Of a stretch of 64,000 bases of DNA, positions 1-64,000 are shown one piece after another (within the stretch, counting starts at the first letter, position 1; the number at the start of each line of letters is the position of its first letter). The stretch comes from Patescibacteria group bacterium (GTDB lineage Bacteria; Patescibacteriota; Microgenomatia; UBA1400; PJMF01): positions 387,271 through 451,270 of the forward strand of contig BOKR01000001.1 of assembly GCA_016861085.1 (NCBI GenBank), in the 5' to 3' direction. Below the pieces are notes generated by a model, which worked only from the letters and a program-made list of their open reading frames with translations, made no database searches and was not told the DNA's origin. The translations under genes were made by a program, and so were the position numbers.

Positions 1-5
1 GGTTT

Positions 6-51
6 CGTGGCATTGTGCCAGATACAAGGCTATATACAGCACAATGCCACG
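6..51. repeat. Perfect 13-bp inverted repeat (CGTGGCATTGTGC ... GCACAATGCCACG) with a 20-nt spacer at the window edge
   Basis: Read directly from the sequence. No flanking U-tract on either strand, so it is not an obvious intrinsic terminator. Confidence 0.4.
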
Positions 52-234
52 AATGATTCGTAACCATAAATTATTACAAGTAAACTGTTAAAGAGCAAAA
101 TGTTGGGTAACAGTAGACTACTTCGCATTGAAGCAATAACTATTAACCCAAACAGCTCTATATTGTAATACTTTGATATATTATTGTCAATAAGAAAATT
201 ATAGGGTCTAAACGTAGTAAGAGGAGGTTACATA

Positions 235-261
235 TTGAATTACCTCGAGGATTTGGCATAA
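235..261 (+). other. Candidate 8-codon upstream ORF (TTG AAT TAC CTC GAG GAT TTG GCA TAA) preceded by a strong SD AGGAGG (222-227, 7-nt spacer)
   Basis: A consensus SD sits at ideal spacing from a TTG start. The downstream gene (GTG 266 / ATG 272) lacks its own SD. The uORF stop lies 4 nt before the GTG. Confidence 0.25.
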
Positions 262-265
262 TACA

Positions 266-1027
266 GTGTCTATGTCAAGGAAACGCACAGAAGTACCCCT
301 AGTAGCTATTACAGGAGCAAGCCTTATCCATAAAGGGGACACAGAGGCTCCCCTAAGGGTGGTAAGAGCTGCATATTTTCAACTTATTGAGAAATTAGGT
401 GGTATTGCAGTTTTGGTGAACAATACCAGGGACAAAGAGGTGTTAAATCAGTATGTCAGTATGTTTAACTATTTGTTACTTACCGGTGGTGGTGATATTG
501 ATCCAAAATATTATGGTGACAAAAAGGATGAACAAACTGGTGAAAAAGGTATGACACTTGATCAAGAACGTGATGAGAGCGAACTCGAGCTAGTCAAATT
601 ATTTATGCAGGCTGGTAAGCCAGTTTTTGGTATTTGCAGGGGTGCACAAATTATTAATGTTGCCTTGGGTGGTACTTTGATTCAAGATTTGCCCAACACA
701 GGGATCGAACACTTAACTCCAGACGAAGAAGGTGGCTGGAACAAAAAGGCGCATGAAATTGTATTTACCCCGAGTAGCGAACTAGGAAAATTAGCTATTC
801 AGTTGCCGGACGGTAAGTATATGGGCAACTCAATGCATCATCAAGGAATTGACAAACTTGGCAATGGCCTAGTTATAGCAGCAAAGGCTCCGGACGGGGT
901 TGTAGAAGCCATTGAGGGTGATAATATGGCGGAACAGTTCATTATGGCTGTGCAATGGCATGCTGAACAGATGAAAGATGATGCTTTGACCCAAATGATG
1001 CTGAGAGCATTTTTGCAACTTTCCTAA
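266..1027 (+). CDS. Class I glutamine amidotransferase / peptidase C26 (gamma-glutamyl-GABA hydrolase PuuD-like)
   Basis: Motif GICRGAQIINVALGGTL (catalytic Cys) and downstream HHQ.. His typical of GATase1/C26. Start is GTG 266 or ATG 272. Confidence 0.7.
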   Translation: MSMSRKRTEVPLVAITGASLIHKGDTEAPLRVVRAAYFQLIEKLGGIAVLVNNTRDKEVLNQYVSMFNYLLLTGGGDIDPKYYGDKKDEQTGEKGMTLDQERDESELELVKLFMQAGKPVFGICRGAQIINVALGGTLIQDLPNTGIEHLTPDEEGGWNKKAHEIVFTPSSELGKLAIQLPDGKYMGNSMHHQGIDKLGNGLVIAAKAPDGVVEAIEGDNMAEQFIMAVQWHAEQMKDDALTQMMLRAFLQLS

Positions 1028-1776
1028 TCATGGAACTTGAGTCCAAGCCTTTTTTGCATTTCCATAATATACGGATAATAGACTACCCGAACCGCCCTAT
1101 CCATAATATTTGTCGGGCTTTTCAGCTGAAACAGACAAAAATCCATAATCCCTACTCTATTTCCACCTAGTATGACCAAATTTGGCAAAGCCCAGTAATT
1201 TGGATCAGTTTTGAGTCGTCTTGGCATGCCATGCAAAATTCCACTGCCGAGAAAATCAAGAATATAGCCAGTTTCTTGGTACATTCTTTGACTTGCTTGA
1301 GCTAGTTGCGCTAGAGATTCCATAACTTCATCTGAAGGATTATTTTCACAAGTAAGTTCAATTAGTTGCGGAATACGTTCTTGAACAATTACAGAACGGG
1401 TACCTGCAGTTACTTGCCTAAAGTGAGTAGGAACCAAATGATCTGGAAAATATTTCTTAACCAATTCAAGACTAATTTGATTTCTTTTCTCTAAAAAATC
1501 AGGCTCAAACGCAACTAAACATGAAAGTCTCCATGCTAGTGTTGCGGTTTTAAATACAACTGGTCTTTCTTGGGATTTTCTTTTTGGTTCCCACACATTA
1601 GATTGGAACCCCTTACCAATGAGCTCATTTGCATGTTTTGAACTAACAATTCCCAAATTCTTAAATTCAACTCCCGTTTTCATAGAAACGTGAATTATAT
1701 TACTATGGGACTTTTTAGTCAAGAAAAAGTAAGGTATAATAGCAGCATGACTCATCAAAAAAATACTTCTTGGCAA
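1024..1776 (-). CDS. Hypothetical protein. Likely true start is the internal Met at about 1683 (MKTGVEF...)
   Basis: Long ORF with coding-like composition and no recognisable motif. The C-terminal GN.VGIMDF resembles a kinase-like DFG region, but only weakly. The ORF as drawn overlaps the divergent methyltransferase start. Confidence 0.4.
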   Translation of the reverse strand: MPRSIFLMSHAAIIPYFFLTKKSHSNIIHVSMKTGVEFKNLGIVSSKHANELIGKGFQSNVWEPKRKSQERPVVFKTATLAWRLSCLVAFEPDFLEKRNQISLELVKKYFPDHLVPTHFRQVTAGTRSVIVQERIPQLIELTCENNPSDEVMESLAQLAQASQRMYQETGYILDFLGSGILHGMPRRLKTDPNYWALPNLVILGGNRVGIMDFCLFQLKSPTNIMDRAVRVVYYPYIMEMQKRLGLKFHD

Positions 1777-2505
1777 AACGTCTCAAATTGGTATGACAAA
1801 TTAGTTGGAAAAGAAGGTCATTATTACCACCAACATGTGGTACTACCAGGGTTACTCAGACTTTTGAAACTAACAAAAGAAAGTTCTTTAGTAGATCTAG
1901 GTTGTGGCCAGGGTATATTGAGTAGATCGATTCCATCAATTAGCAAATATTTGGGTATTGATAAAGCGGCGTCATTGGTTGAATCAGCTAAAAAAATCAC
2001 CAAAAATCCAGACTACGAATTTCTTATAAAAGATGTAACTAGGCCAATAGCTGGTGCCAAATCTGAGTTTTCACATGCTGCAATAGTGTTAGCGCTCCAG
2101 AATATGGAACACCCTGAAGGGGCGATAAAAAATGCTGCTGTATATTTAAAGCAAGGTGGCACTTTGGTTATTGTATTAAATCATCCTGCGTTTCGTATTC
2201 CAAGACAATCTGGTTGGGGTATTGATGAAAAAACAAAGCAGCAGTATCGTTGGATGAACCGCTACTCTTCTCCACTTAAAATCCCGATTAACATGACTCC
2301 AGGACAAAACAATCAACAGGTTACTTGGTCATTTCACAGACCTTTACAAGATTATTTTTCCGCACTACAACAAGCAGGTTTTGTGATTACTGGACTTGAA
2401 GAATGGAGTTCAGACAAAGAGAGTGAAGGAAAAGCTGCGCGAATGGAGAACCGTGCTCGCAAGGAGTTTCCATTGTTTTTAGCGCTTGTAGCCAAAAAAG
2501 TATAA
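1747..2505 (+). CDS. Class I SAM-dependent methyltransferase
   Basis: Motif I LVDLGCGQGILS (GxGxG) and post-I acidic residue pattern. Start moved to Met-20 (MTHQ...) to avoid overlap with the divergent gene. Confidence 0.65.
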   Translation: MTHQKNTSWQNVSNWYDKLVGKEGHYYHQHVVLPGLLRLLKLTKESSLVDLGCGQGILSRSIPSISKYLGIDKAASLVESAKKITKNPDYEFLIKDVTRPIAGAKSEFSHAAIVLALQNMEHPEGAIKNAAVYLKQGGTLVIVLNHPAFRIPRQSGWGIDEKTKQQYRWMNRYSSPLKIPINMTPGQNNQQVTWSFHRPLQDYFSALQQAGFVITGLEEWSSDKESEGKAARMENRARKEFPLFLALVAKKV

Positions 2506-2525
2506 CTTCTGTACTATGAAGTTAG

Positions 2526-4037
2526 ATGCATTTTTCTAGTTCACTTGTTGCTGAAGATAAAGCACCTATTCAAGATCACTGTGGCATTTTAGCGTTGATT
2601 GCTCCAATTGACTCTCCCCTATTTACTACAGGTCTGACAGCTTTTAAAACACTACAAACTCGTGGATATGATGGGGCAGGATTTTGGGCAATTGACAGCA
2701 CAGGCAAGGAGTATGGTTTTAAAGGCACCGGTATGATTGATGCAGTATTCACCCCTGCTCGCGTTCGAAAGTTCTCTAAAATTAAAGCTAGAATTTGGTT
2801 ATTTCAGAATCGATATGGCACCTCAGGGAATTTTGACCCGAGAAATGTGCAACCATTTCGTCGCGAGCATTTTCAAAAGCAAGAGATTTTTTGTCTAGCC
2901 CACAACGGGCAATTCTCAAAAAGAAAAGAAACAGACTATCTGGAGCAGTCTGATACTGCAACATTTGCAGATGAACTGAGCAATCAAGAAGGTAATAACT
3001 GGGATGAAAGGCTCTTGAATTTGCTCCAAAAATATACGGGAGCATACAGTTTAATTATGGCTACGCAGTCAGAGATTTTTTGTGCAAGGGATGCGTTAGG
3101 TATTAGGCCATTTGTATTTGGCAAGCTGACAAAAAATCCTCCATTCACTTGGATTGTTGCGTCAGAAACTGCAGCACTCAAAGCAATTGATGCAGTCAAT
3201 TACAAAGAAATATTGCCAGGTACTTTGCTCAAATTTTCTGCTCCAAAATCTGCAACCCATGACCCTATTTGTGTTCAAACGGTAACAACTCAAAAGCAGC
3301 GAGCATATTGTATTTTTGAAAATGTGTATCTCATGGATGAATCGACCCAAGCCCATGCTCCAACAACAGAAACAAGAGAAATCCGTAACCATCAATCAAT
3401 CAACTTAGTACGGTTTACAACAGGCAGAATTATGGCGCGAGAAGCACCGCTGAGCAGGAAACAAGTAGATTTTGTATGTGGTATACCTGGCACTGGAATA
3501 GTTGGTGGGCAGGGATATGCAAATGCCTTAATGTTGCCATATGTTCAAGCCATCGCAGATAGAACAACACCGAACAAAGAACAACGCACTTTTATGTCTG
3601 CTGATGTTGAAGGTATTTTTCAAAAGATGTACGATCATTTTGAGATTGCTTCAGATATGTTCAAAGGAAGAAACGTAGTACTGATTGATGATTCCTTGGT
3701 TAGAGGCAACGTTACTAAAGGCCTGATTAAGTTACTAAGAAATGAGTGTGGAGTTTCTAAAGTACATATAAGAATTCTTTGTCCACCAGTTGATAAGCCT
3801 TGCTATTTAGGTATCAACACTCGAAATGCTAATGAACTTCTAGCTCATAAATACCATGGAAATATTCGCAGTATGCAAAGATATATTGGTGCTGATTCAC
3901 TGGTTTTTCTTTCAAGTGAAGGTTTGCGCGAGGCTATTACTACAAATCCAAAAGCAAAGGGATTTTGTATGGGATGCATGCAAGGATACAAGCCACCAAT
4001 TACTTTGTATGGCAAACGGCAAAAAACGTTAGTTTAG
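2526..4037 (+). CDS. purF: Amidophosphoribosyltransferase-like protein (class II Ntn glutamine amidotransferase domain + type I PRTase domain)
   Basis: N-terminal propeptide then Cys (..DHCGILALIA), RYGTSG..N..QPF and LAHNGQF as in PurF GATase-II. C-terminal PRPP-binding motif VVLIDDSLVRGNVTK. Confidence 0.65.
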   Translation: MHFSSSLVAEDKAPIQDHCGILALIAPIDSPLFTTGLTAFKTLQTRGYDGAGFWAIDSTGKEYGFKGTGMIDAVFTPARVRKFSKIKARIWLFQNRYGTSGNFDPRNVQPFRREHFQKQEIFCLAHNGQFSKRKETDYLEQSDTATFADELSNQEGNNWDERLLNLLQKYTGAYSLIMATQSEIFCARDALGIRPFVFGKLTKNPPFTWIVASETAALKAIDAVNYKEILPGTLLKFSAPKSATHDPICVQTVTTQKQRAYCIFENVYLMDESTQAHAPTTETREIRNHQSINLVRFTTGRIMAREAPLSRKQVDFVCGIPGTGIVGGQGYANALMLPYVQAIADRTTPNKEQRTFMSADVEGIFQKMYDHFEIASDMFKGRNVVLIDDSLVRGNVTKGLIKLLRNECGVSKVHIRILCPPVDKPCYLGINTRNANELLAHKYHGNIRSMQRYIGADSLVFLSSEGLREAITTNPKAKGFCMGCMQGYKPPITLYGKRQKTLV

Positions 4038-4039
4038 TA

Positions 4040-7000
4040 TCAACATCCGCCAAACCAAGAAGCTACGAGCATATAAAACCCATTTGGTTTATCTAACACT
4101 GATACAGTTTTATTTGCTAAGTCGACGACAGATCGTGGTAGGATCTTCCATGTTTTCTTATCTGTAGAAAATGCGATTTTGAGGTTTTTTTGATTAAATG
4201 ATTTCCCAGGTAGCCCAGTAATTAATAAATCTTGTGTTTGGTATGGAATTGCTAAAATAATTGGTTGTGCGTACAGAACTGAAAGAATCTTGGCATCGTT
4301 AAAAAACGAACTGTAATAAATCTCATATACAGGTGAAACTTGGAAGAAAGGGATTTGGTTTCTGCATATTTGACCAGTAATGTTTTTATTTGAAATGACA
4401 GTTGGTACTCCCTTTAACATTTGGGTAACAGTTAGATATACATCAAAACTAAATGTTTGTGCAGGTACAACGGTTACTACGCCCTCTTCAGAAACGATGT
4501 CCCCTCTTTCAGAAGTAAGATCGGGCCTTGGTTCAGCTCCGACAGATTCAGTTGAGCCCCTGACTTCAAAATTGAAAGTGCTATATGAAGATCGTGCAGT
4601 ATATGAATTATTACTATCAACAGCTCTGACATACATTGTGTGCCATCCATGAGAAAGTGATGGTGTTGTACAACTGATGCCTTCAGTAGTGCTATTAAAG
4701 CTTCCATCGATAGCTGAGCAGCTAGTCCATGTACCATTGGGGTCATTAGAGTCTACTTGAAACTGTGCTCCACTGATGGTTGTTGTGGATTGGGTTGCCA
4801 CAATGTTGCCAGTGATATTTACAATTGAATGGGTAATTGCGCCGCTTGGACCTGTCAATGAAAATGAATGTGGAAAGTTGTAAATAATATACAAAGAGCC
4901 AGAATCTGTCCTACCAACGTCATCTGAAAGAACGGCACCCATAAGCAGATCTTTTGATCCGTCTGAATTTAAATCATGTAAATAGATGCTATGGTATCCA
5001 AGAAAATTACTGGCAGCAGCACCATCATATCTAACGTCATAGGTGTCAGTGGAACTAAGATTAACAGATTGGGTACTATAACTATTGAGTGTTGCGTTAT
5101 AGATAATATATACAGATCCAGAATCTGTAAAACCGTTATTGGCAACGGAGTGAACAAGTATGTCATCTTTTTGGTCATTATTAAAGTCCCCTGTTAGAAG
5201 AGAAACAAATGCTAACCCATCACCAGCTGCTTGCCCGTTAATTCGCGTATTGTAATTGCTTGTTGTAGCCAAAGAAACAGTATTTCCAGTTCCAGGATAA
5301 TCATCAATTAGTGTGTCATAAATAATATAAACAGAACCAGAGCTCCCACCATTGTTATCTGCAAGATCTGCTCCGAGTACAAGATCAAGCTCACCGTTGG
5401 CATTTATGTCCCCAACTGCCAGTGAGCCGTAACCTAAATTATCTCCAGCGGCTTGTCCGTCATATCTAATGTTAAAATTGCTTGTGGTACTAAGCGGCAC
5501 TACATTGCCAACAGTAGTGTAGTCATCTACTAATGTGTTATAGATAATATAGACTGAACCGGAAGCTCCACCAGTATAATCAGAATTCTTTGCACCAACT
5601 ACAAGGTCGTATTTTCCATCCCCATCCATGTCTGCTACTTCAAGACCATTCCCGAATCCGTCACCTAAAGTTTGCCCGTCGTACCTTATGTTAAAGTTGA
5701 CATAGTCACTCCCGTCTTGTTCTCCTAGATTTATGGTATTCCCAGTGCCTGAGTAGTCATCAATTAAAGAATCAAAAATAATGTACAAAGAACCTGTATT
5801 TGCTCCCCCAAAATCAGAGTTAGCGCTGCCAATAATCAGGTCTGGTGTGCCATTATTATTAATATCTTTTATCCTGATCACGTTACTTCCTCCTAATAAC
5901 GAAGCATTTGCTGCTTCACCATCGTATCGGAGGTTAAAGTTTGTGGCAGTAGCCAGACTAATATTTTTTGATCCGTACGAGTTGAGTAAATTATTGTAGA
6001 TGACATAGAGTGAGCCAGAGCTAGATCCGTTGAAATCTGTTAACTGTGAGCCAATGAGTAAGTCGTTTTTTCCATCACCGTTTACATCTTCAATACGATT
6101 TGTCCAGCGACCTATTCTGTCTTCAGCGACTGCTCCATCAAAGCGGAGGCTATAGCTATTAGAATCAGCCATATCAATATCGTTACCTGTTCCGGTATAG
6201 TCATCGAGTAAGGTGTCAAAAATGACATATACTGAACCGGTGTTTGTTCCACCATTATCAGCAGTTCCTGAACCAATCACAATGTCTGGTTTACCGTTAT
6301 TGTTGAGATCTCCGAATTGGCTTAAACCACTGTACGAAAATGTTGCTCCATTTTCTCCGTAATATTTTGAGTTGTAGTATGATGAGGTCGCAAGAGAATA
6401 CGTTGGATCCAATATTGTTGTGGCATTTGCTTCAACTGCAATGTTGGTCAGTCTTAAAGTTAGAATTGCCTGTCCAGCTTCTTTTTTAACTATAACTGTG
6501 TGATCTAATTGAGCTAGATCAGAAAAATCATAAGTAGCTATATTACCCTCCTGGGTTTTAAATGAGATGGTAGTACCTTTGAGTGCTGGAATATTTGTGA
6601 GTGTTGGTAGCTCTTTTTCAGTGAATTCAGATGCACCAAGCGTTTCGTTCAAATCTATATCAACTGTCCCTTCATATGCAGAAAATTCCTGCCCTTCTTC
6701 TGTGATTTGATATTCAGTTCCATCCCAAATGAATGCTTCAGCGTCTATTTGGTGATAGAGATTTAAATCAAGAGTTATTCTATTAGTTGTTGGGTTTCTC
6801 AAAGAGATTAACTGTTTGACTGATTTTCCTAGAGTCGGAGAAGCACTGCCTTTCTGAGTGTACTCAGTGATTATTTCGACTCCGCTATCGAGTACGTATG
6901 TAGATTCTCCTAGAGTGTCAGCCGCTACAATTTCGCTATACATTATTTCTTGTGTATTAGTGATTTCATGAGAATCGCTTTCAAGTTCGAGTGTGATTTT

Positions 7001-7219
7001 TTCAAAACCATCTTCAAGATTTTCGAAAGTATTGGCCAGCGCAGTATCTTCTACAACAACAGTATCACCTTCATTTTCAATGGTTGTAGTTTGTATATTT
7101 TCTTGTGCGACATCTTGTGCATTTGTTACGGATATACTACCTGTTCGTTGTAGTACGAATGCAACCAAAAAGATGGCTAGCGCAGAAAACATAAAAATAG
7201 GTTTTTTGAACGGCAGCAT
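4040..7219 (-). CDS. Large secreted/cell-surface protein with about 7 FG-GAP/VCBS (integrin-alpha-like beta-propeller) repeats
   Basis: N-terminal signal/TM (MLPFKKPIFMFSALAIFLVAFVL). The unit D.N.DG..D(L/I)(L/I/V).G(S/A)...(D/N)..G....GS(L/V)Y(I/V)I(F/Y) recurs about 7 times (DINNNGTPDLIIGS, DVNGDGKNDLLIGS, DMDGDGKYDLVVGA, DINANGELDLVLGA, DFNNDQKDDILVHS, DLNSDGSKDLLMGA...). 1059 aa. Confidence 0.7.
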   Translation of the reverse strand: MLPFKKPIFMFSALAIFLVAFVLQRTGSISVTNAQDVAQENIQTTTIENEGDTVVVEDTALANTFENLEDGFEKITLELESDSHEITNTQEIMYSEIVAADTLGESTYVLDSGVEIITEYTQKGSASPTLGKSVKQLISLRNPTTNRITLDLNLYHQIDAEAFIWDGTEYQITEEGQEFSAYEGTVDIDLNETLGASEFTEKELPTLTNIPALKGTTISFKTQEGNIATYDFSDLAQLDHTVIVKKEAGQAILTLRLTNIAVEANATTILDPTYSLATSSYYNSKYYGENGATFSYSGLSQFGDLNNNGKPDIVIGSGTADNGGTNTGSVYVIFDTLLDDYTGTGNDIDMADSNSYSLRFDGAVAEDRIGRWTNRIEDVNGDGKNDLLIGSQLTDFNGSSSGSLYVIYNNLLNSYGSKNISLATATNFNLRYDGEAANASLLGGSNVIRIKDINNNGTPDLIIGSANSDFGGANTGSLYIIFDSLIDDYSGTGNTINLGEQDGSDYVNFNIRYDGQTLGDGFGNGLEVADMDGDGKYDLVVGAKNSDYTGGASGSVYIIYNTLVDDYTTVGNVVPLSTTSNFNIRYDGQAAGDNLGYGSLAVGDINANGELDLVLGADLADNNGGSSGSVYIIYDTLIDDYPGTGNTVSLATTSNYNTRINGQAAGDGLAFVSLLTGDFNNDQKDDILVHSVANNGFTDSGSVYIIYNATLNSYSTQSVNLSSTDTYDVRYDGAAASNFLGYHSIYLHDLNSDGSKDLLMGAVLSDDVGRTDSGSLYIIYNFPHSFSLTGPSGAITHSIVNITGNIVATQSTTTISGAQFQVDSNDPNGTWTSCSAIDGSFNSTTEGISCTTPSLSHGWHTMYVRAVDSNNSYTARSSYSTFNFEVRGSTESVGAEPRPDLTSERGDIVSEEGVVTVVPAQTFSFDVYLTVTQMLKGVPTVISNKNITGQICRNQIPFFQVSPVYEIYYSSFFNDAKILSVLYAQPIILAIPYQTQDLLITGLPGKSFNQKNLKIAFSTDKKTWKILPRSVVDLANKTVSVLDKPNGFYMLVASWFGGC

Positions 7220-7333
7220 AAGTAGAAACTAGCACTTACTGTTTACAGTAATAATAGCGTAAAAAAGCCAAAGGCAGTAGTATTGATTGGGTTCTATTTT
7301 TCGGCTGGGTCAGTTTTTTTTATTATAAAGTGA

Positions 7334-8071
7334 TCAATTATGATAATGTCCAAAGGCTTCATGTAATAGTGATTGTTGCATAGTTGAGATATGTGTAGAT
7401 ATGTACGTATTCACGGCTTCAGCAGGACCGTCTCCAAAGTCGTATTCAACTTTCTCGAAAGTCTGGCTCCCAGCATATTTGGAATAGAAAGAGGTCATGT
7501 TTTGAGGCCTGATGTTTTCAGCATCCCCTTTGAATTGGGGAAGGTACTGAGGCTCTTCATCAGTATGAATCGTTAAATCATCTCCAAATTTAACCTTTTT
7601 TGCCCCAATACCTTCTAACAATACTAAAATTTGAGCATTGAATACATCTGCTAATCCGGACCTTCTGTGTTGCTTGCTTATTAAAAATGCTGTCGCTTCT
7701 TCCTGCTCTGAAGCAACTGGAATTTTTTCGAGGTCATGAAATTCAATAGGTAAATCTTCATCTGGAATAGATATGTCGTATTTTTTAAAATCTATAACTG
7801 CTTGTTTCTCAGATATACTACAATCTGCATATCCAACAGGTAATTTTTGATTATCAGCTGTTATTTCCCATAAGCCAAACACCATGTCTTGAACACCCAT
7901 GATTTCTTTACCAAATAAAGCAACTCTAAATTTTTTTCCTTTCCAAGTAAAGTCACTACTTGAACCATCTCTATTTAAAAGAGGTTTTAATTCCTGAAAC
8001 TGCTCAATTATTGGTGCTTCATTGAATATCTCAAGATGTTTTAATTCATTCATAAAAATAGTATATAGCAA
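7334..8071 (-). CDS. Hypothetical protein (245 aa), acidic, no recognisable motif
   Basis: Intact ORF with coding-like composition. Confidence 0.45.
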   Translation of the reverse strand: MLYTIFMNELKHLEIFNEAPIIEQFQELKPLLNRDGSSSDFTWKGKKFRVALFGKEIMGVQDMVFGLWEITADNQKLPVGYADCSISEKQAVIDFKKYDISIPDEDLPIEFHDLEKIPVASEQEEATAFLISKQHRRSGLADVFNAQILVLLEGIGAKKVKFGDDLTIHTDEEPQYLPQFKGDAENIRPQNMTSFYSKYAGSQTFEKVEYDFGDGPAEAVNTYISTHISTMQQSLLHEAFGHYHN

Positions 8072-8117
8072 GACTCCTTAATGGAAATAGTAATACTATT
8101 CTAGTATACTCACTATC

Positions 8118-8864
8118 GTGTTTGACTTTAGTGCCATACAACTACTACTTATTTCGTTTTTCTTCACTGTATCGCTTCTACTTTTTCATAACAAATTTAA
8201 AGATTTTTGGTGGAGTTCTGTTGTTATTAATTTTTTTTGTTTTTTAGGTGCGTACTTCATTATTAGCTCAACTTGGGAATGGGTTTTATTTTTTGTGGGA
8301 AGTATTTTGAATCTTTGCTTTGATACTGCTGAAGTATACCGAAAAAAGTGGCGGTATAACACAAAAAATGGATATGTATATTGGGCTGGTCCTGGGTGGG
8401 GATTGATAACGGTAATTGTAAAACAAGCATCAGAATCTGTTGGTTTGCCAGCGTTATTAGTACTTGGGAGCGTTGTTGCACTTATTTTATTAACAAGAAA
8501 TAAAAAAGAATTACAGCTAGAAAACTTCAAAAGAAGTCACTGGTTGTTTTTTGCAGTGCTTGCACTTGTTATCTTTCCTAAATTGTTTTTAATTTCATTT
8601 TTTGTAGGAATCATCTTTGAATATATAGCAGTGACTGTCTTAAAATCTTGGTCATATAACTCACCCATTTTTATTCTTGTTGGAATTGGATATGGTACAG
8701 TAATGGTTGTGATAGAGGTACTTATGCAAGTTGCTTCGTTTCGTTTTCACCCACTTAACATAACATTTGCATTTGGCATCATTCTGTTTTTAACGGCACA
8801 GTACATTCATTATTTCATGAAGAATAATACTCGATTGTTGCAAAATCTAGTTGGACAAGATTAG
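8118..8864 (+). CDS. Integral membrane protein (about 6-7 TM helices), unknown function
   Basis: Repeated hydrophobic 20-aa segments. No catalytic motifs recognised. Confidence 0.5.
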   Translation: MFDFSAIQLLLISFFFTVSLLLFHNKFKDFWWSSVVINFFCFLGAYFIISSTWEWVLFFVGSILNLCFDTAEVYRKKWRYNTKNGYVYWAGPGWGLITVIVKQASESVGLPALLVLGSVVALILLTRNKKELQLENFKRSHWLFFAVLALVIFPKLFLISFFVGIIFEYIAVTVLKSWSYNSPIFILVGIGYGTVMVVIEVLMQVASFRFHPLNITFAFGIILFLTAQYIHYFMKNNTRLLQNLVGQD

Positions 8865-9343
8865 AGCGAAACTTTTTTCCCACAGTGTGGCCAAGCACCT
8901 ATACCACCGTTGGCAATTTTAAAAGCTGTCGTTTTTATTGCTTCTTCAGCATTGAAACGTAGTTCAGGATTCTCATCTAACCCCATTGAACGTCGTGTGG
9001 ATGCCCATGTTGATGCTGAATATTGAAACAGTCCGCCATATACACCATTCTTTGAAAGTGCAGATGGATTAAACTGGGATTCACAGTTTGCAATTACTTT
9101 AAGCTTAGTGCTACTAATACCATATTGGTTGGCATATGTTTCAAACAAAGTATTAAGATCTTCTGGAGTCTCAGGTGGAGTTAGCACAATTGGTGCGCTT
9201 GTTGGCTCAACTATAGGTTTGATCTCAACACACATAAGAACTTCTGAGCTATTTGTTTGAGAGTAGTTCATATGTTTTGGAACGGTACCCATGCTGAATG
9301 GCAAAATGGATAACAAAAGTTTTGGAACAAAGTTTTTTTTCAT
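8861..9343 (-). CDS. Secreted transglycosylase-like (Rpf / resuscitation-promoting-factor-type lysozyme-like) domain protein
   Basis: C-terminal ANCESQFNPSALSKNGVYGGLFQYSASTW matches the Rpf/transglycosylase-like core (CESGGNW..G.GGLQF..TW). Signal peptide MKKNFVPKLLLSILPFS begins at the internal Met (9343); the ORF continues upstream to 9418. Confidence 0.6.
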   Translation of the reverse strand: MKKNFVPKLLLSILPFSMGTVPKHMNYSQTNSSEVLMCVEIKPIVEPTSAPIVLTPPETPEDLNTLFETYANQYGISSTKLKVIANCESQFNPSALSKNGVYGGLFQYSASTWASTRRSMGLDENPELRFNAEEAIKTTAFKIANGGIGAWPHCGKKVSL

Positions 9344-9372
9344 AATAGTTATGAATATGGGTAGGGAAATTA

Positions 9373-10422
9373 GTGTTATTATACAACACGATGCCGAGAA
9401 AAGTTGAAGGTAATCCACAAACTACTCTTTCACGTAGAGAATTCTTAAAACTAAGTGCTGGTTATTTTGGTTTAAAAGTACTTAAAATTTGTTTGACATA
9501 TTCAGGATTAGAAGCGCTCGCTTTTGCTGGAATGTTACTAGAATCTGAACGATTAAGGATAAATCACCATATTTATAGAGATCCAAATTTTCCAAAAGAA
9601 TGGGATGGTGCAATTGTTGTGCACATTTCTGATCTACACATAGGACAAGAGGGTGTGCATGCAGTGTATCCAGAGTATATTAGACTACTTTCTATTAAAA
9701 TTAATGAATATTTAAAGTATATAAATGCAGACCCAAATAAAACTTTTTTGTTTGATACTGGAGATTCGGTGATTGTTAAAAAAGATCACACACCAAGTAG
9801 GATTGAGGATTTTACCGAAGCATTTGGATACTTGCTTGACGTTGTTGCGGGTGTAAAGGTTGCTGTTGAAGGGAACCATGATAAGGCACATCCTGATAGA
9901 AAAGAAATTGAAGAGATGTATGTGAATGCTGGTTATGTATATGGCGGAGATCCAGATCAATCTTGGACTACTCCTAGAATAATCGATGATCCTAGGTTTC
10001 CATTTGCAATTTGTGTTGCACCAGATTTTACGACTCGGAGTGAATCTTGGTATAAAAGTAAAGAAGCCAACTTGTTTTTAGAAGCTTTAGAGAATTTTTC
10101 CCCGCACAGAATGCTCATTTTGTTGACCCACAACCCCTCAATGATTGATTTATGGAAAGGAGGAAAAATTCAGCAAGTACTAGCTAAAAAAAAGTTTATT
10201 ATTCTAGCAGGTCACACTCATGGAGGGCAATTAAATTCACTCAGTCCCGCTCAGTCACTAATTATGAAGATAGGTATGGAAATAAAAAATTATAATTCTC
10301 AATTTATTAATGGGGTATATAAATTCAATAAAAGTATGGTCATGATTAATTCTGGATTGGGTGAGTCTGGTGGTCCACGCACAGAGCCAAGATCTGTTGA
10401 TGTGATTGAATTTAGAAGATAA
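9373..10422 (+). CDS. Tat-signal metallophosphoesterase (calcineurin-like)
   Basis: Twin-arginine motif SRREFLKLSAG. Phosphoesterase motifs DLHIG, GDSV, GNHD, GHTHGGQ. Confidence 0.7.
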   Translation: MLLYNTMPRKVEGNPQTTLSRREFLKLSAGYFGLKVLKICLTYSGLEALAFAGMLLESERLRINHHIYRDPNFPKEWDGAIVVHISDLHIGQEGVHAVYPEYIRLLSIKINEYLKYINADPNKTFLFDTGDSVIVKKDHTPSRIEDFTEAFGYLLDVVAGVKVAVEGNHDKAHPDRKEIEEMYVNAGYVYGGDPDQSWTTPRIIDDPRFPFAICVAPDFTTRSESWYKSKEANLFLEALENFSPHRMLILLTHNPSMIDLWKGGKIQQVLAKKKFIILAGHTHGGQLNSLSPAQSLIMKIGMEIKNYNSQFINGVYKFNKSMVMINSGLGESGGPRTEPRSVDVIEFRR

Positions 10423-10429
10423 ATAATAA

Positions 10430-10458
10430 AAAAAGAGCTATTTATAGCTCTTTTTTTA
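10430..10458. terminator. Bidirectional intrinsic terminator (AGAGCTA-TTTA-TAGCTCT flanked by A-run and T-run)
   Basis: Perfect 7-bp stem with A7 upstream and T7 downstream. It lies between the phosphoesterase stop and the 3' end of tRNA-Glu. Confidence 0.6.
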
Positions 10459-10463
10459 CTCTG

Positions 10464-10535
10464 TGACCCCACGCGGAATCGAACCGCGCTTACCAGGATG
10501 AAAACCTGATGTCCTAACCGATAGACGATGGGGCC
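10464..10535 (-). tRNA. tRNA-Glu (anticodon TTC)
   Basis: The reverse complement GGCCCCATCGTCTATCGGTTAGGACATCAGGTTTTCATCCTGGTAAGCGCGGTTCGATTCCGCGTGGGGTCA folds as a cloverleaf. The D-arm TCGTCTA..GGTTAGGAC is typical of tRNA-Glu. Anticodon loop TTTTCAT. T-loop GGTTCGATTCC. Confidence 0.85.
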
Positions 10536-10555
10536 GTATGTGTACTTATGTACGT

Positions 10556-10900
10556 TTAGGGCCAACTAATATTTTCAAAGTGCTCTATTTGGGGTTTACT
10601 TTGCGTGTTCCCTAAATAGCATATGGCTATAATATCAAATCTGTAGTCCAGATTGCAATGATATTGTCGCAAATAGTTTCTCGCGACAAGAACCATACTT
10701 CGCAGTTTTTTATTTGAAACTGCCAAGGCTGGAGTTCCAAACAGACTGCTCTTTCTTGTTTTGACTTCAATAAACACGATCTCATTTTTTACTTGATCAA
10801 GTGCAATGATATCAATTTCGTTATTGTTAACTCTACTGTTCCTATCAAGTATTTGAAAGTTATGTTGTTGTAAATACTCGCAGGCAATAGTTTCGCCTCT
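10556..10900 (-). CDS. yraN: YraN/UPF0102 family putative endonuclease (start uncertain, probably non-ATG)
   Basis: Motif GETIACEYL...NEIDIIALDQVKNEIVFIEVKTRK matches UPF0102 (GE.DLIA..G..LVFVEVKTR). Usual position next to rplS. The ORF as drawn (to 11086) would overlap rplS by 170 nt. Confidence 0.5.
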   Translation of the reverse strand, partial: RGETIACEYLQQHNFQILDRNSRVNNNEIDIIALDQVKNEIVFIEVKTRKSSLFGTPALAVSNKKLRSMVLVARNYLRQYHCNLDYRFDIIAICYLGNTQSKPQIEHFENISWP

Positions 10901-10916
10901 TAAACCTAAAGAAAAA

Positions 10917-11270
10917 TTATTCAGCTTTTTTTGTTGTGCTGTTAGTATCTTTTTCTTTAATTCGAGTTGCAGATTTTCCAAGTCTTTCACGCAAGAAGTA
11001 TAACTTAGATTTTCTGACACTACCCTTACGTCTGACTTCAATATCTTTGATTTGTGGCATGTTAATTGGGTAGATTTTTTCGACACCTACTCCACCAGCA
11101 CCAACTTTTCGAACGGTAAATGATTTGCCGTTGTCTCTGTTTTTAACAGCAATAACTAAACCTTCAAAAATCTGAATTCTAGTTTTATCACCTTCAGTAA
11201 TTTCTTGGTGAACTCTTACAGTATCACCTACCGCAATTGTTTGGTCTTTGTATTCTAAATATTGTGCCAT
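10917..11270 (-). CDS. rplS: 50S ribosomal protein L19
   Basis: [32 protein letters not shown]...GVGVEKI(F/Y)P..(S/M)P.I..IEV.R.G.VR.(A/S)KLY(Y/F)LR.R is a signature L19 sequence. Start at MAQYL. Candidate promoter TTGCAA-17-TAAAAT at about 11318-11346. Confidence 0.85.
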
Positions 11271-11374
11271 GATTGTTTTCCTTTGTATTATTGTCAAGCT
11301 CTCTTACAAGGCTTCTTATTTTACTCGATATAAGCAAATTTTGCAATTAGGTGATTATTTGGATTTCAGCGTTA

Positions 11375-13081
11375 TTATTTTTCTGATTGATCAATAACTG
11401 CATGTAAGTATTCCACAAAAATTGGATGTGGGTTGAGTGGCATTGATTTGTATTCTGGATGAGCTTGTGTTGCCAAGAAAAATGGGTGCTTATCTTGAGG
11501 TAACTCTATCATTTCAACAAAAAAATCGTCAGGAGAAGTGCCCGAAATAACAAATCCAGCATCTTCTAATGGTTTTCTATATTCATTGTTAAATTCATAT
11601 CGATGACGATGTCGTTCTGAAATCAAATTTTTTCGTTCATCCTTGAAGGCATGGTGTTTTTTATAAATTTTATGTGCGAGTGTGCCTGGCTTGAGGATAC
11701 AATCATATGCACCAAGTCGCATACTCGCTCCTTGACCTTTGATCGTTTGGTATTTCTCTTCAAATGGAATGTCATGAATGATTGGATATGGGGTTTCTGG
11801 ATTAACTTCAACTGTGTGCGCACCCTTAAGTCCAACAACGTTTCGGGCAAACTCAACAGAAGCTAGTTGCATGCCATAACAAAGTCCCAAATATGGGATT
11901 TTATTTTCACGCGCGTAGGTAATAGCTGTAATTTTGCCCTCGACACCTCTTTCACCCCAGCCAATTGGGACAATAATCCCATCTGCAGATTGCATCATTT
12001 TAAGGGCATTTTTTTCTTTTTTTTCAACGTCTGTTGCTTTCACGAACAAAAGCTCCATATTTGCGTCAGTATGAAGGGCTGCAAATTTGAGAGATTCAAT
12101 GAGAGAAACATACGAATCAGTTAATTCATAATCACCAGTTGAGAGATATTTGGCAATAATAGCAATCTTTACTGAATGTTTTTTGTCTGACTTCAGTTTT
12201 TTTATAAAATCGTTCCACTCAGTGAGATCTTGTTTTCTTTCTGGCAAGTGCAATTTGCGTAATACTTTCCCGTCAAAATCTTGTTCAGCTAAGATTGGTG
12301 GGACTTCATAGACGCTGTCGCAATCAGGATTGCTGATAACATCTTCTTTGCTCATGTTGCAAAAGAAGGCTACTTTTTCTTTTCGTTTGTCATCAATTGG
12401 AAGTTCACCTCTTCCCACTATAAAGTCAGGCTGAATTCCCATGGAATTGAGTGTTGTTACAGAGAGTTGGGTTGGTTTTGATTTCAATTCATTAATGTGA
12501 GAGGGATTTGGAAAATAGGTTACATGAATATGCAGGGTATCTTCTGGATTCTGCAGTTTCATAATACGGTATGCCTCGTAATAGATGACATTTTGATACT
12601 CACCAGCTGTACCTCCAAGTTCGACCAAACAAATATCATAGCCTTGGCCTGCTGCTCTGATTCTTCTCATCGCTTCTTGAGGAATATAGAGCCATGCATC
12701 AACCGTTGCACCACCATACGCAAGATTTTTTGTATTTTCAATCACAGTTGAATAAATCTGGCCAAGTGTGGCAAAATTTTTGTGACCAACTTGTTCGCCC
12801 AAGAAACGCTCATATGAACCCAAGTCTAAATCGGCTTCAAGACCGTCTTCACATAAAAAAACATCACCATGTTCAACGGGATTAATATTCCCTGAATCTA
12901 TGTTAAGATAATTTTCACACTTGATGTTAGTTACACTATACCCTCTGTTTTTAAGTAACAATCCAAGTGATGCGGCAGTAATTCCTTTTCCGAGCCCAGA
13001 AAGGACTCCTCCAGAGACAAAAACGAACTTTGTGTTATGGGAATTCTTGATTTTGTTGATTAATTTTCCATGAAGGCTCAT
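11375..13081 (-). CDS. pyrG: CTP synthase
   Basis: N-terminal KFVFVSGGVLSGLGKGITAASLG (ATP/UTP-binding synthase domain). C-terminal GATase GLCYGMQ with catalytic Cys and His/Glu region. Confidence 0.95.
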   Translation of the reverse strand: MSLHGKLINKIKNSHNTKFVFVSGGVLSGLGKGITAASLGLLLKNRGYSVTNIKCENYLNIDSGNINPVEHGDVFLCEDGLEADLDLGSYERFLGEQVGHKNFATLGQIYSTVIENTKNLAYGGATVDAWLYIPQEAMRRIRAAGQGYDICLVELGGTAGEYQNVIYYEAYRIMKLQNPEDTLHIHVTYFPNPSHINELKSKPTQLSVTTLNSMGIQPDFIVGRGELPIDDKRKEKVAFFCNMSKEDVISNPDCDSVYEVPPILAEQDFDGKVLRKLHLPERKQDLTEWNDFIKKLKSDKKHSVKIAIIAKYLSTGDYELTDSYVSLIESLKFAALHTDANMELLFVKATDVEKKEKNALKMMQSADGIIVPIGWGERGVEGKITAITYARENKIPYLGLCYGMQLASVEFARNVVGLKGAHTVEVNPETPYPIIHDIPFEEKYQTIKGQGASMRLGAYDCILKPGTLAHKIYKKHHAFKDERKNLISERHRHRYEFNNEYRKPLEDAGFVISGTSPDDFFVEMIELPQDKHPFFLATQAHPEYKSMPLNPHPIFVEYLHAVIDQSEK

Positions 13082-13139
13082 GGAATTGTATTATACCAAC
13101 ATTTTTTTTGAATGCAAAGCGCAACTACTGCGTAGCTTA

Positions 13140-13679
13140 CTATAGCATTCCTGGCAACTTATAGAAGAGCTCTGGTTGTAGTATGAGGAGTTGAGCGATA
13201 GTAATCTGTCCAGAAAAGAAGGCAGCTTTGATGTTTTCGGGGATAGAGATCAGAACAGTTTGAGCTTCTTTACCTGCAACAATTTGTGCATGCATTACTA
13301 TTTGTTCTTTAAACCAGAATTGACAGTCAGTTTGCAATTTTCGTTTACTATTAATATCCGGATTTGATTGGCTCATTTTTGAAAGAAGTGATTTTGAGTC
13401 TCTTAGTTTTCTTGGTAACTGGATAGCAAGGGAATGTTCAAAGAATAAGATGCGAGCTTGGGCAACTGTTTGTAGAGTTGCCTTTTCTTTCCACAACGGC
13501 TCAAGCACAGAAGGAAGATCTCCAACAGATTTTTTTACTCGTTCCAAAATATTTTTTTCAAGGTTGAGTGAGCTTAATTCAATGCTAATACGTTCCCAGA
13601 GGTAATTAAAGTTTGGTGTAAAGACTGCCTCTTGAGGAAATTGAGATTTTATTTCTTTTGCTGTTAATCTTTTTTTCAT
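13140..13679 (-). CDS. Hypothetical protein (179 aa)
   Basis: Intact ORF between dnaE and pyrG. No motif recognised. Confidence 0.45.
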   Translation of the reverse strand: MKKRLTAKEIKSQFPQEAVFTPNFNYLWERISIELSSLNLEKNILERVKKSVGDLPSVLEPLWKEKATLQTVAQARILFFEHSLAIQLPRKLRDSKSLLSKMSQSNPDINSKRKLQTDCQFWFKEQIVMHAQIVAGKEAQTVLISIPENIKAAFFSGQITIAQLLILQPELFYKLPGML

Positions 13680-13705
13680 GGTTATAGATTTTTCATCAAT
13701 GAATA

Positions 13706-16700
13706 CTATTCTAATAATTTTGAGATCTTCTTCTCAAGTTCTTTGGTCCAGTTTACCCCATACGGAAGCAACATTTTTTGTGGTTTAGATCCATTGGGAA
13801 TAAGAATTAACACACTTTGTGATCCTGGATGTGATTTTAGTAGTTTACCAAGTTCTTGAAGCGTTTCTTGAGTAGTTTTTCTTGGAACAAAAATTTCCTT
13901 GTGTAGGTCAGATCCTTCGTGATTGAGTTGTGTGGCAGAAGGAGCACTAACTTTTTCAACCAAAAGTTGCATTTCTTCATCGCGTTCGTCTACTTTTGCC
14001 CGTACTAAAACAACGCTATCATTATGAATTAGTTCTTGAGCATCTTCAAATACTTTGGGAAAAATAACAATATCAATCGCACCAGTGTCATCTTCTAACT
14101 TGGCAAATGCCATTGGTTGTTGTTTCTGTTTTGTTAAAATTGTACGGACATTACTTAAAATCCCGCCAAACTTGAAAATTTTATCTTTATGAACTGTGGC
14201 ATCTAGATCGCCGATTTCTTTATCAGCATTTTTTGCAACAGCTTTGAGTTGATGAGCCATTGGATGGTCAGTTAAATATAATCCAAGCAGTTCTTTTTCA
14301 AATGAAAGTAATTCTTGCTGTGGATATTCTGGTAGTTCAGGGAAAGAATCTTTGAGCATGTCATCGTTTGAAGTTTGCGCACCAAACAAAGAGTCTTGTC
14401 CTTCTACTTCTGATTGTAATTGTCCGGCTGTTTGACGAATAGACTCCAAATTCTCAAGCATACTAGCTCGGTTCCCAAACTGATCCATAACACCAACCTT
14501 TATCAAGGTTTCTAGAGTTGTTTTGTTTACTTTTCTGCTATCTGTTTTATGAATAAACTGAGTTAAGGAATTAAATTGTTTTACACTATTTCTAGTTTCC
14601 AAAATATTTTCGATAGCTTTAGTGCCTATATGTTTTATTGCGTTAAATCCAAATCTAATTGCAAGACCTTGCAGTGAATGTTCATCTTTCTCAATTTTAA
14701 AGTCGTCATCAGACTTATTGATGTTTGGAGGATAGATTTTTATACCCATTTTTTTAGAGGTTTCTATAGCCTGAGCAATTTTAATGTCACGATTCATTGA
14801 ATGTGAAGCAGACTCGACACTCATGAGTGCTGCCATATATTCAACCGGATAGTTGGCTTTAAGATATGCAGTTTGGTAGGCAATCATGGCATAACTAGCT
14901 GCATGAGCTTTGTTGAAGCCATAATTTGCAAATGCTTCTATAAAACCCCACACTTTGGATGCAACCTCTTTTTTGTACCCTTTAGACACAGACTGGTCAA
15001 TGAACCGTTTTTTATTTTCGTCCAAAAGTTTCTTCTTCTTTTTACCGATAGCTCTGCGCAAAATGTCTGCTTCACCTAAACTATACCCAGCCATAACGTT
15101 AGCAATTTGCAAAATCTGCTCTTGGTACACCATGACACCATAGGTTTCTTCAAGCACTGGTTTGAGTGATTCATCAGGATACTGGATCGATTTTGGATCG
15201 TGCTTGCCTTCAATAAAGGTTGGAATAAGATCCATAGGACCCGGACGATATAAAGCAACCATAGCAGTAATATCAGAAAATAAGTTGGGTTTCAGTGTCC
15301 GAGCCACGCGTCTCATACCGGCAGACTCAAGTTGAAACACCCCAAAGGTGTCACCACTTGATAGCAATTCAAAGGTTTTTTTGTCATCAAGTGGCAATGT
15401 TTCCATGTCAACGACTACATTTTTATTTTCCTTAATCAGTCGTAGCGCTGTGTTGATGATAGAGAGATTTCTTAAGCCCAGAAAATCAAATTTTAAAAGT
15501 CCAATTGCGTCATCATCAACATTACAGTCAAGCGCATACATATCAAACTGTGTGATGGTTTTTCCTGATTTACTATCTTTTTGAATAGCACAGTAGTCTG
15601 GAATTGGTCTATCAGTAATGATGACTGCAGCAGCATGGACAGATGAATGGCGAATGCTGCCTTCAACTTTCATCGCCAGATCAATCAGTTTTTTGAATTT
15701 TGGTTGTTTGTAGTACTCTGCTAATTCTGGTACTTGCTCAATTGCTTGTTTGAGTGACGTTTTTTTACCGGGGTCATTGGGAATTAATTTAGCAATTTTG
15801 TCCGGATCCTCATAGGGATATCCTAAGACACGTCCAATATCACGAATTGCAACGCGAGCTTCCATTTTTCCAAAGGTAATTACGTGAGCCACGTGATCAC
15901 TCCCGTACTTCTCGGAAACATATTTAATAACACGATCACGTTTAATATCTGCGAAGTCTAAATCAATATCAGGAGGCGTGGGTCGTTGTGGGTTTAAAAA
16001 ACGCTCAAAGGCAAGACCATGTTGTAACGGATCAATGGTTGTAATACCAATGCTATAAGAAACAAGTGACCCAGCTGCAGATCCTCTTCCGGGACCAACA
16101 GTGATATCGTGTGCTTTGGCCCAGTTTACAAAATCTTGCGTGATCAAAAAGTACGCAGAGTATCCTTTGTCACTAATAATTTTGAGTTCGTATTCCAATC
16201 TTTCAGAAATTTCATTAGTGATTTTGCCAAATTTCTTTTCAGCACCAGCATACGCCATTTTTTTGAGCAAAGAATCCAAGGTTTCCCCTTTTGGAACGGG
16301 ATATTCAGGAAAGATAAGTTGACCAGTTGGGATGATTACATCACATATATCAGCAATTTTGACTGTGTTTTCGATAGCATCAGGATAGTCCTTGAAAAGT
16401 TCTATCATTTCTTCACTAGATCTTAAGTAAAAGTCAGGTGATTCCATCATACTCATGCGTTTTTTGTCTGAGATAAGATGTCGGGTCTGTACGCACAGCA
16501 ACGCATCTTGGGCAACTGCATCATCAGGGTGAACGTAATGGACGTCATTTGTAGCAACAAGTTCAATATCTAATTTTCTGGCAAGAGCTACCTGTTTTTT
16601 AGTAAGCTGTGTGAGTTCTGAAATTGCTGGATGTACTTGAATTTCAATGTAAAAATCTTTGCCAAATTGTTTTTTGTATTTTGCGAATAATTTTTCTGCT

Positions 16701-17194
16701 TCTGTCTCCTTCCCCTCACGAAGTAACCTATTAAACTGGCTGTTCATACACCCACTTGTAACAATAAGATCTTCTTTATATTGGAAAAGGGTTTCTTCAT
16801 CTATGCGTGGTTTGTAAGAGAATCCTTCAAAATTTCCAATGGTGACTAACTTATTAATGTTCTGGTAACCATGGTAATTTTTTGCAAGAACAGTGATATG
16901 AAATTGATCTGCTCCCATCTTTGTTTGTTTATCAAGTCGTGAATGTTTTGCTACATATAGTTCTGCTCCAATAATTGGTTTAATACCTGCTTTTCTACAA
17001 GCATTATAAAAATGAAGCACTCCATACATAGCCCCATGGTCGGTAATAGCTAAGGCATGTTGACCGTGATCTCGGGCAGTTTTCATTAAATCTGGAAGTT
17101 TGCTCAATCCATCTAATAATGAGTATTCGGTATGAACATGCAAATGAACAAATTTACCTTTTGGAACTGGTGGTTGTTGAACGGAATCTGCCAT
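13706..17194 (-). CDS. dnaE: DNA polymerase III alpha subunit
   Basis: N-terminal PHP domain FVHLHVHTEYSLLDG, polymerase core and C-terminal OB fold. 1162 aa. Confidence 0.95.
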   Translation of the reverse strand: MADSVQQPPVPKGKFVHLHVHTEYSLLDGLSKLPDLMKTARDHGQHALAITDHGAMYGVLHFYNACRKAGIKPIIGAELYVAKHSRLDKQTKMGADQFHITVLAKNYHGYQNINKLVTIGNFEGFSYKPRIDEETLFQYKEDLIVTSGCMNSQFNRLLREGKETEAEKLFAKYKKQFGKDFYIEIQVHPAISELTQLTKKQVALARKLDIELVATNDVHYVHPDDAVAQDALLCVQTRHLISDKKRMSMMESPDFYLRSSEEMIELFKDYPDAIENTVKIADICDVIIPTGQLIFPEYPVPKGETLDSLLKKMAYAGAEKKFGKITNEISERLEYELKIISDKGYSAYFLITQDFVNWAKAHDITVGPGRGSAAGSLVSYSIGITTIDPLQHGLAFERFLNPQRPTPPDIDLDFADIKRDRVIKYVSEKYGSDHVAHVITFGKMEARVAIRDIGRVLGYPYEDPDKIAKLIPNDPGKKTSLKQAIEQVPELAEYYKQPKFKKLIDLAMKVEGSIRHSSVHAAAVIITDRPIPDYCAIQKDSKSGKTITQFDMYALDCNVDDDAIGLLKFDFLGLRNLSIINTALRLIKENKNVVVDMETLPLDDKKTFELLSSGDTFGVFQLESAGMRRVARTLKPNLFSDITAMVALYRPGPMDLIPTFIEGKHDPKSIQYPDESLKPVLEETYGVMVYQEQILQIANVMAGYSLGEADILRRAIGKKKKKLLDENKKRFIDQSVSKGYKKEVASKVWGFIEAFANYGFNKAHAASYAMIAYQTAYLKANYPVEYMAALMSVESASHSMNRDIKIAQAIETSKKMGIKIYPPNINKSDDDFKIEKDEHSLQGLAIRFGFNAIKHIGTKAIENILETRNSVKQFNSLTQFIHKTDSRKVNKTTLETLIKVGVMDQFGNRASMLENLESIRQTAGQLQSEVEGQDSLFGAQTSNDDMLKDSFPELPEYPQQELLSFEKELLGLYLTDHPMAHQLKAVAKNADKEIGDLDATVHKDKIFKFGGILSNVRTILTKQKQQPMAFAKLEDDTGAIDIVIFPKVFEDAQELIHNDSVVLVRAKVDERDEEMQLLVEKVSAPSATQLNHEGSDLHKEIFVPRKTTQETLQELGKLLKSHPGSQSVLILIPNGSKPQKMLLPYGVNWTKELEKKISKLLE

Positions 17195-17248
17195 ATCTAG
17201 TAGTTATGGTAGCATATTTTGTCTAGTCCAGAAGAAGCGGTTTAGAAA

Positions 17249-18592
17249 CTATTTTTCTAATTCTTGTTGTAACAGCTTAGTTAGTTCTTTGGTATCAATT
17301 TTCTTTCCAATTGCTCGCAGCGTCTGACCCATAAAAAATCCAACAACTTGTTTTTGTCCTGCTTTGTATTTTGCAACTGCATCTGGGTTTGCTTCCATGA
17401 TCGAGTTAATAACTGAAAGAATTTCAGATTCTGGGACTGTGTCTGTTGCAAATAACTCTGAAAATTTTTGTACCAACTTTTCTACAGTTTTTTCAAAGGC
17501 TAGTTTTTTGTTTGCTAACACATTTGCTAGTTTATTTGGTTCTTGGTTGTTTTTTTGTAGTGTTGTAAATGCTTCTTCCAAAAGTTGCGCAGTTTGAGTT
17601 GAATCAATTAATAAATTAGAATATCTTGGTTCGACAGCAAATTCTTTTTCCCATCGGGAGATTTTTTCAATAATTAATTCTGGCAACTCATTTCTCATGG
17701 CATCAATTTGTTTTTGTGTAAAAGTAATCGGTGGCAAGTCTGGGTCCGGAAAATATCGGTAATCTTCGGCATCCTCTTTTGTTCTTTGGGAAAATGTAGA
17801 GATCTTTACCGAGTCAAAGCCTCTTGTTTCTTGGACTGGGGTTTTTCCATCATCAAGAATCTTTGCTTGACGGTCCATTTCATAGGTTATTGCTTGTTCT
17901 GCAAACCTGAAAGAATTGATATTTTTGACTTCAACTTTATAGTTTGGCAATTTTTGGGCAGATTTTTCAGCTAGCGAAATATTTGCTTCTAAACGCATAC
18001 CACCTTGATCCATGTCGCAGTCTGCAACCTCCAAATATCGCAATAAGTCGCGAATTTTTTTGGCATATTCTTTTGCTTGCTCAGGAGAATGAATATCTGG
18101 TTCAGAAACAATTTCCATCAGTGGAACACTACTGCGATTATAGTCAATTAAACTGACTTTTTTACCATTTATAGTAGTATGCTGTAGTTTTCCTGTGTCT
18201 TCTTCTAAATGAATGCGAGTGATCCTTACGGGACCATAAGAAGTCTCAACTACTCCGTCATAACAAAACGGCAAATCATACTGACTAATCTGATATGCTT
18301 TTGCCAAATCTGGATAAAAATAGTTTTTTCTATCAAACTTGGAGAAAAGATTTATTTTACAACCTAGGGCCAAACCAACTTTAATTGTCCATTCAATAGC
18401 TGTCTTGTTTGCAACTGGTAATCCACCTGGCATGCCAAGACAAACAGGACAAGTGTAGATATTTGGTTGTTTGGCACCAAATGGATCATTTTTACAGCCA
18501 CAAAACATTTTTGAGTTTGTTTTCAGTTCTGCATGAATTTCCATGCCACAAACTAACTTATAGGTATTTTTTTCTGTTGTTATAGTTTCCAT
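17249..18592 (-). CDS. gatB: Asp-tRNA(Asn)/Glu-tRNA(Gln) amidotransferase subunit B
   Basis: GMEIHAEL...KMFCGC, GatB/YqeY C-terminal domain. Start/stop abut gatA. Confidence 0.95.
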   Translation of the reverse strand: METITTEKNTYKLVCGMEIHAELKTNSKMFCGCKNDPFGAKQPNIYTCPVCLGMPGGLPVANKTAIEWTIKVGLALGCKINLFSKFDRKNYFYPDLAKAYQISQYDLPFCYDGVVETSYGPVRITRIHLEEDTGKLQHTTINGKKVSLIDYNRSSVPLMEIVSEPDIHSPEQAKEYAKKIRDLLRYLEVADCDMDQGGMRLEANISLAEKSAQKLPNYKVEVKNINSFRFAEQAITYEMDRQAKILDDGKTPVQETRGFDSVKISTFSQRTKEDAEDYRYFPDPDLPPITFTQKQIDAMRNELPELIIEKISRWEKEFAVEPRYSNLLIDSTQTAQLLEEAFTTLQKNNQEPNKLANVLANKKLAFEKTVEKLVQKFSELFATDTVPESEILSVINSIMEANPDAVAKYKAGQKQVVGFFMGQTLRAIGKKIDTKELTKLLQQELEK

Positions 18593-18594
18593 GG

Positions 18595-19989
18595 TTATTT
18601 TTTTGCTTTCTCTTTTGTTCTCCAGGTATTCCAGTTGGTTGCTTGCTCATATGCATCGGCAACCTGAATAACTAAATCCTCACGCCACATTGGAGCAATG
18701 ATATTCATACCTAAAAACAGGTTTGTCTTTGGATCTTGATAGCAGGGAATAGAGATTCCAGGCAAACCACTGAGTGAACTTGCTTCTAGCAATAAGTCTT
18801 CGAGTTCTCCAAACATTGCAGCACCTTGTGTGGCGCCAATTTTTTTTGCAAACCCTGGAGAAGTTGGTGCAATCAAGACATCGTATGTTTTGAAAAGTTC
18901 TTCATAGTTTTTGATGTAGAGAGTGCGAACTTTTTGAGCAGTATTGTAGTATTGGTCAGCATACCCCTTAGAGAGTGTGTACGTACCCAACATAATGCGG
19001 CGTTTTGCTTCATCTCCAAAGTGAGAACGATCATTGCCATAACGAATACCATCATACCTGCCAAGATTACTTGAGACTTCACCACGTTGTACTATTGTGT
19101 AGACACTAATTCCATATCGCGGATTCATGGCATCAACAACTGTGACTGTGGCACCAAGTTTTTCAAATACCTTCATTTCTTTTTCGAAAATTTTGGTGAC
19201 GGCTTCCAGTCCTTTGAGATCTTTGTAAATATATCCAATTTTAAGACCTTTTACTCCCTTACCAATATATTGAGTGAAGTCCGGAACTCCATGTGGCCCA
19301 GTAGTGGCGTCATATTTATCTGGTCCGGCAATGTGGTTTAGTAAAATTGCGGCATCTTCTACAGTTTTGGTAATTGGACCAGGGCTATCTGTGGAAGAGG
19401 CCATGGCTACTACTCCGTATCGGCTACAGCGGCCATAGGTTGGTTTGAGTCCTACGACACCACACCACGCTGCAGGCTGTCTGATTGAACCAGCAGTTTC
19501 TGTTCCTAAGGCTGCAATGCACATGTCAGCTGCAACAGCTGCTGCACTACCCCCAGAAGAACCACCTGGCAAGTGATCAATATTTCGTGGGTTTAAGGTC
19601 CTACCATATTGAGAAGTTTCTGTAGATGACCCATGTGCCCATGCGTCCATATTTGTTTTGCCGTACACTACTCCACCAGCTTTTTTGAGTTTTGTAATAA
19701 CTGTTGATTCGAATTGTGGAATAAAGTTGTCCAAAACCGTTGAAGACGCTGTTGTTCGTAGGTTTAGAGTGCAGAAATTATCTTTCACTGCGATTGGAAC
19801 ACCGGCTAGTGGTGTGTCTAAGAGTTCTTCAGCTTGTTTTTCTGGATTCTTTGAGACTGTTAAATAGACGTTTAATTTTTTGTTTTTTCCTTGGACTGAA
19901 TCAGAAACTGCTTGGTAGAGATCCTTGTGAGTTAGCTCTTTATTTTTCAGTTTACTAATGGCTTGTTTCAATGTGAGTGTATTGTGCAT
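18595..19989 (-). CDS. gatA: Glutamyl-tRNA(Gln) amidotransferase subunit A
   Basis: Amidase signature GGSSGGSAAAVAA and catalytic Ser-cisSer-Lys context. Confidence 0.95.
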   Translation of the reverse strand: MHNTLTLKQAISKLKNKELTHKDLYQAVSDSVQGKNKKLNVYLTVSKNPEKQAEELLDTPLAGVPIAVKDNFCTLNLRTTASSTVLDNFIPQFESTVITKLKKAGGVVYGKTNMDAWAHGSSTETSQYGRTLNPRNIDHLPGGSSGGSAAAVAADMCIAALGTETAGSIRQPAAWCGVVGLKPTYGRCSRYGVVAMASSTDSPGPITKTVEDAAILLNHIAGPDKYDATTGPHGVPDFTQYIGKGVKGLKIGYIYKDLKGLEAVTKIFEKEMKVFEKLGATVTVVDAMNPRYGISVYTIVQRGEVSSNLGRYDGIRYGNDRSHFGDEAKRRIMLGTYTLSKGYADQYYNTAQKVRTLYIKNYEELFKTYDVLIAPTSPGFAKKIGATQGAAMFGELEDLLLEASSLSGLPGISIPCYQDPKTNLFLGMNIIAPMWREDLVIQVADAYEQATNWNTWRTKEKAKK

Positions 19990-20300
19990 TACTTTTCCTC
20001 GATGATTCTGGGTACCACAAAGTAGCCATTATGTGTTTGTTTGGCATTAGCCAGTGCTTGTTTTTGTGTGAACATGTTATCAATATTGACAATATCTTCG
20101 CGTAGAATGTTTGTTAGTCCTGTTACCTGATGAGTTGGCTCAACATTTGAGATATCAACAGATTGTAATTCAGCAATAGTATTGAGTGTTTCTTCAAAAG
20201 CAGTTTGCAATTTTTTTTGCTCAGTTTGGGTAATAGGAATGTTTGCTAAGTTAGCAATATGCTGTATTTGTTTTTTTGTAATATTCGGCGTTTTTTTCAT
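19989..20300 (-). CDS. gatC: Glutamyl-tRNA(Gln) amidotransferase subunit C
   Basis: Small protein with IANLANIPITQTEQKKLQ...L..I...Q..D, typical of GatC. Sits directly upstream of gatA with overlapping start/stop. Confidence 0.8.
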   Translation of the reverse strand: MKKTPNITKKQIQHIANLANIPITQTEQKKLQTAFEETLNTIAELQSVDISNVEPTHQVTGLTNILREDIVNIDNMFTQKQALANAKQTHNGYFVVPRIIEEK

Positions 20301-20324
20301 GTGTGTATTGTACCTCAAAAAAAA

Positions 20325-21215
20325 TTACATTCCTCTGAGGGCTTTTATTCTTTCTTCAACTGGAGGATGAGTGCTAAATAGACCTGCAAATAGGTGACCT
20401 TTGGTGTTTTTTAAAGGGTTTGCAATATACAGATGTGCTGTGGCATTGTTAGCAGCTTCTAATGGTTCGTGGTCAGCTGCAATTTTTTCTAACGCTTTTG
20501 CTAAACCTTCGGGATTCTTTGTAAAAGAGACAGCACTGGAGTCAGCCAAAAATTCTCTTCTTCTGGAAATGGCTAGCTGAATAATTTTAGCGATGAGTGG
20601 CGAAAGAAGTGCCATGACTATGCCAGCAATTAACAAAATTGCTTGTAATTGGCCCCCCTCCTTATTATCTCTTTTACCTCTAAAACTACTTCTTAAAATA
20701 AAGTCAGATAACAGCGCAATGAGCCCCACTAAAATGGTAACAATGCTCATTAAGCGGATATCATAATTCTGGATGTGAGACAACTCATGAGCTATTACAC
20801 CTTCAAGTTCTGCTCTGTTTAATTTTTGTAGTAACCCAGTTGTGCAGCAAACTACCGCATGTTCAGGATCTCTTCCAGTAGCGAAAGCGTTGGGGGCACT
20901 ATCTTCAATAACATATAGTTTTGGTTTCGGCAGATGTTTTGAAAATGCCAAATTTTCTGCAACCGTATAAAAATCAAAATGTTGTTGTCTGTTTGCTTCG
21001 TGTGCTCCAGAAATTCCTAAAATAATTTTATCTGAGTACCAGTAAGAACTAAAGGAAATAATTCCAGAAATAATCAGTGCGATTCCCACAATACTCAAGT
21101 CATATTGAAACCCCACTGCCATAACATACGCGGCAAATACAATGAATGCCACGAATAATACCATGATTACAGCGGATTTTTGCTTGTTGCTGGCAACAAG
21201 TTCGTAATGTGTCAT
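20325..21215 (-). CDS. htpX: HtpX-family M48 zinc metalloprotease
   Basis: HEXXH (HELSHIQNYD), N-terminal TM helices, and a conserved downstream E..AD region. Confidence 0.85.
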   Translation of the reverse strand: MTHYELVASNKQKSAVIMVLFVAFIVFAAYVMAVGFQYDLSIVGIALIISGIISFSSYWYSDKIILGISGAHEANRQQHFDFYTVAENLAFSKHLPKPKLYVIEDSAPNAFATGRDPEHAVVCCTTGLLQKLNRAELEGVIAHELSHIQNYDIRLMSIVTILVGLIALLSDFILRSSFRGKRDNKEGGQLQAILLIAGIVMALLSPLIAKIIQLAISRRREFLADSSAVSFTKNPEGLAKALEKIAADHEPLEAANNATAHLYIANPLKNTKGHLFAGLFSTHPPVEERIKALRGM

Positions 21216-21245
21216 ATAGCAGGCGCTAGTATAGTCGCCGACTTC

Positions 21246-21839
21246 CTAAAGATCAACTTTAACGTCTTTCATTTCTGCATTGCTCACCTCAACGTGGCTG
21301 CCGGAAAGTGCAGTTTCTAATCCTTTTTCAGATTTGAAACCAAGCATATTTGCAATTATATTTGATGGGAACATGACCAGTTTTTCATTGTAATTTTGAG
21401 AAAGATCAATCACTGCTCTTCTGGCATACATCAGTTTATCTGCAGTATCAGTAAGCTCATTCATTAACTTGGTAACGGTTGTGTCACTCTTTAATTCTGG
21501 GTTATCTTCAACGGCAATAGTCATTTTTGGAACTAACGATTGTACTTGCTCGATTGCTTTTTCAATATCGTTGACTTTGCCAGATTCTTGAGCATTTGCA
21601 ACTGATTTTCTAGCATCAGTTAACATTTTGAAAATACCGGTTTCTTGTTTCATCATGCCTTTGACAGATGCTTCAAGATTAGGAATTAAAGAGGCTTGGC
21701 GCTTTAGTTGGTTACCAATTTCTTGGATACTTGCTGCAATTTGAGTTTTAAGTCTTTGCAGAGTGTTATAGATGGAAATGACGTAGCCAGCAATTAAGAC
21801 GCCTGCAATAATTAAAATAAGAACAAGATTCATTGACAT
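21246..21839 (-). CDS. lemA: LemA family protein
   Basis: Single N-terminal TM followed by the LemA core ...NYNEKLVMFPSNIIANMLGFK. Classic pairing with HtpX-like M48 protease. Confidence 0.8.
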   Translation of the reverse strand: MSMNLVLILIIAGVLIAGYVISIYNTLQRLKTQIAASIQEIGNQLKRQASLIPNLEASVKGMMKQETGIFKMLTDARKSVANAQESGKVNDIEKAIEQVQSLVPKMTIAVEDNPELKSDTTVTKLMNELTDTADKLMYARRAVIDLSQNYNEKLVMFPSNIIANMLGFKSEKGLETALSGSHVEVSNAEMKDVKVDL

Positions 21840-21941
21840 ATGTGTCTCCTTTGTATTTTGTATACTATACTACATTACCATTGGCAAAACTAGGTCTAGT
21901 AGTGGTATAATTCCATTTGTTCTTTAGAATAGTATTGCGAT

Positions 21942-22014
21942 GGGCTCGTGGTGTAGCGGTTAACATGCTTCCCTGTCACGGAAGAGATCGTCGGTTCGAA
22001 TCCGATCGGGCTCG
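21942..22014 (+). tRNA. tRNA-Asp (anticodon GTC)
   Basis: GGGCTCGTGGTGTAGCGGTTAACATGCTTCCCTGTCACGGAAGAGATCGTCGGTTCGAATCCGATCGGGCTCG. Anticodon stem CTTCC/GGAAG with loop CTGTCAC. The acceptor closes with G.U wobbles. Discriminator G. Candidate extended -10 TGgTATAAT at 21903-21911. Confidence 0.85.
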
Positions 22015-22032
22015 CAAGAAACCAAACGATTT

Positions 22033-22878
22033 TTACACCTTCAATCTGGAATAAAATAATTTTAATTTTCTGTGCAGCTGACTTGGAATCCTCATTTGGG
22101 TGACTTCGTATCCTGCCTTGTCCATCATTTTTTGTTTGGCATATTGATCGTGAACTTTTCCCAGCTGTGTGCTTAAATCCCCAAGGTAGTGAAATGTTTG
22201 TATTAGAGATCGATTACTAGGATTTTGCATGGCTGCAACTTGGTATAAATTTTTCAAGTGACGTAAATCTTTTCTGAGATCATGGTATATAGGTACGAGC
22301 ATGTTTGGGCTTTGAATTTGTGCAAGAGATCGTGATTTTATGATATTTATTCTACTTGCACAAACATTTGTAGAAGTGGGAGTAAATGAAAAGGCATTCA
22401 AATCTGAAGACTCAATAAGACTCAAAACTTTCTGGGCATATTTATTTCCTTGTTTAGTGTCGTATGCGTCATTTGTCTTTCCAAGCTGACTCAAGAACGT
22501 ATTGAACGTCTCAGGTGCGCCATCCTCACTGTAGCAATCTAAGGCACTTTTCAAAAGTAACCCTGCTTTTCTTAATTCTTTTAAATATTTTCGAAGCTCA
22601 AAGTTTTGTTTTCTTTCATTCGCAGAAAGTTCTATATATGTTTTAAGTGATTGTGTTAATTGGGTGTTATCAAAGAGAGCTGACCAAAGAGTGGCAGCTG
22701 ATTCTATAGTTTTTTTTACGTCCTCGGGTGATTTGGCAAGTTCAGGAATCACCCTGGGTAACCTAAGTACACGAAAGATTGATTGTTGTAATTTAATGGC
22801 TTCAAATTTTTGGATAATTCCCGTTTGGCCGATTGCTTCTGTTTTAACAGCTCTTCTCATATTTTGGGATTGTAACAT
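22033..22878 (-). CDS. Hypothetical protein (281 aa, predicted helical)
   Basis: Intact ORF, second gene of a two-gene cassette between tRNA-Asp and tRNA-Thr. Confidence 0.45.
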   Translation of the reverse strand: MLQSQNMRRAVKTEAIGQTGIIQKFEAIKLQQSIFRVLRLPRVIPELAKSPEDVKKTIESAATLWSALFDNTQLTQSLKTYIELSANERKQNFELRKYLKELRKAGLLLKSALDCYSEDGAPETFNTFLSQLGKTNDAYDTKQGNKYAQKVLSLIESSDLNAFSFTPTSTNVCASRINIIKSRSLAQIQSPNMLVPIYHDLRKDLRHLKNLYQVAAMQNPSNRSLIQTFHYLGDLSTQLGKVHDQYAKQKMMDKAGYEVTQMRIPSQLHRKLKLFYSRLKV

Positions 22879-22882
22879 TAAA

Positions 22883-23662
22883 TTAATCGGATAAGAGCAC
22901 TAAATCTACTGGTTGATTCCCATATGCTAAATTTGGAATCGGTGCCGAGGAGTAAAAGCCAAGTTTAAATATTTCACAAATGGCTTGATTAAAATCAGAT
23001 CCGAGTTCCATAAATTCATCTGCTGTTAGAGGTCTTTTTTTCTTTCTTTTAAGTTCGGTTTCTTTTTGGCGGAGTACTTGATGCTCTTTTGCTATTACTT
23101 GCTGAAAATTATGCTCAATAAATGCAGCTGCAGTTTTGGTTGTTTTAAGAATTAAAAAAATTCTTCCTTTTGTACTCATTACTAGAAACTGCATATACGG
23201 ATTTGCAATGAAGAATTCAAAATCGGTACTACTAAAAAAAGAAATATAATCGGCAGTAATTCCTTTATCTGGGTGGTTATGTACGACAAAAGATGGTTCC
23301 AAATCTTTTCCTTTTGGAAAATTTGGGGTTACGCTGTTTTCAGTTCCCCAGGTAAAGTTAGCTGTATGGAATTTTTTTTGCTTTTTATCATAAGAGACTG
23401 CTGCAGCGCCCTCTCTCTTTCCTTTTGTTTGATGTGCAAGGATCTTTGCTGCATGTTTGATACCATGTAGTCTGATTTTTTTAGGTAGTCTAGTAATATC
23501 CAAAAATCGTGTCAGCTCATGGCAGAGTCCAAGTGCTTCCAAGAATTTTTCTTCCGGCATTGTAATACCTGCATAAGCATTTAGCAGCTTGTTAAGTTGC
23601 TCTTTTAGTGCAAAATTTTGTTCTGCTGAAGCTTGATCGGCTCGAGTCAATGTTCGTATCAT
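22883..23662 (-). CDS. Hypothetical protein (259 aa) with an HNHP...SxxD motif reminiscent of RadC/JAB-MPN metalloenzymes
   Basis: FVVHNHPDKGITADYISFFSSTD resembles the RadC/JAMM HNHP..S..D signature. Spacing is non-canonical, so this is tentative. Confidence 0.45.
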   Translation of the reverse strand: MIRTLTRADQASAEQNFALKEQLNKLLNAYAGITMPEEKFLEALGLCHELTRFLDITRLPKKIRLHGIKHAAKILAHQTKGKREGAAAVSYDKKQKKFHTANFTWGTENSVTPNFPKGKDLEPSFVVHNHPDKGITADYISFFSSTDFEFFIANPYMQFLVMSTKGRIFLILKTTKTAAAFIEHNFQQVIAKEHQVLRQKETELKRKKKRPLTADEFMELGSDFNQAICEIFKLGFYSSAPIPNLAYGNQPVDLVLLSD

Positions 23663-23724
23663 ATTAATTTTGTGTGTGGGTTAATCGTAACACTTTTATA
23701 TGATAAAATCAGTCAGTTCGATTC

Positions 23725-23797
23725 GCCGAAGTAGCTCAGTTGGTAGAGCACTGGTATCGTAAACCATAGGTCGTGGGTTCGACTCCCACCTTCGGCT
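23725..23797 (+). tRNA. tRNA-Thr (anticodon CGT)
   Basis: GCCGAAGTAGCTCAGTTGGTAGAGCACTGGTATCGTAAACCATAGGTCGTGGGTTCGACTCCCACCTTCGGCT. D-loop AGCTCAGTTGGTAGAGC. Anticodon loop ATCGTAA. T-loop GGTTCGACTCC. Confidence 0.85.
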
Positions 23798-23814
23798 CAC
23801 TAAATTTTGTCATG

Positions 23815-23847
23815 AAAAAAGGCCGCTTGAATAAGCGGCCTTTTTGT
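23815..23847. terminator. Bidirectional intrinsic terminator (GGCCGCTT-GAAT-AAGCGGCC with flanking A6/T5)
   Basis: Perfect 8-bp GC-rich stem. It lies between tRNA-Thr and the convergent minus-strand gene block. Confidence 0.65.
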
Positions 23848-23867
23848 TTAAGTTGTGAATACGGAAT

Positions 23868-23954
23868 TTAGAAAGTGATTTGTGCGCTCGCTGCGAGTAA
23901 AAGTATCAGCGCAATGAGCACAATACCAGCGAGGATCAAGAGTTTCTTTTTCAT
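23868..23954 (-). CDS. Candidate 28-aa hydrophobic micropeptide (MKKKLLILAGIVLIALILLLAASAQITF), translationally coupled (ATGA) to the upstream gene
   Basis: Manual translation of the minus strand. Its ATG overlaps the TGA of the 23951..25129 gene. Basic N-terminus plus a 20-aa hydrophobic helix. It ends just before the terminator hairpin and is absent from the ORF track because of its length. Confidence 0.3.
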   Translation of the reverse strand: MKKKLLILAGIVLIALILLLAASAQITF

Positions 23955-25129
23955 GGTGTGTTTTCCCATGTTGGCACCCAATCCATGCCGATTTCATCTC
24001 GGTAGAATGGGTACAGATTGTGAAAGAATTTATCCATGTCGTTGGATTCGATGACGCGTTTTGGAGCGACACTTCCCAGTTCACTCAGGTAATACCAAAC
24101 GTCAGGTTCAAATGGCCATTCGAGGATGACTTCAAATGAACCGATCCCTGTATAGCCGCTTTTTTTTGCTTCTGCAACGGCTAATGCATAAAGGTTATCG
24201 TATGGCCAGGGATTATTGGCATCTGGTGAAGGGTTATTGAAGTGCCACTCAATTAAGGTCTTGAGGGCGTCCAGGTTGCGAGTAGACCGGGTGCCATCCG
24301 GTTCTAAGGGTGCTATCAGTTCTAGCGTGGCCAGCTCGTTAGCCAGGTTGTCGGCCTGGTCAATGTTGGTTCTGAAGTATTCGGCTTCTTGGGGATCACC
24401 GCCGAACAGTGCAAGATGCAGGCGTTTCGCAAGATCTACCCATTCCATGATGACCCCATTGGGATCATCGAAGGTTTTCTTGACTTCATTCCCCGGTTGA
24501 ACCGAATGAGTTAATAACCCAAAACGGACATGAAGCTCGATGTCCACGGTTTGGGTGTGTGTAATGATCTTATTTTCTGGGTCAATTGCCTGGAAGTCAA
24601 GCGGGTTCAGGGTGAAGTTTTGCAGATCGCTCTGCGGAACTCCGCCCCAAAGCTCTCCGAGTTTCGCGTAACCAACACAATACCGGGTTTTGGGAATCAA
24701 TGTGACACTTCCATTACGAACCTGCTCTACGAGAGGGCTGAAATCATTGTGCTCAGGATAGTGTGCTTGGATGCAGTACAAGCCTAAAGCACCTGTTTCA
24801 ACAAGACTCGAAACACGCAGGTCCATCCCCATGGACCCATACACACCCATTAATGCTTGGCGTAACATTTCGGTATCACCTAGGTGATACACATCTTGCC
24901 ACGGTATTTCAGTGACAAGGGTTTGTTCACCAGCAGGACCAGGGGTTGGAGTTAAATCAGCAATCGCGGTTGCGGCTTCTTCAGCCGCCGATGAGGTTGG
25001 GATGTCCGCTTTATCAGGTGACTTATCATTGGCTTGGTCGTCTGACCACATGCTAAACGCAATGAAAGCCAGAATTGCAAGAATGATTGCCTGAATAATT
25101 GGACTTCCACTCTGTTGATTCTTTTTCAT
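23951..25129 (-). CDS. Secreted/membrane-anchored hypothetical protein (392 aa) in a GC-rich block
   Basis: N-terminal signal-anchor MKKNQQSGSPIIQAIILAILAFIAFSMW. No known motif. Local GC is about 50% versus about 35% in flanking sequence. Confidence 0.55.
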   Translation of the reverse strand: MKKNQQSGSPIIQAIILAILAFIAFSMWSDDQANDKSPDKADIPTSSAAEEAATAIADLTPTPGPAGEQTLVTEIPWQDVYHLGDTEMLRQALMGVYGSMGMDLRVSSLVETGALGLYCIQAHYPEHNDFSPLVEQVRNGSVTLIPKTRYCVGYAKLGELWGGVPQSDLQNFTLNPLDFQAIDPENKIITHTQTVDIELHVRFGLLTHSVQPGNEVKKTFDDPNGVIMEWVDLAKRLHLALFGGDPQEAEYFRTNIDQADNLANELATLELIAPLEPDGTRSTRNLDALKTLIEWHFNNPSPDANNPWPYDNLYALAVAEAKKSGYTGIGSFEVILEWPFEPDVWYYLSELGSVAPKRVIESNDMDKFFHNLYPFYRDEIGMDWVPTWENTP

Positions 25130-25216
25130 TTTTTTTACCTATAAAAAAAGTAGATCAGCGCCGCACGAATATTCGTGCAGCGCTGATAATTGAAGTTTAA
25201 AATTTTATAAGGGACT

Positions 25217-26821
25217 TTATGGTGCCTGAATCGGTCCAAAACATACCCCCGAGTTTTGATACTCGGCGTAGGATTTTCCTTCCCACAGGTAAGTCGCGCT
25301 ACATTTGCCAACCCAGAATTCACCACCGAGATCTAACACTGCCGCAACGTCTTGGAGATTTACATAGTCTGTATGTCCCTGATCGCAACTACCAATGGCA
25401 ATGGTGACCCAGGTGCCGTTCCAGTCACCGCAGCCGAAACCAGACACAAAAAGGTTGGGGTTCCAGACAAGTGTTACGTAGTCTGAGAAGCTCCCATATG
25501 ACCCAATCGGTGTTGGAGTGGGCAATGGCGGAGGAGTCGGAGTTGGAGTTCCTACCGGATACGTGACCCGGCAGGGGAACATCCATAGCCCGTCTTTGTA
25601 GCACTCGTTTCCATTAGAAATGCCATCCCCGGTTCCGAACATAGGCACGGTGCGGACCTGGCTAATGGTCCAGCTCGCAGTGACGCCACCTTCAAGAACC
25701 AATGTGTCCGGAAGATCAAGAATCTGCAGGACGCAGGTTATATATTTAAAGGCGTCAGGGCCATTTCCACCAAGCCGATTAGAGTAACCACGCAATCCAC
25801 CTTCTTCGAACCTGAATTCGATATACTCAACCCCTTTGTCCCAGATGGGCAAGGAATCCAGGCTGAATAGCGATGTAGCTGGTTGAAACGACAAGCACAT
25901 GGCTTGCCAACTCTCAACAACTTTCGTTGCCACTACAGGATTCTTTGCTTCGGTCGGCACTACCGGTGCGTTTGGCATCGGTGTGGCGGGCACCATAGTA
26001 GGAATGTCCGCGATTTGGGGTGTCGGTTGAGGAGTTTCTGTTGGCGCAGGGCTTGGAGTAGGCGTGCGAGTTTGAGGAGCGGGAGTAGGAATAACACTCC
26101 AGTTGGTGTTTCCAGGTTGATTCTTGTTCGGGAATGGCGTTGGGGTTACCAATGTGCCATATCCAGGGAGTTCAATCCATCCCACTTCAGGCATGTTTTT
26201 CGAAACTTTGATGTCTTGGAGATTCTCCTTGATAAGAGTCAACAGTCCTGGCCAGTTTGGATAGGCTACGGTCTCTGTAAGCCAATCGAGCCCAGAGATT
26301 TTTCGCTCCGGTTTGTCTTCAGTAGCCTCGATAGTGCCTTCCAACTTTAGGAATTTTTGGTACTGGACAATGTTGAAACAATACCTCGAAGATTGTTGTT
26401 GCAGCTTCGGGTATGGTTCCAACATAACGCCAAGGGCATCAAATTCGATGCGGCCAATTCCTTCAGGACATTCAAAACCCGCGCCATCATTTTTCGATTC
26501 GTCATTGTCGGCTTGGTCTTCAACACCAAAGAAACTGGTAATTTTGTTCCACTCATATTGTCCCCTTGGGGTTTGGAAGAAACCCATAACCAACATTAAC
26601 AAAACCAGAACAACAATAGTCCAAGCCAAAGTTTTAGCATTAGGATCGGTTTTGATAAAGTTCCCAAGATCCTTTGCTTCCGATTTTAGTTCTTGACCAC
26701 TCCGTCTCCGGGCGTTTACCCGGCGAGTGCCAGCAGGGATACTGCTGGGCGTCATGTTTCTTTCTCCGCCCCCTTTTGATTCAGTTGTGTTTGGCAGAGT
26801 TGTTTTCATTTGATTCACCAT
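25217..26821 (-). CDS. Membrane-anchored secreted protein with Pro/Thr-rich linkers (TPTPSPAPTETPQPTPQ; TPTPTPPPLPTPTP) and a Cys-rich C-terminus
   Basis: N-terminal TM TLAWTIVVLVLLMLVMGFF. PT-linkers as in actinobacterial surface/secreted proteins. GC-rich codon usage. Confidence 0.55.
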   Translation of the reverse strand: MVNQMKTTLPNTTESKGGGERNMTPSSIPAGTRRVNARRRSGQELKSEAKDLGNFIKTDPNAKTLAWTIVVLVLLMLVMGFFQTPRGQYEWNKITSFFGVEDQADNDESKNDGAGFECPEGIGRIEFDALGVMLEPYPKLQQQSSRYCFNIVQYQKFLKLEGTIEATEDKPERKISGLDWLTETVAYPNWPGLLTLIKENLQDIKVSKNMPEVGWIELPGYGTLVTPTPFPNKNQPGNTNWSVIPTPAPQTRTPTPSPAPTETPQPTPQIADIPTMVPATPMPNAPVVPTEAKNPVVATKVVESWQAMCLSFQPATSLFSLDSLPIWDKGVEYIEFRFEEGGLRGYSNRLGGNGPDAFKYITCVLQILDLPDTLVLEGGVTASWTISQVRTVPMFGTGDGISNGNECYKDGLWMFPCRVTYPVGTPTPTPPPLPTPTPIGSYGSFSDYVTLVWNPNLFVSGFGCGDWNGTWVTIAIGSCDQGHTDYVNLQDVAAVLDLGGEFWVGKCSATYLWEGKSYAEYQNSGVCFGPIQAP

Positions 26822-26824
26822 TTT

Positions 26825-28606
26825 TTATTTGGAGCCGAATTGTTCTTGAAACATCAACCAGCTTTCCATCAACGCTCTGGATATAAAATATCCAGCGTCT
26901 CCCATCCCTCGGTAGTTGTTCCACATTAAATTGTTGAACAACCCCTTGTACTGACACTTGTTGATGTCAGGAGGATCACATGGGCTGCCGGCATACCTAT
27001 GTGCATAGGTTGCTTGATCGGTGTTATGACTCATCACACCTTGACTAACCGCCCAGTTTGAATGGGCAAGCATTGCGTCAAGATAGATTTGCATATCACC
27101 GCCAGGAAATGCACTGAAGGTATTAAAGAACCACTGTTTTTCTTGCAGTGGTCCCATTGCTAGTGCCGAGCTGGTTGTAAATGGTCCATTACCGTTTCCA
27201 GTCTCCTGGAGTTTTTGAGTGAGGTTGTCCCATATGGGAGCTCCCCCAAGCTGATGAACGGTTAAGGCCGCCAATACCGCCTCATACGGCGGGGATGCAG
27301 TATAAGTATAATTAGCCTTCTTTCCACATGCTTCTTTGGAGATGCCCAATGTTTTGCAGTCGTGCCAGTACCAAAGGGTTTCGTATTGAAGGTTACCTTG
27401 CTGCAGCCACTCGAACCAAGCTTGTGTGCCTGGATCAAGTCCAGCCAAAAGGGCTGGTCTCGTTTGGAAATTTAACACCTGAGGAGTGTATGAGAGTTGA
27501 ATCACCTCAGATGGGATTATGGAGGAGTAGCCATAGGCATTTGCCATTGGCTCAGGAGGTCTTGGGAAGATTATTTCTACTTCCTCTTCTGGTTTTGGTG
27601 GGCTTTCGAATGGCTCATTTTCGGTGACATAAGTAGTTGTATTTGAGTCAGGCTCACTGGCTTTCACCGGTGATCTTGACCAAACGTAAGCTACTATGAC
27701 ACCAGTTAGCAAAACCGCCCACATCGGCCACCAGGATCGTGTTCCCTTGTTTCCCCACAATAGAATTAGAAGTGCTCCTACTAAGAAAAACCACCCATTT
27801 TTAGTTTCTACGAGTTTTGCTCGTAGAGGATGGTCCGCTTGGATATAGGTTTTTTCCCAGTACTCTGTGACTGCTTCTTGCAGTGGAACGTCATTGTTGG
27901 GATTGGAGTCTTGGGTTTCTTCAGTATTCTCAATTTCGGCTATACCGGAACGATCCAAGGTGTCCCACGCTACCTCACCAGGAGGTTGTGGGTTTGGTGA
28001 ACCGTCATCACGGAGGTACTCTGGGATGGTGTCGATACTAACTTGTCCTAGTACATCACCAGGGAAGTCAGTATAGGTAACTGTACCATAGTACACTGTT
28101 CCTGGTTCAACAAATTTTCCGGTTAACTTATCATAGAGTGTTAGATGGGTGTGTTCGCCGAAAGAGTTCCCAAGATTCGCTTCCGTTCCAACTCTCTGTC
28201 CAGCTTGGACGTATTGTCCCACCGACACATTATAGACACCATGAAGGTATATAACCTTCCACCGGCTATTTTCAATTATGAGATACGGATTTCCGTATCC
28301 TTCAGTTGAATTACCGGTGATGGTGCCATTTATGCTTGAGAACAATGGCCCTCCATTGATACTGCTGTTGTAGTCGTAGGCGCACCACGATGGGTTTCCA
28401 GCCCACCCCCAACCGTCTTTATGACAGTAGTACGGCTCTGCAGCCGTACCATAGTTAAACACAAAGAAGTTTGGGTACGGTGGAACAAACACATTATCTT
28501 CATCAGAAGTTTGACGCGGCGAAGCCGCTGTGACTGCTAGCGCCAGGAGTATGAAACCTAACGCCCAAAGCAAACGATATTTTGAGAATTGACGCATGGT
28601 ATTCAC
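26825..28606 (-). CDS. M23 (LytM-type) metallopeptidase-domain protein with signal peptide, a central pair of TM helices and a large C-terminal domain
   Basis: Signal MRQFSKYRLLWALGFILLALAVTAAS. M23 core ...GQYVQAGQRVGTEANLGNSFGEHTHLTLYD (H.H and G.TG motifs). Hydrophobic segments WFFLVGALLILLWG and WAVLLTGVIVAYVWS. Confidence 0.6.
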   Translation of the reverse strand: MNTMRQFSKYRLLWALGFILLALAVTAASPRQTSDEDNVFVPPYPNFFVFNYGTAAEPYYCHKDGWGWAGNPSWCAYDYNSSINGGPLFSSINGTITGNSTEGYGNPYLIIENSRWKVIYLHGVYNVSVGQYVQAGQRVGTEANLGNSFGEHTHLTLYDKLTGKFVEPGTVYYGTVTYTDFPGDVLGQVSIDTIPEYLRDDGSPNPQPPGEVAWDTLDRSGIAEIENTEETQDSNPNNDVPLQEAVTEYWEKTYIQADHPLRAKLVETKNGWFFLVGALLILLWGNKGTRSWWPMWAVLLTGVIVAYVWSRSPVKASEPDSNTTTYVTENEPFESPPKPEEEVEIIFPRPPEPMANAYGYSSIIPSEVIQLSYTPQVLNFQTRPALLAGLDPGTQAWFEWLQQGNLQYETLWYWHDCKTLGISKEACGKKANYTYTASPPYEAVLAALTVHQLGGAPIWDNLTQKLQETGNGNGPFTTSSALAMGPLQEKQWFFNTFSAFPGGDMQIYLDAMLAHSNWAVSQGVMSHNTDQATYAHRYAGSPCDPPDINKCQYKGLFNNLMWNNYRGMGDAGYFISRALMESWLMFQEQFGSK

Positions 28607-29067
28607 CTGGCGTTTTTTGTGTTACTCCAAAGTACGTTATGGAGTTTGTTCCCTTATATATCACTGCAAAAAGGGAGCCAGATAAAGGCACCAACCGTTG
28701 TACATTTTTTCCAACTATTGCTACCCATGTTTGGCCCACTTGAAGCAGTGATACTTTTTTCCGTATTCACTTGTTAAAGTACATTTTTTGTATGCAAAAA
28801 CCGCCCAGCGAACTGGACGTATGCAACAAAAAATTTGACTGGCTTACTTATTTCTTTTCAGCCGGTATGTTCAAAGAAAATCGGTAACCAAGTATTCTCT
28901 TGCAATAAGAGATACTTAGCCCATATCTTTGACAAAGTGGATTATACTATGGGACTATTATCTTGGCAAGAATCATTGAAAAACATACAAACAACATCAT
29001 CAGTATAATTTCAATGTTATAAAAACTTGCATCAAGTTTCCGGGGTACTGTATACTATTGAATATAT

Positions 29068-29844
29068 ATGTCTAGATTTAGCCGTACACAAAACAGGAGA
29101 AGAACTATAGATTCAGTTACAGAATATTCTGGCGTTTCCTCGAGAAAAGTTCGTAGAGAAAAAAAGAAGGTCATGTCTCAATCAGTAATGATGATTGGTG
29201 TTGCTGTCGTTCTATTTTTTACCTTTATTTTTGTCATTATTCCCAATTTTTTCAATTTTATTACTAACTTTCTTGACTCTTCTACACCGTTTCAAGAAAC
29301 AGATGATATTCCACCGCAAATTCCAATTATTTCTGCACCGGTAAGTGCTACAAATAGTGCCGAATTAAAAATTACTGGGTTTGGTGAGCCTGAAAGTTTT
29401 GTTGTTTTTGTTTTAAACGGCGCAAAAGAAGACAAAGTTACAATTACTCAAGATGGTTCTTTTGAAGTGCCGCTTACTTTATCAGAAGGTGAAAATAAAA
29501 TCAGTGCATATAGTGTTGACAAGGCAGACAATGAATCAGCTGTCACAAAAGAATATATCACTGTATTTGACGCAAAACCACCAAGTATAGAGGTAACAGA
29601 GCCTGCGGATGGCTCAAGTTTTGAGACGAGAGCTAACCAGTCTATAACAATTAAGGGCAAAACTGATGCAGATGATCCTGGAATCAAAATTTACATTTCT
29701 GGCAGGCTTGTTTTTCCAAAAGATGATGGTAGTTTTAGCTATGTGTACCGGTTGAATGAAGGTGAAAATAAATTAGAGATTATCGCCCAAGACAAAGCTG
29801 GGAATTCAAACAAGACTGAAGTGACCTATGCTTTTAGGTTATAG
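29068..29844 (+). CDS. Membrane-anchored protein with bacterial Ig-like domains
   Basis: N-terminal TM (MIGVAVVLFFTFIFVIIP; start may be Met at 29173). Beta-rich repeats (ITGFGEPESFVVFVLNG..; IKGKTDADDPGIKIYISG..) typical of Big/Ig-like folds. Candidate promoter TTGCAT-18-TATACT at 29024-29053. Confidence 0.5.
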   Translation: MSRFSRTQNRRRTIDSVTEYSGVSSRKVRREKKKVMSQSVMMIGVAVVLFFTFIFVIIPNFFNFITNFLDSSTPFQETDDIPPQIPIISAPVSATNSAELKITGFGEPESFVVFVLNGAKEDKVTITQDGSFEVPLTLSEGENKISAYSVDKADNESAVTKEYITVFDAKPPSIEVTEPADGSSFETRANQSITIKGKTDADDPGIKIYISGRLVFPKDDGSFSYVYRLNEGENKLEIIAQDKAGNSNKTEVTYAFRL

Positions 29845-29846
29845 TT

Positions 29847-31010
29847 TTACTTTTTTTCTAGAGTTGCTAGGCCTCCAAGAAATATCAGTAATACGAATGG
29901 TTGCAGTAGTGAGTTGCTAAATTGACTATGCACTAGGAGTGCAATAAACCCAGCAAAAATATAGATGTTTTTCTTCTTTAGTATCAGTGCAAAGTCAAAA
30001 AGTATCAATAGAAATAGAAAGAATCCGAAAATTCCAGACGAAAGAAAGATATTCACAAAGATATTATCTGGAATTCTTGAATGGCTTGGTATTAGTTCAA
30101 GAGTATTTTTTTGATAATTCAGACTATTTTTTTCTGAAAATAATCCGTTTCCAAGAAATATTGTTTGTGCATTAAGATTTTTCAGTTGCTGAGCTATTGC
30201 TTGAGTTCTGGCAGTAATTGTTGAAGTTCTCAGCAGGTCTACGCCTTCACCAAAGGGTTTTGGTGCCAGAATAACAAAACCAATAAATAATAATAGTCCA
30301 AAAGTCATTTTTTTAATTTGTAATTTAGAAAGCAGTATAATGCACACCGCTGCAACTAATGCGAGATAGCTTGCTCGAGAAAAAGTAAGTACAATTCCCC
30401 ACGAGAAGGCAAATAGAATTAGTAACTTTACAAGCCGGTGCCGCATAAATATACTTGAAATCCCAAGTAACAGTGTCAGTAAAAAGATAATGCCAGTGAA
30501 CCCTGGATCAAAATAGGTACTGATGAGTCTTGCGTAATGATCATCCCAGCCGAGAATTGATAGAAACCGTGTGTCTTTTATAAAAATATATTGTAAGAAT
30601 CCTAAAAAAAGGCTGATTACCCCAACTGAAAAGAACTGAAACTGCAAATAGTCTGCACTAATTTCTTTTGTTTTAATGAGAAGTCCAAGAGTTACTCCAA
30701 AAATAATATACCAAAAAAACCTTAAAAAATATAATAAAGAGATACTATCTTTATTAAAAAATATATTTAGTACCAGAGGAAATAATAGAAAAAAAATAAA
30801 TATCTTTATTTTTTTATTTTTATTAAGTATTTCTTTACAATAATTATATAAAGTTATAGGATTCGTGAAAATAACGTGAAAAATAAAAATTGAGATGACA
30901 ACATCGTGTAGGTAGAAAGCAAGGTTAGGGAAAAATTCAAGTCTCTGTAATTGCCCAAGACTTAATAGGCCAACAAGTGACCAAAGAATTATTTTTCTAA
31001 AGATTTTCAT
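29847..31010 (-). CDS. O-antigen ligase/polymerase (Wzy/WaaL-like) polytopic membrane protein
   Basis: About 10 TM helices and a large periplasmic loop. Sits next to GT2 and Wzx genes. Extremely AT-rich (about 25% GC). Confidence 0.5.
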   Translation of the reverse strand: MKIFRKIILWSLVGLLSLGQLQRLEFFPNLAFYLHDVVISIFIFHVIFTNPITLYNYCKEILNKNKKIKIFIFFLLFPLVLNIFFNKDSISLLYFLRFFWYIIFGVTLGLLIKTKEISADYLQFQFFSVGVISLFLGFLQYIFIKDTRFLSILGWDDHYARLISTYFDPGFTGIIFLLTLLLGISSIFMRHRLVKLLILFAFSWGIVLTFSRASYLALVAAVCIILLSKLQIKKMTFGLLLFIGFVILAPKPFGEGVDLLRTSTITARTQAIAQQLKNLNAQTIFLGNGLFSEKNSLNYQKNTLELIPSHSRIPDNIFVNIFLSSGIFGFFLFLLILFDFALILKKKNIYIFAGFIALLVHSQFSNSLLQPFVLLIFLGGLATLEKK

Positions 31011-31740
31011 AGTAGAAAACTCTTACAAAAAAAGAATGTAAACTCATAGTGATAGCATATATCAATCCCCTATAGCCATCTAGAAACCCAAGTTTAAAAA
31101 CATAATTAACAATGAATTTGCCAATAGGAAATACTACCATTTGAAGTATAGTTTCATTTTTATTTAGAGATTTATTTTTGCTTTCAAGCCGGGCATATGC
31201 TGTTACTTTCTCTAAAAATGCTTGTATTGAGTTATGTGAGTAGTGAGAAATTATGAAATTGGCAGATCCCAAATGTCCTGAATAGTCAACTACTTCGTGA
31301 ACATTTCTTACAAAACTACCCTTCTGTGTTTTAAACAAACGAATTAAACTAATATTTCCAGTCTCACCATACAGTAATGGTTTACCCAAAAAATAGTCGA
31401 CCCGATTAATTGCAACGGCATCATATAAGTTTTGTTGAATTATTGTATTTATTTCGTCATCTGCATTGTCTGGGAGAATTTCATCACTGTCTAAAAATAA
31501 AACCCAAGGTGTTTTTACCTTTTTAAGTGCTTCATTGCGAACTCTTGAAAAATCTAAAATTGTTTCTGGGTATTGAGTGACTGTAAAATGATACTTTTCC
31601 TTTAGTTCTTTCCAGTTGTTTGTACTTGCATTATCAATAATAAAAATAGAATCTGCAAATTGTGCAGATTTGAGAGCTTTCTCAAAAAGAGTATCACTCC
31701 TGTTTGTAAGAATAACAATGCTCAGTTGTTCTATCTTCAT
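30997..31740 (-). CDS. Family 2 glycosyltransferase
   Basis: N-terminal LSIVILTNRSD...IIDNAST and DxD (LDSDEIL) motifs of GT-A/GT2. Confidence 0.7.
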   Translation of the reverse strand: MKIEQLSIVILTNRSDTLFEKALKSAQFADSIFIIDNASTNNWKELKEKYHFTVTQYPETILDFSRVRNEALKKVKTPWVLFLDSDEILPDNADDEINTIIQQNLYDAVAINRVDYFLGKPLLYGETGNISLIRLFKTQKGSFVRNVHEVVDYSGHLGSANFIISHYSHNSIQAFLEKVTAYARLESKNKSLNKNETILQMVVFPIGKFIVNYVFKLGFLDGYRGLIYAITMSLHSFFVRVFYYENL

Positions 31741-32984
31741 TTTTTGCTTCTTTCAGAAAGAGTTGTATATGCTCTAAAGAATAAGACGGGCATTGCAATA
31801 AATCGACTGATAACTAAAGCTATTCCTGCCCCCAAAATACCGAGTTGTTTTGGTAAGATGAGCAATAAAATGATAAGTGTCACAACGGTCAAGACAAGGT
31901 GAAAGTTTATGGTTGAGTAATTCTTTTTTGCAAAAAACAATGAATAAAAAATTGCAGAGATACTCTGTAAAATTCCTGCAAGGACAAATAGATATAAGTA
32001 TGGTGTGACACTTAACCATTGTGCTCCTAAAATCAAGTTGACAATGAATTCTGGTGCGATAAGTAATGGCATAGAGAGTCCGACTACTATTATTGTAGTT
32101 ACAACGATTGATTTTAAAAATGCTTTTTTAAGTCTAGTCCTTTCTTCGGCAATCTTTGTGAATACAGGCAAAATACTATGATGTGCTGATTTGGCAAAGT
32201 CATAATTAACTTTATGACCAAGACTATATGCATTGTGATATAAACCAAGTGAATGTGTGCCAATTATTTTTCCAAGCAAAAAATCATCAATATTTTCATT
32301 AATATAAGAAAGTGCAGCAGAAATAGTTAGTCCCTTTGCATTTGAGAGAATTACTTTAGCTCTGTTGGGGATATAGACAAAACTTGGTTTGTCTTTGAAA
32401 ACCATGAAACTTAAAAATACCTCAAACAGACCGCCAACTAGAAGACCAAAGACCAATGCCACTACTGATTTGAACGCAAAGGCTAAGAGAACAGTGGCAG
32501 TTGTCTCAAACAAAATAACGGTAAATCTAAATGCGCTATCTTTAAAAAATTGTAAGTTTTTATGAAACAAAACGATACTTGGGTTAATAAATCCTTTAAT
32601 CACTGGTACGAGAGCCGCAATTGCAATAAGGATTTTTAACGAACTTTCATTGTAAAACTTGCTCATGAGTACGCCCATGAGTACCATGATGATTCCAATT
32701 ATAAATCCTCTGACAATTGCAATAACCCAAGCAGAATCAATAAAATATTTAATTGACTGTTTTGACTGAATAATGGTTAAGTTAACGCCAGTTTCTGTAG
32801 TTGCTTCTGCTATGCCTAAAGTAATAGCAATTAAGGCAAAAAGACCAAAATCGTTGGGTGTTAAAATACGGGCTATAAACATGGTCTTCACTAAGATTGT
32901 GATAATAGTTGCAAAGCGCAAAACTGTTTGCCAACTAAAGCCAGAAATAGTATTTTTCATGTAGCCCATGTTTCTATTATCCAC
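31737..32984 (-). CDS. Wzx-type oligosaccharide flippase (polysaccharide biosynthesis protein, MOP superfamily)
   Basis: 12-14 TM helices, 415 aa. Operon context with GT2 and Wzy-like genes. Confidence 0.6.
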   Translation of the reverse strand: MDNRNMGYMKNTISGFSWQTVLRFATIITILVKTMFIARILTPNDFGLFALIAITLGIAEATTETGVNLTIIQSKQSIKYFIDSAWVIAIVRGFIIGIIMVLMGVLMSKFYNESSLKILIAIAALVPVIKGFINPSIVLFHKNLQFFKDSAFRFTVILFETTATVLLAFAFKSVVALVFGLLVGGLFEVFLSFMVFKDKPSFVYIPNRAKVILSNAKGLTISAALSYINENIDDFLLGKIIGTHSLGLYHNAYSLGHKVNYDFAKSAHHSILPVFTKIAEERTRLKKAFLKSIVVTTIIVVGLSMPLLIAPEFIVNLILGAQWLSVTPYLYLFVLAGILQSISAIFYSLFFAKKNYSTINFHLVLTVVTLIILLLILPKQLGILGAGIALVISRFIAMPVLFFRAYTTLSERSKK

Positions 32985-33029
32985 GTTTAGGGCTTGAAAC
33001 TCCAGCCCTGAAACATCATAATCCTTGGT

Positions 33030-33605
33030 ATGATACGAATCCTGAAATCTTTTAGCAGTTTATTTCTTGATATTGCAGAAACGGTAACTATTGGTGCTTC
33101 TTTTTTCTTGATAGTTTACTTATTTTTTATGCAACCTCATCAGGTCAATGGTCGTTCTATGTTTCCGACTTTTAATTCTGGAGATTACTTGTTAACAAAC
33201 AAAGTTAGTTACAGAGTTGGAGAACCAAAGCGTGGTGACGTGGTTGTCTTTCACGCACCAGAAGAGGCAAGTTGTCCAACCGGAACAGGATGTGATTTTA
33301 TTAAACGTATTCTTGCTGTTCCTGGCGATACAATTGCCCTTCATGACAACGCATACTTTGTAAATGGTGAAAAGTTGAACGAATCTTACATTCCAGCAGA
33401 ATTCAAAACATTGCCTGGAAAATTTATTGAAGGACGAACTGTTACCATGGGACCAGACGAATATTTTGTTTCTGGTGATAATAGAGAGTACTCAAGTGAT
33501 TCTCGTGTGTGGGGTCCAATTAGCAAGTCTGATATTGTTGGAAAAGCGTTTGTACGGTACTGGCCAGTTAAAGATTGGGGTTGGGTTGAAGACGTTACTT
33601 ATTAG
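33030..33605 (+). CDS. lepB: Signal peptidase I
   Basis: S26 boxes: GRSMFPTF (catalytic Ser), KRILAVPGD (Lys), GDNREYSSDSR. Confidence 0.85.
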   Translation: MIRILKSFSSLFLDIAETVTIGASFFLIVYLFFMQPHQVNGRSMFPTFNSGDYLLTNKVSYRVGEPKRGDVVVFHAPEEASCPTGTGCDFIKRILAVPGDTIALHDNAYFVNGEKLNESYIPAEFKTLPGKFIEGRTVTMGPDEYFVSGDNREYSSDSRVWGPISKSDIVGKAFVRYWPVKDWGWVEDVTY

Positions 33606-33622
33606 TCTTTGCTAGAAAAGCA

Positions 33623-34474
33623 CTAATGTTCTGAGCCGCTTTTTACAGCTTCAATAAAACGCATTATTTTTTCCAAGCCCTCTTGGGTTGCCTCTGGGTC
33701 ACCTTTGAGAATAAAACTCACCTGGGTTGATTGGTTAGTTCGTTTTAACTTTAATTTTGAGCGGGCGCCAAGGTAGTTTTTAACTTTTTGTTCCCAATCT
33801 TTGACTTGTTCGTCATCAATCTGATATACGACTGATTTTGGTTTAAAAATTCTAGTTTGACCAGTCCTTGTTTTAGCAATTCTTGCCAGTTCTTCTGCTC
33901 TTCTAACGGAAGCATTCTCTTTGAGAATTTGTTTGTAAACCTCAATCATTGTTTTGATATCTTCAATACCAGAAATAGCGCGAGCATGGCCTTCAGAGAT
34001 CTGTTTTCCAAGCAGTCCATCTTTAATTGCATCAGGCAATTCAAGCAGCTTAAGTGAGTTACTAATAAAGGAAACTGATTTTCCAACTCTTTCTGCAACT
34101 TCACCAACTCCTAAGTTAAACTCTTGCTGTAATTTGAAGAATGCTTGTGCTCTTTCTATTGGTGTTAAGTTAACTCTTTGCAAGTTTTCAATGATTGCCA
34201 TCTCCAACATACCTTTTGGGGTTGTTTCTTTAATGATGGCGGGAACTTCGGTAAGACCAGCAATTTTTGCTGCCCTCCACCTGCGTTCCCCTGCAATAAT
34301 TTGGTACCCAGCTGGGGTGTGGGCAATAACAAGTGGCTCTAAAATGCCATGGATTTTGATTGATTTCACCAGATCTTCAAGTTCATCATTATTTATTTTT
34401 TCTCTGGGCTGAAATGGGTTTGCTTGGAGAATTTTAATATCAATGTTTTGAACGGTTTGGTTTTGCATACTCAA
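33623..34474 (-). CDS. parB: ParB/Spo0J-family partition protein (no adjacent parA)
   Basis: ParB box ILQANPFQPRE and GERRWRAAKIAGL, HTH, C-terminal dimerisation region. Confidence 0.85.
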   Translation of the reverse strand: MSMQNQTVQNIDIKILQANPFQPREKINNDELEDLVKSIKIHGILEPLVIAHTPAGYQIIAGERRWRAAKIAGLTEVPAIIKETTPKGMLEMAIIENLQRVNLTPIERAQAFFKLQQEFNLGVGEVAERVGKSVSFISNSLKLLELPDAIKDGLLGKQISEGHARAISGIEDIKTMIEVYKQILKENASVRRAEELARIAKTRTGQTRIFKPKSVVYQIDDEQVKDWEQKVKNYLGARSKLKLKRTNQSTQVSFILKGDPEATQEGLEKIMRFIEAVKSGSEH

Positions 34475-34525
34475 AGTATAACAGACTTTTTTGTGAAAAA
34501 AGTGTGAAACGTGATGTGGTTTTAA

Positions 34526-34553
34526 CTAATAAAAAAGCCTCCTTGCGGAGGCT
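34526..34553 (-). terminator. Intrinsic terminator downstream of rpmA (AGCCTCC-GCAA-GGAGGCT + T6 on the minus strand)
   Basis: Perfect 7-bp stem followed by a U-tract in the direction of rpmA transcription. Confidence 0.6.
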
Positions 34554-34572
34554 TTGGAATTCAATTGTGAAA

Positions 34573-34830
34573 TTACTCTTTAATAACGTTCGCAACAGTT
34601 TTGCCGAATTTTTTAGAAAAAGCGACAACGCCTTCAATCATTGCAAAAATTGTGTGGTCACTACCCATTCCAACACCTTTGCCAGCTTTATATTTTTCAC
34701 CTCTTTGTCTCAAAATAATATTTCCAGTGATAACTTTTTCACCAGCATATTTTTTAAGGCCGAGTCTTTTACCATGGCGTTTGCCTTGTTTGTGTTGTGC
34801 TACCTTACCACCTGCTTTAACGTGTGACAT
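34573..34830 (-). CDS. rpmA: 50S ribosomal protein L27
   Basis: MSHVKAGGK...GKRLG.K..GGE.V..G.I..RQRG.K..AG..VG.G.DHT(L/I)FA is canonical L27. Confidence 0.9.
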   Translation of the reverse strand: MSHVKAGGKVAQHKQGKRHGKRLGLKKYAGEKVITGNIILRQRGEKYKAGKGVGMGSDHTIFAMIEGVVAFSKKFGKTVANVIKE

Positions 34831-34835
34831 GTTTC

Positions 34836-36011
34836 TTATTCCTTATGTTGTTTATTGAACCTAAATCTGTAAATTTGTCTTTGTACCACAGCTTGTGGAC
34901 GACTATATAATACCGGTTTAGACAATGTAGTGTACCCAAAACTTGCTAATTTGTCAATTAACAAGTCGAGAGAATAGACTGTTTCTTTACCTCTTTCATT
35001 GGTAATTGTGACAGTTGGGAAGACAATTGTTACACTGGCTCCATCAGCCAATAAGTTGGTCCAATGTTTGAAGGCACCCAAATACATTTTTTCTAAGCCT
35101 TTGAAGATAAATGGTAATTTAGCTGGGTTTGGTTTTGGTTTTCCCAAGAATGGCTCAGTTACTATGTATTGAATTTTATCTTTTTGAGGTGGAATTTTGG
35201 TAGCATCTGATGCAAAAACAGTATATTCATGGGTAAACGGATAATACTCTTTTAACCATTCTAGGTTACGTTTGGTTCCAGCAACTGCTGCTTCATCAAG
35301 GTCAGTACCAATAACATCAAGATTGGTTAATAAACCTTCAATGATGACGGTTCCTGTACCACAGAACGGGTCAAGTAATATGTTTTTTCTGTTTTCTTGA
35401 ACAGGATTATCGCCAATAGCAATGTTTACCATCATGAGTGCAACTTTTGGAGGCAACATACCTTTTTTACGGTCAAAGTATGGTTTGTTTCTGTCCTTAT
35501 GGGTCCAGTCATCAATATCTTGAACACCAATTGTTTCTCCCAGGTAAGCACCATCATTTGTTGAGAGTAAATATACTTCTCTGACTTTTTTCTTGTGTAA
35601 CAATATTGAAGCTGAAAGTCCATATCGAGAACCTTCGACATATCTTGAGTTAACACCTTTGTTTTGGAGCAAAGATTTTAATTCAAAACCTTCAATTTTT
35701 TCTAAGTGGTCTCTGCCAAGTTCACTAAACCCAAAATGGATTTTGTTTCCATCAGCTAAAAGCATAAGATGATCAACGACGATCTCTTTGAGCTCTTCAA
35801 TATCTGTAGTTTCTACTTTCTTGATTTCTTTAATGACTTTAACAGTTCCACCAAGAAGATCAACGAGCTCTTTGGCTCTTTGATCAGAATTTAGAGAGAC
35901 TCTAGCTAATTGAGGGCTGACTTGTTCAACAAATTCAGCTCCAATGACTGCATTGAGCTCGACTAAAGACAATTCTGGTGTATTTCCCAGCTGGAAAAAA
36001 TACTGTTGCAT
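34836..36011 (-). CDS. Putative SAM-dependent RNA methyltransferase (Trm11/RlmL-like DPFCGTG motif) inserted between rplU and rpmA
   Basis: LLDPFCGTGTVIIEG (motif I of N2-G/N6-A RNA methyltransferases), ..IGTDLD (motif II), FASDA... 391 aa. Confidence 0.55.
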   Translation of the reverse strand: MQQYFFQLGNTPELSLVELNAVIGAEFVEQVSPQLARVSLNSDQRAKELVDLLGGTVKVIKEIKKVETTDIEELKEIVVDHLMLLADGNKIHFGFSELGRDHLEKIEGFELKSLLQNKGVNSRYVEGSRYGLSASILLHKKKVREVYLLSTNDGAYLGETIGVQDIDDWTHKDRNKPYFDRKKGMLPPKVALMMVNIAIGDNPVQENRKNILLDPFCGTGTVIIEGLLTNLDVIGTDLDEAAVAGTKRNLEWLKEYYPFTHEYTVFASDATKIPPQKDKIQYIVTEPFLGKPKPNPAKLPFIFKGLEKMYLGAFKHWTNLLADGASVTIVFPTVTITNERGKETVYSLDLLIDKLASFGYTTLSKPVLYSRPQAVVQRQIYRFRFNKQHKE

Positions 36012-36029
36012 AATGATAGTATACAGTTT

Positions 36030-36347
36030 TTAGGCTTTGATTTTAACAACCTTCAAATAAGTTTGAAGTTGTCTGTGCCCTTGAGTTTTTCTGTACTTTG
36101 ATTTGGCTTTGTACTTGAAAACTCTAATTTTTTCACCTTTTGCGTGCTCGACAACTTCTAGAGTTACCTCTGCACCAGCAACGGTTGGAGTTCCAACAGT
36201 ACTTGCTTTTTCATCTGCGATTAATAGCACATCGCTTACTTTAATTTTGTCGCCGACTTCTTTATCAGCAATTCTATCGGTTGTGATGGTATCACCTTCA
36301 CTAACCTTAAATTGTTTACCAGAAATTTGAATAACTGCGTATGACAT
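36030..36347 (-). CDS. rplU: 50S ribosomal protein L21
   Basis: MSYAVIQISGKQFKVSEGDTI... and C-terminal KV.KFKYKAKSKYRK..GHRQ match L21. Confidence 0.85.
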   Translation of the reverse strand: MSYAVIQISGKQFKVSEGDTITTDRIADKEVGDKIKVSDVLLIADEKASTVGTPTVAGAEVTLEVVEHAKGEKIRVFKYKAKSKYRKTQGHRQLQTYLKVVKIKA

Positions 36348-36385
36348 ATTTCCTTTCAAGATTGAACAGCTATTATACCATGAAA

Positions 36386-37447
36386 CTATTCCAAGTGGAG
36401 TGTCACTTTTGGCTTTTGATTAATTCGGATACTTTGGATAATGCCGAACATAGCAAGCAGAGTCAAAATTGAGCTTCCACCATATGACAATAATGGTAAT
36501 GTAATACCAGTGATTGGTAAAAGCCCAATGTTCATGCCAATGTTCACGCCAGTTTGAAGTGTTGTCATTACTGCAGTTACATAGCAGAATAATTGTTCAG
36601 AAAAATTGGCATGCTGGGCAGTGTTTAGTATGGTCACAATTAACACAGTGTATAAAGTTAAGACAAGCAGTGCTCCAATGAAGCCAAATTCTTCTGCAAA
36701 TGAAGCAAACACAAAGTCTGTTTGTCGTTCTGGTAAGAATCGTAAATGAGATTGGATGCCTTGTCCTAATCCTCTGCCAGTGATTTGGCCAGAGCCAACA
36801 GCAATTAGTGACTGTCTAGCATTGTATCCGGCTCCTTGAGTATCATCTGGAGAAATAAATGAAGTAATACGAGCTTTCTGGTATGGCTGTAGCACAAAAA
36901 GCCAAGCTATCAATACAGTAACAAAGCCTCCGGCTATAAATGGAATCATATGCAGTGGTCTTGTTTTAGAAAAAAAGAGAATTGTGAGTACTGAAAGAAG
37001 ATACACAATTGTGGTACCCAAGTCTGGCTCAATTAAAATGAGGATTCCTGGGATTGCAACAAGTGTAAGGAAAACAAACAAATTTTTGAGGTTTGTGAGT
37101 GGTTTTTTCTTAAAAAAGGTTATGAGAAACAATGATGCAGTAGGAATAGCGAGTTGTGAACCTTGGATTGCAAATATTCCTCCTACATCAATCCAGCGGT
37201 GACTTCCTTTTGTTGCTTCACCTATTATCAGAGTTAAAATCAAGAGGAATATGACACCAATATACCCCAAGAGGCTCAACTCTTGAAATCGTTTAAAGGA
37301 AATCTTTGAGAATCCAACAAAAATGGCAAACCCAATCATAAAAAAAATGAGTTGTTTAGGGGCTAGCGCGGGGAAAATACTCGAAAGGGTTAAGATGCTC
37401 AAAAGACCTAAAATTAAAATAATAGCTGGCAGAATCCATAACCTCAT
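36386..37447 (-). CDS. rodA: SEDS-family peptidoglycan glycosyltransferase (RodA-like)
   Basis: FtsW/RodA/SpoVE signature ...PERQTDFVFA...LPLLSYGGSSILT. 10 TM. Separate from the dcw-cluster ftsW. Confidence 0.75.
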   Translation of the reverse strand: MRLWILPAIILILGLLSILTLSSIFPALAPKQLIFFMIGFAIFVGFSKISFKRFQELSLLGYIGVIFLLILTLIIGEATKGSHRWIDVGGIFAIQGSQLAIPTASLFLITFFKKKPLTNLKNLFVFLTLVAIPGILILIEPDLGTTIVYLLSVLTILFFSKTRPLHMIPFIAGGFVTVLIAWLFVLQPYQKARITSFISPDDTQGAGYNARQSLIAVGSGQITGRGLGQGIQSHLRFLPERQTDFVFASFAEEFGFIGALLVLTLYTVLIVTILNTAQHANFSEQLFCYVTAVMTTLQTGVNIGMNIGLLPITGITLPLLSYGGSSILTLLAMFGIIQSIRINQKPKVTLHLE

Positions 37448-37484
37448 GATTTAGAGTATACATGTTTACTGTTTGTGGGCAAGG

Positions 37485-38711
37485 CTACGCGTGCTCAAGT
37501 TCTTTTTGTGGCATTTTAATTTTATGAGGGACAACAAACAATAAAGTTACTGCAATTACGGCCAACGTTACACCTAAAATTGAAAATGATGCTTTATATC
37601 CTGTTTGGCTGGCTAAAAATGTAGCAATAATTGGACCAATTACATAGGCCAAGCTCGTTGAAGATCCCTGTAATCCTATCATTTCGTTACTCTTATCTTT
37701 GAGTCTACTCACATAATCTTCAAATGTTGCTTTTAACTCTGGTATGGCTGCACCCATAAAAAGTGATGTCATTGCAGTTAAGAATAATAGTACTGGAATT
37801 GATTCAATAAAATGAAATCCACTTAAGAATAGCCCGGCTATTGCACTACTAATCAGTGCTATTTTTTTCTTTCCGGTGTCTAAGTTGAGTTTTCCTAAAG
37901 CAAAACCAACTAAGATGGCTGGAGCTATATACGCTGTGATAAATAAGCTGCCAAGTTTACTGGTTTCACTGAGTTCTTGTGAAAGTAACGTGCCGATTGT
38001 CCAAAACCCAGCATCTATTGTTGTTAGTGCTACTTCTAGAAGAAGTAATGGCCAGACCTTTGGTAATAATAACTTCCAAATTCTAAACTCTGTAGTCCAT
38101 GATTTCTTTATGGGGACTTGTGTGTCAGCATTAAATCTATTTTTGACAAACTTTTTTTTGAAAATGAGTGAAAGTACAATAGCAACAGCGAGAAGTAAAC
38201 AGACCAAAATAAAATTGATTGAGTAGCCAAAGCTGAGCAATTGCACAACAATGATGGGTGCGAGTGCATACGCAGAGGATTGGAATGCTTGGATTAATCC
38301 CCATGTTTTTGAGTGCTCATGAAGTCGAGCATATGAATGAACAAAATGGAATGATGAAAAAAGGTTGAGTTCATAGTAAATACCCCAAATTCCCATGGCA
38401 ATTAGAAAAGTAATTATATGGTTTGGAAATAACAAATAAGTTAGAGGAAGCATAACAGCTGCTAAGAGTGTTGCCTTCAAAAAAAAGTAGTGTGGCTGGT
38501 TTGTAAATAATTTTGGAAATAGTACGTCACAAATGATTCCAATAACTGATGAGAATGAGAAAATTAATCCCATCAAAAATGCATCGTTAACTTGTGATTC
38601 GATAAAGATGGGACTGACGTACGACATGATCGCATCAGCAAATGATATAAAGAAAATAATTGGAATAAAAAGAAACAGTGATCGATTCTTCACTTTTCTA
38701 TTATGACACAA
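37485..38711 (-). CDS. MFS-type transporter-like membrane protein (12 TM)
   Basis: Twelve hydrophobic helices in two six-helix halves. Abuts the ileS stop. Confidence 0.45.
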   Translation of the reverse strand: MCHNRKVKNRSLFLFIPIIFFISFADAIMSYVSPIFIESQVNDAFLMGLIFSFSSVIGIICDVLFPKLFTNQPHYFFLKATLLAAVMLPLTYLLFPNHIITFLIAMGIWGIYYELNLFSSFHFVHSYARLHEHSKTWGLIQAFQSSAYALAPIIVVQLLSFGYSINFILVCLLLAVAIVLSLIFKKKFVKNRFNADTQVPIKKSWTTEFRIWKLLLPKVWPLLLLEVALTTIDAGFWTIGTLLSQELSETSKLGSLFITAYIAPAILVGFALGKLNLDTGKKKIALISSAIAGLFLSGFHFIESIPVLLFLTAMTSLFMGAAIPELKATFEDYVSRLKDKSNEMIGLQGSSTSLAYVIGPIIATFLASQTGYKASFSILGVTLAVIAVTLLFVVPHKIKMPQKELEHA

Positions 38712-41558
38712 CTACGGAACAATTTGTAAGTCATCACCTTTAATCAAAGTAGTATTGGTTTTCTTTTCTATTTCAGTTTTCCAATTTTTTGGCCAATCAG
38801 GAGCCTGAACAGTCGCTGGATCACCAACTTGTAGTCCGGCTTTCTTACGCAATTTTTGAATGTTTCGCATCAACTCTCTTGCATCACCCTCTTCGCGAAG
38901 CATATCAGTTACTTTGGTATCTAAGAGCACCCGCATGGTTTCGGTTGACTGCTTCCAATCGATTTCTTTGACGTTTACTTCATCTGCCAAAACATCCAAG
39001 AGTTTTTTTTCAGGAGCCTTAATGGTAACAAAACAGGTAACTTTAGCGAGTGGTTGTCTTACCTTTATACTTGCCTCACTTCGCAGGGCATGAGTCTTTT
39101 CAACAACTTTCCTGACTTCTTCCATCTGTGCTTCGAGTTCAGTGTCAATAAGTTTTGTATCAAATTCTGGCCAATCAGAGTGATGTATGCTTGTTGTATC
39201 GCTGACCATGTTGTGCCACATCAATTCGCTAAAGAATGGAGTAAATGGTGCAAACAGCTGTGCCAGTTTGACTAAGACATATCCAAACACATCAGCTGAG
39301 GCACTTTCTTCACGAATCCTGTCACGACTTCTTCGCAAATACCAGGTTGAAAGTTCATCAACAAAATCCATTAGCCCTCTGCTGGCTCTGACCAAATCAT
39401 AATTATCCATGTACTGTGTGGTCTCTTTGATCAGAGTATGCAACCTACTTAATATCCACTGATCCATAACATCATTAGATTTTGGGGTTTTCTCTAAATC
39501 AATTGTATGATTTTTTGGTGCGTACATTTTATAGAATGCAAACATGTTCCACCAGATTAAGAAGACTTTTTTACGGATCTCTGAAACTTCATTTTCACTG
39601 AAGTTAAGATTCTCAGATTTCATCACCGTTGAGCTCATAAGGTATAGTCGTAAGCTATCTACGCCATATTCATTAATGAGCAAGAGTGGGTCAGGATAAT
39701 TTTTCTTTGATTTGCTCATTTTACTGCCATCTTCAGCAAGAATTGTGCCCGTGGTCAGTGTGTTATCAACTGCATGCTTTCCAAAAATTCCTACAGAAAT
39801 AACGTGCATGGTGTAAAACCAGGCTCTGGTTTGCGCGATATATTCGCTGACAAATTGAGCAGGATATGTTTCTTCAAATTCTTGCTTATTTTCAAACGGA
39901 TAATGACGTGAGGCGTACGGCATAGAACCAGACTCTACCCAACAGTCAAAAACTTCTGGAATTCTGGTACCTTGTATTGTTTTTGCATCATCAACCCAAA
40001 CTGCTATATCATCTAAAAACTCTCTGTGAATATCTGTAAGTTTTTCAGTTTGTTTTGGATTGACTGCCCATTGTTGTAATTCTTTAATAGAACCAACAAC
40101 TCTCAAGTGTTTTTTGTCAGCACTAACCCACACTGGCATAGGAGTGCCCCAGTATCTAGATCTAGAAATATTCCAATCCGGTGCGGTTTCCAGGCCTTTA
40201 CCAAAACGACCATATTTCAAGTGCTCAGGATACCAATTCATGTGTTCGTTTTGTTCGATCAAATCCTTTTTTAGTTTTTGAACGTCAATAAACCATGCTG
40301 GTACAGCATTGTAGTACAAAGGAGTAGCGCAACGATAACAGAATGGATATGAGTGAGTAATTTTTTCTTCTCTGAACATGAGGTTTCGCGCAGCTAGATC
40401 TGCATTGATGATTTTTTCGGCACTTTTATAAAACTTCCCTGCAACTATCTCAACAAATGGTAAAAATTTCCCTTCATCACTGAGAGTTGGAACAAGTGGA
40501 AGATCTTCTTTGAGTGCGAGTGCATAGTCATCTTCACCAAAAATCGCGGCAGTGTGTACGATTCCAGTACCATCTTCCATACTGACAAAATTACCTGCTA
40601 GAACTGACCAACCGTTTGGCTTGTCTGAGGTTACATAGGGGAACAGAGGCTCGTAGTGTTTGCCCACGAGTTTTTTTCCCTTTACTGTCTGTTTGATTAC
40701 ATATTTTTTGTTAGCAAAAACCTTTTCAACCAGTTCTTTTGCAACCCAAAGGAGTTCTGTTCCGTTTTCACTTTCTTTGCTCTCAACTTGTACATATTGA
40801 GCATCAGGATCAACAGCCAAGCCGACATTTCCTGGAAGCGTCCAAGGAGTTGTAGTCCAAGCAACAAAATATTCGTTTTCGTTTTTGGTTGTTCTGTCTT
40901 TTGAAACGAGTTTGAATTTAATATATACGGAAAAATCTTCAACGTCTTCATATGAGTTGTCCATTGCAATCTCAAAATTAGAAAGTGGTGTAGCACATCT
41001 TGGACAGTACATGACGATTTTTCTGCCCTCATATACTAATCCCTTATCAAAAAGTTGTTTAAATCCCCACCAGACTGATTCCATATAGGTGGTGTCCATA
41101 GTTTTGTAGTTATTTTTGAAGTCAACCCAACGGCCTAATCGAGCGATGATTTTTTCCCACTCAGTATCTAGTCTTAACACTTCTGTTTTACATGCTTGAT
41201 TAAACTTGTCGATGCCAAGATCTTCGATTCCTTTTTTACCACCTTTGATATCAAGTTGTTTTTCAATCATGTTTTCAATTGGTAGACCATGACAGTCCCA
41301 ACCCCAAACACGTTCTACACGATAGCCTTTCATTGTCCAGTACCTTGGAACCACGTCTTTACTGGTTGAGCCAAGTAAATGGCCATAATGAGGTAAACCA
41401 GTGGCAAATGGAGGACCGTCGTAAAATACATACGACTTTTTTTTGTCTCGCATTTCGACTGATTTTTCAAACGATTTGTTTTGTTGCCAATATGTAAGCA
41501 CTGACTCTTCAAGTTCAGCCAGGTTTGGTCTTTGTGGTAGTTGGTTTAGTTTTAACAT
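38712..41558 (-). CDS. ileS: Isoleucyl-tRNA synthetase (eukaryote-like type 2)
   Basis: PPFATGLPHYGHLLGSTSKDVVPRYWTMKGYRVERVWGWDCHGLPIE (HIGH region, type-2 IleRS). KMSKSKKN. CP1 editing domain. 948 aa. Confidence 0.9.
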   Translation of the reverse strand: MLKLNQLPQRPNLAELEESVLTYWQQNKSFEKSVEMRDKKKSYVFYDGPPFATGLPHYGHLLGSTSKDVVPRYWTMKGYRVERVWGWDCHGLPIENMIEKQLDIKGGKKGIEDLGIDKFNQACKTEVLRLDTEWEKIIARLGRWVDFKNNYKTMDTTYMESVWWGFKQLFDKGLVYEGRKIVMYCPRCATPLSNFEIAMDNSYEDVEDFSVYIKFKLVSKDRTTKNENEYFVAWTTTPWTLPGNVGLAVDPDAQYVQVESKESENGTELLWVAKELVEKVFANKKYVIKQTVKGKKLVGKHYEPLFPYVTSDKPNGWSVLAGNFVSMEDGTGIVHTAAIFGEDDYALALKEDLPLVPTLSDEGKFLPFVEIVAGKFYKSAEKIINADLAARNLMFREEKITHSYPFCYRCATPLYYNAVPAWFIDVQKLKKDLIEQNEHMNWYPEHLKYGRFGKGLETAPDWNISRSRYWGTPMPVWVSADKKHLRVVGSIKELQQWAVNPKQTEKLTDIHREFLDDIAVWVDDAKTIQGTRIPEVFDCWVESGSMPYASRHYPFENKQEFEETYPAQFVSEYIAQTRAWFYTMHVISVGIFGKHAVDNTLTTGTILAEDGSKMSKSKKNYPDPLLLINEYGVDSLRLYLMSSTVMKSENLNFSENEVSEIRKKVFLIWWNMFAFYKMYAPKNHTIDLEKTPKSNDVMDQWILSRLHTLIKETTQYMDNYDLVRASRGLMDFVDELSTWYLRRSRDRIREESASADVFGYVLVKLAQLFAPFTPFFSELMWHNMVSDTTSIHHSDWPEFDTKLIDTELEAQMEEVRKVVEKTHALRSEASIKVRQPLAKVTCFVTIKAPEKKLLDVLADEVNVKEIDWKQSTETMRVLLDTKVTDMLREEGDARELMRNIQKLRKKAGLQVGDPATVQAPDWPKNWKTEIEKKTNTTLIKGDDLQIVP

Positions 41559-41569
41559 AGTGTTTTTTT

Positions 41570-41962
41570 CTATTTGTTTTTATTTGCTTTGTTTTTTTTG
41601 TATGCAGCCTTTATTCTATCAACTAAATGCCCGGGAAGCATGGGGATTTCCAATTTATCAACATCGCGGTCGGTTAACTCAAACATTTGTAAGGCTCTGT
41701 AGGTATCTCTTACATCAATCCAAGCCGCAATTACTTCGTCAACACCAGCCTCATTTCTTAATCGGTGTTGTCTGTCAAGAAAAAATCTTGCACATTCTTT
41801 GCTTTCTAATCTTTCTACATACCAAGGTTTAGCCTCGGCTTTTTCTTCCTGTTCATACCATGCTTTTCGTCTAAGACTAGCACTTGCCCCTTTTTTTGCA
41901 ACTGCAACTGGAACTGGAACTGGCACACGTTCCTCTTGCTCTTGTCTTAGAATCTTTTTCAT
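41570..41962 (-). CDS. Hypothetical Lys/Glu-rich protein with PVPVPVAVA repeat (about 130 aa) between the T-box-like leader and ileS
   Basis: Coding-like ORF. Start moved to ATG 41962 (the ORF-track start at 41995 is a TTG). Contains the in-frame hexanucleotide tandem repeat (GCAACT)2(GGAACT)2. Confidence 0.45.
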   Translation of the reverse strand: MKKILRQEQEERVPVPVPVAVAKKGASASLRRKAWYEQEEKAEAKPWYVERLESKECARFFLDRQHRLRNEAGVDEVIAAWIDVRDTYRALQMFELTDRDVDKLEIPMLPGHLVDRIKAAYKKNKANKNK

Positions 41963-41991
41963 ATATGTTCCTATTTTTTTACTTAGTACAT

Positions 41992-42298
41992 ACAAAAAGC
42001 CCTCTTGTAATTAGTGTTTTTTCGCGCGAAACGCACTTTTTTCACTAATCACAAGAGGGCCTTCAAGTATACAAACTAAACGGCGGTACCACCTCTTTTT
42101 CTGGAGTAAACGGGTTAGAATTTTCTAACCGATTTCTGATAACCAGAATCTTAATTTCCTGCGATTACGGGCTTACCCGGAAAGATCTAGTTGCTTGTGC
42201 ATGGTCTTGCCAGTGCGCAAACGTTCTTCTTTCACCTCGTCCTGTGATACTCAGCCAAGGGCTGACAGAACTTGTATCGGTTTTTTAATTTTTGAATT
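41992..42298 (-). promoter_or_regulatory. Candidate T-box riboswitch leader (likely tRNA-Ile-responsive) with intrinsic terminator immediately upstream of the small ORF + ileS
   Basis: The minus-strand RNA carries AGAGGUGGUACCGCCG (T-box consensus AGGGUGGNACCGCG; N=U would pair with discriminator A73 of tRNA-Ile). It is followed about 20 nt later by an 18-bp hairpin GCCCUCUUGUGAUUAGUG...CACUAAUUACAAGAGGGC + UUUUU. The terminator 5' arm (CCCUCU) can alternatively pair with the T-box AGAGG, forming an antiterminator. Several AUC codons lie in upstream hairpins. Candidate promoter TCGACG-17-TgtTACAAT at about 42305-42333. Confidence 0.5.
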
Positions 42299-42323
42299 TC
42301 GGGTATTGTAACATATACCTTTT

Positions 42324-42755
42324 TTATCGTCGATAGTGATTATTTTTTTTTGGGATTGGTGGTTCTGGAATTCCACTTCTTTCTTCTAAAGTCATTCTGT
42401 GCCAGAGTTGGTATAGAGTCCAGTCATTTTCACCCTTTGAAAGATTGTTTCTTCTTCGATGTAAGTGGTCAAAATAGTGGCAACGAATACAATACAGCCG
42501 CACATTATCTAACCGATTAAATCGTTTATTATCTCCGTGCTGTATATGCGCAACTTCAAGACTTCGTACATTTGGACATCTGTTCATGCGTTCTCTACCA
42601 TTTGCATCTCTTGTCCTACTTTCACAACGACCTCCTGCTCTCTCATATAGGGATTGTTCAGTTTTTCTATCAATAGCACTGTTGAGGACTAAATAAAGGA
42701 CTGAGGAAATAAAGGCAAACTCTAGACTTTTTGTAAAAATTTCTTTGCGATTCAT
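42324..42755 (-). CDS. HNH endonuclease-family protein with N-terminal hydrophobic segment
   Basis: C..C ... LEVAHIQHGDNKRFNRLDNVRLYCIRCHYFDH, i.e. the HNH (His-Asn-His with CxxC/CxxCH zinc ligands) motif. 143 aa. Confidence 0.65.
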   Translation of the reverse strand: MNRKEIFTKSLEFAFISSVLYLVLNSAIDRKTEQSLYERAGGRCESRTRDANGRERMNRCPNVRSLEVAHIQHGDNKRFNRLDNVRLYCIRCHYFDHLHRRRNNLSKGENDWTLYQLWHRMTLEERSGIPEPPIPKKNNHYRR

Positions 42756-42808
42756 GTATGTTAGTTTGGTATTCTATCATGGGAATAAAGCAATGATACA
42801 ATTGTGAT

Positions 42809-43627
42809 ATGACACAAGAAAATTTCATCGATTTTATCTCAACTACTTTGCAAGGTGCGGCAAAAATTGCAGACAAAAATTTTGGAAAAGTTTCATCAAT
42901 TTCAACTAAAACTGGTGACAACAACCAAGTTTTGACAGAGACTGACTTGGAGGTTGGTTACTTTATCATTAACGAAATTCAAAGGGTTTTCCCAGAACAT
43001 AGTATTATTGATGAAGAAGCTGGAGTGATTGATAAAAAATCACAATATACTTGGGTGGTTGATCCAATTGATGGCACAAGCAATTTTGCAAATGGTCTGA
43101 AGACTTACGGTATTATGATGGGGCTTTTGAAGAATGATATCGCAATAGCTGGGGGTATCGTATTGCCAGGATTTAATGAATTATATGTTGCACAAAAAGA
43201 TATGGGTGCATTTTGTAATGATGTTAAAGTATTTGTTTCATCCGAAACCAATCTGCTTAAATCTTTAATTTCGTATGGAATTGATGGACATCAGGAAAAT
43301 CCAGAAGTTACCTATGATGAAACAAAAATCCTTGCGAATATTATTTTAGGTATTAGAAACTTGCGAACAACAAATAGTGCTTATGATATGGCACAAGTAA
43401 TTTGCGGTAGATATGGTGCCTTCTTGAATAGAACAACAAAAATTTGGGACAATGTTGCTTTACAGCCAATTGTTGAAGAAGCTGGTGGAATTGTCACTGA
43501 TTTTTGGGGTAAACCAATGGATTACACAAATGCTTTGCAAAGGTCAAATGAAAACTTTACTATTTGTGCGGCTGCTCCGCAATTGCATAAACAATTACAA
43601 GAAATTATTCATAATCAGGAGAAATAA
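42809..43627 (+). CDS. Inositol monophosphatase family protein (SuhB/IMPase-like)
   Basis: Motifs EEAG (metal-binding), WVVDPIDGTSNFANG, and a C-terminal (W)D.A(A/G) region. Confidence 0.85.
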   Translation: MTQENFIDFISTTLQGAAKIADKNFGKVSSISTKTGDNNQVLTETDLEVGYFIINEIQRVFPEHSIIDEEAGVIDKKSQYTWVVDPIDGTSNFANGLKTYGIMMGLLKNDIAIAGGIVLPGFNELYVAQKDMGAFCNDVKVFVSSETNLLKSLISYGIDGHQENPEVTYDETKILANIILGIRNLRTTNSAYDMAQVICGRYGAFLNRTTKIWDNVALQPIVEEAGGIVTDFWGKPMDYTNALQRSNENFTICAAAPQLHKQLQEIIHNQEK

Positions 43628-44145
43628 TGCAGGAAGAATTTGTTGATATCGTTACTCAAGCAGACGAAGTAATTGGAAGCTGTTCAAAAGTTGAAGCTCA
43701 TCAAAAAGGTTTGTTGCACAGAACCGTTATTGCAGAAATTATTAGACCAAATGGTGATTGGGTTTTGGTACAGCAAGCAAGTGATAGACAGGATGCCGGT
43801 CAATTTGTGTCTCCTGTTGGTGGTCATGTTAGTTCTGGAGAGAGTGAAGATAACGCTCTTAAACGAGAAGCATTTGAAGAGTGTGGATTAGATGGAGATG
43901 TTACTTTCAAACTGATTGGAAAGAAGATTTTCAATCGTGAAGTAAATGGAAAAAAAGAAAACCATTATTTTATTTTGTATGAAATTTATACTGACGCTGA
44001 ATTAGTTATCAATCATGAGTCCGTTGGTTTTGAAACGTTTTCTAAAGCAGAACTCAAAAAGCAATTACAAGAAGATCCAAAAAAATTTGGAGATGCATTC
44101 TTGTTTGTAGTCAGAGAATTCTACCGAGATTTACTCTCGGTATAA
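43627..44145 (+). CDS. NUDIX hydrolase
   Basis: Nudix box GGHVSSGESEDNALKREAFEECGL (G.5E.7REuxEExGu). ATGA overlap with the upstream IMPase gene. Confidence 0.8.
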   Translation: MQEEFVDIVTQADEVIGSCSKVEAHQKGLLHRTVIAEIIRPNGDWVLVQQASDRQDAGQFVSPVGGHVSSGESEDNALKREAFEECGLDGDVTFKLIGKKIFNREVNGKKENHYFILYEIYTDAELVINHESVGFETFSKAELKKQLQEDPKKFGDAFLFVVREFYRDLLSV

Positions 44146-44149
44146 AATT

Positions 44150-45052
44150 TTATCCCTTATATACTTTTTTTAGTTTTGCAAGGTCAAATTTTTTCATTTT
44201 TAAAAACTCTTGCGTAACACGGGCAATTTGTTCTTGAGTACCTTCAGCCATCATTTTATCTAAATCGCTTGGTACTACTTGCCAAGAAACGCCAAATGTA
44301 TCTTTGAGCCAGCCACACTGTTCAGCCTCTGGAACTGCTGAAAGTTTATCCCAGTAGTAATCTATTTCTTCTTGATTTTTACAATTAACAACAAAAGAAA
44401 TAGCTTCATTAAAAGCAAATTTATGTTCATAGCCGCTATCCATTGCAGCAAACCAAGTATCAAGTAGTTTAAAATCTGCAAACATAACGGCTCCTTCTTT
44501 GTCGAATTCTTGCCCTGGGCCATATTTAGCAATCGTACCCATCTGAGAATTTTTAAATACTGAGCGATAAAAATTGATAGCTTCCTCTGCTTTGTTGTAG
44601 ACTTCGCCAACAAATAGCAGCGAAGGCACAATTTTTGGTCTCTCCTCTCCTTTTGGATCTGACAATATTAATTGCCAAGAGAGTCCATACTTATCTTGAA
44701 TCCAACCGTAGCGTTTACTGAACGGATACTCTTGTAGGGGCATGAGTGCCGTGCCGCCCTCTGAAAGTTTTTCCCACATGCTGTCAAGATTTTTACGAGC
44801 ATTTTTTTCTTTTGACGGATCAAAATTTACAAAAAAAGATATCGATGGATTGAATTTAAAAAGTGGGCCAGCCGAAATAAGAGTAAAGTCATGATTTTCT
44901 ATGGTCAATGAAACAATATCTACAGAGCCTGAAGGGGTGTCATGCAAAGTCGAGGTGTTGTTTATTTTAGAATTTTTGAAAACATCTGTATAAAATTCTG
45001 CGGCTTCTTTTGCCTGTGTATCAAACCAAAGATGAGATCCAATTTTATGCAT
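44150..45052 (-). CDS. Tandem-domain VOC-superfamily protein (two PhnB / 3-demethylubiquinone-9 3-methyltransferase-like PF06983-type domains)
   Basis: Both halves begin ..[21 protein letters not shown] / ..[25 protein letters not shown], matching the (I/L)WF(D/N)G.AEEA..FY..(V/I)F signature of this family. Confidence 0.6.
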
Positions 45053-45192
45053 TACATGCTTTCTTATGCTAATTTTTACAGGTAGCTTTCTTGGATTAGT
45101 ATAACAACTTAGTTAGTATTAAAACAACTTTAATTTGATGAAACAGACTATTCTCACATGGTCTAGTCAATGCAGTATATTACTGATATAGT

Positions 45193-46248
45193 TTGCTCTC
45201 GATGATATTTTTTGAACTATATCGACCACATGGTATTGATTTTCCTCAATTTTTTGAAGCAGCAAAGATGTGGTGGCGGGGGGATAATCCATACCTTACC
45301 CTTTTGACTTCACCTGGACCATTTAATTATCCGCCCTCTTCATTTTATTTTTTATGGTGGTTAGATTTATTGCCATTTTTTTGGTCTGCAGTTGTTTGGA
45401 ATTATTTGTCATTGTTTGCATTTTTGTTGAGTCTATTTTTGTTAACTAAATTGATTTGGGTGAGTAAATGGAAATTACACTATTTTTTGTATGCTGCTGT
45501 GTTTTTTACAGTGCCTTTTTTCCCAGAAAAATTCAACATGGGTAATGGTCAAATGAATAATTTTATTTTTTTGTTTGTGGTTTTGAGTTGGTGGTGGCGT
45601 TCTCAAAAAAAGACATGGTTAAGTGCTGGAGCCCTAGCATATGCAATCAGTATTAAGCTGACTCCAGCCGCATTTTTGTTACCACTGTTTGTTGAAAAAG
45701 ATTGGAAGCAAATTCTAAGAACAGTAGGCGTAACCATACTTCTACTCATTTCTCCTGTGCTTCTTTTTGGTTGGAAAGATATACAACCTTATACTACCTC
45801 TGTTTTTTTTGAAGGATTTGGCATGAATGGCAAGGATATTTACTACAATCAATCTTTGCTGGCTTTTTTGCTGAGAACTTTTTCCGATTCAAGTGCGACT
45901 ATTTTGTTTAAAATAAGTTGGGTTCTTTTCCCCTTACTTTCTTGGGTTGCACTTGCTAAAAGTCAGCTCAAAAAAAACGGCGAAATATTTGCAATAAGCA
46001 TGGCGATTGCCACTTCTCTGTATTTAATGCTTCACCCTCTTGCATGGCAACATCATTTTGTGTTTGCGGTGATACCATTGCTTGTTGTCTGGAAATTTGT
46101 TTCAAAGTGGCTGGTGGCGATTTGTTTTGTGTTACTTGCAAGCAATATTCGTCAGCCTGATTTGGTACCAGCATGGGCATCAGTGATACTGTCACATCAA
46201 TTTCTAGGCGTGTTTTTGTTGTGGGTGGGGTTGCTTAGTAAAAACTAA
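45193..46248 (+). CDS. Polytopic membrane protein, possibly GT-C/DUF2029 (GT87-like) glycosyltransferase
   Basis: N-terminal DFPQFFEAAKMWWRGDNPY followed by about 9 Trp-rich TM helices. The assignment is by resemblance only. Confidence 0.4.
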   Translation: MLSMIFFELYRPHGIDFPQFFEAAKMWWRGDNPYLTLLTSPGPFNYPPSSFYFLWWLDLLPFFWSAVVWNYLSLFAFLLSLFLLTKLIWVSKWKLHYFLYAAVFFTVPFFPEKFNMGNGQMNNFIFLFVVLSWWWRSQKKTWLSAGALAYAISIKLTPAAFLLPLFVEKDWKQILRTVGVTILLLISPVLLFGWKDIQPYTTSVFFEGFGMNGKDIYYNQSLLAFLLRTFSDSSATILFKISWVLFPLLSWVALAKSQLKKNGEIFAISMAIATSLYLMLHPLAWQHHFVFAVIPLLVVWKFVSKWLVAICFVLLASNIRQPDLVPAWASVILSHQFLGVFLLWVGLLSKN

Positions 46249-46309
46249 AAAATAGTTCTGAAATAAAAGAGTAAAAAAACAGCAATATGTAATGGTGCAG
46301 TACTTTCGG

Positions 46310-46380
46310 AGCGGGATACGGGAATCGGACCCGCTTCTCATCCTTGGGAAGGATGCATACTACCAGTGTACTAATCCCGC
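46310..46380 (-). tRNA. tRNA-Gly (anticodon CCC)
   Basis: The reverse complement GCGGGATTAGTACACTGGTAGTATGCATCCTTCCCAAGGATGAGAAGCGGGTCCGATTCCCGTATCCCGC folds as a cloverleaf. Anticodon stem CATCC/GGATG with loop TTCCCAA. 7-bp acceptor GCGGGAT/ATCCCGC. Confidence 0.8.
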
Positions 46381-46437
46381 ACTGATATCTTTTATGTTTA
46401 TTGCAAGCCATTGAAGTTACATACCAAAAACAACAAT

Positions 46438-47364
46438 CTACCTCAATTTTGCCAACTCTGTAAAGAAGTGTACCACAATTTTTGATAAACGATTCTTGAC
46501 TTCAGCCGAATTCAAGATTTCTTGAACTTCTTCATGGTTTGTGGCATTTACTCCTTCTTTAGTAATAGTGTTGGTGATACAAGAAAATCCCACTACTTTC
46601 ATATTACGATTCTTTGCCACAATGACTTCCGCCGTAGTAGACATACCAACTGCATCAGCGCCAAAACCATCTCTAAAAGCTAAACACTCCCCTTCGGTCT
46701 CATAGGTTGGTCCTGTCACAGACAAGTATGTGCCACTGTGAATATTAGCTGCAAATTCTTCACCAGCTTTGAGCAATAGCTCTTGGTATTGTTTGTTATA
46801 TGCCCCGTTCATAGGCTGAAATTGCCAAACCTGAGAATTATCACCTACTCTGCTAAACGAGCGACTCGGGCCAAGCAGTACATTTGGCAATAAGTTAATA
46901 TGAGATTTCAAAACCATCAAGTCTCCTACCGTATAGTTTGTGTTTAAGCCGCCGGCTGCGTTGGTGACAAAATAATTCGCAATTCCTAATTCAGCCATGA
47001 CGTGCACTGCAAAAACTGATTTCAAAATACCGTTATTGAATGGTTCGTGGGCAACTTCGTAAAAATGTTTTCTGCCTTTCAAACCAATGATTGGTACTCC
47101 TGCTAGTTTTCCGAGTATCAAAGTTCCTTCATGCCCTGGAACTGTAGTTGTAGGAAAATTTGGAATCTCGCTATATGGAATTGTAATAGTGTCGGAAATT
47201 TGGTGCGCAAGTTCACCTAAGCCCGAGCCCAATGTAATAGCAAACACCGGTTGTTCACAATTATTTTTTTTAATAACGGCTTGGATATATGCTGCTGCTT
47301 GCGCAACAAGTTGTTCGTAATTTTGAAAGTACTCGAAATACTGTTGCAATGAATTATCTATCAT
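46438..47364 (-). CDS. Purine nucleoside / methylthioadenosine phosphorylase (trimeric PNP family, PunA/MtnP-like)
   Basis: Motifs ITLGSGLGE (phosphate-binding), GMSTTAEVIVA, and a C-terminal N..E region typical of PNP family 2. Confidence 0.8.
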   Translation of the reverse strand: MIDNSLQQYFEYFQNYEQLVAQAAAYIQAVIKKNNCEQPVFAITLGSGLGELAHQISDTITIPYSEIPNFPTTTVPGHEGTLILGKLAGVPIIGLKGRKHFYEVAHEPFNNGILKSVFAVHVMAELGIANYFVTNAAGGLNTNYTVGDLMVLKSHINLLPNVLLGPSRSFSRVGDNSQVWQFQPMNGAYNKQYQELLLKAGEEFAANIHSGTYLSVTGPTYETEGECLAFRDGFGADAVGMSTTAEVIVAKNRNMKVVGFSCITNTITKEGVNATNHEEVQEILNSAEVKNRLSKIVVHFFTELAKLR

Positions 47365-47368
47365 ACTG

Positions 47369-48079
47369 CTATTTTACAGCATGGACTTCAATAACATGAT
47401 CGACAATATCTGAAATTTGTGCTCTCATAAAGTCTGAGTATAGTTGTTCTTTATATGCTTCTCTATGGTTTATTCTGAACCCAGCTTGTTTTAAGTGATC
47501 AGTAATTGATTGTACTGTGTGGAAGTATCTTTTTTCGGTGAAAACTAATTTTCCATTTGAATCTTTATGCGGAATAGAAGTAATTTTGGTTATGGGATCA
47601 AAAGTTATGTCGTTTTTATCAGGTATATTCTTTGTTGACCTTACAACTACAAAAAGTCTACCTCCAGGCTTTAGTATTCTAAAAAAATCATTAAGAACAT
47701 TCGTCAAATCTTCAAGTGGAAGATAGTGAAGTACTAAACGTGCATAGATGAAATTAAAAAAATTATTAGGGTAAATACCTACTTTTCGTAGGTCTTCTAG
47801 TCTGGCATCTATTTGGTTATCTAGTCCGATTTCTGCGATGATTTTTTGAGCAAATAATAAACCTTCTTGATCAATGGTTGTGGCAATTATTTTTCTTCTT
47901 TGGTTACTTTGAGCCATCCTTATTTCAGCAAATCCAGCAGTACTAATACCAGGGCTGAATATATTTAGATCTCTAGGTTTAAGTAGTGCAAGTCCATGCT
48001 CTTCGCTTATTGAAGGTTTTGCTCCCAATTCTTGTAAAATTTCAATGGCACTCAGCTCTTTTAAATGTTTTTTCATCAA
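47369..48079 (-). CDS. Class I SAM-dependent methyltransferase co-transcribed with ftsZ
   Basis: [12 protein letters not shown] (motif post-II/III) and Rossmann-like pattern. Start overlaps the ftsZ stop (ATGA). Confidence 0.6.
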
Positions 48080-49446
48080 TCAGAGGTTTTTTTTCTTCTC
48101 AAAAAGGCAGGAATTTCAAACTCATCTTCAAAAGCACCAAGTAATGATTTCTTCTTTGGTACTTCTTCTGGTTGCTGTTCGTCTTCAGACATCTTAGAGG
48201 TGAATGAATTATTTTCTTGTGTGTCCGGTTCTGGTCGTAGTGGGTTGATCGCTTTAAACCCGCTTCGGACAGTATCTCCAAAAGCCTGTGATTTTACAAA
48301 TGGTTGAGATGCATCAGTTTTGGTAGCGGTCATCTGCTGTGTTGTTAACGGTTGAGTAAAACCAGTTGGAGTTCTATCAAACTTTGGAGTTTGTGGTTCA
48401 GCTGGTTGAGCTGGCTCCTGTTGTAATCGTTGTCTGGAATCTCGGCCATATGCACCGAACAATGGTCTATTGGTTGGCATGGAAACGCCACCATTATCAA
48501 ATCCAGTGGCAATGACACTGATTTTAATTCTGTTGCCCATGTTTTCATCAATGGTTGCCCCAAAAATGATGTTTGCATCTGGGTCAGCAGCGTTTGAAAT
48601 AATGGTAGAGGCATCTGAAACTTCACTCATGGACATATCTGGTCCACCAATGATGTTGTATAAAATTCCCTTTGCTCCATCAATAGAAACTTCTAAAAGT
48701 GGAGAAGCAATTGCCATTCGAGCTGCAGTTACCGCACGATTTTCACCAGAAGCCTCACCAATGCCCATCAGTGCAGAACCAGATTCAGACATAATGGTTT
48801 TAACGTCAGCAAAGTCAACGTTAATCATACCGGGAATGGTAATAAGGTCAGAAATTCCCTGTACACCCTGACCAAGCACATTATCCGCAAGTCTAAATGC
48901 ATCCAAGAAAGTCATTTTTTTGTCTACTACATCCATTAATCTTTGATTTGGAATCACAATTAAGGTATCAACAGCATCTTTTAAGTTAGCGATACCTTCT
49001 TCAGCAGTGAGCATTCTCTTTTTACCTTCAAAGGCAAATGGTTTAGTAACAACAGCTACAGTCAAGGCACCAGCTTCACGGGCAATTTCAGCAATTACTG
49101 GAGAAGCACCGGTTCCGGTACCACCACCCATACCTGCAGTAATGAATACCATATCGGTGTCAAAGAGCAATTCTTTAAGTTTCTCATACGACTCTTCTGC
49201 AGCGGTTCTTCCAACATCGGGATCAGCACCCGAACCCAGCCCTTTTGTGAAATTTGCTCCAATTTGCAATTTTGTATCGGCTTTTGAAGTGAGCAGTGCT
49301 TGCGCGTCGGTATTGACCGCAATAAACTCAACGCCGTTGATTTGTTTGGAATCAATCATTGAGTTAACAGCGTTGCCACCACCGCCACCAGCTCCGATAA
49401 CTTTTATCTTTGCGAACGTTGTATTGTTTGGTTTTACGAGTGCCAT
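48076..49446 (-). CDS. ftsZ: Cell division GTPase FtsZ with long disordered linker and conserved C-terminal peptide
   Basis: Tubulin signature [21 protein letters not shown]7 loop NVDFADV, C-terminal ..[12 protein letters not shown]. Confidence 0.95.
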
Positions 49447-49503
49447 ATGTTACCTTTTGGAACAAAGTGTATCACTAAATGAATAGAAACAGCAAGGGCA
49501 AAA

Positions 49504-50838
49504 TTACGGCATGAGCGATTTAAAAAGCTCACCAATTTTGCTTGGTAGAGAACCTAAGGAAAAACCCTTAAATATTGATCCAAAACTGAAGTTGCTTATT
49601 GTGCCAGCACCTTTTTGTTTTTTGCCTAAATGTAAAAGACCAATGCTTGTAGCGTACTCAGGTTTGGTAATGTCATTAGTTAAGCCCTGCAGTTCAAGAG
49701 GTTTTCCGACTCGAGCAGAAAGGTTAAGTTCTCGTTTGGCAATTTCTGCAATCTTGGTGGTTTGGGCACCACCCCCGGTTATAACAACGCCAGCCGGGAT
49801 TAATGGAAACAAATTCTCAGCTTTGAGACGTTCACCAACTAGAGAAAAAATTTCTTGCACTCTTGGGAGCATAATTTTTTCAACGATGTCTTTTTTTGAG
49901 AAACTTTCTGAGTTTTCGTTGACACTCTCAAAGTCAGATAACTTCAATTTATCTGCTTTTTCTTTGCGTTTGTTAAAATCTTGTTTTGATTCCCCTGCTA
50001 ATGGCATTATCGGGGCAAAAGCTTCTTTGGACAAGGCAATTTTGATTTTTTCGGCGCTATCTAGACTAACTTTACAACCTAAAGCAATATCTTGTGTGAT
50101 GTGTCGAGCACCAACTGGTAGTGAAGCTGAGTATTCAAGTGAACCGTCAACATAGACACACAATGAGGTAGACCCAGCCCCAATATCAACAACTGCTACC
50201 CCAAGTTCTTTTTCTGTTTCTGATAGCACTACAGAGGCAGATGCCAATCCAGAAAAAATAAAGCCATCTACTTGTAAGCCAAGATCAAGCACACATTTTT
50301 TCATATTTTTTAGAACAGCAGAAAGGCCAGTAATGATATGCGCTTCTGATTCAAGCCTGACGCCCGTCATACCGATTGGATCTTTAATGCCTTCTTGTGA
50401 ATCAACTTTAAAATCTTTGGGAATGACATGAATGATCTCTCTTTCAGAGGAAAGTGAAATGGCTCGAGCTGCTTCAATAACACGCTCTACATCAAGTGCG
50501 TTGATTTCTTTGTTAGGTGAAGCAACAGCAACCACGCCTTTTGAATTTTGAGATGAAACATGTGTACCCGAAATAGACACAAAAGCACTTTTTACCTCAA
50601 CGCCTGCCATTCTTTCAGCACCATCTAAACTTTCAGTGATTGTCTCTAGCACTTGTTCTAAATCAATAATTTGGCTGCGTTTCATACCTCTCGAGTGAAC
50701 GGCAGCTACTCCCATTACTCGAAGGGAATCATTTGGCTCCTCAACCGAGGCTATTAGGGTAACACATTTATCAGTTCCAACATCGATTGCTGTAATAATT
50801 CTATTTCTTGTCATAATTTTGTATATATAGAATAGCAA
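49504..50838 (-). CDS. ftsA: Cell division protein FtsA (actin-like ATPase)
   Basis: IITAIDVGTDK (phosphate 1), VVDIGAGSTSLCVY (phosphate 2), GGGAQT (adenosine motif). True start may be Met-9. Confidence 0.9.
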   Translation of the reverse strand: MLFYIYKIMTRNRIITAIDVGTDKCVTLIASVEEPNDSLRVMGVAAVHSRGMKRSQIIDLEQVLETITESLDGAERMAGVEVKSAFVSISGTHVSSQNSKGVVAVASPNKEINALDVERVIEAARAISLSSEREIIHVIPKDFKVDSQEGIKDPIGMTGVRLESEAHIITGLSAVLKNMKKCVLDLGLQVDGFIFSGLASASVVLSETEKELGVAVVDIGAGSTSLCVYVDGSLEYSASLPVGARHITQDIALGCKVSLDSAEKIKIALSKEAFAPIMPLAGESKQDFNKRKEKADKLKLSDFESVNENSESFSKKDIVEKIMLPRVQEIFSLVGERLKAENLFPLIPAGVVITGGGAQTTKIAEIAKRELNLSARVGKPLELQGLTNDITKPEYATSIGLLHLGKKQKGAGTISNFSFGSIFKGFSLGSLPSKIGELFKSLMP

Positions 50839-50840
50839 AT

Positions 50841-51527
50841 TTATTGACGTGTGCGAAGTACAGGTAAATCAAATCGCATATCGATTTCTAAAATTGGTTC
50901 CTCGATTTCGTCTATTTCTCTTGCAGTTATAATTGTATCAACTTTTTTGATTTGCGTCTGTATGCTTTGTTTGTCAAAGATAAAGAGAGGTTGACCTTCA
51001 AGTTCTAAGAGTATTTCTGTGTCTGAATTCCAGATTAGTCTGTGATGTTCAACTACAGATTTTGAAAGAGTCTCTGCAACAGGAAGAAATATCTTGTGGT
51101 ATTCAGTTATCACTGCGTTATCTGCTAAAACCACCGCATCATGTTTCCACTCAATTATTACGATTTTTGTTTCATTTGACTGTGCTGGCAAAGTAATTCC
51201 TGTGTCTCCCACTTCTTTTTTTTCTCCTGCAACAAGCAGCGCATATTTGACTTGTTCTTGTTTAAAGGTAAGTTGTATTGTTCCAGGAAACTTTTTTGAA
51301 ACAGATTCTAGAATATAGACAAGCCCAGTTGGTTGCTGTTTTAAAAGTTCCTTCTCAAAATTACTAAAAAAGAACGATTTATTTTTAAGACTGTCTGCTG
51401 TATTTTGTAAGTCTTGAGGGCATGCAGTGGAGTCAACACTACACTCAACCGCTGAGATTGGGGTAAAAGCTAAGAATAAGATTGTAGTTGTGAGTGCTAA
51501 TGGTACAACAACTGAATGTAATTTCAT
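50841..51527 (-). CDS. FtsQ/DivIB-like membrane-anchored protein (assignment by position)
   Basis: N-terminal signal-anchor followed by a 200-aa beta-rich periplasmic domain. Sits between murG and ftsA, where ftsQ sits in dcw clusters. Confidence 0.4.
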   Translation of the reverse strand: MKLHSVVVPLALTTTILFLAFTPISAVECSVDSTACPQDLQNTADSLKNKSFFFSNFEKELLKQQPTGLVYILESVSKKFPGTIQLTFKQEQVKYALLVAGEKKEVGDTGITLPAQSNETKIVIIEWKHDAVVLADNAVITEYHKIFLPVAETLSKSVVEHHRLIWNSDTEILLELEGQPLFIFDKQSIQTQIKKVDTIITAREIDEIEEPILEIDMRFDLPVLRTRQ

Positions 51528-52648
51528 TTTTCTTGAATGAGCGATTCTGCCAATTCGTATAGTTTCTTTTCTGAGTGTTTAATTTTAGAAAACAGTTGTA
51601 AATTTCTTGAAAATTTTCGATGATATTTTTGAATTAAGTCAGTTGCTTCTAAAAGTACTTCAGGAGTTAAGTTTTTCTGTTCAAGCAGAATGGCTTGTTT
51701 ATTGTTGCTGAGTGCTTGCGCATTTTTTAGTTGTTCATCATTGTGTGAAAACGGCAAAGGTATTAATACTGCTGGTATCTTATTGAGTGCTATTTCCTCT
51801 GTAGTGTTTGCTCCAGATCTTGAAATCACACCTTCAGCATTTGAGTAAATCCAAGCAAGCTCATCTTTTGTTATCCATTCGCGGATATAATAATTCTCCT
51901 GGTTTGCTTGAGAAAGTTGATTTTTGGCAGCTGTAAGTTCTTTGAGATAACTCGTGGTTCCTGATGGTTTTCCACACTGATGAATCACAACCCAGTTTTT
52001 GAGTAGTGGTTTGAGTATCTGGGAAACAGTTCTATTGATAATTTCTGACCCTTGGCTGCCCCCTGTGATGTATAACAACGGTTTTGTTGGCTTTTTTTGC
52101 ATCCACTCTGGTAACACCTTACTTGTCTGGAGTACAGCCTGTCTGATTAGGTTGCCTGTTAGTACAGTTCTTGATTTTGGGAAATACGTTTCACTTTCTT
52201 TGTAAGAAATAGCTATCTTGTTAGCAAACTTAGAAATAATGGTATTAGCTATGCCAGCTGTTCTTGTTTGTTCATGCGTAACGACCGGCACTCTCATAAT
52301 CCAACAAGCAATTGCTACAGGGATTGCTAGATACCCACCAAAACTTACAAAAATGTCAGGTTTTTCTTTTGCAATGAGAGTTGTTGTTTTTACTGCCTTT
52401 AATAACAACGAAGGAATACTAATAATCTTAGCTAGTAATGTGTTTTGGGTTAGTTTTACTGAAGTGAAAGGTATAAACCGAACACCGAGTTTTTCAATCT
52501 CTGTTTTTTCTTGCGAGATCTGTTGCTTATTTTTTTTGCTGTACAATCTACCAATAAAAATAATTTCATCTGAAGGATGTTCTTTTTGAATGTATTCGAT
52601 GAATGCAAGAGCTGGTGTGAGGTGACCTCCAGAAATCAGTAATTTCAT
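51524..52648 (-). CDS. murG: UDP-GlcNAc:undecaprenyl-PP-MurNAc-pentapeptide GlcNAc transferase
   Basis: MKLLISGGHLTPALAF (G-loop 1) and ITGGSQGSEIIN (G-loop 2). Start at the internal Met so its stop/start overlap ftsW (ATGA). Confidence 0.85.
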   Translation of the reverse strand: MKLLISGGHLTPALAFIEYIQKEHPSDEIIFIGRLYSKKNKQQISQEKTEIEKLGVRFIPFTSVKLTQNTLLAKIISIPSLLLKAVKTTTLIAKEKPDIFVSFGGYLAIPVAIACWIMRVPVVTHEQTRTAGIANTIISKFANKIAISYKESETYFPKSRTVLTGNLIRQAVLQTSKVLPEWMQKKPTKPLLYITGGSQGSEIINRTVSQILKPLLKNWVVIHQCGKPSGTTSYLKELTAAKNQLSQANQENYYIREWITKDELAWIYSNAEGVISRSGANTTEEIALNKIPAVLIPLPFSHNDEQLKNAQALSNNKQAILLEQKNLTPEVLLEATDLIQKYHRKFSRNLQLFSKIKHSEKKLYELAESLIQEK

Positions 52649-53706
52649 GCTTTTTTTCCTATTCGTATCAGTATGCCTGTAGCAAATAGTACCATAACTA
52701 ATGAAGATCTTCCGTACGAGATGAATGGTAGTGGCACACCTGTAAGAGGGACTAACCCCACAACTGCGCTTAAATTTAAGATGATTTGTAGTCCAATCCA
52801 CAAAATTATACCAATTCCCAGTAGCTGTATTGTTGTAGGTTGTTCAGAGTCTGATACTAACTTGAATGCCGCAAATAAAAACACTGAATACAACGCAAAT
52901 ATGAGAAGTGAACCAATAAAGCCAATTTCCTCAGCTATGATAGCAAAGATTGAGTCAGTACTTGCTTCAGGAATGTATGAAAATTTTTGTTGAGATTCAC
53001 CGATTCCTTGACCAGTAAGTCCTCCTCTTCCTAGTGCTAAAGTAATTTGCCTGATATGAAAACTGGCTCCCAATGGATCTGATTCTGGATTAAGAAATGT
53101 GGTGACTCTATTGAGTCTGTATGGAGAGGAAACTATGGCAATAACTAATAGTGGTAGTCCGATAGCTGCTAGGATGAGCAGATTTTTTATTTTTCCTCCA
53201 GCAACAAAGTATAAAGCACAGGCTATGGCAGTTACTACAAGTAATGATCCCAGATCTGGTTGCAAAATAACGAGTACAGCCGGGATCGCTGTTAAAAATA
53301 AAAAAGGTCCAAAACGCTGGTGTTTACTCAACCAATGTGCGTAGAAAGCAATCATGGCAAACTTAAAAAACTCAATTGATTGAAATCCAATTCCAGCTAT
53401 TGAAATCCATCTTCTAGCTCCATTTAATGAAAGTCCAATGCCCGGGATAAAAACCAATATAAGTAATAGTATGCCGATACAGTACAAAATAGGTGATACT
53501 TTTACCCAAATTTTTGGTGACATAAACAGGCCAATGAAAAAAGCAACTACTGCAAAGGCAAGCCCTATTATGTGTTGGATTAAGTAATGGTATTGATTGC
53601 CAAAGGTTACAAAGCTTTCTGCAGTAGAAGATTCAAAAACAAATACAACTCCAATTATGGTTAGCAAAACAGCTGTCAAAAAAACAACAAATCGATGATT
53701 CTTCAT
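52645..53706 (-). CDS. ftsW: SEDS-family cell division protein FtsW
   Basis: FtsW/RodA signature ...PEASTDSIFAI..EE.G..G...PLPFISYGRSS. Position between mraY and murG. Confidence 0.85.
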   Translation of the reverse strand: MKNHRFVVFLTAVLLTIIGVVFVFESSTAESFVTFGNQYHYLIQHIIGLAFAVVAFFIGLFMSPKIWVKVSPILYCIGILLLILVFIPGIGLSLNGARRWISIAGIGFQSIEFFKFAMIAFYAHWLSKHQRFGPFLFLTAIPAVLVILQPDLGSLLVVTAIACALYFVAGGKIKNLLILAAIGLPLLVIAIVSSPYRLNRVTTFLNPESDPLGASFHIRQITLALGRGGLTGQGIGESQQKFSYIPEASTDSIFAIIAEEIGFIGSLLIFALYSVFLFAAFKLVSDSEQPTTIQLLGIGIILWIGLQIILNLSAVVGLVPLTGVPLPFISYGRSSLVMVLFATGILIRIGKKA

Positions 53707-53709
53707 GCT

Positions 53710-54753
53710 CTATAAAACCGCAAGCCAAACACCAAAAAGTGTTAGCATTATTTGTACAAGCCAGGCCCTTTGTACAATTTTTGGTTCCTCCCACCCATAT
53801 CTTTGTAATGAAAGATGAAATGGAGCAGCAGGGAATAGTTTCTTTTTGAAAAATTTCTTTGAAATCAGTTGCACTAAAGAGGTAAAGATCTCAAATACAA
53901 AGATGAATCCAATCACTACAAGGGCAATAGTTTTCCCCAAAAGTAGTCCAATGACTGCTAGAGTAGCTCCAAATGCAAGTGATCCTACATCTCCCATAAA
54001 TAAACGAGCTGGAAAGACGTTGAAGTATAAAAATGAGATCAAAGAACCGATAAGCAGTGCTAAGAAGATTGCCAATGGAACATCAAGTATTTTTGAAGAT
54101 AAAAACCATAATCCAAATAGAGAAATCATCAGAGTTCCTGATGCAAGCCCGTCAAGTCCGTCAGTGATATTAACAGCATTGGCGAATGCGACAATGGTAA
54201 AGGTTGCAAATGGTACATATAAAACTCCAAGCTCAAAAGTGCCAATGAATGGAATATGCAAAATAGAGATACCTAGGTTGTTATAGAGCATCCAACTGAT
54301 GATTGAGCCTAAAAGAATCTCTAAGATTAGTTTATGTTTCATTCTCAAACCAAAAAAACCAGAAGATTTGAATTTAAAAAATTTCTTAATATCGTCGTAT
54401 AATCCCAAAACACCAAAAGATAAAAATGTAAAAAATAGAATATTTATTTCACTTTGGACATCACTGTAATTAGTGGTAACAACAATGCCAAATTTTTGGA
54501 TAAGTGGAATAAGTAAAGCAAATAAAGTTGAGACTATTCCTATCACCAATAAACCACCACCAACTGGAACGCCAGCTTTTTTTTCGTGAAATTTATTGAA
54601 AATTGGAGTAAGAACACCAAATGCATCTCTGGTGTCTTGTTGGGCTCTGAGGAACTTTAATTTATACAGGAGATCAATGAACGGGACAATAGCAATACTT
54701 GTAAGAATAAATGACAAAATAAGAACACTTAATAGTAAAGCAAGTGAGTTCAT
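53710..54753 (-). CDS. mraY: Phospho-N-acetylmuramoyl-pentapeptide transferase
   Basis: NAVNITDGLDGLA (DDxxD-like), ...FMGDVGSL.., 10 TM. Confidence 0.9.
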   Translation of the reverse strand: MNSLALLLSVLILSFILTSIAIVPFIDLLYKLKFLRAQQDTRDAFGVLTPIFNKFHEKKAGVPVGGGLLVIGIVSTLFALLIPLIQKFGIVVTTNYSDVQSEINILFFTFLSFGVLGLYDDIKKFFKFKSSGFFGLRMKHKLILEILLGSIISWMLYNNLGISILHIPFIGTFELGVLYVPFATFTIVAFANAVNITDGLDGLASGTLMISLFGLWFLSSKILDVPLAIFLALLIGSLISFLYFNVFPARLFMGDVGSLAFGATLAVIGLLLGKTIALVVIGFIFVFEIFTSLVQLISKKFFKKKLFPAAPFHLSLQRYGWEEPKIVQRAWLVQIMLTLFGVWLAVL

Positions 54754-54768
54754 ATAATAGCTATTCTA

Positions 54769-56085
54769 TTACTTTCTGAGTATCTTTGCACCCATAGATT
54801 TGAGTCGTTCATCAAGATCTTCATAGCCACGATCAACGTGTTCAATCCCTTTAACGATTGAAGTTCCTTCAGCGGTCATTGCTGCAAGAATAATTGTTGC
54901 TCCGTGCCTCAGGTCTTTGACTGTAAATTCACCAGCTCTGAGTTTTGTTGATCCAGTGATTTTAATTGCATGCATATTACTTGGCTCGTCATCTTTAAGA
55001 TCAAAGTTATACACTTCCTCAGGGTGATCAATTTTTGGGTTAAATTTTTCAATATTTGCTCCCATTTTATTGAGTTCGTCAACGTATTGAAACCGATTTG
55101 GCATAATCGTTTCGTGCAGAATACTTGTACCTTCACACTGTGTCAGTACTGTAGCTATCAGAGGTTGCCAGTCAGTCATAAATCCAGGTTCGATCTCGGT
55201 TGTGATGTCGCAAGCTCGTAACGGCCCTTTGTAAAAAAATCTGATGCCATAATTACCAACTTCAAATCCTGCCCCAATTTCTTCTAATTTTTTTAGGAAT
55301 GCATTCATATGTTCATGTCTAGCATTTTCTATGATAACGTCACCCTTTGTGGCGATGGCTGCACATGCATAACTAACCGCCTCGTTTCTATCGGGAATGA
55401 TTTTATGAATTGCGCCATGCAATGTTTCTACACCTTCGATTTCAATAACACGATATGCTCTTCTTCTGATCCTGGCTCCCATTTCATTGAGGTACTCAAT
55501 GAGGTCATCAATCTCTGGTTCCAGCGCAGCATTTTCAAGGATAGTGATACCTTTAGCCTTGACTGCAGCCATGATCAAAGTTTCTGTTCCGGTATGTGAA
55601 TTTTTACTAAATCGATATGTTGTTCCAGTGAGCTGTTTAGCTTTTGCCACGTACATTCCATTTTCGAAGGTTACCTTGGCTCCTAGAGCTTTGAGGCCAT
55701 CAAAGTGCCTGTCTAACGGGCGCTTACCAATTTTATCTCCACCTGGAGCTGGGACTCTGGCTTCTCCAAATCTTGCTAAAAGTGGGGGAATAAACATAGT
55801 CGAAAATCTGCCCTGTTCTCCATGGGCAGGGTCTATTTCAAAACTGTTCAGGCCTGTTGGATCTATAAAGATTGCGCGTTCACCTGCTCTTTTTGTTTTT
55901 CCGCCCAAATAGTCGATAATTTTTGCAACCAACTCAACATCGCTTATTCTTGAAAAATTAAGCAATCGTGATTCCGAATCAGCCAGTAAAGAAGCAATCA
56001 TTAACTTATATGAAGCATTTTTTGCTCCACCAATTCTGACTGAACCATGTAGTGGTATTCCACCGGTGACATGAAATTCTGGCAT
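54769..56085 (-). CDS. murA: UDP-N-acetylglucosamine 1-carboxyvinyltransferase
   Basis: GGAKNASYKLMIASLLA, catalytic Cys region ...KPLDRHF.., EPSP-synthase fold length. Confidence 0.9.
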   Translation of the reverse strand: MPEFHVTGGIPLHGSVRIGGAKNASYKLMIASLLADSESRLLNFSRISDVELVAKIIDYLGGKTKRAGERAIFIDPTGLNSFEIDPAHGEQGRFSTMFIPPLLARFGEARVPAPGGDKIGKRPLDRHFDGLKALGAKVTFENGMYVAKAKQLTGTTYRFSKNSHTGTETLIMAAVKAKGITILENAALEPEIDDLIEYLNEMGARIRRRAYRVIEIEGVETLHGAIHKIIPDRNEAVSYACAAIATKGDVIIENARHEHMNAFLKKLEEIGAGFEVGNYGIRFFYKGPLRACDITTEIEPGFMTDWQPLIATVLTQCEGTSILHETIMPNRFQYVDELNKMGANIEKFNPKIDHPEEVYNFDLKDDEPSNMHAIKITGSTKLRAGEFTVKDLRHGATIILAAMTAEGTSIVKGIEHVDRGYEDLDERLKSMGAKILRK

Positions 56086-56111
56086 ATGACCTACTTTCTA
56101 AAAGGTTTGTT

Positions 56112-57200
56112 TTACACAATACCTGCTAATTCTGACTTTTTAAATCCTAAAAAAAATATCTCTGGTTTGAGTTTAACACCAGTTTTTCGTTCTGTCTGTG
56201 AGATCACAGTGCGGATAACCTCAAGGTATTCTTTTGCAGTAGCATTACCAACATTTTCAATAAAAGCACCATGTTTTTCTGAAATTTTAGCATCTCCAAT
56301 TTGGAAACCCTTTTTGTTAAGAACATGTTCTACTATGTAGCCAACGCTAGTTGTCGGGTATCCTAATTTATCTTTTACCTCATTACTAATGTTTTGAAAA
56401 ACGCATCCAAGGGATCGTTGTGGTTGAATTGCTTTTCTCACTGCCCATTCTCGGGCTACATATGCAGCCTTTTGGGTATCTCCTTTGTATAATGAAAACA
56501 CAGCTGAGACAATGGTTTCATCAGTTTCGTGGAATCTTGAAACGTCATATCCTGCTTTAAGTTCTGATTTATCTAATACTCGACTCTTGCCTTGCTCATC
56601 AATAACAGCAATTGACTTAATGACTTCTGAAATAAAATGAGTACCACCATGAATATTGTTATAAATCGCACCACCAACAGTGGCAGGAATTCTTGAGTAC
56701 CATTGCAACCCTGTAATTCCCTGTTGAATCAAAATATTGATTGCGTACGGAAGGGAAACCCCAGAGTCAAGCTCAACAAGCACGCGTTCCGCTTCTGATT
56801 CATCATAATCAAGGTCGGAAAATTCATAGGTAAATGTTCCTTTTTGTGAGTCAGATTGCCAACGAGCGGCAATACGTTCTTGTTCTTGTTGGTTGAATGT
56901 ACGAGTGGTATGACCTTCAGAATCAAGAATAGTAATAGTTTGTGACGTATTTCTGACAACCAATCCAGTAATTCCACTATCAGAAATCAGTGTATTTGCA
57001 CCCCAACCAAGCAAAGTGAGTGGTAAGTTATTTTTGCGCATGAATGATACCAGGGCAATAAAATCCTGGCTATTTTTGGTTTCGCAGTATAGTTCAGCAG
57101 GACCCCCAATTTTCACGGTCGTATGTTGCGCCAATGGATATTGTTCTTTGAATTCAAGTTGTGGAAACTGTGATTGTAATTTGGCTAATAATTCAGACAT
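56112..57200 (-). CDS. murB: UDP-N-acetylenolpyruvoylglucosamine reductase
   Basis: FAD-binding PCMH domain (..TTVKIGGPAELY..; TLLGWGANTLISD) and C-terminal substrate domain. Has an extra insertion relative to typical MurB. Confidence 0.85.
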   Translation of the reverse strand: MSELLAKLQSQFPQLEFKEQYPLAQHTTVKIGGPAELYCETKNSQDFIALVSFMRKNNLPLTLLGWGANTLISDSGITGLVVRNTSQTITILDSEGHTTRTFNQQEQERIAARWQSDSQKGTFTYEFSDLDYDESEAERVLVELDSGVSLPYAINILIQQGITGLQWYSRIPATVGGAIYNNIHGGTHFISEVIKSIAVIDEQGKSRVLDKSELKAGYDVSRFHETDETIVSAVFSLYKGDTQKAAYVAREWAVRKAIQPQRSLGCVFQNISNEVKDKLGYPTTSVGYIVEHVLNKKGFQIGDAKISEKHGAFIENVGNATAKEYLEVIRTVISQTERKTGVKLKPEIFFLGFKKSELAGIV

Positions 57201-57201
57201 A

Positions 57202-58617
57202 CTATTGTATTGTATCGTGTACTTTATAAATGTCGCCAGCGCCGAGCGTCAAGACAATCTCACCAGGCTGAGTATTTTTTTGTAAAAATTGTGAAAGAGT
57301 CTCTATATCATGCAGATTTTCTGTCAGAACATGTGGATACTTTTGTTTTATCCCAGCTACGATAGTATCACTAGAGATTGAAGAATCAAATGACTCTCTG
57401 GCTGAAGCAAAAATATCTAAAAAGTACACTTCCTGTGCCCTACCAAATGCATGAATGAATTCGTGCAGTAACTGTTTGGTTCTGGAATACGTGTGGGGCT
57501 GAAAAACAATAATCTTTTTTTGGTCTTTGTACCAAGCATTTAAAGCAGCAATAACGGATTTTATTTCGTCTGGATGGTGAGCATAATCGTCATAGTATAT
57601 TACACCATTTTTTGTACCCACATGCTCGAATCTTCGCTGTGTTGAAGCAAAAGTCTGTAATGCAGTAATGCTGTCGGCAATTGGAATACCAGCTGATTTA
57701 CAGGCAGCTATGGCTGCCAGTGCATTCTGCACGTTATATTCACCTGGGACCAGTAATGTAAGGGAATACTCATTTGAATCATGAATCACTGTGGCAATTG
57801 TTTTTCCTGGAATTTGTTGTGCAGGAGAAAAAGAATAAGTAAAATCAGCTTGTGAGTCTTTACCGAAAGTAGTAATTTTTTGAGCTGAAGAGGTCGGATT
57901 ATGAACCATATCAGCGTAATTCAGTATGAGTGTCCCTTCTTTATTAATTTGATTGAAGAATTCAAAAAAAACAGATTTAGTGTGCTCAAAGTCTTCATAC
58001 ACATCAGGGTGATCAAACTTAATGTTGGTACACACTGTAATAAATGGATGTAAAAAAGAAAATCTTGGGGTAATAACTTCGCCTCTTTTCGGAGCGCTTG
58101 GGTCAGTGACATATTCGTCTGCTTCAGCAATGAAATATTCAGAATTAACATTCCATTGTGCAGTTTTTTCAAGTCCTGGAATGTTACCTACTCCAACTGC
58201 GAACGATGGATCTTTTCCAGTTTTTTGAAAAATCCAAGAAATCATTGCACTAACGGTAGATTTTCCACCAACTCCACACACTGCAATACCTTTTTTTTGG
58301 TTAAACAGATCAGCTTGTGCCTGTGCATGTGAAAACACTGGAATTTTTTTTGATTCAGCTTGGACAACAATAGGATTAAATTTTCCAGAGTGAGCTGCGG
58401 TATAAATAACACACTCAACATCTGGTGTAAACTCATGCGTAAATCCAATATCAATTTTTATTTGTAACGTATCTAGAATTTTTTTGGTTACAAACTCTTC
58501 TGCAAAGTCACACCCAGAAACTTGTTTGCCGGCATCTATTAACAGCTGTGCCATAGTTGTCATGGCGACACCTTTAATGCCGACTAAGTAAAAAGTATTG
58601 TAATCTAACAAAGCCAT
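57202..58617 (-). CDS. murC: UDP-N-acetylmuramate--L-alanine ligase
   Basis: N-terminal YLVGIKGVAMTTMAQLLIDAG, P-loop GVGGKSTVSAMISWI, and the MurC-specific DDYAHHPDEI. Confidence 0.9.
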   Translation of the reverse strand: MALLDYNTFYLVGIKGVAMTTMAQLLIDAGKQVSGCDFAEEFVTKKILDTLQIKIDIGFTHEFTPDVECVIYTAAHSGKFNPIVVQAESKKIPVFSHAQAQADLFNQKKGIAVCGVGGKSTVSAMISWIFQKTGKDPSFAVGVGNIPGLEKTAQWNVNSEYFIAEADEYVTDPSAPKRGEVITPRFSFLHPFITVCTNIKFDHPDVYEDFEHTKSVFFEFFNQINKEGTLILNYADMVHNPTSSAQKITTFGKDSQADFTYSFSPAQQIPGKTIATVIHDSNEYSLTLLVPGEYNVQNALAAIAACKSAGIPIADSITALQTFASTQRRFEHVGTKNGVIYYDDYAHHPDEIKSVIAALNAWYKDQKKIIVFQPHTYSRTKQLLHEFIHAFGRAQEVYFLDIFASARESFDSSISSDTIVAGIKQKYPHVLTENLHDIETLSQFLQKNTQPGEIVLTLGAGDIYKVHDTIQ

Positions 58618-58618
58618 A

Positions 58619-59602
58619 CTATTCCTTTTTCATTATCTCCTGGAACGTGTTCTTTAACTTGCTATAATCGTGGCGAAGTAATGATCTGTGTGAAGTGTCA
58701 TGCTCTTTTTTCTGAATCAGTTGGTCGTATAGTAGTTTTGCTCTAACAGCACGAGTATCATTTTTAAGGTCATCAACAACCGGAAATTCGTTTGATTGCG
58801 CATATGTTTCTAACACAGCTTGAGGAATTTCTTGGTCATTTACCACAATATAATCAACCTCTTTGCCTAGAGCTGCCTCAATTTTTTGCACATGTTGTTG
58901 GGCGGACATTTCGTGGGTTTGGGTGAGTCTAGTCATGAGGTTTAAAACATAAATGATTTTTCCGGTGATTTGTGAAAAAATTTCTTTACCGTCGTCAACC
59001 GCTAGTGTTGCAAGTAAACTAGCATATAAATCTCCAGGCCCAATAATAATATAGTCTGCATGTAATAAAGCTTCTTTAGCTGGAGGATTGATTACACAGT
59101 TTGGAACCAACGATACTTTTTTAATTTTCTTTGGTTCTGGTGATTCATCATCTAAAATATGTTCTCCAATTGCTGTAGTACCATCTGAATAATGAATTTT
59201 GAGGTTTACATTACTAGCTGTTACGGGTATGACTGAACCATCAAGATTAAAAATTTGCTCTGCAATTTCGAGCGACTGCGTAGTGTTTCCAGTCATATCT
59301 TGCAGTGCTGTTAAAATGAGGTTTCCCAAGTTGTGGCCTTGTAATCCATTGCCTTTTGAAAATCGGTACAATAATAATTTTTGAATCCATTCTTGACTAT
59401 CTAAATCGGCAAGAGCAGCCAGTGATTGGCGCAAATCACCCACCGGTTGGAATCCAAATTCGTCTCTAATTCTTCCAGTAGATCCACCAGAATCTGAAAC
59501 TGACACAATCGCAGAAATATCAAAATCCAGTTTTTTAAGTGCGGTTACAACTGGAAAAGTTCCGGTTCCCCCACCCATAGTAACAACTTTGATTTTGTGC
59601 AT
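58619..59602 (-). CDS. yvcK: YvcK/CofD-like UPF0052 protein (gluconeogenesis factor family)
   Basis: VVTMGGGTGTFPVVTALK (GGGTG dinucleotide-type loop) and conserved ...SDSGGSTGRIRD. Confidence 0.8.
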   Translation of the reverse strand: MHKIKVVTMGGGTGTFPVVTALKKLDFDISAIVSVSDSGGSTGRIRDEFGFQPVGDLRQSLAALADLDSQEWIQKLLLYRFSKGNGLQGHNLGNLILTALQDMTGNTTQSLEIAEQIFNLDGSVIPVTASNVNLKIHYSDGTTAIGEHILDDESPEPKKIKKVSLVPNCVINPPAKEALLHADYIIIGPGDLYASLLATLAVDDGKEIFSQITGKIIYVLNLMTRLTQTHEMSAQQHVQKIEAALGKEVDYIVVNDQEIPQAVLETYAQSNEFPVVDDLKNDTRAVRAKLLYDQLIQKKEHDTSHRSLLRHDYSKLKNTFQEIMKKE

Positions 59603-59611
59603 GCTCTCTTT

Positions 59612-60862
59612 CTATTTTACTCTCGGGTGTTCCCCTGCAAGAATTTTGTTAATCGCGTCCACATCATTCCAAGGATATTCTACTCCAAAATATGCCATGC
59701 TCTGTTCGTGCCCTTTTCCAAGTACTACTACTGTGTCACCTGGTTTAGCTAACGAGTTAATGGCAAATTCAATTGCTTCGCCCCGTTCGGCAATAGAAAC
59801 AACCTTATTGTGGTTTGTTGTCAATTTTTCTTTCATCTGTCTGATAATTGACCAGACATCTTCATCTCTTGGGTCTTCAGCTGTGAAAACTGCTATATCA
59901 GCCAATTCTGTTGCAATCTTACCCATTTCAGGCCGCTTTGAGGCATCTCTTTGGCCAGCACAGCCAAACACAGCTATCAATTTTCCTGGATCTTTATTTT
60001 TGTGTATTTGTTCTTTTAGCGACCGCAAGGCAGAACGTAAACCTTGTGGTGTGTGTGCAAAGTCGACAACTAAGGTAAGGCGCTTTCTGTTTGGAATAAA
60101 TTGCATTCTACCGGGAACACCTTCAAAACTGTCGACAGCTTTACAATAGTCGGTATCATCAATATGCAAGAGCTTACTGAGTGCATATACCAATTTAGCA
60201 TTCATTTGGTTATAGCTTTCAGGGAAGCGTTTTTCAATGCTCTTTTGTACTTTTTTAGGGAGCTCACTTTCTTTTGAGTAAGTAACTAATTTAGTTGTTA
60301 GAAGTTTCTTTTTGAGGAATTGATAGGAATAATCATCTGCATTTACAACTGCTGTTGGTGCCTTCTGTAGGATGTTTGCTTTCGCAGCTAAATATTCTTG
60401 GTAGTTCAGGTGATAATCGAGGTGTTCATTTGCAATGTTAGTGACACCAGATAAAACTGGTTTTACACCCCAATCTCTATATTGATAACTACCGTGTGAA
60501 GTTACTTCAAGTACTAAATACTCGTAGTTTTGATTGACCATCTCCTTCATAAATTTCTGCAGGTCAGATGGCTGTGGTGAAGTGACATGAAAACCGGTAT
60601 CAATTGACTTATTTCCTAAATAAGCTGCAACGGTTGAAAGCAATCCTACCTTTTTCCCGGCTGTTTTAAGTACATGATATAACAATGTTGATGAAGTTGT
60701 TTTGCCATCTGTACCTGTAATTGTGATTATTTTAAGCTTGTTTGAAGGGAATCCATTTTGAATCTCTGCTTTTAGTCCATCTAATATGCCTGTCTTAATA
60801 AAATGATATGGACGCTTCAGTTTATAGAGTATTTGTTTGTACATAGATCCTATTATAACCAT
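59612..60862 (-). CDS. murE: Mur ligase, MurE-like (UDP-MurNAc-dipeptide amino acid ligase). Short, 416 aa
   Basis: P-loop ITITGTDGKTTSSTLL, and VVDFAHTPQGLRSAL matches the MurE DYAHTPDAL motif rather than MurC (DDYxHHP), MurD or MurF. Position after ftsI. Confidence 0.6.
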   Translation of the reverse strand: MVIIGSMYKQILYKLKRPYHFIKTGILDGLKAEIQNGFPSNKLKIITITGTDGKTTSSTLLYHVLKTAGKKVGLLSTVAAYLGNKSIDTGFHVTSPQPSDLQKFMKEMVNQNYEYLVLEVTSHGSYQYRDWGVKPVLSGVTNIANEHLDYHLNYQEYLAAKANILQKAPTAVVNADDYSYQFLKKKLLTTKLVTYSKESELPKKVQKSIEKRFPESYNQMNAKLVYALSKLLHIDDTDYCKAVDSFEGVPGRMQFIPNRKRLTLVVDFAHTPQGLRSALRSLKEQIHKNKDPGKLIAVFGCAGQRDASKRPEMGKIATELADIAVFTAEDPRDEDVWSIIRQMKEKLTTNHNKVVSIAERGEAIEFAINSLAKPGDTVVVLGKGHEQSMAYFGVEYPWNDVDAINKILAGEHPRVK

Positions 60863-60890
60863 TGTTTATCAGAAAGAAATATGTTTACTC

Positions 60891-60919
60891 TTGACAAAGA
60901 TCACATTTGATCCTATAAT
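60891..60919 (+). promoter_or_regulatory. Perfect consensus sigma70-type promoter TTGACA-17-TATAAT reading rightward toward the 61123 gene
   Basis: Exact hexamers with a 17-nt spacer, seen directly in the sequence. Confidence 0.5.
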
Positions 60920-61031
60920 ATATGATATAGTTCATATTGTAAGAAAACAAAGCGTTTTTAAAGTAGTATGAACTATAACATTCTTGCACATTAATATTCT
61001 TATTTTACTGTTTTTCAATAGATTTCTTTTT

Positions 61032-61076
61032 GTAGGCAGTAGTCTATGCATTTTTTTTGCATAGACTACTGCCTAC
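61032..61076. repeat. Perfect 19-bp inverted repeat GTAGGCAGTAGTCTATGCA-T7-TGCATAGACTACTGCCTAC in the leader of the 61123 gene
   Basis: Exact palindrome. No U-tract follows on either strand, so it is more likely an RNA leader hairpin or operator than a terminator. Confidence 0.6.
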
Positions 61077-61122
61077 TGTGGGCTGTCGAAGTGATGTTTT
61101 TTAAAAAATTTTAGGTGGAAAA

Positions 61123-61452
61123 ATGCGACTAAAAATAAAAGCGATTAGTGTAGAAATTAAGTCCTCTAAAAAGAACTTTGCTAAAACAAAATCTTTTTGG
61201 GAATCTATGCTTGGCATCAGATTTAAAAAGGAAGGAAAATTTGGTTGGACATATTTTGAGTTTCCAGTCAGATTTCAAATGTTTGATGATGATTCCCAAC
61301 AAGACTCCGTGGAAGTAATACATCTATGGGTGACAGGCCTTCCTACTGAAGATCAAATAGAAAAGTGGGGCGGCGACTTTATTAGGGGTGATAGATGGCG
61401 AGTCAGCTTCTTTGACCCCAATGGAACCCATGTATATTTGTATAAAGTATGA
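61123..61452 (+). CDS. Small VOC/glyoxalase-like protein (109 aa) convergent with ftsI, embedded in the dcw cluster
   Basis: C-terminal ...RWRVSFFDPNGTHVYL resembles the glyoxalase/bleomycin-resistance fold terminus. The only plus-strand gene in the cluster. Confidence 0.45.
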   Translation: MRLKIKAISVEIKSSKKNFAKTKSFWESMLGIRFKKEGKFGWTYFEFPVRFQMFDDDSQQDSVEVIHLWVTGLPTEDQIEKWGGDFIRGDRWRVSFFDPNGTHVYLYKV

Positions 61453-61476
61453 TGAAATAAGAAAAAAAGCAAGAAT

Positions 61477-61502
61477 CGCGCCCCCTTTATGGGGGCGCTT
61501 TT
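61477..61502. terminator. Intrinsic terminator (GCGCCCCC-TTTAT-GGGGGCGC + TTTT), convergent for the 61123 gene and ftsI
   Basis: 8-bp GC stem with a U-tract on the plus strand. A second T7 run follows 9 nt after the hairpin on the minus strand. Confidence 0.55.
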
Positions 61503-61547
61503 CGTATCCTTTAAACTTAAACAAGAGTTATAAATTCAAACGAAAAA

Positions 61548-63356
61548 TCATTCATCCTCGGGCATCGTTGGACTTTGGATTGGTGCTATATTAAACAGTA
61601 AATAGAGCTTCCTTGCAATTTTGTGCCAAAGTGGGGCGGCGGTTTCCGCCGCCCAAGGTGACAACGTTGGTTCTACCAATTTTGTAATCATAATAAATTT
61701 TGGATTTTCTGGCGGAGCATAACCAACAAAACTTGCTATTGTTTTTTCATCATCATACCCTTTTTCAGTAACTACTTGAGAAGTTCCAGTTTTTCCAGCA
61801 ACGGGATATTGTTGTGAAGCAATCCACTGTGCTTCTCCATGTTGGGCTGCATTGACTAACATCTTTGTAACAGTACTAGCGGTTTCTTTAGAAATGATTC
61901 TTCCTTCACTAACCGGCTCATGGAGTATTTCTTCTCCAGTAGTTGTGTTTTTAACCGACTCAACTATCATTGGTCGCATCATTTCACCTTCATTAGCAAT
62001 AGCGTTTACAGCACGAAGTACTTGCATACTATTTGCAACAATACCCTGACCAAATGAGGTTGTGGCAAGCTTTACGTCTCCCCAATCACTTGGAAAAGGG
62101 GTATTACGATCTTCTTGTAAATCTATTTTGATTGCATCACCAATTTTAAATTTGCGTAAATATTCCTGAAATTTGTCTATACCAAGCTTCTCTGCAATAA
62201 AAATCATTGCAGTGTTGTCTGATTTTGCTAAACCTTCCTCCATGGTTATATTGGGCGTGTATTCATTATTCCAAGTTCTAATTGTATATTTACCATAAAC
62301 TCTTGGGCCGCTACAAATGTCACAGTGTGTTTCTGGTGTTATTACTCCTTCTTCAATGCCAGCAGATACAGTGAGTGTTTTTAAGGTTGAACCGGGCTCA
62401 TACAAGTCACTCAAGGTTGGATTTTTATGTGTTGTTGGATCAAATTTATAGAATTCTCTGGGAGCATAATTAGGATAAGCAGCTAAAGCCAATATTTTTC
62501 CTGTGCTTGGTTCCATAACAATCACTTCACCAGATTTAGCACCGTACAGTTCTACCGCTTTTTGTAGTTCTGATTCGACTAAATTTTGAACATCTCTTCT
62601 TATAGTTACAGTGATGCTCCTGCCATCAATTAATTGCTCTGTTGTGGAATTTTTTCCTGATAATTGTAATCCGAAAGCATCAGTTAAAATAGTGTTTTTT
62701 GCTGTTCTCGCCTTTAGTTCATTTTCAAGTGCGCCTTCTACTCCAAAGTAACCAATGTCTTGTCCTTGCTGATCCTTTCCGACAAACCCTGTCACATGTG
62801 CAGCCATTGAAGCTTCTGGATAATATCGACGTAAGTGTGTGTCAAAACCCAAACCATCTATTTTTAGTTCTTCAATAACTTGTTTTGTATGCTCTGAGAT
62901 GTTAGCTTTTATGCTTACCCATCGAGCATCTTTGGTTAGTTTTTGAAGAATTTGATCTTTGTATGTTTTTGCAAGTTCTTCCTTAATAGCACTTTGAGAA
63001 GCATCAACGTAATCGTCTAATTCGTTAAGAAGTAGTGGTAAGAGTTTATTGGTAACTGATTCGGGGGGTTCGGTTAGAATATGTGGTTGAGCAAACAGCG
63101 TGTATACTTGCTCATTTGAGACAAGTGTGTACCCGTCTGAGGTATAGATTGAGCCACGGTTGCCAGTGAGTGTTACAGATCTAGTATATTGGTCTTCTGC
63201 TTTTTGAGATAGATCGTCGTTCTTAAGAATCTGCCAATAGAATAATCTTGCTGTAACTGCTGCAAAGAGCAAATACAGAAAAAAAAGACTTATTTTTCCT
63301 CTTACAATGATGTTTGATTCATGCTGATGGGTTACTTTTCTTGGGACAATCATCAA
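61548..63356 (-). CDS. ftsI: Penicillin-binding protein 2B/3 (FtsI-type transpeptidase)
   Basis: N-terminal TM + dimerisation domain. Transpeptidase motifs SxxK (GSTLK), SxN (KSDN), KTG (AGKTGTSQ). Confidence 0.9.
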   Translation of the reverse strand: MMIVPRKVTHQHESNIIVRGKISLFFLYLLFAAVTARLFYWQILKNDDLSQKAEDQYTRSVTLTGNRGSIYTSDGYTLVSNEQVYTLFAQPHILTEPPESVTNKLLPLLLNELDDYVDASQSAIKEELAKTYKDQILQKLTKDARWVSIKANISEHTKQVIEELKIDGLGFDTHLRRYYPEASMAAHVTGFVGKDQQGQDIGYFGVEGALENELKARTAKNTILTDAFGLQLSGKNSTTEQLIDGRSITVTIRRDVQNLVESELQKAVELYGAKSGEVIVMEPSTGKILALAAYPNYAPREFYKFDPTTHKNPTLSDLYEPGSTLKTLTVSAGIEEGVITPETHCDICSGPRVYGKYTIRTWNNEYTPNITMEEGLAKSDNTAMIFIAEKLGIDKFQEYLRKFKIGDAIKIDLQEDRNTPFPSDWGDVKLATTSFGQGIVANSMQVLRAVNAIANEGEMMRPMIVESVKNTTTGEEILHEPVSEGRIISKETASTVTKMLVNAAQHGEAQWIASQQYPVAGKTGTSQVVTEKGYDDEKTIASFVGYAPPENPKFIMITKLVEPTLSPWAAETAAPLWHKIARKLYLLFNIAPIQSPTMPEDE

Positions 63357-63379
63357 GAATAACTATACCACTAAGAGGA

Positions 63380-63670
63380 TTAGTTCGAAGCAACCGTTGT
63401 TGCTGATCCTAAAACCAGTGGTTTTGTAATAGGTATGTATTCAGAAAGATCGTATTCGCCACTTATTTGAGCAAGTGAGGCTTTGTGTGAGAATTCACTA
63501 CTTAATTTTAATTGCTGCTGTAATAAATTATTTTTTTGAACTTGTAATTGTGCAAGTTTTTTACCGTGATGCACTGAGAGTCCATTACTAAAAATAGTCG
63601 CAACAATTTTAACTCCAAGAACGAGTAATAGAATGGTGTAATAGAGTTTAATTGTTTTTGTGTTATTCAT
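63380..63670 (-). CDS. ftsL: FtsL-like small bitopic division protein
   Basis: 96 aa. N-terminal TM IKLYYTILLLVLGVKIVATIF followed by a coiled-coil (LAQLQVQKNNLLQQQLKLSSE). Lies between rsmH and ftsI. Confidence 0.5.
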   Translation of the reverse strand: MNNTKTIKLYYTILLLVLGVKIVATIFSNGLSVHHGKKLAQLQVQKNNLLQQQLKLSSEFSHKASLAQISGEYDLSEYIPITKPLVLGSATTVASN

Positions 63671-64000
63671 GTGTCCCTTTTATAAAGACTCTCATTTTTG
63701 CGCTTCGGGCGCGGATATTTGTACTAATTTCAGCTTCAGAAGGAACCTCAGGCTTTTTTGTCTCATTCTTGCCCAAATTTCTAGATTCCCAAGACTTAAA
63801 TGTATGTTTTACAATTTTGTCTTCTCCTTCATGGAATGCGATCGTGACTATTTTTCCTCCGTAATGTAGGACATTGAGTGCTTGTGGCAGCATGTCTGTA
63901 ATGTTGTCAAGTTCTGTGTTTACGGCAATTCTGAGTGCTTGAAAGACCTTAGTTGCAGGATGTAACTTACCTTTTTGTCTTCCTTTGACTTTACTTACCA
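63663..64000 (-). CDS. rsmH: 16S rRNA (cytosine1402-N4)-methyltransferase RsmH/MraW, C-terminal part (gene continues past the window end)
   Basis: ...RIAVNTELDNITDMLPQALNVLHYGGKIVTIAFHEGEDKIVKH matches the RsmH C-terminal (ALRIAVN.EL..L...L..GGRL.VISFHSLEDRIVK). No in-frame stop upstream through position 64000. Confidence 0.8.
   Translation of the reverse strand, partial: VSKVKGRQKGKLHPATKVFQALRIAVNTELDNITDMLPQALNVLHYGGKIVTIAFHEGEDKIVKHTFKSWESRNLGKNETKKPEVPSEAEISTNIRARSAKMRVFIKGTHE

Follow-up and report, generated by a model that had tools for sequence, protein, structure and literature searches.

A predicted JAB/MPN+-like protein encoded in a strain-variable, tRNA-bracketed slot of a Patescibacterium

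Introduction

JAMM/MPN+ metalloproteases, including AMSH/STAMBP, Sst2, BRCC36, Rpn11/CSN5, Prok-JAB, Cap3, Bil, and Bub, share the catalytic set E...HxH...S-x-x-D. Two other groups are close to these enzymes in signature. Tox-JAB-2, equivalent to DUF4329, is a polymorphic-toxin domain and a divergent JAB without Ubl context; it has an E, H[ST]H, S, D signature, and its clade occurs also in phages and NCLDVs (Zhang et al. 2012, PMC3482391). Proteins of the RadC/YicR family (UPF0758, PF04002) carry an HNHP motif and an N-terminal HhH-type region and are widely conserved. At the level of genome organization, the nearest described arrangement is the tRNA-flanked flexible islet, which is exchanged by homologous recombination and combines conserved tRNA anchors, unrelated cargo, and within-species presence or absence.

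Here, we analyze a tRNA-bracketed interval of the Patescibacteria MAG 'BroJett025', within a 64,000-nucleotide stretch of DNA that we call the window. One of its two genes, ORF A, shares the E, HxH, S, D signature of the JAMM/MPN+ enzymes and Tox-JAB-2, and the interval shares anchors, cargo diversity, and variability with flexible islets. It differs from these islets in being very small, in lacking an integrase and att sites, in carrying cargo of native composition, and in belonging to a reduced-genome Patescibacterium.

Results

Two genes lie between tRNA-Asp and tRNA-Thr

The left anchor of the slot is a plus-strand tRNA-Asp gene (anticodon GTC, 21,942–22,015; ARAGORN, and Rfam tRNA at 61.5 bits) and the right anchor is a plus-strand tRNA-Thr gene (anticodon CGT, 23,725–23,798; ARAGORN, and Rfam at 69.4 bits). 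These tRNA genes enclose exactly two long ORFs, A (259 aa, 22,883–23,662) and B (281 aa, 22,033–22,878), both on the minus strand, and ARAGORN, Rfam, and the ORF list all agree with this arrangement as it was first described in a sequence-only reading of the DNA. The chance of 281 stop-free codons is ~1.6e-9 at the base composition of the window, and the lengths of these ORFs are thus not accidental. Because the ATG of B begins 4 nt past the TAA stop of A, translational coupling of the two genes is likely. A and B are unrelated to each other by blastp and hhalign, and neither has a paralogue within the window.

A terminator scan identified a perfect 13-bp hairpin (23,816–23,845, no strand assigned), an inverted repeat whose arms are 100% complementary and which is flanked by an A-run and a T-run; it appears to be a bidirectional terminator that would insulate tRNA-Thr and the A–B unit from the genes beyond. 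Apart from both tRNAs, no non-coding RNA in the slot scored above the Rfam threshold; matches to 'leader' RNAs fell below threshold and corresponded to the terminator hairpin. The AT-rich element TATATGATAAAATCA (23,697–23,711, plus strand), 13 nt upstream of tRNA-Thr, is the sole conserved sequence within the slot: in related loci, which we denote by L and a number, TGATTTTAnCATA is conserved in L004, L007, and L018–L020 and is weaker in L008 (TATTCTATAAAT), and everything further in differs. It probably serves tRNA-Thr as a promoter −10 region. On one flank of the slot, the genes encode LemA, HtpX, GatCAB, and DnaE; those on the opposite flank encode TM- or PT-rich proteins. A membrane-anchored 534-aa protein encoded beyond tRNA-Thr and the terminator has a weak UEV match (21.2 bits versus a cut-off of 27); this UEV-like protein is absent near other members of the A family.

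ORF A belongs to a very small family with an invariant JAMM catalytic set

ORF A carries HNHP…SSTD within residues 125–147 (FVVHNHPDKGITADYISFFSSTD). The loose motif HxH-x(5-14)-SxxD occurs twice in the 24.5k residues of the window's long ORFs, with the second occurrence in the PHP domain of DnaE, and the motif by itself is therefore weak evidence; conservation and fold are what give it weight. The A family comprises six hits among 1.84 billion representatives and is unannotated. Across its six intact members (25–45% identity), only 12 columns are invariant, and these include the five residues of the JAMM catalytic set: E84 (23,411–23,413), H128 (23,279–23,281), H130 (23,273–23,275), S144 (23,231–23,233), and D147 (23,222–23,224), all on the minus strand. 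The motif E-x(n)-H-x-H-x(7)-S-x(2)-D is present in A with a spacer of 13 rather than the canonical 7 residues between HxH and S; in the family member P0007 this spacer is 6 residues. A has HNH where Tox-JAB-2 has H[ST]H, though P0007 and P0008 have HSH. Together, the invariant residues, the structural model described below, and the span of the DUF4329 match delimit a JAB/MPN+ core at residues ~81–175 (23,138–23,422, minus strand).

Profile searches gave sub-threshold support for this assignment. The only Pfam similarity of A is to DUF4329 (Tox-JAB-2, PF14220), aligning residues 82–175 with profile positions 19–108 of 116 at 14.5 bits (E 0.036), below the cut-off of 28.6; this profile matched one of seven family members. 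P0007 matched Prok-JAB at 19.7 bits (E 8e-4, cut-off 25), exactly on its HSHPD...SFFSSQD stretch. A itself had no JAB or Prok-JAB match in Pfam at E ≤ 10, passed none of the curated thresholds for Prok-JAB, DUF4329, and RadC, and matched nothing in PADLOC, PHROGs, or NCBIfam. An A-family profile found no JAMM chains among PDB sequences, and the phmmer and hmmsearch matches obtained there (OspA repeats, SAS-5) were spurious. A k-mer-indexed search with A returned only the self-match, a family-profile search gained no further members, and a metagenome scan found no relatives with A alone and found L009 with a four-sequence alignment. No transmembrane segment, signal peptide, repeat, or secretion/trafficking domain was detected in A.

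An AF2 model of A, built on seven sequences only, had a pLDDT of 82.3 and a pTM of 0.80. In the model, helical extensions precede and follow the core (residues ~7–79, ~80 aa, and residues ~177–231, ~55 aa); such extensions distinguish A from JAMM/MPN+ enzymes generally, although BRCC36 also has helices after its MPN core. The catalytic candidates are placed as in JAMM enzymes, on equivalent secondary-structure elements, with the glutamate at the start of strand 84–92, HxH at the end of strand 121–129, and SxxD at the start of helix 145–153. JAMM/MPN proteins made up nearly all of the top ~30 Foldseek matches in the PDB, including AMSH, STAMBP, BRCC36, Sst2, Cap3, a bacterial Ubl-deubiquitinase, and Rpn11, the best being AMSH (E 2.7e-3, probability 0.98–0.99); TM scores against solved JAMM structures were modest (0.27–0.42). 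Phage and NCLDV (giant-virus) proteins in BFVD matched the model better than PDB entries, down to E 8.9e-7, and included RadC- and MPN-annotated phage proteins, with phage RadC among the weaker ones. Multi-domain 'minor capsid' proteins of phages, along with further viral proteins, were the best BFVD matches; the MuF-toxin paper mentions neither JAB nor DUF4329, and a connection between these fold matches and MuF toxins is thus a lead only. A deaminase fold was considered and rejected: the JAMM matches were much stronger than those to APOBEC and dCMP-deaminase, and the C/HxE...PCxxC motif is missing from A.

These comparisons predict an MPN fold for A. By sequence and model, A is a JAB/MPN+-like, cytoplasmic protein with a complete predicted catalytic set. 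The JAMM half of the RadC/JAMM resemblance proposed for the HNHP...SxxD motif was thereby borne out, through the five invariant residues, the JAMM fold matches to deubiquitinases, and the sub-threshold Prok-JAB and DUF4329 similarities. The RadC half was not: A lacks the N-terminal HhH-type region, has no Pfam RadC match at E ≤ 10, and aligned with E. coli YicR in hhalign with a probability of 1.2% (E 0.045).

ORF B is an orphan

B is basic (pI 9.8) and has no transmembrane segment. Among 5.8 billion proteins, a k-mer-prefiltered search returned only the self-match; B also had no match in Pfam, PADLOC, PHROGs, NCBIfam, or PDB sequences, and no homologue was found in any related locus, including beside A homologues. 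On the strength of the k-mer-prefiltered search, B appears to be a strict, lineage-specific orphan.

Slot contents vary among relatives, and A and B occur independently

The same two tRNAs bracket differing contents in five relatives or strains, and DNA similarity to relatives stops exactly at the tRNA boundaries. The tRNA-Asp gene is kept in L004, L006, L007, and L008, where similarity stops at its 3′ end; the tRNA-Thr gene shows 97–98% identity in L008 and L004 and also occurs in L012, L013, and L018–L020. Metagenome contigs break at the tRNAs in L004, L006, L007, and L018–L020. The slot measures 1.2–3 kb in every relative. It contains A and B in the window; B only, plus a ~20-nt remnant of the 3′ end of A, in L018–L020, which are 99.7% identical to the window in nucleotide sequence; a pseudogene of A, an MFS transporter gene, and an HNH-like gene in L012 and L013; an A homologue and a CPBP-like gene in L004; a CPBP-like gene (encoding a membrane protein) only in L008; and an HNH-like gene with an 82-aa ORF in L007. 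The pseudogene in L012 and L013 has TAA at codon 78, an H130N substitution, and a scrambled 3′ end. Thus, the proposed variability of the interval held up, the cassette is not universal among relatives, and the slot is accessory, strain-variable, and non-core.

A and B occur together only in this strain, and A has been lost independently of B: strains lacking A keep B 100% identical. Read sets SRR31091722, SRR31091724, and SRR31091725 represent the allele lacking A, and DRR258781, SRR8466088, and SRR7904081 the allele that has it. In both L009 and L001, the intact A homologue is a monocistronic gene between divergent and convergent genes, the genes after the L004 homologue differ from B, and A homologues sit in glycosyltransferase or NAD-synthase neighborhoods. 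Because the searches above found no homologues of B, B is present without A in L018–L020, and it has no counterpart beside A homologues, the two genes are not co-conserved; they occur independently rather than as a conserved pair. The co-occurrence and co-conservation that mark a two-gene toxin-antitoxin or toxin-immunity module are absent here.

Mobile-element and defense features are absent from the locus

No integrase ORF was present in the window's ORF list, and no att-like repeat or direct repeat of either tRNA 3′ end was found. The GC3 values of A and B are 0.25 and 0.30, respectively, and both GC and GC3 resemble those of housekeeping neighbors, indicating native composition. Hence, none of the marks of a tRNA-integrating island (integrase, att repeat, atypical composition) was observed. 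Relatives of A or B were found neither in 50,697 phage genomes (tblastn) nor in IMG/VR (two scans).

PADLOC-DB v2 models matched neither A, B, nor five A homologues, and the only PADLOC matches reflected generic HNH similarity (ZorE, E ~1e-3) in an unrelated gene, the HNH-like one that relatives carry in the slot. Compared to JAMM/MPN+ enzymes of Ubl systems, A has no Ubl, E1, E2, or CD-NTase genes nearby, and the operon organization of Bil, Bub, or CBASS Cap2/Cap3 was not seen. Compared to Tox-JAB-2 polymorphic toxins, A is stand-alone: it has no RHS, T6SS, or T7SS trafficking module, and no known immunity family (e.g. Imm-NTF2-2) was matched by B or other neighbors. Nothing shows that A and B form a defense or addiction module, as had been suggested; their lack of co-conservation, the solitary A homologues, the retention of B without A, the null PADLOC, PHROGs, and NCBIfam results, and the lack of an integrase, att repeat, or compositional trace of insertion all speak against it.

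Discussion

We favor, with a probability of roughly 0.6, the explanation that the locus holds a stand-alone metallohydrolase and a passenger gene in an integrase-free slot exchanged by recombination. Slot contents would be swapped or lost by recombination, with the conserved tRNA genes serving as anchors. Judging from its sequence and model, A would be a Zn-dependent hydrolase of JAMM/MPN+ type, in which E84 may act as the general base, H128, H130, and D147 as zinc ligands, and S144 in the oxyanion site. It would act alone, most likely cutting a protein substrate at a peptide or isopeptide bond; alternatively, it may cleave nucleic acid, as has been proposed for the RadC and Tox-JAB-2 branches. 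B would be co-transcribed and translationally coupled with A by happenstance rather than as an obligate partner.

The same gene order could instead reflect a toxin-immunity or toxin-antitoxin-like pair, with A an intracellular Tox-JAB-2/DUF4329-like nuclease or peptidase toxin, B its cognate immunity protein or antitoxin, and the slot an exchange site for conflict genes. The order from toxin to immunity gene with a tight spacer fits this idea, as do the polymorphic-toxin identity of the only Pfam domain resembling A, the NCLDV and phage fold matches expected of the Tox-JAB-2 clade, and the gathering of HNH-like and CPBP-like genes in the slots of relatives; an intact B where A is deleted and a pseudogenized A in L013 are decay routes that such a pair allows. 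We nevertheless consider it unlikely. Downstream sequence could be read for three intact A homologues, those of L004, L009, and L001; none is accompanied by a B-like gene, and two are not followed by any gene in the same direction. A toxin on its own should not persist. The missing secretion signals of A, the failure of B to match an immunity family, a DUF4329 score far under its cut-off, and the PADLOC result weigh in the same direction. A broader version would be an undescribed intracellular conflict module of Patescibacteria, in which B, a fast-evolving orphan, acts as the immunity protein or antitoxin that restrains a Tox-JAB-2-like metallohydrolase toxin, A. Its further element is an integrase-free exchange site on two tRNAs, at which HNH nucleases, CPBP-type membrane proteases, toxins, and orphan immunity genes would be shuffled between strains. 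We judge this combination distinctly unlikely.

The position of the cassette between tRNA genes, the viral identity of the best structural matches of A, and the HNH-like gene in the same slot of relatives would also suit remnant cargo of a tRNA-targeting integrative element, a genomic island or prophage, whose integrase was lost. Given the absence of a tRNA 3′-end repeat as well as an integrase, the native composition of both genes, the lack of relatives in phage genomes and IMG/VR or of a PHROGs match for A, and the small slot in every relative, this origin is very unlikely. We regard as more improbable still a two-gene anti-phage system with B as the effector and the JAB protein sensing or processing a target: JAB/MPN+ enzymes are found in CBASS (Cap3), Bil, and Bub systems, from which some of the fold matches come, and the locus is strain-variable and adjoins tRNAs, but PADLOC detected nothing in A, B, or any A homologue, Ubl-system and CD-NTase neighbors are missing while LemA, HtpX, and GatCAB flank the slot, A homologues do not lie in defense islands, and the two genes are never together outside this strain, with B persisting without A. 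Finally, A could be a housekeeping RadC-like DNA-repair or core protein in a cassette conserved across the lineage. Its HNHP resembles the HNHPSG of RadC, and in the hhalign alignment E84 and HNHP fall opposite ERE and HNHPS of YicR, but at the very low probability given above; the gene is absent, deleted, or pseudogenized in close relatives, and its family is extremely rare. The presence/absence data effectively refute this housekeeping explanation.

The stand-alone metallohydrolase that we favor does not amount to a new kind of biology, nor does the locus give evidence of a new defense system. If this explanation is correct, the JAB/MPN+ metallohydrolase superfamily would gain a branch that is very rare and unannotated and that has an intact catalytic site but lacks ubiquitin-like partners, resembling in this the RadC and Tox-JAB-2 branches. 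To our knowledge, those branches are poorly understood and their substrates are still unknown. The locus would also provide a single-species view of how a reduced-genome Patescibacterium swaps or loses accessory genes in a 1–3 kb tRNA slot without an integrase, a view that would help in understanding how CPR bacteria vary at the strain level.

Two minus-strand genes between tRNA-Asp and tRNA-Thr

In the window, tRNA-Asp(GTC) (21942-22015) and tRNA-Thr(CGT) (23725-23798), both plus-strand ARAGORN predictions with which Rfam agrees, enclose two long ORFs and no more, A (259 aa; 22883-23662) and B (281 aa; 22033-22878), each on the minus strand. The ATG of B lies 4 nt past the TAA stop of A (GATTAATTTAATG); thus, the two tRNA searches and the ORF listing bear out the two-gene cassette, bracketed by tRNA genes of opposite strand, that the sequence-only reading had described. 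A and B carry locus tags 03980 and 03970 on a 1.17-Mb contig of the MAG 'BroJett025', and at 36% G+C their lengths cannot be ascribed to chance (P about 1.6e-9). No hydrophobic segment and no signal-like N-terminus is seen in either protein. No Shine-Dalgarno motif was found at either gene, which is normal here: the motif precedes only 7 of the window's 49 ORFs. In the 25 nt upstream that we inspected, many window genes have a TATACT/TATAAT-like box only ~5-12 nt ahead of the start codon, and this proximity suggests that leaderless or very-short-leader mRNAs are widespread in this genome.

The left flank of the slot, as we call the interval between the tRNAs, is housekeeping (LemA, HtpX-type M48 peptidase, GatC/A/B, and DnaE). 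On the other side, between tRNA-Thr and a convergent 392-aa gene, a terminator scan and an inverted-repeat search found a perfect hairpin, 13 bp long and GC-rich, with an A5 run on one side and a T5 run on the other (23816-23845), likely a bidirectional terminator. As it lies 3' of tRNA-Thr, transcription of A and B must originate within 23663-23815. Sub-threshold Rfam 'leader' matches come from this same hairpin.

A 5.2-kb block directly 3' of tRNA-Thr (23846-29045) is absent from two syntenic loci (L008 and L012), in which tRNA-Thr is followed immediately by sequence homologous to the window from 29046 on. Three minus-strand ORFs lie in the block, encoding proteins of 392 aa (23951-25129), 534 aa (25217-26821; membrane-anchored, Pro/Thr-rich), and 593 aa (26825-28606; Peptidase_M23). 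The composition of the block is atypical (GC 0.47-0.49 and GC3 0.44-0.48; neighbouring genes, ~0.38 and 0.25-0.31), and it resembles an island gained independently beside tRNA-Thr; no att repeat was found for it. Residues 133-219 of the 534-aa protein, encoded ~1.5 kb from A, match Pfam UEV (ubiquitin E2 variant) below threshold (E 2.8e-4, 21.2 bits, cut-off 27). This match is probably spurious or unrelated, because tRNA-Thr and the terminator intervene and the protein is absent near other A-family members.

A belongs to a new, very small JAMM-like family

A k-mer-indexed search of 5.8 billion proteins returned only A itself, and an exhaustive HMMER search of 1.84 billion cluster representatives returned six relatives: P0003 (262 aa, 42% identity), P0004 (260 aa, 41%), P0007 (277 aa), P0008 (199 aa), and the fragments P0005 and P0006. 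A further homologue, of 257 aa and 46% identity (L009), came from a metagenome scan. In an alignment of the six intact members, 25-45% identical to A, only 12 columns are invariant, and five of these (E84, H128, H130, S144, and D147) make up the complete JAMM motif E...HxH...SxxD. A loose HxH/SxxD-type motif occurs twice in the long ORFs of the window and is thus not rare alone; it is invariance across the family, rather than mere occurrence, that makes the motif of A meaningful.

From residues 125-147 of A (FVVHNHPDKGITADYISFFSSTD), the sequence-only reading had proposed a RadC/JAB-like metalloenzyme. The JAB part stands, given the invariant JAMM set; the RadC part found little to sustain it, as A does not match Pfam RadC, and hhalign of the A family to E. 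coli YicR (RadC), although placing E84 and HNHP in register with ERE and HNHPS, gave a probability of 1.2%. Matches to other curated families were sub-threshold: A to DUF4329 (E 0.036, 14.5 bits, cut-off 28.6; profile positions 19-108 of 116) and P0007 to Prok-JAB (E 8e-4, 19.7 bits, cut-off 25), the latter exactly on HSHPD...SFFSSQD. DUF4329 corresponds to the clade that Zhang et al., 2012 (PMC3482391) named Tox-JAB-2. Its members share the signature E, H[ST]H, S, D and are found in RHS toxins as well as in giant viruses and Xanthomonas phages; a nuclease activity, rather than a peptidase one, has been proposed for them.

AF2 modelled A poorly from its single sequence (pLDDT 48) and well with a 7-sequence alignment (pLDDT 82.3, pTM 0.80). 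In the latter model, E84 begins strand 84-92, HxH ends strand 121-129, and S144 and D147 begin helix 145-153, a predicted placement like that in JAMM enzymes. Foldseek against the PDB returned almost exclusively JAMM/MPN proteins among the top ~30 matches, including AMSH (3rzu; E 2.7e-3, prob 0.98-0.99), STAMBP, BRCC36, Sst2, a bacterial Ubl-deubiquitinase (8tyx), CBASS Cap3 (9ild), BubCD (9ea8), Rpn11 homologues, and CSN5; a JAB/MPN fold is thus predicted, contrary to the outcome that the sequence-only reading had named as refuting it. The TM-scores were modest (0.27-0.42), consistent with a divergent core plus N-terminal (~80 aa) and C-terminal (~55 aa) helices. Matches in BFVD were stronger, the best being a 565-aa phage 'minor capsid protein' (E 8.9e-7), with other phage/NCLDV proteins at E 1e-5 to 1e-3; phage RadC and an 'MPN domain-containing protein' scored lower. 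A is therefore JAB/MPN+-like with a predicted catalytically complete site, lies outside every curated family, and defines a new, very small family inside a known superfamily.

Slot cargo varies between relatives and within the species

We located the loci of relatives via LemA (80-88% aa identity) and via A homologues. The same two tRNAs hold differing cargo, always oriented as A and B are: a single 171-aa membrane protein in L008 (7195-7710; LemA 80%); a 166-aa HNH-like protein (149-649) and an 82-aa ORF in L007 (LemA 88%); P0004, a 40-aa ORF, and a 178-aa protein (1466-2002) in L004, a contig running from tRNA-Thr (98% identity) to tRNA-Asp (96%); and, in L012/L013 (flank 71% nt identical), a decayed A homologue (57% aa), an MFS transporter, and an HNH-like gene (L013 2590-3006). 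The cassette is thus not universal core, a state that the sequence-only reading had named as counting against its module. The L004 and L008 proteins are 49% identical, and the HNH-like genes of L013 and L007 are 73% identical. DNA similarity between these genomes ends exactly at the tRNA boundaries, save for a short AT-rich stretch that precedes tRNA-Thr and is probably its promoter.

The L004/L008 protein is multi-pass, with EExxxR, FxxxH, and HxxxN motifs, recognized by eye, that are typical of CPBP/Abi intramembrane proteases; it has no match in Pfam and a weak one to the NCBIfam myxosortase/CPBP core (E 0.012). The L007/L013 protein has the motif CxxC...HMDH...CxxC...HH and weakly matches the IscB HNH region (5e-6), YajD HNH nuclease (2e-4), and ZorE (~1e-3). 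L006, L007, and L008 (CAZDWQ010000068.1, CAZZDG010000014.1, and CAZUHV010000002.1) are titled 'uncultured Pseudomonadales bacterium', a label that looks wrong: they are syntenic with this Patescibacteria genome, 74-78% identical in nucleotides and 80-88% in LemA.

Contigs from three other samples (L015-L017) are 100% identical to the window, A and B included, and exact A was found only on such long A+B contigs. In L018-L020, three ~1-kb contigs of other samples that span the interval from tRNA-Thr to tRNA-Asp, B is the sole gene, and identity across B is 99.67%. Where A would lie there is a ~90-nt leader, the last part of which is what remains of an A-type 3' end (...DLVLVSD*); the 4-nt spacer that comes next is as in the window, and the ATG of B follows it. 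In the L012/L013 pseudogene, codon 78 is TAA, HNNPD replaces HNHPD (H130N), and the 3' end is scrambled with a further stop. Together, these loci show at least two losses of A, one through deletion and the other through a nonsense mutation plus loss of a catalytic His, and the persistence of B without A.

A has no conserved partner and no relatives of B were found

Elsewhere, A is tied to neither a partner nor tRNAs. The intact homologue in L009 stands alone, flanked by a glycosyltransferase gene (divergent) and a membrane-protein gene (convergent), with no tRNA nearby; P0008 in L001 is likewise solitary, with a divergent gene for NAD synthase on one side and a convergent 103-aa ORF on the other; and P0007 lies downstream of an AI-2E transporter gene in L002. 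No Ubl, E1, E2, CD-NTase, or known defence genes were found in these three neighbourhoods, and no B-like ORF adjoins any A homologue.

B is basic (pI 9.8) and soluble. In the k-mer-indexed search it matched only itself among 5.8 billion proteins, and it had no significant match in Pfam, PADLOC, PHROGs, NCBIfam, or PDB sequences, no relatives in phage genomes or IMG/VR, and no similarity to A. By these searches, B appears to be a strict orphan.

Interpretation

The variable slot that holds A is well documented, and the best-supported reading is a small, integrase-free, strain-variable accessory slot, here holding a stand-alone JAMM/MPN+-type hydrolase and the unrelated orphan B, which is likely translationally coupled to A. 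The main rival, in which A is a toxin and B its immunity protein, seems improbable to us: the A-then-B gene order, their tight coupling, the survival of B where A has gone, and the repeated inactivation of A would all suit such a pair, but intact A homologues are solitary and have no conserved partner. A natural strain with B but no A rules out the reverse polarity, in which B would be the toxin and A the antitoxin.

PADLOC was negative for every A-family member, which, with the solitary homologues and the persistence of B, argues against the small defence or addiction module proposed in the sequence-only reading; a dedicated anti-phage system is likewise less likely than the accessory slot. 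So is an island remnant: there is no sign of a classical mobile element at the slot, with no integrase, no direct repeat of either tRNA end, and GC3 values (A 0.25, B 0.30) near those of DnaE, GatB, LemA, and HtpX (0.26-0.31). A core RadC-like role of A is also less likely, the same tRNAs holding other genes in relatives. For the accessory slot, the simplest mechanism of exchange would be homologous recombination anchored on the tRNA genes. Contigs of several assemblies (L004, L006, L007, and L018-L020) break at these tRNAs, as expected if co-existing variants share tRNA sequences.

A is predicted to be a zinc hydrolase that acts alone; its family is very rare and unannotated. Catalysis would proceed via E84, a Zn site of H128, H130, and D147, and S144. 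The target of A is more likely a protein, at a peptide or isopeptide bond, as the closest solved folds to the model are deubiquitinase-type JAMMs. Nucleic-acid cleavage would be the alternative, since A weakly resembles the Tox-JAB-2 and RadC branches, whose nuclease role is proposed, not proven (PMC3482391). Not surprising in kind, the A family is of interest to CPR genomics and to the cataloguing of JAB diversity.

Follow-up and report, generated by a model that had tools for sequence, protein, structure and literature searches.

A GC-rich three-gene cell-envelope operon, probably acquired horizontally, abuts the 3' end of tRNA-Thr(CGT) of a low-GC Patescibacteria genome

Genomic islands and integrative elements next to tRNA genes, among them the islands reported in Patescibacteria (PMC12455944), are the closest known counterparts of the block described here. 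In Patescibacteria, islands are frequent and transfers mostly run from one member of the group to another (PMC12455944). The block, found in a 64,000-nt stretch of DNA (hereafter the window, meaning the whole stretch analyzed), likewise has a foreign composition, sits exactly at a tRNA 3' end, is absent from close relatives, and carries accessory cell-surface genes; its donors were probably other Patescibacteria. It differs in being very small (5.2 kb, one operon), in having neither an integrase nor a duplicated tRNA 3' segment nor an att direct repeat (just the trinucleotide TCA), in holding an inverted repeat inside the insert, and in having a related cassette copy with a circular or tandem assembly topology of unit length. 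Overall, this is a fairly ordinary genomic island, well documented and with a few unusual features. The best explanation, and in our judgment a likely one, is that a low-GC member of the Microgenomates (Patescibacteria/CPR) acquired a self-contained cell-envelope operon from a pool of ~50% GC.

In 1-kb windows, GC content was 0.45–0.50 across ~23.5–28.5 kb and 0.29–0.42 elsewhere in the 64 kb, with sharp edges to the rise. The three genes of this region, transcribed in the order C-B-A, all share the shift: GC and GC3 are 0.482 and 0.478 for gene A (23951–25129), 0.492 and 0.482 for gene B (25217–26821), and 0.467 and 0.444 for gene C (26825–28606). By contrast, the 52 other ORFs of the window, our comparison set, have a GC of 0.370 ± 0.024 and a GC3 of 0.286 ± 0.032, placing the three genes at z = 4.0–5.1 for GC and z = 5.0–6.2 for GC3. 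Because the GC3 shift concerns synonymous sites, the anomaly is more than an effect of Pro, Thr, Ala, and Gly content. The dinucleotide signature distance (×1,000) of the block was 67–83, compared to 33 ± 8 (maximum 50) elsewhere, and its tetranucleotide distance reached z = 10.8. The original prediction of a compositionally foreign, GC-rich block of three genes was thus borne out (minus-strand genes at 23951–28606 with GC 0.47–0.49 and GC3 0.44–0.48 vs. 0.37 and 0.29), as sliding-window GC, synonymous sites, and tetranucleotides all mark a local anomaly against the 64-kb window as reference.

A boundary this sharp, along with breaks inside the block in several short-read assemblies, could suggest an assembly or binning chimera in which another organism's DNA was misjoined into this genome. 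However, the left or right junction is crossed with identical sequence in the NCBI contig (1.17 Mb), in a 361-kb DRR258781 contig, and in assemblies of the DRR258780, DRR258782, SRR8466088, and SRR310917xx samples. Since independent assemblies from several samples cover both junctions with zero differences, the join is no assembly artifact, and we give a chimera practically no weight. The breaks are instead explained by coexisting alleles of gene B: strain contigs L011–L013 carry 85 SNPs (64 synonymous, 21 non-synonymous), all within B, where a between-strain recombination tract spans 25244–26446.

Comparison with the closest relative (L027; ParB 90% and HtpX 82% identical) defined the extent of the insertion. 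In that genome, a Big-domain gene is followed after 63 nt by tRNA-Thr. Similarity to the window stops directly after the ...GGCTCA of tRNA-Thr(CGT) (23725–23798, plus strand; ARAGORN, Rfam 69.4 bits), whose 3' end is the left insertion junction. Positions 23800 to about 28998 are unaligned, and 29000–29067 (plus strand) aligns to the 63-nt spacer, making this right flank the ancestral host spacer with the promoter of the Big-domain gene. The inserted DNA (about 23800–28999, minus strand, about 5,200 bp) has TCA at each of its two junctions, where no direct repeat or att-like duplication beyond this trinucleotide was found. It contains, in order, a putative promoter, leader, C, B, A, an orphan ORF, and a terminator, i.e., a complete transcription unit. 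The block had been described as running from tRNA-Thr to an AT-rich 460-nt spacer; it does adjoin the tRNA, but the insert is larger than its GC-rich part, and most of the spacer lies within it.

The tRNA-Thr(CGT)-to-Big distance is 50–250 nt in L027 and about ten other Microgenomates, and the adjacency is seen in L028, L029, L031, L034, L041, L045, and L049–L051. Relatives thus do have tRNA-Thr beside the orthologue of the gene at 29068, and tblastn detected no homologue of A, B, or C in any of 80 relatives. This absence and the empty site strongly support the horizontal acquisition first proposed, and point to a 5.2-kb three-gene operon placed exactly at the 3' end of tRNA-Thr(CGT). Vertical inheritance would instead make these lineage-typical genes that were lost in relatives, with a composition arising from protein make-up, expression level, or GC-biased gene conversion. 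Such a history would fit the recombination tract in B, a sign of ongoing gene conversion, and the Big gene-LemA interval, which ranges from 1 to 8 kb across relatives. Still, it would require many independent losses that left no trace in those genomes, and the empty site is clean, with the ancestral spacer preserved. Moreover, the GC3 of each of the three genes is off by 5–6 SD, even though A is not PT-rich, and other variable-region segments among the relatives show no GC anomaly. We consider vertical inheritance very unlikely.

Homologues of the three proteins are scarce, forming 3–6 clusters (90% identity) among 5.8 billion proteins. The C-B-A order recurs in L001, L002, L007, and L107 at 35–70% protein identity, and cassette GC across all copies is 0.47–0.59. 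In L001 and L007, the flanks are likewise about 0.5 GC and the cassette appears native. GC-rich islands made up of the cassette or its relatives are found in two hosts of 0.38–0.43 GC, L002 and L111; the L111 island occupies the same tRNA-Thr/Big locus as in the window, and further island genes follow the cassette in L002. Genomes with homologues show a Patescibacteria-like context and a GC of about 0.42–0.55. Judging from these relatives, the source was most likely a pool of bacteria broadly similar to the host but richer in GC (about 50%). The original prediction had called acquisition from a high-GC host or partner conceivable, pointing to actinobacterial secreted proteins, and the linkers are indeed Pro/Thr-rich and the GC exceeds that of the host. 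However, PT-rich linkers are not diagnostic of origin, and cassette GC is well under the 0.65–0.72 typical of Actinobacteria. No actinobacterial name appeared on the few homologues (the 3–6 clusters at 90% or 37 representatives at 50% identity), and their contexts are those of small Patescibacteria-like genomes (MreBCD/PBP2, Wzy, def, and the same Big/Wzy/flippase/S26 cluster). The suggested donor is therefore unsupported by contexts, names, or GC, and we regard it as highly improbable.

Gene C (minus strand) is an ORF of 593 aa, or 590 aa from its probable ATG start at 28597, which has the Shine-Dalgarno sequence AGGTGA upstream. Its layout comprises a signal peptide, an M23 (LytM) domain at about aa 60–160, a linker, two TM helices at about aa 270–311, and a C-terminal domain (230 aa) that is conserved, all-helical, and marked by an SLT-like motif, LQETGN...AMGPLQ. 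The M23 domain exceeds the Pfam gathering threshold (E = 1e-7), and its best PDB matches are ShyA, LytM, and lysostaphin. By Pfam, C shares the M23 fold both with these LytM/M23 endopeptidases and with the non-catalytic EnvC, NlpD, and DipM. It keeps the HxH motif, the catalytic His before it, and the metal-binding Asp (H122, H152, H154, and D78 are invariant). Unlike in the endopeptidases, however, the first zinc-ligand His of the canonical HxxxD motif is replaced by W74, or by Gly in one homologue, which leaves catalytic competence uncertain and would allow C to be a LytM-type regulator that is non-catalytic. Thirteen residues upstream of the replaced His, there is a conserved Cys-His-x-Asp that might stand in for it.

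At the position of the C-terminal domain, the L007 orthologue has a true SLT domain, and the motifs LQETGN-x-AMGPLQ and LQESGG-x-AVGLMQ match in spacing. The domain had no Pfam or PDB match, nor did any SLT model or solved structure fit it, so the term SLT-like rests on the motifs, the position, and an hhalign match to a 245-aa protein of L111 (E = 2e-4, probability 44%). Two AlphaFold models had pLDDT values of 38 and 39, too low for use. From these features, C is probably a membrane-anchored M23 endopeptidase with an SLT-like domain. It thereby resembles the VirB1-like hydrolases (PrgK of pCF10, TraG of pIP501, CwlT of ICEBs1; VirB1-Peptidase_M23 fusions, PMC12102498), being likewise membrane-anchored, combining endopeptidase and glycan-cleaving parts (SLT in L007, an SLT-like motif in the window), and occurring on mobile DNA beside other membrane-protein genes. 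The order in C differs, with M23 followed by two TM helices and a glycosidase-like domain. In Patescibacteria, M23-SLT (VirB1-like) fusions are mostly unlinked to virB4 (PMC12102498), and near the cassette there is no VirB4, VirD4, VirB6, or relaxase gene.

Alternatively, the block could be what is left of a prophage (an endolysin/tail-lysin module) or of a type IV secretion island for conjugation (a VirB1-like hydrolase plus channel components). PHROG comparison matched the M23 domain to endolysins and tape-measure proteins (E 1e-6 to 1e-3), hydrolases of the M23+SLT or SLT+CHAP type (PrgK, TraG, CwlT) are characteristic of conjugation systems in monoderms, VirB1-M23 fusions are reported from Patescibacteria (PMC12102498), and longer versions of the cassette add small and polytopic membrane proteins. 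However, the PHROG matches are limited to the generic M23 domain, the added membrane proteins have no VirB3, VirB6, or VirB8 matches, and A and B are unrelated to known type IV secretion components. IMG/VR held no relative, and at least five cassette contexts contain no capsid, terminase, tail, VirB4, coupling protein, relaxase, or integrase gene. Such an origin seems unlikely to us.

Genes A and B (both minus strand) belong to uncharacterized families, and neither has detectable relatives of known function. B (534 aa, or 530 aa from the probable start at 26809) has a cytoplasmic N-terminus, one TM helix, and extracytoplasmic domains connected by two Pro/Thr linkers, the last of them Cys-rich; its relatives form only 3 clusters among 5.8e9 proteins, with the cysteines conserved. 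A UEV domain in B was rejected as spurious, being a below-threshold Pfam match in one of four members. In A (392 aa), a TM anchor at the N-terminus and a short Pro/Thr/Ala linker precede an extracytoplasmic domain of about 320 aa; its relatives form only 6 clusters at 90% identity (5.8e9 proteins) and 37 representative clusters (1.84e9). A had no Pfam, NCBIfam, PHROG, PADLOC, or PDB match, including with a 33-sequence profile. These layouts agree with the earlier descriptions of a signal-anchored 392-aa protein, a TM-anchored protein with PT linkers and a Cys-rich domain, and an M23 peptidase.

The M23 domain and membrane topology are compatible with the surface or cell-wall-remodeling role first suggested, and we infer that the preferred reading, an acquired cell-envelope operon, describes a self-contained peptidoglycan-remodeling surface module. 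C would be a bifunctional peptidoglycan hydrolase in the membrane with both domains outside, its M23 endopeptidase cutting peptide cross-links and its divergent lysozyme/SLT-like domain cutting glycan strands. A and B would be its membrane-anchored extracytoplasmic partners, with the Pro/Thr linkers of B long enough to span the wall and carry the Cys-rich domain at the end. Together, the three proteins may open or remodel peptidoglycan locally, whether in the wall of the cell itself or in a partner's. The unit would bring its own promoter, leader, and terminator, and probably moves whole with a recombinase encoded elsewhere.

A putative sigma-70-like promoter (TTGCCA-17-TATAAT, 11/12 matches) lies at 28941–28969 on the minus strand. 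Downstream of it, a 5'-terminal stem at about 28905–28930 shows a T.A to C.G compensatory change between strains. A leader hairpin follows at 28802–28819 (minus strand; 7-bp stem, TTCG loop, then a U run), and the L107 and L002 leaders have a similar hairpin and U run in the same place. Between B and A, a 15-bp GC-rich hairpin followed by a T run (25154–25187, minus strand) could be an internal attenuator or RNA stabilizer. The operon ends at a bidirectional intrinsic terminator (23816–23845; 13-bp perfect stem flanked by A and T runs) that also serves the tRNA.

Although the block had been described as lacking flanking repeats, a 20-nt inverted repeat brackets C-B-A. Its upstream arm (28759–28778, plus-strand sequence TTCCGTATTCACTTGTTAAA) lies in the 5' leader directly downstream of the leader hairpin, about 160 nt before the C start, and is identical in strain L021. 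The downstream arm (23847–23866, plus-strand sequence TTTAAGTTGTGAATACGGAA) falls within the 3' UTR, past the last ORF but ahead of the terminator, and the same order of repeat arm then terminator follows A in L107 and L002. The arms are complementary at 17/20 positions, equaled in 3/500 and 1/300 shuffles of the border zones, and the 12-mer core has no other occurrence in the 64 kb. Versions of the repeat that co-vary in sequence occur in two other cassette copies; the three independent copies show 17/20, 15/16, and 13/14 complementarity (at most 2/300 shuffles each), and the L001 copy has no such repeat. The single mismatches of the arms in two copies would be G.U pairs in the sense RNA, and whole-UTR duplex energies were no better than those of shuffles. 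Long-range pairing between 5' and 3' UTRs is known from icaR of Staphylococcus aureus and hbs of Bacillus subtilis, as well as from rRNA-operon processing stems. The cassette likewise has complementary, co-varying 15–20-nt segments in the leader and just before the terminator. The 17–20-nt repeat could act through mRNA pairing of the UTRs or as a DNA-level recombination or operator site, and we see these as equally possible.

Small mobile DNA can also lack its own recombinase and use one in trans, as do IMEX elements (XerCD) and integron gene cassettes. The window unit is likewise small and recombinase-free, with a possible circle and a site-specific-looking insertion, but it brings a promoter of its own along with three genes, neither a dif-like nor an attC-like site was recognized in it, and the circle is suggested by contig overlaps only. 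The absence of an integrase noted earlier holds within the window, and no recombinase was found. By contrast, the earlier statement that the block is not a recognizable mobile element needs revision, as the repeat recurs in co-varying form and a related copy appears circular or tandem at the same unit length. The 3' tail of L109 and the 5' end of L107 overlap by exactly 30 nt (k−1 for a k = 31 assembler), and these contigs are identical over 2,641 shared nt, which closes a 5,227-bp unit by linking the A end with the C start. At least 6 samples yielded L107-type contigs, all of which share these ends and never reach chromosomal flanks. The window insert is colinear with this unit, opened between terminator and promoter, and A-family islands adjoin the same tRNA-Thr(CGT) in two different hosts.

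These observations raise the tentative possibility of an autonomous-looking mobile unit, a ~5.2-kb circle or head-to-tail tandem that integrates by tRNA-Thr. Its recombinase would act in trans, e.g., a host Xer-type enzyme or another element's integrase, and the bracketing repeats would be part of its recombination or regulatory apparatus. However, the topology was deduced from the ends of short-read contigs that belong to different samples, and an identical graph would arise from a tandem duplication in a chromosome or from a short dispersed repeat. Replication and recombination genes are absent from the element, no att-like direct repeat >3 nt was found, IMG/VR gave no match, and the L002 cassette continues into further island genes. 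Lying 48 and 220 nt inside the ends of the insert, the inverted repeats are not classical terminal repeats. We find such a unit possible though doubtful; it would extend the preferred reading of an acquired envelope operon rather than exclude it.

The insert also holds a 28-codon ORF (MKKKLLILAGIVLIALILLLAASAQITF; 23868–23954, minus strand) whose ATG overlaps the TGA of A (ATGA). L105 and L106 have 76–78-aa genes after A that open with a signal or lipoprotein peptide. In appearance an orphan signal peptide, the short ORF is probably a remnant of the small fourth gene of the longer cassettes.

GC content rose to 0.45-0.50 in 1-kb windows between about 23.5 and 28.5 kb, compared with 0.29-0.42 across the remainder of the 64-kb window, a strong anomaly that confirms the original prediction of a GC-rich block at this position. 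The block is occupied by three minus-strand genes forming an operon in the order C-B-A (hereafter, the cassette): A (23951-25129, 392 aa, GC 0.482, GC3 0.478), B (25217-26821, 534 aa, GC 0.492, GC3 0.482), and C (26825-28606, 593 aa, GC 0.467, GC3 0.444). The 52 other ORFs in the window averaged 0.370 ± 0.024 GC and 0.286 ± 0.032 GC3, against which the GC3 of A, B, and C stood at z = 5.0-6.2. A deviation of z 5-6 at synonymous sites goes beyond what amino-acid composition alone explains. Against a compositional background of 64 kb of host genome, the dinucleotide signature (delta*) of the three genes was 67-83 vs. 33 ± 8, in agreement with the tetranucleotide distance of the block (z = 10.8). 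The block thus departs from its host in both synonymous-site and oligonucleotide signature, as expected of a horizontally acquired genomic island. Sequence identical across one or both junctions was present in the 1.17-Mb NCBI contig, in a 361-kb Logan contig, and in contigs assembled from several further runs, indicating that the join is not an assembly artefact.

We compared the locus with those of 80 relatives (one genome per GTDB species, retrieved via the nearby HtpX gene), all of Microgenomates type (Pacebacteria, Collierbacteria, Woesebacteria). No homologue of A, B, or C was found by tblastn in these 80 loci. The closest relative with enough flanking sequence (L027; 90% identity to the window in ParB, 88% in GatA, and 82% in HtpX) carries the order ParB, S26, flippase, GT2, Wzy, Big-domain gene, tRNA-Thr(CGT), tRNA-Asp, LemA, HtpX, GatCAB, with only 63 nt separating the Big-domain gene from tRNA-Thr. 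The same adjacency was present in about ten more distant relatives. In the window, the Big-domain gene (29068) lies on the far side of the block, and finding it directly beside tRNA-Thr elsewhere, which was the check put forward with the original prediction, favours insertion. Between the Big-domain gene and LemA, the interval ranged from 1 to 8 kb among relatives and contained no GC-anomalous segments. Synteny and 60-88% HtpX identity place many of these GTDB-representative genomes clearly in Microgenomates, yet their record titles read “uncultured Pseudomonadales,” “Gammaproteobacteria,” “Vitreimonas,” “Methylococcaceae,” or “Limisphaerales,” labels that appear to be submission errors.

In the alignment to the empty site of L027, similarity stopped exactly at the tRNA-Thr 3' end (…GGCTCA) and restarted at approximately position 29000, in the ancestral spacer that holds the Big-domain gene promoter. 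These break points define an insert of roughly 5,200 bp at about 23800-28999, which takes in most of the AT-rich “460-nt spacer.” The tRNA-Thr(CGT) gene itself spans 23725-23798 and is followed by a perfect 13-bp bidirectional terminator. The trinucleotide TCA was the sole sequence common to both junctions, and no duplicated tRNA 3' segment (attL/attR core) was present at the far junction. The best direct match between the border zones was 14/20, which shuffled sequences achieved equally well, and that between the tRNA and the right border zone was 12/16. A Pfam search detected no recombinase domains in the genes from 11 to 41 kb or in the contexts of other cassette copies.

The A, B, and C proteins are extremely rare. 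Among 5.8 billion proteins, we recovered only 6, 3, and 5 clusters at 90% identity, respectively, and a profile of A retrieved 37 representative clusters (50% identity) among 1.84 billion proteins. Genes C-B-A were syntenic in four other loci (L001, L007, L002, and L107) at 35-70% protein identity, and these three were the only genes common to all four copies. In L001 and L007, GC is about 0.5 throughout, the neighbours are MreBCD/PBP2, Wzy, and def, and the cassette looks native. In L002, flanks of 0.38-0.39 GC (LeuRS, VanW) surround an 8-kb GC-rich island of which the cassette is part. Two more contigs (L105 and L106) begin within B, so that the B-A end is visible, followed by further genes. 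No additional cassette loci were found in JGI metagenome contigs or IMG/VR. In blastn comparisons, the non-coding ends of the insert had no nucleotide similarity to other cassette copies, which they resembled only in architecture and short motifs. The window, L001, and L007 all have a Wzy gene upstream of the cassette. Its product in the window is unlike those of the other two, however, and we regard this synteny as coincidence.

A related island was found in another Microgenomates genome (L111), where flanks of 0.41-0.43 GC and 0.34-0.39 GC3 adjoin an island of 0.51-0.71 GC3 that includes an A-family gene. This island borders the same tRNA-Thr(CGT) and the same Big/Wzy/GT2/flippase/S26 cluster, on the 5' side of the tRNA. 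The 277-kb contig begins inside the GC-rich island, whose visible genes (1-6442) encode a polytopic membrane protein, a 245-aa SLT-like protein, a 583-aa protein of B-like size, the A-family protein, and a metallophosphoesterase.

Composition, the empty site, and this patchy distribution together support horizontal acquisition, as originally predicted. The suggested actinobacterial source was not borne out: no match carried an actinobacterial name, the GC of the cassette is far too low, and the contexts are Patescibacteria-like. Judged by gene context only, the donor clade was probably of CPR type. We picture a small pool of cell-envelope cassettes circulating among CPR-type genomes of differing GC, with the tRNA-Thr neighbourhood serving as a landing zone for them.

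Some copies extend beyond A (L002, 7063-10478; L105, 2360-4724; L106, 2453-4829). In these longer cassettes, A is followed by a 76-91-aa signal-peptide/lipoprotein gene and then by genes for a membrane protein of 258-285 aa and a polytopic one of 429-547 aa, all without family matches. In L002, the extra genes are preceded by a promoter of their own and by a leader with homology to that of L107.

Exchange was also evident at the strain level. Contigs of another strain of the same organism from SRR310917xx runs (L011, L012, and L013) differed from the window at 85 positions over 3.6 kb, all of them in B at 25244-26446 (64 synonymous and 21 non-synonymous). The differences were densest at the Cys-rich C-terminal domain, where divergence reached about 12%, and the strains were 100% identical in A, in the spacers, and in as much of C as was covered. 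The stretch 25244-26446 is a recombination-imported allele tract, and it explains why several assemblies break inside the island. It also fits B being an exposed, exchangeable surface protein.

Gene C encodes a signal peptide, an M23/LytM domain, two TM helices, and a 230-aa C-terminal domain with 79% mean column identity. By positive-inside logic for two TM helices after an exported domain, both soluble domains should face outward. The protein belongs to the M23 family (PF01551; 32.5 bits against a cut-off of 28.7, E = 1e-7), and the best solved relatives of its profile were ShyA, LytM, and lysostaphin (E 1e-7 to 1e-5). Within the M23 domain, H122, H152-x-H154, and D78 were invariant in six sequences. 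The His of the HxxxD motif is replaced by W74 in C and by Gly in the homologous protein P0014, and a conserved C61-H62-x-D64 lies upstream of W74. This domain is probably, though not certainly, catalytic.

The C-terminal domain of C returned no Pfam matches at E <= 10 with five members, and its profile had no match in the PDB. However, the L007 orthologue has a true SLT domain in the same position (PF01464, E = 5e-19). We looked for the SLT motif, defined as a catalytic E-S/T followed ~16 residues on by G-L/P-M/L-Q in a helical domain, and found an invariant LQETGN...AMGPLQ with the same spacing as the catalytic LQESGG...AVGLMQ of the L007 SLT domain. Predicted secondary structure was all-helical (in a low-confidence model), and hhalign paired the domain with the 245-aa “TES…GPLQF” protein of L111 (E = 2e-4, probability 44%) but aligned only 8 columns with the L007 SLT domain. 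We infer that the C-terminal domain is SLT-like. An AlphaFold2 model of C from a five-sequence alignment was unusable (mean pLDDT 37.6).

VirB1-type M23-SLT fusions have been noted in Patescibacteria, mostly apart from virB4 (PMC12102498). We found no VirB4 or channel components within ±10 kb in the window or in L001, L002, L007, L105-L107, or L111, and no T4SS or phage genes alongside any cassette copy. Nor does the cassette read as a phage lysis module, as PHROG matches were limited to the M23 domain. The A family was likewise absent from IMG/VR.

Of the two partners of C, B has a single TM helix after its cytoplasmic tail, together with two Pro/Thr linkers and a set of conserved cysteines, and A has an N-terminal anchor and a ~320-aa ectodomain. 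No match to A, B, the C-terminal domain of C, or the accessory membrane proteins was accepted from Pfam, NCBIfam, PHROGs, or PADLOC, and PDB profile searches with A (9 and 33 sequences) and B gave no match. A 33-sequence profile of A found no relative of known function, and an AlphaFold2 model of A from six sequences was unusable (mean pLDDT 38.7). A UEV match in B was sub-threshold and seen in only 1/4 members, and we consider it spurious. The B proteins of L001 and L007 (P0008 and P0009) carry an N-terminal cytoplasmic CxxC…CxxC zinc-ribbon-like segment that is missing from B of the window and L002.

Most likely, the cassette would act as a self-contained peptidoglycan-remodelling/surface module around a predicted bifunctional, membrane-anchored hydrolase. 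The genomes of CPR/Patescibacteria are tiny, and the cells presumably live attached to other microbes; surface display and secretion are central to this lifestyle and mostly uncharacterised. The cargo here, in which a predicted peptidoglycan hydrolase is joined by two conserved partners of uncharacterised families, is a defined three-protein module that can be tested for wall remodelling, host attachment, or host attack. The locus also illustrates gene flow between CPR lineages in a clean form with clear boundaries, and offers an empty site, multiple independent copies of the cassette, and recombination between strains.

The anatomy of the insert suggests a complete transcription unit. Reading along the minus strand, a strong promoter-like site (TTGCCA-17-TATAAT, 28969-28941) is followed directly downstream of the -10 box by a stem-loop (28905-28930), a hairpin with a U run (28819-28802), and the upstream arm of an inverted repeat (28778-28759). 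Relative to strain contig L021, the stem at 28905-28930 has a compensatory T.A to C.G change, which suggests a conserved 5'-terminal RNA stem. A strong hairpin separates B from A (25187-25154), and the A stop codon is overlapped (ATGA) by a 28-codon ORF resembling an orphan signal peptide, which may be the stump of the small gene that follows A in longer cassettes. The downstream arm of the inverted repeat (23866-23847) is then followed by the terminator. An Rfam scan of the insert (E <= 1) gave just the tRNA and chance terminator-like matches.

The original prediction held that no repeats flank the block; this needs correction, as the border zones of the insert contain these two inverted arms, which are complementary at 17/20 positions and share an exact 12-nt core found at no other place in the window. 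Among shuffled border zones, 3/500 and 1/300 reached as good a match. The cassettes of L107 and L002, at ~50% protein identity, carry their own versions of the repeat at the same two positions: 15/16 in L107 (AAAGTGAATACAGTTT in the upstream arm and AAAGCGAATACAGTTT in the reverse-complemented downstream arm; 0/300 shuffles) and 13/14 in L002 (AATTGAATATTGAA and AACTGAATATTGAA, likewise; 2/300 shuffles). The arms therefore co-vary between copies. No inverted repeat was found in L001, where the cassette is in its native context. The arms are set 48 and 220 nt in from the ends of the insert and so are not terminal repeats in the classical sense. Both fall within the predicted transcript, making 5'UTR-3'UTR pairing an attractive reading, and the lone mismatch in L107, as in L002, would be a G.U pair in sense RNA. 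Duplex energies over the whole 5' and 3' UTRs were matched equally well by shuffles (z -1.0 to -1.7), and the repeat may instead act at the DNA level.

An 8-nt core of the repeat (GTGAATAC, sense) occurs at 28763-28770 and 23855-23862 and a third time at 28599-28606, where it overlaps the start of C and its Shine-Dalgarno region (CAGGTGAATACCATG). The similarity at the C start is weaker in L107 and absent in L002. With this third core, pairing of the 3'-UTR arm would in principle be conceivable not only with the leader arm but also with the ribosome-binding site.

Contigs of the L107 type had constant start and end positions and only C-B-A as content. They were recovered from at least six runs, and the organism of the window was also present in several of these. 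A contig from another run (L109), identical to L107 across 2,641 shared nt, extends beyond A to take in the repeat arm, a terminator, a perfect promoter, and 56 nt, after which it runs into the first 30 nt of L107; an overlap of 30 nt equals k-1 for a k=31 assembler. The end-of-A side of this join reads …CATATAAT + 56 nt. Through this overlap, the end of A would lead back into the start of C, giving a 5,227-bp unit that is circular or repeated head-to-tail. We regard this as suggestive, and a short dispersed repeat could instead lie behind the L107/L109 contig graph. Opened between terminator and promoter, the 5,227-bp unit is colinear with the insert of the window, which measures about 5,200 bp, and the sequence over an in silico join of the insert ends resembles the continuous L107 sequence. 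For the window cassette, the predicted circle junction would be …CAAAATTTAG-TGA-TGTTGTTTG….

CPR genomic islands and intra-phylum transfer are already documented (PMC12455944), and a plain genomic island in a CPR genome is unsurprising. The modest novelty here lies in the co-varying repeat that brackets the genes, the lack of a recombinase, and the signal of a unit-length circle or tandem. A bolder reading, which we consider improbable, is that C-B-A represents a new minimal CPR mobile cassette. Such a unit would comprise ~5.2 kb with its own promoter and terminator but no recombinase, circularise or form tandems, and be targeted to the neighbourhood of the Microgenomates tRNA-Thr(CGT) by a recombinase supplied in trans. 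It would shuttle a wall-breaching surface module, consisting of a bifunctional hydrolase and two novel exposed proteins, between lineages, and the co-varying 5'/3' inverted repeat would either close the 5-kb mRNA or act as a recombination site. If the circular or tandem unit and trans-acting integration were true, the locus would also exemplify how such streamlined genomes swap DNA without mobility genes of their own.

On the other side of tRNA-Thr, the interval to tRNA-Asp is a variable region across Microgenomates. In the window, it contains two ORFs of host-like GC (22033-23662; 281 and 259 aa), neither of which had a homologue in the 80 relatives or a family match; the 259-aa protein showed a weak similarity to DUF4329 (JAB/MPN-like) and an HNHPD…SSTD motif.

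Follow-up and report, generated by a model that had tools for sequence, protein, structure and literature searches.

The ileS operon and the region upstream of it

The window, meaning the whole 64-kb stretch of Patescibacteria (CPR) DNA analysed here, carries on its minus strand a gene for isoleucine--tRNA ligase, ileS, which is preceded by a small open reading frame and, further upstream, by an HNH ORF that ends at 42324. Between the HNH ORF and the small ORF lies a leader, at 42280 to 41994 (-), in which direct reading finds all T-box elements in canonical order. The features of the region, listed in the order in which the minus strand is read, are as follows.

42305 to 42333 (-): promoter-like site from a consensus scan, with -35 TCGACG (42333-42328), a 17-nt spacer and an extended -10 TgtTACAAT (42313-42305)
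42235 to 42280 (-): Stem I, short type, from direct reading together with family and clade covariation
42245 to 42248 (-): specifier, AUC (Ile codon) at 42248-42246 followed by the purine A42245
42180 to 42233 (-): Stem II, with the lower helix GAAAG/CUUUC (42233-29 with 42184-80)
42161 to 42179 (-): Stem IIA and F-box-like block, with the hairpin CGGG-UAAG-CCCG (42179-42168) and CCCGUAA (42171-42165), then a conserved GC
42100 to 42153 (-): linker and Stem III, with a conserved UAAG (42153-42150, RAG-like purines), an outer helix and an inner hairpin
42053 to 42097 (-): antiterminator (discriminator), composed of A1, a 7-nt bulge and A2, closing a 20-nt loop
41994 to 42060 (-): intrinsic terminator, with an 18-bp stem (42060-42043 with 42016-41999) and U5 (41998-41994)
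41570 to 41962 (-): small ORF of 130 aa, starting at ATG 41962 and identical to NCBI protein BroJett025_04140
38712 to 41558 (-): ileS, isoleucine--tRNA ligase of 948 aa (NCBIfam TIGR00392, 856 bits)

The genes downstream of the leader share its orientation and are nearly contiguous, with ileS starting 11 nt past the stop codon of the small ORF. The first-pass annotation of this DNA had given the small ORF 141 aa; its length is 130 aa from the ATG, and the start that would yield 141 aa, TTG 41995, which would overlap the U-run, is not accepted. The same annotation had called the synthetase a type-2 IleRS, and the model matches agree, since a type-2 enzyme fits the finding that MupA and MupB are the next-best models after TIGR00392.

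Upstream of the leader, the TGn-extended -10 that had been pointed out earlier is indeed present, and TCGACG precedes it at a spacing of 17 nt. From this promoter-like site the transcript is predicted to start near 42298, and most of the related leaders have a TATAAT box similarly far ahead of Stem I. The 321-nt region folds far more stably than shuffled versions of itself (z = -5.97, with 0/100 shuffles). A search of the plus strand of the region returned only short antisense ORFs, and the terminator-like match found there is the inner hairpin of Stem III read backwards, without a real T-run; a plus-strand reading was rejected.

Elements of the leader from Stem I to the terminator

Stem I consists of a C-stem, CC/GG (42280-79 with 42236-35), a lower helix, GUUCUG/CAGGAC (42271-66 with 42244-39), and an apical hairpin, CAGCC-CUU-GGCUG (42264-42252), followed by the specifier loop AGUAUCA (42251-42245). 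The C-stem and the Stem I helix covary in the family, and the lower helix and apical hairpin covary in the clade to which the window belongs. The covariance model misplaces Stem I in this clade, which carries an apical insertion, and in an extra-hairpin subclass; in both groups it was read from MAFFT alignments. Stem I is 46 nt long in the window and ~30 nt long in most relatives, and the AG bulge/distal-loop platform (tRNA-elbow, IDTM) was not found in the Stem I of the window. The first-pass annotation had proposed looking for a Stem I with a GA K-turn and a specifier loop presenting AUC plus a purine. A foldable Stem I presenting AUC and then A is found, but the K-turn is degenerate: the family consensus is CC-GUUU-GA...(G/A)A-GG with the C-stem covarying, and the GA motif is present in most relatives, whereas the bulged strand of the window reads AA rather than GA (42273-42272) and that of its closest relatives reads UA, CA or AA. 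The specifier itself is invariant: each of the 49 leaders in the alignment (48 related loci and the window) has AUC at this position, and in most the next base is a purine. AUC can likewise be seen upstream in L021 and in metagenome leaders of the window's clade; L030 has the discriminator half only.

The lower helix of Stem II is 99% paired across 24 genomes, and all five of its pairs show compensatory changes. Above it, S-turn-like purine motifs face each other, AAGAA (42228-24) opposite CUAGAU (42190-85); conservation extends to GAAGAA and AGUAGA, this region matches the GAA/AGUA positions of the Rfam T-box model RF00230, and the apical part varies. In 49 of 53 leaders the Stem IIA/F-box block hardly varies, and it matches the CGUUA F-box positions of the same model. 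This block is presumed to form the IIA/B pseudoknot; the IIB residues are invariant and give no covariation signal. In Stem III, the outer helix UCUGG/CCAGA (42147-43 with 42104-00) is 90% paired in the clade, and the inner hairpin, GGUUAGAA/UUCUAACC, is variable and 70% paired, with compensatory changes. Many relatives have no Stem III, and in these the distance from F-box to bulge is 38-40 nt.

The near-match to the T-box sequence that drew attention to the region is present as AGAGGUGGUACCGCCG at 42096..42081 (-), and its core, GGTGGNACCGC, occurs once in the window as compared with 0.02 occurrences expected by chance. Around it, the A1 helix AAGAGG/CCUCUU (42097-92 with 42058-53) and the A2 helix GCC/GGC (42084-82 with 42061-59) flank the 7-nt bulge UGGUACC (42091-42085) in the canonical antiterminator geometry. 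This geometry is found in 50 of the 53 leaders, versus 10% of shuffles. Since all members of the window's clade have the same antiterminator helices, the clade alignment yields no covariation for them, and they were assessed by shuffle and chimera tests across the wider family in place of a clade pair count. The chimera test gave a success rate of 94% for cognate pairs, versus 47% for non-cognate ones. Solutions with a long-loop antiterminator pairing with the U-run also arose and were rejected as spurious.

The 5' arm of the terminator begins 20 nt past the T-box sequence, matching the spacing of about 20 nt given in the first pass, and the hairpin folds with a dG of -35.7 kcal/mol. Its 18-bp stem and U5 had been correctly described; the supposed 26-nt loop is in fact an A-rich internal loop and a 5-bp apical hairpin (42036..42024), an apex conserved throughout the clade of the window. 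In 11 clade members pairing of the stem reaches 97.5%, and three of its pairs are compensatory. Its 5' arm (42060-42043) overlaps the 3' strands of A2 and A1 (42061-42053), so that the CCUCUU required for A1 lies in the terminator and the two helices are mutually exclusive, as the competition described earlier demands. Among the 53 leaders, 44 have a hairpin followed by at least five U (5-8 U), and in 42 of these 44 the hairpin overlaps the 3' strand of A1.

A hairpin in this position could instead belong to a T-box that acts on translation, in the style of the actinobacterial leaders with a short Stem I, where it would be a sequestrator or would govern mRNA stability. Translational T-boxes are typified by a short or ultrashort Stem I (PMC7583486, section 6.2; PMC11297988; PMC12990946), and in L030 and L039 the 3' arm of the hairpin (UAGAGG) adjoins the start codon and could sequester the ribosome-binding site. 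However, U5 comes immediately after the hairpin of the window, and UAGGAA (41973-41968), the ribosome-binding site, is ~20 nt past the U-run, outside the hairpin and in neither alternative helix. The arrangement of the family points the same way, since in the 44 leaders with a hairpin and 5-8 U the Shine-Dalgarno sequence is located further downstream. We consider translational control improbable at this locus and favor attenuation of transcription.

The extent of the transcription unit can be judged from the downstream genes. The small ORF is the first cistron past the terminator, and ileS directly follows the leader in most relatives, making the ORF an insertion; the leader might then control the 130-aa ORF only, with ileS expressed separately. 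The 11 nt between the ORF stop and the ileS start, however, leave no room for a promoter or terminator, the specifier is an Ile codon, and homologues of the 130-aa protein with 31-47% identity are found between the T-box leader and ileS in L001, L201 and L204, showing that the order leader-ORF-ileS is kept at this level of divergence. Separate expression of ileS is thus very unlikely, and we take the small ORF and ileS together as the unit under control of the leader.

Conservation and covariation among related leaders

At gathering thresholds, Rfam returns only four tRNAs from the window and no T-box in 15 related loci. Scored directly, the window aligns to the whole of RF00230 (1-219), with 20.3 bits as compared with a gathering score of 93 and an E of 0.02 in a 501-nt search; the relative L010 reaches 37.2 bits (E 5.6e-07), likewise below 93. 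In both alignments, the GA motif, the S-turn, the F-box and the T-box sequence all align, and 34 nt in the window and 19 nt in L010 stand in for the 85-86 Stem I positions of the model. The low score of the window reflects this truncation of Stem I rather than missing homology. The Rfam search that had been suggested for this region thus gives a full-length alignment and a clearly significant relative, but a weak score for the window itself. Weak matches to snR91, mir-581, RNA-OUT and other Rfam families (E 0.1-7) were also seen; these are explained by the long terminator hairpin and were dismissed as chance.

A covariance model, R1, built from 24 other Patescibacteria ileS leaders with the window left out, finds a single match in the 64-kb window, at 42261..42152 (-), with 60.5 bits and an E of 5e-12. 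Across the window and 80 loci (~800 kb), R1 yields 53 matches including that of the window. The remaining matches are spread one apiece over 52 of the 80 loci; each lies 5' of ileS and on its strand, and there are none elsewhere. Covariation supports the fold: in the 5' domain 94.6% of cells pair, where slid controls give 30-50%, compensatory changes are seen at 17 of 21 pairs, and 0/500 shuffles reach the observed values. For the structure of the window's clade, including the terminator, 92.6% of cells are paired versus 35-50% in slid controls.

The specifier and the bulge extend these comparisons to other amino acids. In metagenome leaders of the same architecture, UCC is found before serS, UGG before trpS and GAC before aspS, such that specifier and downstream synthetase agree in the Ile, Ser, Trp and Asp leaders alike. 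The variable residue of the T-box bulge was read as U in the first pass, and the window bulge indeed reads UGGU; the residue is U in 48 of the 53 ileS leaders, and the Ser, Trp and Asp leaders have UGGC instead of UGGU. The five ileS leaders with another bulge have UGGA (L013, L049 and L074) or UGGC (L014 and L027), which the discriminator rule leaves unexplained if their tRNA-Ile has A73. A tRNA-Ile gene was not found in the window or in loci L001-L060.

These comparative data already contradict the idea that the gap holds no riboswitch, only the intrinsic terminator of the HNH gene and a following or overlapping promoter with a T-box-like motif arising by chance: a terminator is expected downstream of an HNH ORF on the same strand and the Rfam score is under the gathering threshold, yet the leader is kept in relatives with no upstream HNH gene, in L201 it directly follows a divergent inositol-phosphatase-family gene, the independent covariance model matches it, five helices upstream of the terminator are supported by covariation, and the codon fits the downstream gene in four specificities, leaving this reading with almost no probability.

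The T-box leader proposed in the first-pass annotation has withstood every test run on it, the checks suggested there among them, and a foldable Stem I, mutually exclusive helices, a UGGU bulge and co-oriented, near-contiguous genes are confirmed. The gap upstream of the ileS operon is therefore very probably a T-box riboswitch for tRNA-Ile that controls the small ORF and ileS by transcription attenuation.

Proposed mechanism and relation to known T-boxes

These features suggest how the leader may operate. Transcription would start at the TGn-TACAAT promoter, and the nascent leader would fold the short Stem I, whose loop AUC could pair with the GAU anticodon of tRNA-Ile. By analogy with the solved actinobacterial ileS T-boxes, the S-turn-like purines of Stem II and the IIA/B F-box pseudoknot would brace the codon-anticodon duplex; no contact with the tRNA elbow is predicted because Stem I has no distal platform. 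The 3'-ACCA of an uncharged tRNA would then pair with the UGGU of the 7-nt bulge and stabilize A1 and A2. The antiterminator would in turn keep CCUCUU and GGC from the terminator, allowing RNA polymerase to read into the 130-aa ORF and ileS. With the tRNA charged or absent, the far more stable 18-bp terminator would form and transcription would stop at the U-run (41998-41994). Efficient co-transcriptional capture of the tRNA stays putative in this scheme because the elbow platform, called essential in reviews, is absent.

The closest counterparts are the class II T-boxes of actinobacteria (Mycobacterium tuberculosis, M. smegmatis and Nocardia farcinica), which likewise precede ileS with an AUC specifier and for which structures are available (PDB 6UFG, 6UFH and 6UFM, cited in PMC7583486). 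The window leader shares with them a truncated Stem I without the AG-bulge/distal-loop platform and with the specifier in or near the terminal loop, the S-turn purines of Stem II, the IIA/B F-box block, the UGGU bulge and A1/A2, and insertions in Stem III and atop A2 (PMC7583486). Thus, the short Stem I without an elbow platform and the retained Stem II and IIA/B that mark class II are found here. A Shine-Dalgarno-sequestering platform is absent, as in most relatives; unlike class II, the leader ends in an intrinsic terminator and U-run rather than a Shine-Dalgarno sequestrator. The host belongs to the Patescibacteria rather than the Actinobacteria, many CPR members have no Stem III at all, and while class II is described for ileS, the CPR-type architecture also precedes serS, trpS and aspS on metagenome contigs.

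With the T-boxes of Firmicutes (RF00230; Bacillus subtilis tyrS and glyQS), the leader shares the element order and the logic of specifier, bulge, antiterminator-terminator and U-run. It differs from them in that ~85 Stem I model positions, forming the long elbow-binding arm, are replaced by 19-34 nt, in scores of 20-37 bits that lie far under the gathering score, and in the T-box sequence, which is AGAGGUGGUACCGCC here versus AGGGUGGNACCGCG in Firmicutes leaders. Reviews hold that a T-box with a terminator depends on a long Stem I gripping the elbow and that a short Stem I denotes the translational actinobacterial ileS type (PMC7583486, PMC11297988, PMC12990946), and transcriptional T-boxes are described as unable to do without the elbow-binding platform (PMC7583486, section 6.2). 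Since the accepted actinobacterial ileS T-boxes also have no platform, this element defines the canonical subclass and not the whole family. The first-pass annotation had listed Firmicutes, Actinobacteria and Chloroflexi as the lineages characteristic of T-boxes; the present host belongs instead to the Patescibacteria/CPR.

T-box riboswitches are a paradigm of RNA sensing RNA, and the window leader and its 52 relatives among 80 CPR ileS loci join a short decoding module to a classical terminator. Taken together, the evidence tips modestly toward a broader proposal, in which the CPR carry a large unannotated clade of T-boxes, for ileS as well as serS, trpS and aspS, that act by termination with a short or ultrashort, platform-less Stem I and often have no Stem III. 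If so, the phyletic range of T-boxes would extend to the CPR, and these leaders would be a natural counter-example to the need for elbow contact in fast co-transcriptional tRNA capture by transcriptional T-boxes; they offer natural material for testing whether kinetic control requires that contact. Reduced CPR genomes contain few recognizable regulators, and feedback from tRNA charging onto aminoacyl-tRNA synthetases would be among the controls retained in them. The leaders would escape both the Rfam threshold and the search design of TBDB, in which the class II model was run on Actinobacteria only (PMC7778990). For the genetics now emerging in Patescibacteria (PMC11665869), they could also provide native expression elements that respond to a ligand.

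Finally, the product of the small ORF is a conserved, lineage-specific and uncharacterized member of the operon. The protein is disordered and PV-rich at its N-terminus and helical in its C-terminal domain, and falls among only four representative clusters in a set of 1.84 billion proteins. An AF2 model, run with a 4-sequence alignment, has a pLDDT of ~90 for residues 45-130 and gave no informative fold match. Judging from its place in the operon, where it would be co-regulated with IleRS, the 130-aa protein is a candidate partner of isoleucine or tRNA-Ile metabolism.

Anatomy of the leader and its operon

The 330-nt gap between an HNH-like gene (42755..42324) and the next ORF on the minus strand holds a tRNA-Ile T-box leader that is real and was correctly interpreted. 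All of the leader elements listed in the first-pass annotation are found there when the minus strand is read, as laid out below, where A1 and A2 are the antiterminator helices flanking the T-box bulge.

Elements of the leader in the window, 5' to 3'
42333..42305 (-): promoter-like TCGACG-17-TgtTACAAT, putatively used
42280-79 with 42236-35 (-): base of Stem I, C-stem of two pairs (CC with GG), plus a K-turn-like region
42271-66 with 42244-39 (-): Stem I helix, six pairs (GUUCUG with CAGGAC)
Stem I apex (-): small hairpin CAGCC-CUU-GGCUG
42248-46 (-): specifier AUC, then A, on the 3' side of the specifier loop AGUAUCA
Stem II (-): lower helix GAAAG/CUUUC, with AAGAA opposite CUAGAU
Stem IIA (-): hairpin CGGG-UAAG-CCCG, bearing the F-box-like CCCGUAA
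Linker (-): conserved UAAG, then Stem III, UCUGG/CCAGA
42096..42081 (-): T-box sequence AGAGGUGGUACCGCCG, by sequence reading
Discriminator (-): A1 AAGAGG/CCUCUU, 7-nt bulge UGGUACC, A2 GCC/GGC
42060-42043 with 42016-41999 (-): terminator helix, 18 bp, folding energy -35.7 kcal/mol
41998-41994 (-): U5 run directly 3' of the terminator helix

There is a single copy of the T-box core GGTGGNACCGC in the 64-kb window, where 0.02 would be expected by chance, and the whole leader region folds far more strongly than its shuffled versions (z = -5.97). The K-turn in Stem I is degenerate. Related leaders repeat this order of motifs and have a TATAAT box some 30 nt ahead of Stem I. In a pattern scan combined with a leader listing, most of 80 related ileS loci (L numbers below) show the core ..AGG UGGNACC.. 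upstream of ileS, at a distance of about 50-260 nt.

The downstream ileS gene encodes a 948-aa protein. Its best model is TIGR00392 (856 bits) and MupA and MupB come next, in line with the type-2 IleRS proposed for it initially. The small ORF ahead of it had been given as 141 aa; the first cistron is instead 130 aa (ATG 41962), and its stop codon lies 11 nt from the ileS start. Its product has the same sequence as 'hypothetical protein BroJett025_04140 [Patescibacteria group bacterium]', encoded on a 1.17-Mb contig. It has a PV-rich, predicted disordered N-terminus and a C-terminal domain predicted with confidence to be helical (residues 45-130, pLDDT about 90). We found no Pfam family for this protein and just four matching representative clusters among 1.84 billion proteins, and structure comparison of its predicted fold gave no informative match. 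Homologues with 31-47% identity sit between a T-box leader and ileS in the related loci L001, L201 and L204, indicating that the protein is a stable operon member in the window's sub-lineage; in other close relatives (L002-L005, L013), ileS directly follows the leader. At L033 (2533-4002), the leader is located 1.36 kb upstream of ileS. Between them lie two ORFs (200 and 215 aa) that are paralogues of each other and bear no relation to the small protein of the window.

On the promoter side, the gene at 42324-42755 (-) encodes a 143-aa protein that matches HNH endonucleases weakly (E 0.028); it lies between the leader promoter and a divergent gene at 42809-43627 (+), the position of which equals that of a Pfam Inositol_P (PF00459) gene by the leader in L201. 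The HNH gene is also present in L001. Since the inositol-phosphatase-family gene is immediately beside the leader in L201, the HNH gene looks like an insertion.

Covariance models and covariation

At gathering thresholds, Rfam reports only tRNAs, and no T-box, in the window. The RF00230 check proposed on first pass gave a weak match for the window: a permissive scan of 41900-42400 yields an alignment to the whole model (positions 1-219) with 20.3 bits (E 0.02), against a gathering score of 93. This alignment matches the GA motif, the GAA/AGUA motifs, the F-box and also the T-box sequence, and has 34 nt in place of the 85 Stem I positions of the model. With L010, a typical relative, RF00230 scores 37.2 bits (E 5.6e-07), with 19 nt in place of 86 positions, and none of 15 related loci scanned with this model attains the gathering score.

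R1 is a covariance model built on an alignment of the 5' domains of 24 relatives' leaders from which the window and its clade were excluded. R1 identifies exactly one site in the 64-kb window, 42261..42152 (-), at 60.5 bits (E 5e-12). Over the window and the 80 loci (about 800 kb), it yields 53 matches including the window's own, with one leader per locus in 52 of the 80, each upstream of ileS and sharing its strand, and no match outside ileS leaders.

In the 24 leaders, pairing in the C-stem, Stem I, Stem II and IIA amounts to 94.6%, versus 30-50% with slid partners, and compensatory changes occur at 17 of the 21 5'-domain pairs (122 cells), values matched by 0 of 500 shuffles. In an alignment of the window's clade (11 sequences, metagenome members included), the full terminator-state structure is 92.6% paired versus 35-50% in slid controls. 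Pairing in the terminator reaches 97.5%, and three of its pairs show compensatory changes; the Stem I apical hairpin covaries. The antiterminator helices of these sequences do not vary, and the alignment gives no covariation signal for them.

Codon, bulge and the proposed transcriptional switch

The specifier AUC is present at the aligned position in 49/49 aligned ileS leaders. The next base is A in most of them and G in a few; L023, L041 and L042 have a pyrimidine there. A search of metagenome contigs with the F-box block turned up more leaders of this short-Stem-I architecture, additional ileS leaders among them. One leader each carries UCC before serS, UGG before trpS and GAC before aspS (gene identities confirmed), and in all three the bulge is UGGC, not UGGU. 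In well-studied bacteria the discriminator is G73 in tRNA-Ser, -Trp and -Asp and A73 in tRNA-Ile, and the UGGC bulges fit these established discriminator identities. Specifier, bulge residue and regulated gene thus change together, as is the functional hallmark of T-boxes. One metagenome leader with the odd bulge CGGAACC precedes a cysK/cysM-like gene.

Metagenome leaders before serS, trpS, aspS and cysK/cysM-like genes
L142, about 1065-1143 (-)
L085, 1401-1481 (-)
L126, 55-134
L150, 7282-7370

Five related AUC-specifier ileS leaders have A or C, not U, at the bulge residue expected to pair with the tRNA discriminator, UGGAACC in L013, L049 and L074 and UGGCACC in L014 and L027, which would reflect either a different tRNA-Ile discriminator or a tolerated mismatch.

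The terminator helix starts 20 nt downstream of the T-box sequence. A 26-nt terminator loop had been described, and 26 nt do separate the arms, but rather than a plain loop they are an A-rich internal loop with a 5-bp mini-hairpin (42036-42024) on top. The terminator 5' arm begins with the 3' strands of A2 and A1 (42061-42053), so that antiterminator and terminator are mutually exclusive. The canonical discriminator layout, with A1 and A2 no shorter than 4 and 3 bp, a 7-nt bulge and abutting 3' strands, is found in 50 of 53 leaders versus 10% of shuffles; 44 of the 53 have a clean hairpin and, directly after it, five or more U, its 5' arm overlapping the A1 3' strand in 42 of these 44. Across the family, pairs change in concert in both A1 (AGAGG/CCUCU, CAGGC/GCCUG, UCGGGG/CCCCGA) and A2 (GCC/GGC, ACCA/UGGU, ACGAG/CUCGU), and in a chimera test of antiterminator halves a solution exists for 94% of cognate versus 47% of non-cognate 5'/3' combinations.

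The first cistron has its ribosome-binding site, UAGGAA (41973-41968), past the U-run and outside both helices, which argues against Shine-Dalgarno sequestration in the window. In L030 (about 3940-4001) and L039 (about 3915-3975), a short hairpin follows the T-box, its 3' arm UAGAGG being a few nt from the ileS start codon, and L039 has no clean U-run after it; by their sequences, these two may be translational (Shine-Dalgarno-sequestering) variants inside the same CPR family.

Transcription attenuation by tRNA-Ile is the best-supported reading of the window's leader, and the T-box reading proposed at the outset is supported by the conserved elements, the R1 E value, the covariation and the agreement of codon and gene. 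We infer promoter use, tRNA binding and the regulatory outcome as follows: the anticodon GAU of tRNA-Ile would pair with the specifier AUC, and the free 3'-ACCA of the uncharged tRNA would pair with the bulge UGGU and stabilise the antiterminator, while without this pairing the terminator would form. By analogy with solved actinobacterial ileS T-boxes, Stem II and the IIA/B element would brace the codon-anticodon duplex (PMC7583486).

Known T-boxes and variation in the family

The leader shares its decoding module with class II actinobacterial ileS T-boxes, in which Stem I is short and without the AG-bulge/distal-loop platform and Stem II and IIA/B are kept. Its expression platform matches that of canonical Firmicutes T-boxes. 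According to reviews, transcriptional T-boxes generally need a long Stem I with an elbow-binding motif, a short Stem I being typical of translational ones (PMC7583486 section 6.2, PMC11297988, PMC12990946). The window's leader belongs to a widespread CPR group, below the annotation threshold, that pairs a short Stem I with an intrinsic terminator. The TBDB class II model was applied to Actinobacteria and RF00230-found sequences only (PMC7778990), and full-text literature searches gave no paper linking the T-box to CPR, Patescibacteria or any CPR phylum name; some actinobacterial short-Stem-I leaders with terminators may already be described.

Among 185,579 species genomes, all of the closest IleRS relatives come from Patescibacteria/CPR, under labels such as Pacebacteria, Microgenomates and Woesebacteria. 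Many MAGs in which both IleRS and leader are clearly Patescibacteria-like are titled 'uncultured Pseudomonadales bacterium' or 'Gammaproteobacteria' (e.g., L001, L005, L008-L011), titles that look like taxonomic mislabels.

Many family leaders have no Stem III, with an F-box-to-bulge spacing of 38-40 nt. In one subclass of ileS leaders, Stem I and Stem II are separated by an additional hairpin with a closing GCGUC...GACGCAG helix (L006-L009, L027, L031, L036, L045, L053, L055, L059, L062, L064, L071, L073). Three metagenome loci with weak R1 matches (L122, L099, L114) have the F-box block, then a short terminator-like hairpin and, about 100 nt past it, a second AAGGUGGUACCG T-box core, a tandem or rearranged layout. 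Finally, L022 contains a DUF3800-V RNA (Rfam RF02964, 62.8 bits) at 2821-2915 (+), about 0.8 kb upstream of its ileS T-box leader.
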